DNA of 16,738 bases, taken from Candidatus Cryosericum sp. (GTDB lineage: Bacteria; Caldisericota; Caldisericia; Cryosericales; Cryosericaceae). Of this stretch, positions 1 through 16,738 are shown piece after piece; position 1 is the stretch's first letter, and each line of letters begins with the position of its first letter. Under the pieces are notes generated by a model. It was not told the DNA's origin, searched no databases, and saw only the letters and a program-made list of their open reading frames with translations. Where the stretch lies: positions 1 through 16,738 of the forward strand of contig JBNAWM010000024.1 of assembly GCA_049699855.1 (NCBI GenBank), in the 5' to 3' direction. The translations under genes and the position numbers were made by a program.

Positions 1-1
1 C

Positions 2-391
2 ACCGCACGCCAAACTGTTCCCGAGGCGGTTCCGGCAGGCGCATCCCAGGCCATCCCCAGCCCCGCACCACAGCCGGCACCCCCCATCAGCGCGGTCCCT
101 GCGAAACCTGCTGAGCCAACCCCGCCAGCGCCTGTCGCCGAGACTCCCCATACCCCCCAACCTAGCGCTGCTCCTCCCTCTCCACTGCCTGCGGCAGCCC
201 CACAGCCTCCGCAGTCCGTTGCACAACCCTCTGCGCCTCCGGTCCAACCTGCGGCTCAGCCATCAGCACCAATGCCAGAACGAGAGCAGCCGGCAGCGCC
301 CGCCCAGCACGTAGCACCACCACCAGTGCCGGCCCCTGCCGAGAGGAGGTCCTGGAATCCCTTCCGCAAGCGGGACGACAAGTCGGGGTAA
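2..391 (+). CDS. 3' part of a protein with a Pro/Ala/Gln-rich low-complexity tail (5' end outside window)
   Basis: Frame 2 is open from base 2 to TAA at 389-391: TARQTVPEAVPAGASQAIPSPAPQPAPP...PAPAERRSWNPFRKRDDKSG*. It is absent from the ORF track because its start lies upstream. Confidence 0.8.
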   Translation, partial: TARQTVPEAVPAGASQAIPSPAPQPAPPISAVPAKPAEPTPPAPVAETPHTPQPSAAPPSPLPAAAPQPPQSVAQPSAPPVQPAAQPSAPMPEREQPAAPAQHVAPPPVPAPAERRSWNPFRKRDDKSG

Positions 392-412
392 CGGAAACAG
401 CTCCATGCAATG

Positions 413-440
413 AAAAGAGCCCCGCCTTGCGGCGGGGCTC
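413..440 (-). terminator. Intrinsic terminator downstream of osmC-like gene 1
   Basis: Minus strand GAGCCCCGCC-GCAA-GGCGGGGCTC-TTTT: 10-bp stem, GNRA loop, U tract. Lies between convergent genes. Confidence 0.85.
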
Positions 441-467
441 CAGCATGCCGTCTTCGAAAGGATTGCC

Positions 468-917
468 TTACTTCTCGATCACGATGGTGGCCGGCTTGAG
501 ACTGACACCCTTACCAAGCGAATCGCCCACCGGGCAGCGGCCCTCAATGAACTTCTGGAAAGCCTCGACCTTGTCCTTGGGAGCATCCGTCTTGATGTGC
601 ATGGTGAAGCGGACTTCCTGGTAGCCCGGCCGAACATTGGGATCGCCCTTGAGGAAACCATCAGTGTCGAGGTCGCCCTCGAGCTCAACCCAGAACTCCT
701 TGAGGTCAATGCCCTGAGACTGCGCAAACGCTGCAGCAACGATACACTGGCAGGAGCCCAGCGCGGCGAGCAGTCCCTCGACGGGATTCATCCCCTTGTC
801 GGTTCCTCCAAGAGACGGGGGCTCATCCATGACAATCTTGAAACCACGAGACTCACTCTCGACAGCCAAACCTCCGGGAATCTTGCGAGTAACATTCTTG
901 AACGTTGTCAGTGCCAT
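468..917 (-). CDS. OsmC/Ohr-family protein (paralog 1)
   Basis: DEPPSLGGTDKGMNPVEGLLAALGSC (Cys56) and RCPV (Cys128) motifs; RBS GGAGG upstream. Confidence 0.92.
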   Translation of the reverse strand: MALTTFKNVTRKIPGGLAVESESRGFKIVMDEPPSLGGTDKGMNPVEGLLAALGSCQCIVAAAFAQSQGIDLKEFWVELEGDLDTDGFLKGDPNVRPGYQEVRFTMHIKTDAPKDKVEAFQKFIEGRCPVGDSLGKGVSLKPATIVIEK

Positions 918-970
918 TTCTACACCTCCATGTAGGTTGGTGCGGGATCCTCTCCCGCCTCACACCCTCA

Positions 971-1022
971 AGCATAGTCAACGGCAGCAGACTTCACGAA
1001 CACTCTGTGAATTTGTTCACAA
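971..1022 (-). promoter_or_regulatory. Promoter module with Rex/CRP-type palindrome upstream of osmC-like gene 1
   Basis: -10-like TATGCT (976-971); GTGAAG (997-992) only 15 bp away; palindrome cTGTGAAtttgTTCACAA at 1005-1022, one mismatch to the Rex consensus TTGTGAA-N4-TTCACAA. Confidence 0.7.
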
Positions 1023-1088
1023 GTTCCTTCATTGTCAGACCTGTTGGACACACTCCAGTGATTCTCAGCTATCGTGATGACTGCAACA

Positions 1089-1118
1089 AGAGGGCTCCTC
1101 CTCTCGGCGGGGCCCTCT
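1089..1118 (-). terminator. Probable terminator hairpin between the two osmC-like genes
   Basis: AGAGGGC...GCCCTCT stem with an imperfect extension, followed on the minus strand by TGTT (weak U tract). Confidence 0.55.
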
Positions 1119-1144
1119 CAGGTGAACTTTGATGATGAAGTCAG

Positions 1145-1594
1145 CTATCTCTCCAGCACAACATCCGCAGGCACGCCCGCGACGCCATTGACCAGCGAAC
1201 TATCAACAGGGCAGCGGCTCTCCACGAATTTCTGGAACTCCTCGACCTTGTCCTCGGGGGCGTCGGTCTTGATGTGCACCTTCAAACGGATCTGCTGGAA
1301 TCCAACGGGCACACCAGGTGCGCCTTTCATGAATCCTGCAGGGTCCAGATCCCCTTCTACCTCGACCCAGTAATCCTTCAGGTCCATTCCCTGGAATTTG
1401 GCAAACGCTGCGGCGGTGACAACCTGGCAGGAACCCAGTGCCACCAGCAGGCCTTCAACCGGACTCATCCCTGTATCCGTGCCACCCATCGAGGGCGGCT
1501 CATCCATCGTGATCTTGAAGCCATGGGATTCGCTCTCTACGGCGAGTCCCCCCGTTCCCTTGCGTGAAACAGCCTTGAACGTTACCAATGCCAT
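1145..1594 (-). CDS. OsmC/Ohr-family protein (paralog 2)
   Basis: Same motifs (DEPPSMGG, LGSC, RCPV). 149 aa, gap-free alignment to paralog 1 with about 101/149 identities by hand count. RBS GGAGG. Confidence 0.92.
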   Translation of the reverse strand: MALVTFKAVSRKGTGGLAVESESHGFKITMDEPPSMGGTDTGMSPVEGLLVALGSCQVVTAAAFAKFQGMDLKDYWVEVEGDLDPAGFMKGAPGVPVGFQQIRLKVHIKTDAPEDKVEEFQKFVESRCPVDSSLVNGVAGVPADVVLER

Positions 1595-1646
1595 GTTGGC
1601 ACCTCCACTTTTGTCCTGAGACGGGAGAATCTCCCGCTACGTTGAT

Positions 1647-1703
1647 AGCATAGTTGCAACAACTAGAAACTTCAAGGATAAGAGAACGTGAGTTTCTTCA
1701 CAT
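1647..1703 (-). promoter_or_regulatory. Sigma70-type promoter plus Rex/CRP-type box upstream of osmC-like gene 2
   Basis: TTGAAG (1675-1670)-17 bp-TATGCT (1652-1647); box acGTGAgtttcTTCACAt at 1686-1703. Confidence 0.7.
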
Positions 1704-1756
1704 TGTCAAGCCATGTCGCTTGTCATGATTCGGCCTGACGTTCGGCCCCCAATGAA

Positions 1757-1783
1757 CAAGGGAAGGCATGGCGCCTTCCCTTG
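1757..1783 (-). terminator. Terminator of the sulfur-relay operon
   Basis: Perfect 11-bp stem CAAGGGAAGGC/GCCTTCCCTTG about 25 bp after the dsrH-like stop, followed by TTCATT on the minus strand. Confidence 0.7.
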
Positions 1784-1807
1784 GTGGCTGCTGTCTCCCG
1801 CTTTCGC

Positions 1808-2086
1808 TCAGGAAATGACTCTCTCGTTCTGCTCGGTGATCTCGGCGAACCCATCGTAATCAACCAATGGAATCTGGCTCTCCTCGGGCGTGAACCCCCG
1901 GGCAAGATAGTCTTCCTTGAGGGCGACCAGCTTCACGCCTTGCGGTACCTGAGCCTTGAGGCTCTCGTCAGCTGCAAACAGGGTACCGTCCTGGATGAAT
2001 GCAACGGTGTCTCCCTCCATCGCCAGCTTTAGCAATTCGTGAGTAATCGTGTGCGCAGCACTCTTCTTCACTATGATCAATGCCAT
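1808..2086 (-). CDS. DsrH/TusB-family sulfur relay subunit
   Basis: 92 aa; GDTVAFIQDG, ALKEDYLARG and VDYDGFAEIT match DsrH/TusB; follows DsrE- and DsrF-like genes. Confidence 0.85.
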   Translation of the reverse strand: MALIIVKKSAAHTITHELLKLAMEGDTVAFIQDGTLFAADESLKAQVPQGVKLVALKEDYLARGFTPEESQIPLVDYDGFAEITEQNERVIS

Positions 2087-2095
2087 CGGAGCCTC

Positions 2096-2455
2096 CTAGA
2101 AGAAAATGACCGTGTCAAACGAATGGACAAGCGCTGGAAGTTCCGCCTCAGTCGTCTTTGTGAGATTCCAGTGCGGTTCCATCTCGTTGTCCTTGACGCC
2201 ATATTTCGCAAGGTCCTCTGCCGTCGCATAGATCTGCGTCTGGTACTTCTCGATGTACTTGAACGTGATCGACAGGGGAAGGCATCCGACGCCCTCGGGC
2301 TTGCAGTTCGCGTGGACAGCCAGCACCGCCTCATCCTTGAAGAGAACGGCAGGCTCCAGATCCTGCCCGTACATGCCAAACGCACTTCGGAACGCTTCAT
2401 TGATCCAGATGCTTCCTGCTGGTGAACTGTAGACGACAAATAGCACTTTTTTCAT
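2096..2455 (-). CDS. DsrF/TusC-family sulfur relay subunit
   Basis: 119 aa; KKVLFVVYSSPAGS...EAFR...VLFKDEAVL...EDLAKYG...FDTVIFF pattern; position between DsrE- and DsrH-like genes. Confidence 0.82.
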   Translation of the reverse strand: MKKVLFVVYSSPAGSIWINEAFRSAFGMYGQDLEPAVLFKDEAVLAVHANCKPEGVGCLPLSITFKYIEKYQTQIYATAEDLAKYGVKDNEMEPHWNLTKTTEAELPALVHSFDTVIFF

Positions 2456-2465
2456 AGTGTGCCCC

Positions 2466-2819
2466 CTACGGCATGAGGTTGATGTATCTGTCGGAGTTGT
2501 AGATGAGTGCTGCCATCTCAGGCACTCCGGAGAACACCGTGCCGTTCGAATTCATTCCGGGAAGAAGGCCCCGGTACTCTGCGCACAGCCCGCAGATGTT
2601 GATTTCGGCACCCTTTGCCGCAAGCTCTTCCATCATCACCGGCAGGTTCCGGTCGATCCTCATGGGCTTGATGTTCTTGTTGACTGCGAGAATCGAGTCC
2701 GAGAAAAGGAAGATGGAAACCTTGTGCCCTCTTCGGAGAAATGCCTCTGCCATGTGGATGGCGGTATCCACGTCTTGATTGGTGTATGGGGCAACGTTCA
2801 CCTGAATTGTGATATGCAT
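2466..2819 (-). CDS. DsrE/TusD-family sulfurtransferase subunit
   Basis: 117 aa; APY, GHKVSIFLFSDSI and ICGLCAEYRG (active-site Cys motif). Confidence 0.88.
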   Translation of the reverse strand: MHITIQVNVAPYTNQDVDTAIHMAEAFLRRGHKVSIFLFSDSILAVNKNIKPMRIDRNLPVMMEELAAKGAEINICGLCAEYRGLLPGMNSNGTVFSGVPEMAALIYNSDRYINLMP

Positions 2820-2828
2820 GGAGTACTC

Positions 2829-3848
2829 CTACTTCTCGCGCTGGAAGAGCCACCACACCATGGCCCAGTTGCCCAGTACGAAGAAAGTGGTTGCCAGGAT
2901 AGAGCCAACCGCAAGATGTGGAAGTCCAGAAAGGACATGGCCAATGTTGCAACCCTGAGCCACGCCTGCGCCAAATCCCATGAAAATACCACCGAGCGCC
3001 ACCTTGAGGAAGGTTTTGGGATCCTTGGGCAGTCTCATCTTAAACTCTTTCGAGATCAGCGCAGCTATGAATGCACCTACGACAATTCCCAGGACTTCCA
3101 TTCCCAGCCAGTTGTAGGGAACCGGCTTGGTGGGATCAAGATTTGCCGTAGTGGTTCTGAACAGGTTGATCCATCCACCCGTAATGCCCAGCGCGTAGGT
3201 CTTCTGCGAAAGGTAGGCAATGATGCCTACAACACCGACGGCGATTCCGCCCCATTTCCAATCAAGCCCCGTGACCTTCCTCTCCGTCGTCTTCGTGAAC
3301 ACAACAACAGCAAGCAGCAGAGCGGCGAAGATGAGTGCGATGATCCATGGATTGATGTTCAGCCAATTTGCAAGGGTGAGATTCACTGCCCCGTCCTTGG
3401 CCGTGTAGAATCCACCGGGGTTGTTGGTTGTGGTGATTGCCTTTCCAAACCACTTGTTGACAAAGTTGAGTGGACCGCCCCTTACCGCGGCTGCAGTCAC
3501 GCCAAAAAAGATTGCTGCAACAAAAGCCGTGACGTAGCCTTCACCAATTCTGTAGGTGATACCGCTGGCGCAGCCCCCTGCCAGCACCATGCCCATGCCA
3601 AAGATGAACCCGCCGATGATGTCCGCCAGCGGGATAAACGGCAGCGGGCTGAGTTTGATCCATCCAAACTGCGCTGCGGCCTGGAACCCAATCGTCTCGA
3701 CCAGGATGGCGACAAGTGCCATCTTGAGCAGATAGTTGTCCTTGGTCAGCTTGATATCACGAAATGCCGAGTTGAAGCACAGTCTGGATCGTTGCAGTAC
3801 CACACCAAACAGAATTCCGACCAGCAGTCCCTGGACTATTGAACTCAT
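2829..3848 (-). CDS. YeeE/YedE (TsuA-like) sulfur-compound/thiosulfate transporter
   Basis: Multi-pass membrane protein with the three characteristic Cys motifs QRSRLCF, LAGGCASG and AQGCNIGH. Confidence 0.92.
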   Translation of the reverse strand: MSSIVQGLLVGILFGVVLQRSRLCFNSAFRDIKLTKDNYLLKMALVAILVETIGFQAAAQFGWIKLSPLPFIPLADIIGGFIFGMGMVLAGGCASGITYRIGEGYVTAFVAAIFFGVTAAAVRGGPLNFVNKWFGKAITTTNNPGGFYTAKDGAVNLTLANWLNINPWIIALIFAALLLAVVVFTKTTERKVTGLDWKWGGIAVGVVGIIAYLSQKTYALGITGGWINLFRTTTANLDPTKPVPYNWLGMEVLGIVVGAFIAALISKEFKMRLPKDPKTFLKVALGGIFMGFGAGVAQGCNIGHVLSGLPHLAVGSILATTFFVLGNWAMVWWLFQREK

Positions 3849-3873
3849 TTCCTTCCTCCCTGGATTTGATTGG

Positions 3874-4113
3874 TTACAGTTTCTTGATCAAAACACGCCA
3901 CTCACTTGGTCCGCTATCCTCGATGGACAGTACTTCTCCTCCGACGTCCTTGACGCCCGCCGGGATCCTCTCCTTGGAGAGCGCATAATCGATGAGGACC
4001 TCAAGGATTTCTCCCGACTTCATGGTCTTGAGCTTTCTCCGCGTATCTACATCCGGAATGGGGCATACCTCGCCGCGTTCGTCAATGGTGCAGGTTGGCT
4101 TGATCTCTTCCAT
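3874..4113 (-). CDS. TusA/SirA/YeeD-family sulfurtransferase
   Basis: Start moved to ATG 4113 behind RBS AGGAGG; 79 aa; IDERGEVCPIP motif (CPxP). Confidence 0.92.
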   Translation of the reverse strand: MEEIKPTCTIDERGEVCPIPDVDTRRKLKTMKSGEILEVLIDYALSKERIPAGVKDVGGEVLSIEDSGPSEWRVLIKKL

Positions 4114-4171
4114 GTTGAAACCTCCTGTTCTGGATTTGTCACTGCGTGGTGCTTCTCTCATACAACCGACG

Positions 4172-4558
4172 TTATGCTGATGCTTCCCCTTTCCCTGCTG
4201 TTTCCCTCTGAGCAACCACCTCCCTGATCTTCTGTACCGCCTGCTCCGTATTCAGATTCCTGATCTCGATCCCCACATGCTTGTCCCGGCCAAATCCTAC
4301 GCTGTCAAACGCGTCCCGGTACATTTTCCGCTGCATGGTGGGATCGCAGGCGGCAACGTACAGCTCATCGATCTCAGCTCCGCGAAGCAACTCCCTCAGA
4401 TACCTGTCTCCATCGTCGGAACAGAGCTGAGGGTGAACACCCACCCAGTCAAACACATCGTCTCCCCTCAGGGCATTGAGAACCCCAAAGGTATCCATCG
4501 CTTGAAACGACGGGCATGTTCCCTGGCATACACACAGGAGCAATCCTTTCTTTGTCAT
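4172..4558 (-). CDS. Small Cys-rich protein resembling the N-terminal Fe-S domain of heterodisulfide reductase HdrA
   Basis: Start ATG 4558 with RBS GAGGAG; 128 aa. LLLCVCQGTC...HPQLCSDDG...LYVAACDP...IEIRN parallels the HdrA N-domain pattern VxxCxCG...LCSxxG...VVAACSP...NIRE. Confidence 0.7.
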   Translation of the reverse strand: MTKKGLLLCVCQGTCPSFQAMDTFGVLNALRGDDVFDWVGVHPQLCSDDGDRYLRELLRGAEIDELYVAACDPTMQRKMYRDAFDSVGFGRDKHVGIEIRNLNTEQAVQKIREVVAQRETAGKGEASA

Positions 4559-4560
4559 GT

Positions 4561-4770
4561 CTATCTCCTCTTGTCTCCAAAATAGCTGATTGCGTCGTTG
4601 TCGCAGATCTTGGAACATCCTCTGCAAAACTGGACGCAGTTGACCGGATGGACAACCTCCGGAAACGCCTCCACACCAATGGTGTAGACGTCGTGCGGAC
4701 AAAAATTAACGCATTCGTGGCACTTGAGACACTTTCCCTGATCGATCACGGGATACCAACCTGCTGCCAT
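4561..4770 (-). CDS. 2x[4Fe-4S] ferredoxin-like protein
   Basis: Start ATG 4770 behind AAGGAG; CLKCHECVNFCP and CVQFCRGCSKIC motifs; 69 aa. Confidence 0.9.
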   Translation of the reverse strand: MAAGWYPVIDQGKCLKCHECVNFCPHDVYTIGVEAFPEVVHPVNCVQFCRGCSKICDNDAISYFGDKRR

Positions 4771-4771
4771 G

Positions 4772-5113
4772 TCATTCACTCCTTTCACTGTTCTGGATTT
4801 TCTTCAACACGTCTGCAACTCTTGCGACGGGGATTTCCCGAAGTGCTATGCCCCGTTGGAGAAGAGCGCGGGTTACTGCTTCATTCTCAATGGACCCGAC
4901 TACCAGCATTTCTGCACCAGTTGATGCCAGGACCTGCGCGACTTCTTCGCCATCGAGCACCGCGCCGGCGGTAAAGGCATTTTCGAGGTTGGTGACCTTC
5001 TTGAGACGTTCGCCTTCCAGCTCGACAACAGTGAAGTACGCTGATTGGGCAATCGTCGCGCCAAGATCGCTGTTCAGGCCCAGATGATTCTTCGATGCAA
5101 AGGCGATGATCAT
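4772..5113 (-). CDS. NifB/NifX (dinitrogenase FeMo-cofactor binding) family protein
   Basis: MIIAFAS...SAYFTVVELEG...LEN...LASTGAEMLVVGSI...LLQRGI pattern; 113 aa. Confidence 0.75.
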   Translation of the reverse strand: MIIAFASKNHLGLNSDLGATIAQSAYFTVVELEGERLKKVTNLENAFTAGAVLDGEEVAQVLASTGAEMLVVGSIENEAVTRALLQRGIALREIPVARVADVLKKIQNSERSE

Positions 5114-5169
5114 CCTGCCACCTTCATCGCGCCTTTCGCGCCGTGGAGCATACAGCTGTTCAATCTCAT
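5110..5169 (-). CDS. Putative 19-aa leader peptide MRLNSCMLHGAKGAMKVAG
   Basis: RBS AGGAG upstream of ATG 5169; its TGA overlaps the ATG of the NifX-like gene (ATGA). Confidence 0.4.
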   Translation of the reverse strand: MRLNSCMLHGAKGAMKVAG

Positions 5170-5220
5170 TTCACCACTCCTGTTCTCGGATGAGACGGGA
5201 TTCGGCTCCGTCGTGCTATA

Positions 5221-5315
5221 ATCCTAGTTGCAGTACATGGAAACTTCAAGCAGCATATTCTGTTAATTCATTCACAATCACATCGCCATTATATATAATT
5301 GTCTCCATCATGCAA
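5221..5315 (-). promoter_or_regulatory. Promoter(s) and Rex/CRP-type box of the sulfur-relay operon
   Basis: TTGAAG (5249-5244)-17-TAGGAT (5226-5221); box cTGTtAAttcaTTCACAA at 5260-5277; second candidate promoter TTGCAT (5315-5310)-16-TATAAT (5293-5288). Confidence 0.7.
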
Positions 5316-5321
5316 CCTTCG

Positions 5322-5351
5322 TTGACATGTTCCCATTCAAGTCCATACTGT
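5322..5351 (+). promoter_or_regulatory. Sigma70-type promoter of the DEAD-box helicase
   Basis: TTGACA at 5322-5327, then CATACT (16-bp spacer) or TACTGT (18-bp spacer). Confidence 0.6.
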
Positions 5352-5544
5352 ACCGTCTTAAAGGTCCGTGCACAGGGAAACAGACGATTGGGATTCATCC
5401 CGGTCGAACGCTCACTGTCGATGTCTCACAGCATGGGTCCACTAGCACTCGCCACACCCGTGCGGCGACATCCGACATAAGAAAGAGCCGCCTGCTGACT
5501 GTCTGAGAGCGTCATCCTGTCGAGCGCCGGCACAAGGAGCTCAC

Positions 5545-6861
5545 GTGACTTTTGATTCATTTCATCTCGACCCCCGCCTCACTGCGGGTATTGCTTCATG
5601 CGGTTACACCACACCCACGCCCATCCAGGAACAGGGCATTCCGCCCGTGATGGAAGGCCGTGACGTTATGGGCCTGGCGCAGACCGGAACTGGCAAGACT
5701 GCCGCCTACGCGCTCCCCATTATGGAGCGTCTCCTGAAGGGCCCGCATGGTTCCCTCCGCGCTCTTGTCCTGGCCCCGACACGGGAACTGGCCGAGCAGA
5801 TCGCCAGCGACTTCCGCACCCTGGGCCGCAAGGCCCGCCTCTCCGTGCTCACGATCTACGGTGGCGTCGGCATCAATCCACAGATTGACACGCTCCGGCG
5901 CGGCGTGGACATCGTCATTGCCTGCCCGGGCCGCCTCCTCGACCACATCAACCAGGGCACGGTCGACCTCACGAAGATCCAGATCATGGTCCTCGACGAG
6001 GCCGACATGATGCTGGACATGGGCTTTCTGCCCGATGTCCGCCGCATCATAGGAAACCTGCCGGGCCAACGCCAGAACTTGCTCTTCAGTGCGACCATGC
6101 CTGAGGATATCCGCCATCTGGCCGATGCAATCCTGCATGACCCTGTGACGGTCCAGATCGGCCATTCAGCCCCGGTGGAAACGGTTTCACACGCGCTCTA
6201 CCCGGTGCCACAGCACCTGAAGACCCCTCTGCTCATCGAGCTGTTGAAGCACACCGATACGGAATCCGTCCTCATCTTCACCCGTACCAAGCATCGCGCC
6301 AAGAAGCTTGGCGAGAAGCTGGCCAATGAGGGCTACCGTGCAACGTCACTGCAGGGCAACCTGTCACAGCGCGCACGACAGGCAGCACTGGGCGGCTTCC
6401 GCGATGGCAGCTACAAGGTGTTGGTCGCGACCGACATTGCAGCCCGTGGCATCGATGTCACCCAGATCTCCCATGTCATCAACTATGACATCCCCGATAC
6501 GACGGATGCCTATACGCACCGCATTGGGCGAACCGGCCGCGCCCTGCATTCAGGAGACGCCTTCACCCTTGTCACTGAAGAGGACACGATGCTGGTCCGC
6601 GATATCGAAAAGGTACTGGGAACTCCTATCGAACGGCGCACCCTCAGCGGCTTTGACTACAAGGCACCGGCACCAAAGCGGGAAACGGAGTTCGCCTGGG
6701 ATCACAGACCCGAGGTACGATCCGGCAGACCCCAGCGCTCCGGAACAGCCGATACACGCCCCGCTTCGGGGGTACGGCATCATGAAAACAGCGTGAATGC
6801 ATCAAAAAGCTCGAACCATCGCTCAGTGACAAGAAAAGCCGCAAATATCCGAACCTCTTGA
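5545..6861 (+). CDS. DEAD-box ATP-dependent RNA helicase, RhlE-like
   Basis: Q motif, AQTGTGKT, PTRELA, LDEAD, SAT, ARGID, HRIGRTGR; basic disordered C-terminal tail; GTG start with AAGGAG RBS. Confidence 0.97.
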   Translation: MTFDSFHLDPRLTAGIASCGYTTPTPIQEQGIPPVMEGRDVMGLAQTGTGKTAAYALPIMERLLKGPHGSLRALVLAPTRELAEQIASDFRTLGRKARLSVLTIYGGVGINPQIDTLRRGVDIVIACPGRLLDHINQGTVDLTKIQIMVLDEADMMLDMGFLPDVRRIIGNLPGQRQNLLFSATMPEDIRHLADAILHDPVTVQIGHSAPVETVSHALYPVPQHLKTPLLIELLKHTDTESVLIFTRTKHRAKKLGEKLANEGYRATSLQGNLSQRARQAALGGFRDGSYKVLVATDIAARGIDVTQISHVINYDIPDTTDAYTHRIGRTGRALHSGDAFTLVTEEDTMLVRDIEKVLGTPIERRTLSGFDYKAPAPKRETEFAWDHRPEVRSGRPQRSGTADTRPASGVRHHENSVNASKSSNHRSVTRKAANIRTS

Positions 6862-6887
6862 CACAATTTTGGGAAAAGTGATATAAT
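6858..6887 (+). promoter_or_regulatory. Consensus sigma70 promoter overlapping the helicase stop codon
   Basis: TTGACA (6858-6863)-18 bp-TATAAT (6882-6887) with extended -10 TG at 6879-6880. Confidence 0.8.
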
Positions 6888-6888
6888 A

Positions 6889-6960
6889 GGCGTGTGATAG
6901 CGCCAAACGTTATCACATGCCCTCCTTCGCAGGGGCCCCGTCTGGGGCCCCTCGCTTTTT
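6889..6960 (+). ncRNA. Candidate ~70-nt small RNA (hairpin, CCCUCCUU linker, terminator)
   Basis: Lies between a consensus promoter and an intrinsic terminator; 14-bp stem 6889-6902/6908-6921 with G-U pairs on the + strand; no credible ORF. Confidence 0.65.
6929..6960 (+). terminator. Intrinsic terminator shared by the helicase and the candidate sRNA
   Basis: AGGGGCCCC-GTCT-GGGGCCCCT-CGC-TTTTT. Confidence 0.85.
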
Positions 6961-6986
6961 ATAGCCCATGTCTCAGACCCTTGTGA

Positions 6987-7703
6987 CTACTCGCGTGCAA
7001 CCTGGCCAAGCGTTGGCACATCTGCGAGGACAAACTCCGCGTGGCTGATGGCCCCGATCATGAATTCAGACTCCTTCGCGATACGTGCCTGGTCACCAAC
7101 TTCGAAACTGATACCGTTGATCGTCAGGGCTCCGTGCGTAACATACACAAAGGCACTGCGGTCCGGCATCATCGGACAGTCTATCATCCGGTATGCGTCC
7201 AGCGATCCAATGTACACGGTGGCGTCCGCATTCATGGGCACCGCCTGCTGTTTTCCCTGTCCCGATGCAATGGCAACCAGCTCGTTGAACGGGCGCTGCC
7301 ACGGAGCACCCTCAACGTGCGAGGGAACCCGGCCGCGCTCACGGGGAAAAATACCCATCTGGAGCAGATGTACCTGTTCAGCAAACTCATTGATCTCCTC
7401 ATGGCGAATACCGGTCCCCGCCGAGAGCACCTGCACGGTCCCGGACCGAAGGCGTATGGAGGGCTGTCCCTCCTGGCGCTGGCGCAGTTCCCCGGTCAGG
7501 AGCAGGGTAACGACCTCGATTTCGTCATGGTAATGAAGGGGGAAGGAGCCTCCCGGATAGAGGAGATCGTCATTGAAGAAGCGGAGGCCGCCCCAGCGCA
7601 CGTTGTCAGGCTCGAAGTAATCGCCATACGAAAACAGCAGGTAGCTCTCGCGCCGTGGCGAGGCAGCCAGGTATCTCTTCTGCGAGGCGACGCGGCGAAT
7701 CAT
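6987..7703 (-). CDS. Pirin family protein (YhhW-like bicupin)
   Basis: WGGLRFFNDD, FPLHYH, EVVT and SAGTGIRHEE, carrying the His/His/His/Glu metal ligands. Confidence 0.9.
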   Translation of the reverse strand: MIRRVASQKRYLAASPRRESYLLFSYGDYFEPDNVRWGGLRFFNDDLLYPGGSFPLHYHDEIEVVTLLLTGELRQRQEGQPSIRLRSGTVQVLSAGTGIRHEEINEFAEQVHLLQMGIFPRERGRVPSHVEGAPWQRPFNELVAIASGQGKQQAVPMNADATVYIGSLDAYRMIDCPMMPDRSAFVYVTHGALTINGISFEVGDQARIAKESEFMIGAISHAEFVLADVPTLGQVARE

Positions 7704-8725
7704 CGAGCTTCACCGTGCAGCTCGTCACCGCAAGAGATCTCACCTGCATCGATCAGTTCCAGAAACGTCCTGCCGATGACAGGATCGAACTGTTTTCCGA
7801 GAAGGTCCGCGATCTCGCGTCGGGTCTCCGCCAGACCAAGAGAGTCCCGATAGGGGCGCTGGGACGTCATGGCGTCAAAGGTGTCGGCCAATGCCAGGAT
7901 CCGCGATCCAATCGGGATTGCCTCACCGGACAGACCATCCGGGTACCCACCTCCATCCCATCGCTCGTGATGACCACGGATGATGGTTGCAACATTGCGC
8001 AGTTGTCCGATAGGCCGCAGGATGCTCTCGCCCACCACAGGATGCGTATCCATGAGGACGACCTCCTCCGCCGTCAGCCTTGATGGTTTGTCCAGCAGGC
8101 GATCCGGAATGGCAACCTTGCCAATGTCGTGCAAGCGCGCGGCAAGCTGAACTTCGGCGACATCCACCGCGCGGGGCAGAACGCGGCTGCCGATTCTGCC
8201 CGCCATCAGTGCCACGCGAAGCGAATGGCCGCAGGTGTAGCGATCCCTCGCCTCCAGGGCGTCCACCAGCGTCATCATGCCATCGACAAACCGCTCTTGC
8301 AGAGCCCCCTGCAGATCTGCCACCTGCTGCTGGAGTCCCGAGATGTGTGCTTCATGACGGGCGGCCTGGACTTCGCGTTCGGTCACATCGCGCGACCGTA
8401 TGACGGTCCCCGCATACTCGTCGCCGGGGGTCCTGACAGGAGCAAACTCGTATTCGTAGATTCTGCCAGATGACGGATCGCCCTCCACAATGGAAAACTG
8501 CGGCGCCGTTCCAGCACGCAACTTCTCCAGTCCACGCTCGATGTCTTCTGCCGCCTGCCCTCGGAACAGCGTGAGGAGCGTACCCTCTCCACCTGACCGC
8601 GCTCCACTGATCATACGTGCTTGAGCGTTGTGGGCAACGACGCGGTTGGAGGCATCGGCCACGACAACGCCGTCCGGCAGCTGGTCGACCGCAAGACGTA
8701 TCAACTCGCTTTCGTCAAGAAACAT
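7700..8725 (-). CDS. PAS-like domain plus HD-GYP phosphodiesterase
   Basis: Start moved to ATG 8725 behind AAGGAGG. N-terminal PAS-like region (DQLPDGVVVAD...RDVTER), predicted coiled linker, then TCGHS, LHDIGK, HHERWDGGGYP and RPYR. Confidence 0.92.
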   Translation of the reverse strand: MFLDESELIRLAVDQLPDGVVVADASNRVVAHNAQARMISGARSGGEGTLLTLFRGQAAEDIERGLEKLRAGTAPQFSIVEGDPSSGRIYEYEFAPVRTPGDEYAGTVIRSRDVTEREVQAARHEAHISGLQQQVADLQGALQERFVDGMMTLVDALEARDRYTCGHSLRVALMAGRIGSRVLPRAVDVAEVQLAARLHDIGKVAIPDRLLDKPSRLTAEEVVLMDTHPVVGESILRPIGQLRNVATIIRGHHERWDGGGYPDGLSGEAIPIGSRILALADTFDAMTSQRPYRDSLGLAETRREIADLLGKQFDPVIGRTFLELIDAGEISCGDELHGEAR

Positions 8726-8837
8726 GCGCGCCTCCTTGGTACCGCACAGGATACCGTTCCAGCTCAGTCTAGCGCGTTTCGCTGTCAAGTAAATCGCAGT
8801 GCGCCAAGAAAGGGAGGGGGGTAGATGAGGGGAAATG

Positions 8838-8865
8838 AAAAGGCGGGAGGATTACGCCTCCCGCC
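8838..8865 (-). terminator. Intrinsic terminator upstream of the HD-GYP gene
   Basis: Minus strand GGCGGGAGG-CGTAAT-CCTCCCGCC-TTTT; no credible minus-strand CDS upstream of it. Confidence 0.75.
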
Positions 8866-8923
8866 AAAGTACTACATCGGTTGGAGAAAGAAAGTCGGAA
8901 CCTTCTCGTCTAACACGCGGATT

Positions 8924-8951
8924 ATTGTACTGAAGTCGCCTTGAGAAACAA
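8924..8951 (-). promoter_or_regulatory. Candidate sigma70 promoter
   Basis: TTGTTT (8951-8946)-16-TACAAT (8929-8924). Confidence 0.5.
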
Positions 8952-9135
8952 GCCCCGTGTGTGCACATGGCATTCACATTTCGCACTGCTGGCGCAAAAG
9001 GGCAACGCATGCGCAACCACAGCCTCTATTCGGTTGCAAAACTCGCCAGGCCGCCTATCATACATAGATACAGTTGTGCTGCCATGGAGACAGACAGATG
9101 CCGATGCATGCGGGCAGTTATGAGGAGAGCCAGAC

Positions 9136-9906
9136 ATGGAACTACGCGGAACGCTAAGCGATTTCTCACTGGAAGCCATTCTTGGATTGATTCAAAGTGG
9201 ACACAAGACGGGGGTTCTCCATCTGGAGGTGGTGACTCCCCTTGGTGCGACCCGCACCATCGCCCTGTCGTTTCACAACGGTGAGATCTCCTCCGCCGAA
9301 TGTGGCTCCACCCAAGGCCTTGCCGCCATCCGCGAAGCGGCCATCTGTACCGAGGGCGCGTTTGAGTTCACCGTTGATGGAACGTTGCCAGCGTCGGAAG
9401 AGACCACTGCGCTCGCCATGGATGCCGTGCTTGCAACCCTCACCGAAGCGCGTGAGGCACTTTCTTCTCTTGGAGCAACCCTCCCAAAGGGAACTACTCT
9501 GAAGTATGCCATCCCTGCCGATGAGACCATTCACCTGAGCGCCGAGGAATTCAATCTGCTGGCGGTCATGCACGACGCCGAGCCTGTCGAGGAGCTGGTC
9601 GCCGCCGCTCCCATGCCGACGGCTGATGCGATGCGTATCATCGATCAGCTCCTGGACCGCGGCCTGCTAGCCATCGGTGCCGCCGTGCCCGTCATCGGCC
9701 AGATGGACTGGGCCGGAGCTCTTTCCCTGGCCGAGCAAGTCGGCGGAAAGATGGGTGCCGACATCTTCTCTCGCTTCTTCCGGCCAGGAACGCCCGTTTC
9801 AGAGTGGCAACGGGCTCTGCCAGAATTCCGATCGGCTTTTCAGAGTCTGGTTGGACCCGACAAGGCCAGCGAGGTGGTCGCCGGTCTGCGCGAACTGACC
9901 GGCTGA
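9136..9906 (+). CDS. DUF4388 (PATAN-like) domain protein
   Basis: LRGTLSDFSLEAILGLIQSGHKTGVLHL...FHNGEI...GAFEF N-terminal domain, then a wHTH-like segment (LSAEEFNLL...LLDRGLL); RBS GAGGAG. Confidence 0.82.
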   Translation: MELRGTLSDFSLEAILGLIQSGHKTGVLHLEVVTPLGATRTIALSFHNGEISSAECGSTQGLAAIREAAICTEGAFEFTVDGTLPASEETTALAMDAVLATLTEAREALSSLGATLPKGTTLKYAIPADETIHLSAEEFNLLAVMHDAEPVEELVAAAPMPTADAMRIIDQLLDRGLLAIGAAVPVIGQMDWAGALSLAEQVGGKMGADIFSRFFRPGTPVSEWQRALPEFRSAFQSLVGPDKASEVVAGLRELTG

Positions 9907-10017
9907 CGTACGCCGGAATGCCTGCAAAGCGCTCCACATAGCCATTCGCGGTCCTGCCGCTGGTGCATCCCGCATAAGATGTGCGGGTACCCACAATCCG
10001 AAAGGCAGGAGGCACAC

Positions 10018-10206
10018 ATGACCGTTCAGGAACAGCCCGGAACGATTCGCATCACCTTCGTCAGCAAGAAGGGCGAAACGCTTTCCAACATCAACCCGGC
10101 CGCCACAGACGCCGACGCGTACACATGCGCCGAAGCCCTCATGGCACTGCTGACCGAGCAGACGTCCACCATCGTTCGCAACAGACGCTCCAGTTTCGCG
10201 GAGTAA
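10018..10206 (+). CDS. DUF1659-like small protein
   Basis: ATG 10018 behind AGGAGG; TLSNINPAATDADAY..AEAL pattern; adjacent to a DUF2922-like gene. Confidence 0.72.
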   Translation: MTVQEQPGTIRITFVSKKGETLSNINPAATDADAYTCAEALMALLTEQTSTIVRNRRSSFAE

Positions 10207-10217
10207 GGAGGTAACCT

Positions 10218-10448
10218 ATGGCTACTACGCAGACCACGGTTCTTCGTCTCGTCTTTGACACCGAAACGCCCGGCAAGACCACCACGATGGAATTCAACAG
10301 CCCCCGCTCCGACCTGACCGAAGCTCTCATCCGCCCGGTGATGCAGAGTTTCATCGATGCTCATCTCGTCAGCGGACCAAATGGCCTTGTCACTGGCGTC
10401 CACAGTGCCGGTATCGTCTCCCGGCTCGTCACAGACGTCATCGCCTAG
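10218..10448 (+). CDS. DUF2922-like small protein
   Basis: RBS AAGGAGG; LRLVFDT..GKTTTM...PRSDLT...I..VM..FI pattern. Confidence 0.78.
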   Translation: MATTQTTVLRLVFDTETPGKTTTMEFNSPRSDLTEALIRPVMQSFIDAHLVSGPNGLVTGVHSAGIVSRLVTDVIA

Positions 10449-10477
10449 CAGTCTGTTTGATCGCAGTACCCATCAGC

Positions 10478-10510
10478 AAAAAGGGGACGGCCGCGGCCGT
10501 CCCCTTTTTT
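10478..10510. terminator. Bidirectional intrinsic terminator
   Basis: AAAAA-GGGGACGGCC-GC-GGCCGTCCCC-TTTTTT between convergent genes. Confidence 0.9.
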
Positions 10511-10526
10511 ATTGGATGAACGAGAT

Positions 10527-11594
10527 CTATTCCTTGACGTTGACCCCGGCGCGCAGCGCCACGTCCGCCGCAACAACTCCTTTGGCCACCAGCTCCTTCA
10601 CGCAGCGCTCCATAGTCATCATGCCAAGGGCGCCTCCGGTTTGCATCATCGATGCGATCTGATAGGACTTGTTCTCGCGGATCAGGTTGCGGACTGCCGG
10701 CGTTGCTATCAGGACTTCGGTGGCCACCACCAGCCCATTGCCATCCTTACGCGGCAGAAGCTGCTGTGTCACGATCGCTGACAGGACATTTGCCAGCTGA
10801 ACGCGGATCTGCCCCTGCTGGCCGGCAGGAAAGACGTCTATGATACGGTCGATGGACTGCGGCGCCGAGTTCGTGTGCAGGGTGCCAAACACCAGGTGCC
10901 CCGTCTCCGCTGCCGTGAGAGCTGCCGCAATGGTCTCGAGATCACGCAGTTCACCCACCAGGATGATGTCGGGATCCTCACGCAGGACTGCGCGCAGGGC
11001 ATGGGCAAATGACTCCGTGTCCTCCCCCAGCTCACGCTGAACCACGATGCCCTTGCGGTGTTGAAACAGGAACTCAACGGGGTCCTCAACCGTCACCGTG
11101 TGCACATCGCGTTCCTGGTTGATCTTGTCGATCATCGCCGCCAGGGTCGTCGACTTGCCGTGTCCCGTCGGTCCCGTCACCAGCACAAAGCCCTTTTCCA
11201 GTTTGGTAAGGTCCTTCACCGAATCCGGCAGGCCGAGCGAATCGAGGTCCGGGATGATGAAGGGAATGCGACGCATCGTTACAGCCATGGAGCCTCGCTG
11301 TCGGAACACGTTTACGCGGAATCGAGCAAGACCCTTGACCGAGTACGAGAAGTCAAAGTCGAGGTGCTGTTTGAACACCGCCTTCTGGTCGTCGTTCATG
11401 ATCGGATACACCAGCGCCTCAATGCCACTTCCCGTCATCATCTCCGTGCCAATGGGCACAAGATGCTTGTGCAGTCGAAGCATCGGCGGAGTGCCGGCCT
11501 GCAGGTGCAGGTCTGACGCACCCCGGTCCACAACAATCCGCAGAATATCATCCAGACCCCGTATTTCTATGGGCCCCTTGGTAAACTCGTCCAT
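10527..11594 (-). CDS. pilT: Type IV pilus retraction ATPase PilT
   Basis: ASDLHL, Walker A GPTGHGKSTT, TVEDPVE, ILVGELRD, TGHLVFGTLHT, AVRNLIRE. Start ATG 11594 behind GGGGAGG; alternative in-frame ATG at 11672. Confidence 0.95.
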   Translation of the reverse strand: MDEFTKGPIEIRGLDDILRIVVDRGASDLHLQAGTPPMLRLHKHLVPIGTEMMTGSGIEALVYPIMNDDQKAVFKQHLDFDFSYSVKGLARFRVNVFRQRGSMAVTMRRIPFIIPDLDSLGLPDSVKDLTKLEKGFVLVTGPTGHGKSTTLAAMIDKINQERDVHTVTVEDPVEFLFQHRKGIVVQRELGEDTESFAHALRAVLREDPDIILVGELRDLETIAAALTAAETGHLVFGTLHTNSAPQSIDRIIDVFPAGQQGQIRVQLANVLSAIVTQQLLPRKDGNGLVVATEVLIATPAVRNLIRENKSYQIASMMQTGGALGMMTMERCVKELVAKGVVAADVALRAGVNVKE

Positions 11595-11641
11595 TCGTGC
11601 CTCCCCGTCACCGGCTGGTCTGTGGTACACAAACCGATCAT

Positions 11642-11650
11642 AGTATAGCA
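11642..11650 (-). promoter_or_regulatory. Extended -10 candidate promoter for pilT
   Basis: TGcTATACT on the minus strand about 50 bp upstream of ATG 11594; no clear -35. Confidence 0.45.
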
Positions 11651-11717
11651 GCAGGCTACAATCTTCCGCCATGTATCCTCCTGGGCATCTCCAGAACAAG
11701 CGTGCACCGATGCGCGA

Positions 11718-11746
11718 TTGACAAAGAGGCAGCGAGGCGGTAGCAT
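11718..11746 (+). promoter_or_regulatory. Sigma70 promoter
   Basis: TTGACA (11718-11723)-17-TAGCAT (11741-11746). Confidence 0.7.
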
Positions 11747-11789
11747 GAACAGACATGCGTTTACTCCACAAGCCCCTGGGAGGCCTGGT

Positions 11790-12767
11790 ATGAATATCAA
11801 CTCACGCATCTGGGAAAACAGTATTGCCGATCTGCCGAAGGGCGACCAGCAGGCGGAGCAGTTTGAGCACTATGCCCGTGAGTTCTTCATTCCGGACAGC
11901 ATTGCCCCAGCCATCTATCTTGCCAACGTCGCCGCATTGATTCAACAGTCAGATGAGGTCACCCCCGGTGTCGAACCGACACCGTCAGCAACACGACTGG
12001 CCCGGCTGGTTGAACGCCCGGAGGGATTTCCTGTCTGGTTTCTTGCAGCATATCCAGACGTAGCCCTGTGGTTCTCGTCACGGGAAGGCGCTGAGCGGAC
12101 AAGTCTGGATGCCGAGGTCACCAGGAGATCGGCGGCCGAAGGCGCGTCGATCAGCCACATGATGGATGAACAGGGGTTCTTTGGGCATGCCATCTTGCGA
12201 ACGATTGTTGACCTGTACCGCGAACAGACGGGCCTCGAGCTGGAAAGCGCCGCCTCAGGTGCTGACCTTCAGGAGGAGGGTGCGACGGGCGCTGAGGCTG
12301 AGCAGGCACTGACCGCTCAGCAGGCTGTCGATCTGATGGCAGCCAGCATCACCCGATACGAACGCGAACTCGCCATCAGCTATGGAGACCGTTTTCCCGA
12401 CCTGCAGCCACGGCTGACAGCCGCAGGGTTACTTCAGCTCGGCTACTACGTCCTGGTCGACCACGCCATCCCCATTGCCGCGCTTATCCACGCAGCCGAA
12501 GTGTCAGTGCTGGCCGAGGATCCGGTCGTCGAGTTTGTCGAGCGGCTTGATGTCGAGGTATTCTGTGCCGAGGGCGGCAAAACAGCCGACCGGAAAAAGG
12601 TCGAAGAGGCATGCCATCTCCTCAGGTCCCGCATCCTTGATGTCGTCTTGCAGACCCGGGCTGATTTCGAGCAGGCTCCCTCACTGGCACAGGCCACCCG
12701 GAATTTCATGGAGCAGCCTGATTTTGAGCCGCTCCGGCAGGCCATCGGGATTCTCCCTCCCGCCTGA
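11790..12767 (+). CDS. Hypothetical acidic, helix-rich soluble protein
   Basis: Long ORF; ATG 11790 behind GGGAGG and downstream of the promoter; no recognisable motif. Confidence 0.75.
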   Translation: MNINSRIWENSIADLPKGDQQAEQFEHYAREFFIPDSIAPAIYLANVAALIQQSDEVTPGVEPTPSATRLARLVERPEGFPVWFLAAYPDVALWFSSREGAERTSLDAEVTRRSAAEGASISHMMDEQGFFGHAILRTIVDLYREQTGLELESAASGADLQEEGATGAEAEQALTAQQAVDLMAASITRYERELAISYGDRFPDLQPRLTAAGLLQLGYYVLVDHAIPIAALIHAAEVSVLAEDPVVEFVERLDVEVFCAEGGKTADRKKVEEACHLLRSRILDVVLQTRADFEQAPSLAQATRNFMEQPDFEPLRQAIGILPPA

Positions 12768-12796
12768 CGCAGCGTTCGAGCCCGCCGGCCTCCTGC

Positions 12797-13162
12797 CTAT
12801 GGTCCGACGGGCGGCAGAGATTCCGGCTCCACCAAGCCCCAGGCCTCAGTCACGGGGACGACAAACATGATGCCCACGCCCTTCTGCGTCATGTCGCCGA
12901 CAGCGCCCAGCACGATCTTCTTGGCGCGCTCCAAGGTCTCGGCATTGCTGATGACCGAAAAGATCGTTCTGCTGCTCTCCTGAACGGGCGCGCCACCCAG
13001 CAGGCGTGCGATGCCGGCCACGATGGGGATATCGGCCGCCAGCATCTGGCCCATGCCCCGGCTGTCGATCACCGTTGCACCACCTATGTCGATGGCGGTG
13101 AAGCCCTCAAGAACCTTTCGCACATGTGCATCACTGTTCAGCACAGCAACCAGCAGGAACAT
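12797..13162 (-). CDS. PII-like (GlnB superfamily) signalling protein
   Basis: GATVIDSRGMG and GVGIMFVVPV match the PII fold; RBS GGGAGG; lacks the canonical GlnB T-loop YRG motif. Confidence 0.75.
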   Translation of the reverse strand: MFLLVAVLNSDAHVRKVLEGFTAIDIGGATVIDSRGMGQMLAADIPIVAGIARLLGGAPVQESSRTIFSVISNAETLERAKKIVLGAVGDMTQKGVGIMFVVPVTEAWGLVEPESLPPVGP

Positions 13163-13294
13163 GGGTGCCTCCCGAGAATTGATTCCTACAACATCAGTGT
13201 GACGGAGGATGTTTCCCTGTCAACTGCTGCACTGACGACATGGCCTGTGGGACCCTTTTCATCGGTCTTCGACAGTCGTGACTTCGCTCCATGG

Positions 13295-13466
13295 GATCAA
13301 GCGTTACCAAGGAGAACTGTTACCATGCAATATGTTTCGGAAGCAGTCCAGCCCGGCTACAAATCCATCCGAAAAGCGTCGAGAACAAGTGTGCCTCAGG
13401 AAGATGGGTTGGCAAGTGTCTGACTCTTGCGACGGAAGCTGACACTGCACATAGTAACGCTTGACC
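13295..13466. repeat. Inverted-repeat-bounded ~170-bp element
   Basis: GATCAAGCGTTACCA (13295-13309) versus TAGTAACGCTTGACC (13452-13466): 11-bp perfect core, 13/15 overall. Confidence 0.6.
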
Positions 13467-13571
13467 TTATGAGATCAGACTTGAGCAACTAAAGACTACA
13501 TCAGACATCGTTCATCCTCGTATTCGCTGCAGCAGCACGACTAAAACGACGAACAGGCAGATTCACAATAG

Positions 13572-13606
13572 ACGAGCACTCCGGCATGAACCCCCGGAGC
13601 GCTTGT
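13572..13606 (-). terminator. Probable terminator hairpin after the lipoprotein gene
   Basis: Minus strand ACAAGCGCTCCGG...CCGGAGTGCTCGT stem about 30 bp after the stop; weak U tract. Confidence 0.55.
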
Positions 13607-13638
13607 GTATCAGCAGCTATTTATCCGTATAGATAATG

Positions 13639-14997
13639 CTACTTCGGCTCCAGAATTTGGAGCATGGTGATGCCCTTTGGTTCTGATGGCTCACGCTTCC
13701 CGGAAAAGTAATCCAGACCATACTTCCAGATTCCAAAACGTGTTGCACTCTTGAAGGCAAAGACGACGATGCCGCCAACGTTGTAAAACTTGTTCTCCTT
13801 GAAAGAGAAGAAGAGCTTCTGTGGTCCTTCTGTTCCGTACATGATGCCGGACGTCAGGAGGGTCAAATCATGAAGGCGACCGATCGACTCATTCCACGGG
13901 ACACGAGCAACGACACGCAGGGTGTGCTCCGATGGGGTGAACAACCACAGGTCTGCATAGGGTGAGTCTGTTGGTGATTCCCATGGCCGGTCGAGCATGG
14001 ATGCCGTTGAGCCTTCATGAATCAATAAGATATGCTTGCCATCTGCCCAGCTGGCAGACAGCGGGCTATCTGCGATGAATGTCTCCAGTGTTCCTGATAC
14101 GAGATCCACGCGAATCAGACTGACGCTGCCCGTTCGGTTCCCCTGTGGCGTCAACCCTGTTGCCTTCTCCTGGCGAATCCACAGACCACTTCCCTCCTGC
14201 ATCAGTGGTAACCAGTTAACGTCCTGAGCAGTAGCAACCACGCGTGCCTGACCCGTTGGTAACTTGCATTGCAAAAGGACAGCAAGGTGTGGCCCGCTCC
14301 ACCCCCCGGTAGTAACGACCGTAAAGGCTGTTCCGTCATCGTCGAGCAGTATCCAGTTAATGTCATCCAATACCTGCTGCGATGGATCTTTATCGCTATT
14401 AGGGAGACGAGGCAAGCGCTCTGAATCTCCCCACTGAAACGACCTTCCCGTTGCAAGGTCATATGCCCACAAAGCGACCGTCTTATGCCCGTTAGCGGCC
14501 TTCATGATGGATCCCCAGACGCAGTACTGATCCGACAGGGCAAACGGCTGGTCTCCTGATGGGCGATACTCGTTGGGACCAAAAGCATTCGAGCGTCCTA
14601 TGTCAGCGACTTTGTGCACCGTGCCATTCTCTACGCGGTACAGAGCGTGACCATCTGGATTCCCGCCAGGTTGTCCCTGACAGTCACCCAAGGCCCAGCC
14701 GGTTCCGTTCAGGTACTGGATGTAGACTCCATCAGGAACAGCGATCTCCTGCTTGACCCATGATGCCGGGTAATCCCGTTGGGTCAACTGGTACGGAACA
14801 AGGGTTGCAGGAGGATCGGGGGCGATTGCCGGCCGATCCCATTGCACCGTGATTCCATCCGGTTTCAGCTGTCGAACGAGGTCTGCAACGTAGGCTGGCT
14901 GCTGCTGCGAAACCGAGACACTGCACCCGGCGAGCAGCATACCGGTCAATGCCAGGGCTACTATGCAGCTGATGTGCCTGATCCATGGTTGATTCAT
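13639..14997 (-). CDS. Hypothetical lipoprotein, probably beta-rich/propeller-like
   Basis: Signal peptide with lipobox LLAG-C; recurring segments LWAYDLATG, LIRVDLVSG and LWLFTPSE resembling propeller blades. Confidence 0.8.
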   Translation of the reverse strand: MNQPWIRHISCIVALALTGMLLAGCSVSVSQQQPAYVADLVRQLKPDGITVQWDRPAIAPDPPATLVPYQLTQRDYPASWVKQEIAVPDGVYIQYLNGTGWALGDCQGQPGGNPDGHALYRVENGTVHKVADIGRSNAFGPNEYRPSGDQPFALSDQYCVWGSIMKAANGHKTVALWAYDLATGRSFQWGDSERLPRLPNSDKDPSQQVLDDINWILLDDDGTAFTVVTTGGWSGPHLAVLLQCKLPTGQARVVATAQDVNWLPLMQEGSGLWIRQEKATGLTPQGNRTGSVSLIRVDLVSGTLETFIADSPLSASWADGKHILLIHEGSTASMLDRPWESPTDSPYADLWLFTPSEHTLRVVARVPWNESIGRLHDLTLLTSGIMYGTEGPQKLFFSFKENKFYNVGGIVVFAFKSATRFGIWKYGLDYFSGKREPSEPKGITMLQILEPK

Positions 14998-15003
14998 ATC
15001 TGT

Positions 15004-16263
15004 TTAGAAGTTACGTACCAGGTAGCCTGTGTTGTAGATCAGGAGATGAGCCACAACTGCTGCGTCAAGTGGTCTTGGACCACCGGTCTGTTCGAATTGG
15101 CCAGTTGCAGGATCAGTGTAACTATTCTGGTTCCAAGGGTCAATGTAGGAAATCCAGTGGCGATTGCTCGCATCAAGCTGGACGCCATATTCGACAATGA
15201 AGTGTTGGTGAGGCGTCCAATCCCATCCCCAAAGACGTTGGTCCCGTCCCCATGCGTCTTGTTTGTGAGTGCCATTAGCGTTCAGCCGCTCATCACAAGT
15301 GTAGACGCCGGTGATCGTTCCACTGTTATTGGTGATGTTAAACCTAATGCTGTTGTACAGCCACGTGGTCGCCGTTGTTTCGTCAGAGCTGGTACTGATA
15401 GGATCACGCGTCCAATGCATCTTGGGCGGGTACCCATAAGTGTTCAGGAACGTCACAATGCGATCAGAGCTTGTGCCGGCAGTCGGAGTAGCCCCTTCCC
15501 CATGGGTGTTGATGAAAGTCTGCGTGTACTTCGAGTTCGATCCTGTGAAGCCCCAATCATAATCCAGGATCATCTGTGTTGATGCGGGGCCACAGTAGTA
15601 ACCGTTCTCCTGAATGCGGTACGGAATGTTAAGAGCGAGAGTCTCCGAGGCGACCGACTGCAGACCAGATGCTTTGCCCAATGGCCCGTCGATCCATTTT
15701 CCACCGTCAGGTTGTGAAGCCAACCACTTCTGCTCCGCCTGAAGGTCTTGCAGAAGATCCTTCTGTTCCTGCATGCTCAGCCAGAAATCTGGGCGGTCGG
15801 GGCTGTCGCCATCCCCAGTGCTGGAAACACGAGATTTATCCCAGCCGACAGGGAGCGGATTGCCGACTCGCTCGGACGCAGGAGCACCCCCTCGTACTGG
15901 AGATCTGAGCCATCCACGAGCTTCCAGCGCTTGCTGTTCGGCGGGACTCATAACAAGCCATTGTCGGGCCGTAATGCCTCGCTCGTACAGATCGTGCTGC
16001 TCGTCTGACGTCAGCCATCGCTCTGATGATGCACTCTGCTGATTGGTAGCCATCTGCTGGTCTGTTGGTCGGCCTATGAAGGCATACAGCTTCTGCAACT
16101 GATCTGTTGTCATCCAGCGCTCAGGGACGACTGTAAGAGCAGTGCCAGTCTGCTCTGCGCTTGCCAGTGTCTCTGCCCCTACAGAGATACTGCGATCAAA
16201 CACTCCTACCATAAAGACAGCGATCAAGACAACAATTACACCCTTGCGGGTCATTTTCTTCAT
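15004..16263 (-). CDS. Secreted C39-like (papain-fold) peptidase with N-terminal repeats
   Basis: ATG 16263 behind GAGGAG; signal peptide MKKMTRKGVIVVLIAVFMVG; IPYRIQENGYYCGPAS (Gln, Cys), HFIVEYG (His), YIDPW (Asp). Confidence 0.85.
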   Translation of the reverse strand: MKKMTRKGVIVVLIAVFMVGVFDRSISVGAETLASAEQTGTALTVVPERWMTTDQLQKLYAFIGRPTDQQMATNQQSASSERWLTSDEQHDLYERGITARQWLVMSPAEQQALEARGWLRSPVRGGAPASERVGNPLPVGWDKSRVSSTGDGDSPDRPDFWLSMQEQKDLLQDLQAEQKWLASQPDGGKWIDGPLGKASGLQSVASETLALNIPYRIQENGYYCGPASTQMILDYDWGFTGSNSKYTQTFINTHGEGATPTAGTSSDRIVTFLNTYGYPPKMHWTRDPISTSSDETTATTWLYNSIRFNITNNSGTITGVYTCDERLNANGTHKQDAWGRDQRLWGWDWTPHQHFIVEYGVQLDASNRHWISYIDPWNQNSYTDPATGQFEQTGGPRPLDAAVVAHLLIYNTGYLVRNF

Positions 16264-16415
16264 ACCTTTTCTCCTCTCCCCATATCTTGGTTCAATCCTC
16301 AACGTTTACCTCTGAACAATTGAGAGCCGCCGCATTCCCCGGCAGTGAGATTCACGTTCTTCGCTGTTACTGTCTATGCACTCATGACTTGTGCCTCCTC
16401 TCACCAGCAACTTAC

Positions 16416-16447
16416 ATTGTAGCAACTGAAAGTTACAATTTGGTAAC
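16416..16447 (-). promoter_or_regulatory. Extended -10 promoter with palindrome for the peptidase-lipoprotein operon
   Basis: TGcTACAAT (16424-16416); GTTAC-AATTTG-GTAAC palindrome at 16432-16447 over the spacer/-35 region. Confidence 0.5.
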
Positions 16448-16614
16448 GATTCCTCGTTTCGTCCCAGCCCATCCCCAACTTCCTCCTCTCACAAAGAAGA
16501 GGAAGAAGAAAGTAGATTTGCTGACGATGTTCCTTCGCTCCTCACCCATATAACGCAGATCTCACCAAATGTCTGAAAAAATAGTCCAGGCGATCGCGCT
16601 TCTCGACACAAGAT

Positions 16615-16652
16615 TGGATTCCCGTCCCCGACAGAAACATTCGGGGATGACG
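16615..16652. repeat. REP-like extragenic palindrome
   Basis: TGGATTCCCG-TCCCCGA-CAGAAACAT-TCGGGGA-TGAC; resembles GGATTCCC...GGGAATGAC-type repeats; single copy in the window. Confidence 0.45.
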
Positions 16653-16694
16653 TTCCTTTCCCGAAAGCGCCCCTCGTATTGAACTAGTGTCTAC

Positions 16695-16736
16695 TTGCAT
16701 AATTGCTAGCTATGTGATATACTCTTGGACAGGAGG
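16695..16736 (+). promoter_or_regulatory. Sigma70 promoter and RBS for the next gene outside the window
   Basis: TTGCAT (16695-16700)-17-TATACT (16718-16723) with extended TG; AGGAGG at 16731-16736. Confidence 0.75.
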
Positions 16737-16738
16737 AA

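Follow-up and report, generated by a model that had tools for sequence, protein, structure and literature searches.

The Candidatus Cryosericum locus is very probably a mosaic of three separable modules: a sulfur import and relay unit (tusA-yeeE-dsrEFH), a nifX-fdx-hdrA-N cassette and two Ohr-like paralogs. The five-gene sulfur core is already known, and its union with the cassette and the osmC genes is restricted to one narrow lineage; a known sulfur set joined in this way to an unrelated cassette is more likely to be a co-regulated redox cluster than a new pathway. The module boundaries, promoter homology, boxes, Rex genes, catalytic cysteines and absence of DsrC can all be read from the sequence.

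Locus architecture and conservation

The locus occupies positions 468..5315 of the window, the whole 16,738-nt stretch analysed (Candidatus Cryosericum sp., GCA_049699855.1, contig JBNAWM010000024.1, positions 1 to 16,738). Eight minus-strand genes run from 5113 to 1808 with intergenic gaps of 1, 2, 58, 25, 9, 10 and 9 nt, and two osmC-like genes follow on the same strand. From nifX to dsrH the Pfam matches are Nitro_FeMo-Co, Fer4, none (HdrA-N), TusA, Sulf_transp, DsrE, DsrE and DsrH; both genes after the unit match OsmC. The features are:

5110..5169, minus strand: 19-codon ORF with its own RBS; its stop overlaps the nifX ATG, and relatives have osmC at that position
4772..5113, minus strand: NifX/NifB-like protein, 113 aa, no cysteine (PF02579, 31.7 bits)
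4561..4770, minus strand: 2x[4Fe-4S]-type ferredoxin, 69 aa, 8 invariant Cys (Fer4)
4172..4558, minus strand: solo HdrA N-terminal-domain protein (HdrA-N), 128 aa, no Pfam match
3874..4113, minus strand: TusA/YeeD-type sulfur carrier, CPIP motif, Cys17 (PF01206, 68.1)
2829..3848, minus strand: predicted YeeE/TsuA thiosulfate transporter (NF052577, 453.8 bits against a cut-off of 400; PF04143, 272.7)
2466..2819, minus strand: DsrE/TusD-like subunit, C76 at the DsrE active-site position, plus C79
2096..2455, minus strand: DsrF/TusC-like subunit (profile matches)
1808..2086, minus strand: DsrH/TusB-like subunit (profile matches)
1757..1783, minus strand: 11-bp hairpin after dsrH, possible terminator (z -1.3, missed by the terminator scanner)
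1145..1594, minus strand: Ohr-like (OsmC family) protein 1, C56/C128 (PF02566)
1089..1118, minus strand: hairpin after osmC1, possible terminator
468..917, minus strand: Ohr-like (OsmC family) protein 2, C56/C58/C128, 68% identical to protein 1
416..441, minus strand: intrinsic terminator after osmC2 (terminator scan and hairpin analysis)

The original prediction of eight tightly packed genes ending at one terminator holds for the genes, while the terminator is an 11-bp hairpin lacking a U-tract. The 19-codon ORF is probably an osmC remnant; near relative L103 likewise has a short ORF there. The ten-gene layout is also present in a near relative. As a check on the assembly, a single 51-kb contig of run X2 spans 321-1024 and 1179-5600, differing from the locus at 338 of ~5,130 letters, and the hdrAN-tusA-yeeE junction recurs in L103 and L099. 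A recent foreign origin was considered and set aside: the GC content (0.51-0.58) is not decisive beside 0.58 for the whole genome and 0.60-0.61 for three flanking genes, and a YeeE+DsrEFH tree (a quick tree only) groups the window with two same-genus genomes (SH-aLRT 99). Searches of the locus for structured RNA gave no Rfam match, and 5' UTR hairpins were no better than those of shuffled sequences. A wide VIA-align search returned only generic alpha/beta folds (best Z 8.7).

A reading of the ten genes as one conserved system is not supported by their distribution. Across 93 genomes of the phylum, YeeE occurs in 13, solo HdrA-N in 18 and both in only two, in the second of which (G051) they lie on different contigs; 11 of the 12 other YeeE-positive genomes have no HdrA-N match. 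Of 50 other HdrA-N loci, one (near relative L103) has yeeE within 1.5 kb and none has a dsr gene within 7 kb, 26 of these loci being ~3.3 kb or shorter. Counting against a mosaic, 11 of 101 Thermotogota genomes hold both HdrA-N and YeeE where independence predicts ~6, though none within 30 kb; in two unrelated loci (L016, L110) the two genes are 4-5 kb apart. The cassette abuts tusA in this lineage only, and some near relatives are missing blocks of the locus: X7 record 13 joins 794 to 5362, and X9 record 21 joins 1835 to 4240. In G037 and G056 one osmC-like gene and the DEAD helicase point away from each other, and none of the eight genes was detected in the interval; five named Caldiserica-type records have the order promoter-osmC-(nifX)-fdx-hdrAN with no tusA. 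Conservation of the combination does not extend beyond near relatives, largely the outcome that the original prediction had named as counting against it.

The sulfur import and relay unit

Thiosulfate import followed by a TusA/DsrEFH relay, as originally proposed, is supported as a prediction. YeeE C24, C93 and C300 align with the StYeeE relay cysteines C22, C91 and C293 (6LEO). The adjoining TusA keeps the CPxP cysteine and matches 1JDQ and StYeeD; its best PDB match is TM0983, and TM0983 and S. thermophila YeeD are the closest solved structures. The protein falls under the E. coli-type TsuB cut-off (NF041048, 24.5 vs 147.5). The three adjacent subunits correspond to a DsrEFH/TusBCD complex, including the DsrE active-site cysteine, and the DsrE CxxC (C76/C79) is present in 33 of 33 homologues matched; the set from this locus scores under the TusD and TusC equivalog cut-offs. 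A selenium-related YedE/YedF role was rejected: the genome has no SelD, and the YedE/YedF model cut-offs were not reached.

The core is not the undescribed system it was first thought to be, since it is already known as a Thermotoga-type unit, as described in PMC9431562. All five genes keep the same order in 20 of 20 loci fetched (19 from Thermotogota). In the T. maritima data of that report, yeeE rose 42.6-fold with thiosulfate, alongside nsr and mbxA. StYeeE is described as transporting thiosulfate and StYeeD as decomposing it (PMC11073785).

Shared promoters and Rex-type boxes

All three units begin with homologous promoters bearing Rex-type boxes, in line with the earlier proposal of co-regulation:

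5260..5277, strand not assigned: Rex-type box heading the eight-gene unit, 2 mismatches to TTGTGAA-N4-TTCACAA
5221..5249, minus strand: predicted promoter, copy before nifX, TTGAAG-17-TAGGAT (promoter alignment)
1647..1703, minus strand: predicted second promoter copy (osmC1), TTGAAG-17-TATGCT
971..1022, minus strand: predicted third promoter copy (osmC2), with a Rex-type box at 1005-1022, 1 mismatch

The promoter module thus exists in three copies rather than the two first noticed, the copy before nifX being homologous as well (0/1000 shuffles reached the score in each of three pairs). A sigma-70 promoter scan performed at chance level and missed all three. Against the 18-bp operator consensus TTGTGAA-N4-TTCACAA, eight genomic sites have ≤2 mismatches, and two of them are at the locus (expectation for the window, 0.06); box 1005-1022 is the best match in the whole 1.63-Mb assembly. 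Box 5260..5277, identical in L103, overlaps, in addition, the -35 predicted for a divergent promoter that faces the DEAD-box helicase, and the second promoter copy holds a degenerate box (1686-1703, 4 mismatches, counted by eye).

We consider Rex control of the three units likely on the basis of these operator matches and two Rex genes in the genome. Upstream of tusA, 19 of 38 other loci carry Rex-type boxes with ≤3 mismatches (expected number, 0.6), and rex lies immediately 3' of dsrH in G010 and G011. Similar boxes elsewhere in the genome precede central redox genes, including aldehyde:ferredoxin oxidoreductase; the others are named tentatively from their N-termini. The Rex regulon study of Ravcheev et al. 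2012 may already list the Thermotoga unit as Rex-controlled. Counting against Rex, ~10 nt separate the end of the boxes from the predicted -35 that follows, and several relatives have a degenerate right half-site. CRP/FNR was rejected as the box binder: no CRP/FNR domain protein in the genome exceeded the cut-off, the one sub-threshold match lying inside a 617-aa frame.

The cassette and the Ohr-like proteins

The nifX-fdx-hdrA-N set is a widespread cassette, usually behind ArsR (an ArsR-like gene lies within 1.2 kb of HdrA-N in 31 of 50 other loci). Ferredoxin is the constant partner, within 400 nt of HdrA-N in 48 of 50 loci, and nifX the dispensable part (7/50); ArsP-, Acr3- or TDT-like transporters are nearby in 16/50. 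The HdrA-N label given earlier is supported by weak NCBIfam HdrA matches at residues 3-104 and by a predicted fold (pLDDT 90.9) whose top seven Foldseek matches are HdrA chains (TM up to 0.77). C9, C11, C46 and C71 align with HdrA cysteines that bind a [4Fe-4S] cluster in HdrA, and C15 is an additional invariant cysteine. The 128-aa protein is the N-terminal domain only, without the FAD/thioredoxin-reductase-like body of full-length HdrA, and matches only itself in its own genome.

Both Ohr-like proteins carry the Ohr/OsmC catalytic pair (C56/C128). No Ohr or OsmC subfamily model matched at E≤0.01, and the only PDB matches were 2OPL and 1LQL.

The terminal acceptor

The original prediction saw no tusE/dsrC, dsrAB or mnmA in the locus. 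Genome-wide, mnmA is on another contig, and the 97.9% complete genome has no tusE/dsrC match at E≤1 and no DsrAB/sulfite-reductase family (NIR_SIR domain) protein. Nor did DsrC/TusE exceed the cut-off in any of 23 other carriers of the unit, so a partner encoded elsewhere, which would have explained DsrEFH, was found in none of these genomes. The conserved neighbours of the core are lipoyl-system genes rather than the HdrA-N or OsmC acceptors first suggested: dihydrolipoyl dehydrogenase (DLD), a GcvH paralog and lipoate ligase lie downstream of dsrH in 22 of 35 other loci, whereas hdrA-N never does in those 35. Thirteen of the 35 have no lipoyl neighbour, and kin among the loci are not independent.

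The dsrH-linked GcvH paralogs keep the lipoyl lysine motif in eight of nine examined, and three have no cysteine at all. A second GcvH occurs in seven of the nine genomes with a dsrH-linked copy, beside gcvP in five of those seven. Glycine cleavage, also served by DLD and GcvH, is present in 24/24 genomes. The Cryosericum genome holds a single GcvH, sited in the gcv cluster, with DLD (at two contig ends) and a lipoate-ligase family protein, and no lipoyl gene lies near dsrH; none was seen there in G038 or G051 either (the G051 contig ends 739 nt past dsrH). No 2-oxoacid dehydrogenase E2 was found in the genome, making GcvH the only lipoyl carrier found. Sulfur supply to LipA was rejected as an explanation: LipA is absent here and present in only 3/23 others (LipS1/S2 fell outside the search). 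Two further candidates encoded in the genome are an 830-aa CoA-disulfide reductase-rhodanese-TusA-DsrE2 fusion and an MbsL homologue (E 6.5e-115).

Proposed role and alternatives

The electron-sink role suggested originally remains our leading idea, and we slightly favour a reductive sink as the main role of the unit. In a fuller version, our best reading and about as likely as not, the five-gene unit would import thiosulfate under excess NADH, and an NADH-linked reductase with its gene outside the locus would receive the relayed sulfane sulfur. Rex would bind the boxes and let go at high NADH. The cysteine relay of YeeE would bring in thiosulfate (or a different sulfane species) and deliver to TusA Cys17; from there the sulfane sulfur would pass to DsrE Cys76. 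With no DsrC/TusE, an NADH-linked dithiol system would reduce the sulfur to sulfide, most likely lipoyl-GcvH recharged by DLD or the 830-aa fusion; the MBS-type complex might act as a ferredoxin-linked polysulfide sink. The fermenter would thereby rid itself of excess reductant. Fdx with HdrA-N would be a separate Fe-S electron module, and the Ohr-like proteins would act as thiol peroxidase-like enzymes; what they share with the five-gene unit would be a regulator rather than sulfur.

The main rival, which we regard as possible but doubtful, is sulfur assimilation: thiosulfate sulfur would supply cysteine synthesis, Fe-S/pterin cofactor assembly or MnmA tRNA thiolation, with the other modules as co-regulated neighbours. 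YeeE/YeeD is described as assimilatory in E. coli (PMC11073785), yedE/dsrE/tusA genes and suf rise under sulfur limitation in Fervidobacterium (PMC8085985), and thiosulfate is reported as a sulfur nutrient for T. maritima, limiting growth at low concentration with no sulfide detectable in those experiments (PMC5168592). The Cryosericum genome also encodes MnmA and two cysteine desulfurases, one of them close to the gene for a CysK-like protein (329.7 bits against a cut-off of 344). However, the Rex-type boxes and the adjacency of rex suggest redox rather than sulfur-starvation control, and the T. maritima induction followed the addition of thiosulfate. Furthermore, the genes downstream of dsrH encode DLD, GcvH and ligase with no recurrent cys, suf or lipA neighbour (ORF listings, by eye), and LipA is missing here and in 20/23 others. 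Assimilatory and reductive roles are not exclusive.

It is unlikely that in this lineage the fused operon is one pathway, a version of the original prediction in which ferredoxin reduces the HdrA-N cluster and the fifth cysteine cleaves the DsrE/TusA persulfide, or OsmC is the acceptor; HdrA-N or OsmC is equally improbable as terminal acceptor. The predicted single transcription unit, which recurs on three or more further contigs of near relatives (L099, L103, X2), the invariant Cys15, the absence of lipoyl genes beside dsrH here, and the looser associations in L016, L110 and Thermotogota are consistent with such a pathway, but HdrA-N prefers ArsR-like over yeeE or dsr neighbours, most YeeE-positive genomes of the phylum lack it, and the osmC genes carry predicted promoters of their own, an OsmC-like match (22%) lying beside the five-gene unit in L138 alone among the YeeE loci fetched. 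By analogy with ferredoxin:thioredoxin reductase, solo HdrA-N could, at a similarly low probability, be a minimal ferredoxin-driven persulfide/disulfide reductase with a four-cysteine Fe-S cluster and a fifth redox-active cysteine, recruited in this lineage where other genomes have lipoyl/DLD genes after dsrH; if so, thiosulfate would be turned into sulfide with four proteins under 130 aa and without DsrC, Hdr or quinone. Least probable is oxidant or metalloid defence, in which sulfide/persulfide from the relay would serve to detoxify or to repair Fe-S clusters, next to Ohr-like peroxidases and the Fdx/HdrA-N cassette of ArsR type, the boxes binding another TGTGA-N6-TCACA regulator: the transporters near Fdx/HdrA-N and reported hydroperoxide reduction by Ohr/OsmC with lipoylated proteins (PMC5384416) would fit, but neither arsR nor efflux genes were found in the locus, no CRP/FNR domain exceeded the cut-off, and similar boxes elsewhere precede central redox genes.

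Relation to known systems

The T. maritima yeeE/dsrE/tusA unit, as described in PMC9431562, shares with the Cryosericum unit its gene order, the lack of DsrC and, at other genomic sites, MBS/MBX together with a CoADR/NSR-family NAD(P)H flavoprotein; the Cryosericum unit differs in lacking its own upstream box, sitting behind nifX-fdx-hdrAN, and having neither an ArsR-TusA fusion nor lipoyl genes after dsrH. Compared with TsuA/TsuB of E. coli and Spirochaeta thermophila (as presented in PMC11073785), the Cryosericum YeeE passes the spirochaete-type TsuA cut-off with relay and CPxP cysteines kept, but the unit adds a DsrEFH-like trimer and Rex-type boxes, and its role may be reductive, not only assimilatory. 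It shares the three-subunit set and DsrE active-site cysteine with TusBCD-TusE-MnmA and DsrEFH-DsrC-DsrAB but lacks DsrC/TusE and DsrAB, and its DsrE has a CxxC as in YchN. The DsrEFH type II/YTD cluster, described as marked by its own profiles and a Cys67 motif, is likewise syntenic with tusA and yeeE (PMC13293266).

The sHdr-LbpA system, as outlined with TusA, DsrE and DLD (PMC6067878, PMC4175335), also ties sulfur carriers to a lipoyl carrier and DLD, as do relatives of the Cryosericum unit. However, the window has no Hdr-like complex (HdrA FAD subunit, HdrB, HdrC), the relatives' GcvH paralogs lack the conserved cysteine pair described for LbpA, the lipoyl genes are unlinked in the Cryosericum genome, and the proposed direction is reductive. 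HdrA-N shares its fold and four aligned cysteines with the HdrA N-terminal domain (PDB 7BKD, 8RVU, 5ODC; TM 0.67-0.77) but stands alone, with a fifth invariant cysteine and a separate ferredoxin partner, usually behind ArsR. The Ohr-like proteins share the two-cysteine pair of the third 'Ohr-like' group, whose members can reportedly be reduced by lipoylated H and L proteins (PMC5384416), but match no Ohr or OsmC subfamily model, and their peroxidase activity is putative.

The ten-gene combination, a local rearrangement, is of lesser importance and serves mainly to illustrate how several modules can come to sit behind copies of one promoter. The Fdx/HdrA-N pair, an uncharacterised Fe-S module that is widespread, merits study by itself. 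Reduction of thiosulfate to sulfide in fermenters without Phs or Dsr (Thermotogales, Thermoanaerobacter) is only partly explained, according to PMC9431562. The Cryosericum locus extends the five-gene unit to a further phylum and brings out two testable traits of the whole family, the Rex-type boxes and the lipoyl-protein link, for which cultured, tractable species are available.

Results

The packed run of eight minus-strand genes and the two osmC-like genes beyond it, as described in the original prediction, were confirmed by gene calls, domain matches and the contigs of relatives. The features of the window discussed here are as follows.

5113 to 1808, minus strand: eight densely packed genes in the order nifX-like, ferredoxin, HdrA-N (a solo HdrA N-terminal-domain protein), tusA, yeeE, dsrE, dsrF and dsrH; then two osmC-family genes, osmC1 and osmC2, each behind a separate promoter
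5271 to 5299, plus strand: predicted promoter of a DEAD-box helicase gene (5545-6861), overlapping a Rex-type box
9979 to 10448, plus strand: DUF1659 and DUF2922 pair, convergent with a PilT-like ATPase gene
13639 to 16302: 452-aa lipoprotein-like ORF with no Pfam match, beside a secreted C39-like peptidase

This ten-gene layout is not an assembly artefact, since one contig from sequencing run X2 (~93% nucleotide identity to the window) spans all ten genes and two other loci (L103 and L099) cross the hdrAN-tusA-yeeE junction. The window's own genome is 1.63 Mb and 97.9% complete. Caldiserica and Ca. Cryosericum records hold the nearest named HdrA-N homologues (75-80%), with the same promoter and gene order as in the window, which makes a Cryosericum-like bacterium of the Caldisericota the most likely source.

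The tusA-yeeE-dsrEFH unit is already in print for Thermotoga maritima, where yeeE and homologues of dsrE and tusA are reported as one transcription unit, with 42.6-fold induction by thiosulfate (PMC9431562). In the window, YeeE scores above the TsuA family cut-off and has all three relay cysteines. TusA, whose best match is TM0983, retains its CPxP cysteine, and the active-site cysteine of DsrE is conserved as part of a CxxC motif. All four partners were found by tblastn at 37 of 41 YeeE loci (11/12 other Caldisericota carriers, 19/37 Thermotogota, 3/3 Bacillota and 8/28 metagenome loci). Because no DsrC exceeded the profile cut-off in any of 23 carriers of the five-gene unit, its absence is a family trait. 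At L138:5874-6461 and similar Thermotogota loci, an ArsR-TusA fusion gene, possibly encoding a sulfane-sensing regulator, lies directly 3' of dsrH.

HdrA-N and its relatives make up at least 169 clusters among the 70-224-aa proteins searched. The predicted HdrA-N structure corresponds to the HdrA N-terminal domain; four of its cysteines align with cysteines of HdrA, and a fifth one is present in every one of the 50 sequences aligned from 120 listed matches. Of 50 de-duplicated loci (seven duplicate or frameshifted ones dropped), 48 have a ferredoxin gene within 400 nt of HdrA-N, 31 have an ArsR-like gene within 1.2 kb and 16 have ArsP/Acr3/TDT-like genes within 3.5 kb, with nifX at seven and osmC at five. 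The predicted conserved neighbourhood of HdrA-N, YeeE and DsrEFH was not found: yeeE lies within 1.5 kb at 1/50 of these loci and dsr genes at 0/50, about half of the loci being only 2-3.4 kb long, and among 93 Caldisericota genomes YeeE occurs in 13, solo HdrA-N in 18 (leaving out two further weak matches in 811-aa frames) and both in two, about chance level. From the YeeE side, HdrA-N is near at 1/41 loci, the metagenome contig L110, in which tusA-yeeE-dsrE stands 4.7 kb from arsR-like, hdrAN and ferredoxin genes on the opposite strand. The 101 Thermotogota genomes include 16 carriers of YeeE, 37 of HdrA-N and 11 of both versus ~6 expected, the nearest spacing being 37 kb. This excess, together with a YeeE of distant type 4 kb from HdrA-N at another locus (L016), favours a looser functional link.

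The ~120-nt regions upstream of osmC1, of osmC2 and of the small leader ORF of nifX are mutually homologous (0/1000 shuffles reach the score for each pair), bearing out the promoter module proposed for the two osmC genes and extending it to the eight-gene unit, and osmC promoters from five related records align with all three. All three carry a box of 18 bp similar to TTGTGAANNNNTTCACAA, the Rex consensus given in PMC6391272, with one mismatch at 1005, two at 5260 and four in the third. Sites with at most two mismatches number eight in the whole assembly; window shuffles give 0.06. The genome has genes for two Rex proteins, and no CRP/FNR domain in it exceeds the cut-off. We infer Rex control of the three promoters; a box located upstream of the predicted -35, as here, is not the usual proof of repression. 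The helicase may share this control, since its predicted promoter overlaps a box. Beyond the window, 19/38 loci have boxes with at most three mismatches 10-130 nt upstream of tusA versus 0.6 expected (kin are not independent; one further locus was too short).

Several other regulatory arrangements were observed. A palindromic Rex-type box at G000:C59:882 in the same genome, nearly identical to the pre-tusA box of two other genomes (G038 and G051), precedes another gene. Three Bacillota carriers (L127, L128 and L148) have a divergent LysR regulator gene upstream of tusA and weaker Rex-type boxes. At L069, L070 and L063, rex lies directly 3' of dsrH or convergent after a dihydrolipoyl dehydrogenase (DLD) gene, and is followed by what we take, from its N-terminus, to be an acetate-kinase-like gene. 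The second Rex paralog of the window's genome (G000:C12:63-4570) follows two genes, presumably formate-dehydrogenase-like and formate/nitrite-channel-like from their sequences.

Discussion

A mosaic origin is suggested by relatives that show the parts of the cluster apart. Two genomes and a sequencing run (G037, G056 and X7) have a single osmC-like gene opposite the DEAD-box helicase gene, L005-L009 carry promoter-osmC-(nifX)-fdx-hdrAN without tusA, G038 and G051 have tusA-yeeE-dsrEFH behind a Rex-type box of its own, and one short, low-depth contig from run X9 joins hdrAN straight to the dsrH-osmC1 spacer. In the simplest history, the osmC promoter unit would have been duplicated, one osmC would have decayed to a 19-codon ORF and the five-gene block would have inserted behind hdrAN, staying under the same regulator.

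In other genomes, the five-gene unit is frequently linked to lipoyl-system genes. At 22/35 loci (41 minus four with <1.5 kb downstream and two without a dsrH match; L101 and L102 are near duplicates), the first 3.5 kb past dsrH hold a same-strand DLD, GcvH or lipoate-ligase gene, with representatives confirmed; a quick tree has the link in each of its two main branches, and gene orders vary. The dsrH-linked GcvH often looks dedicated, as 7/9 genomes with one have a second GcvH, beside gcvP in five cases. Provision of sulfur for lipoate synthesis is weakened as an explanation by the presence of LipA in only 3/23 carriers. At L065, L066 and L067, an arsR-like gene, the five-gene unit, a small thioredoxin-like ORF, a Cys-rich ORF, lipoate ligase and NfnAB-like genes stand in a single row.

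The window's own genome has one GcvH, in a gcv cluster and with its lipoyl lysine kept, a DLD divided between the ends of two contigs, a lipoate-ligase family protein and NfnAB-like genes. It also encodes an 830-aa CoA-disulfide reductase (CoADR)-rhodanese-TusA-DsrE2 fusion (G000:C10:20681-23173; only a Rex half-site upstream), a candidate NADH:persulfide reductase, and a homologue of MbsL (E 6.5e-115 versus 6U8Y_L, from the sulfane reductase MBS; PMC7684303). At G000:C29:2307-10500, Mrp-type antiporter genes accompany this large subunit, closest to MbsL, as an MBS/MBX-type complex. With GcvH/DLD, the fusion and the MbsL homologue found elsewhere in the genome, candidate NADH-linked and ferredoxin-linked sulfane sinks are both encoded outside the locus. 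Since lipoylated proteins are reported as an electron source for Ohr/OsmC enzymes (PMC5384416; bioRxiv 10.64898/2026.10.01.755906), the Ohr-like proteins of the locus would, by analogy, fit the same lipoyl pool. Counting against a pure sink are the induction observed when sulfur is limiting in Fervidobacterium (PMC8085985; PMC13157175), use of thiosulfate as a nutrient (PMC5168592) and the CysK-like gene of this genome.

Literature searches, which reached few subscription papers, found nothing published on this cluster of ten genes, on solo HdrA-N proteins as a family (searched without the family's own name) or on a reductive role of the five-gene unit linked to lipoyl proteins. The gene set of the original prediction stands as observed, and its interpretation is partly supported: the locus is a known thiosulfate-responsive relay in a setting that is new and limited to one lineage, with candidates for its sulfur acceptor.
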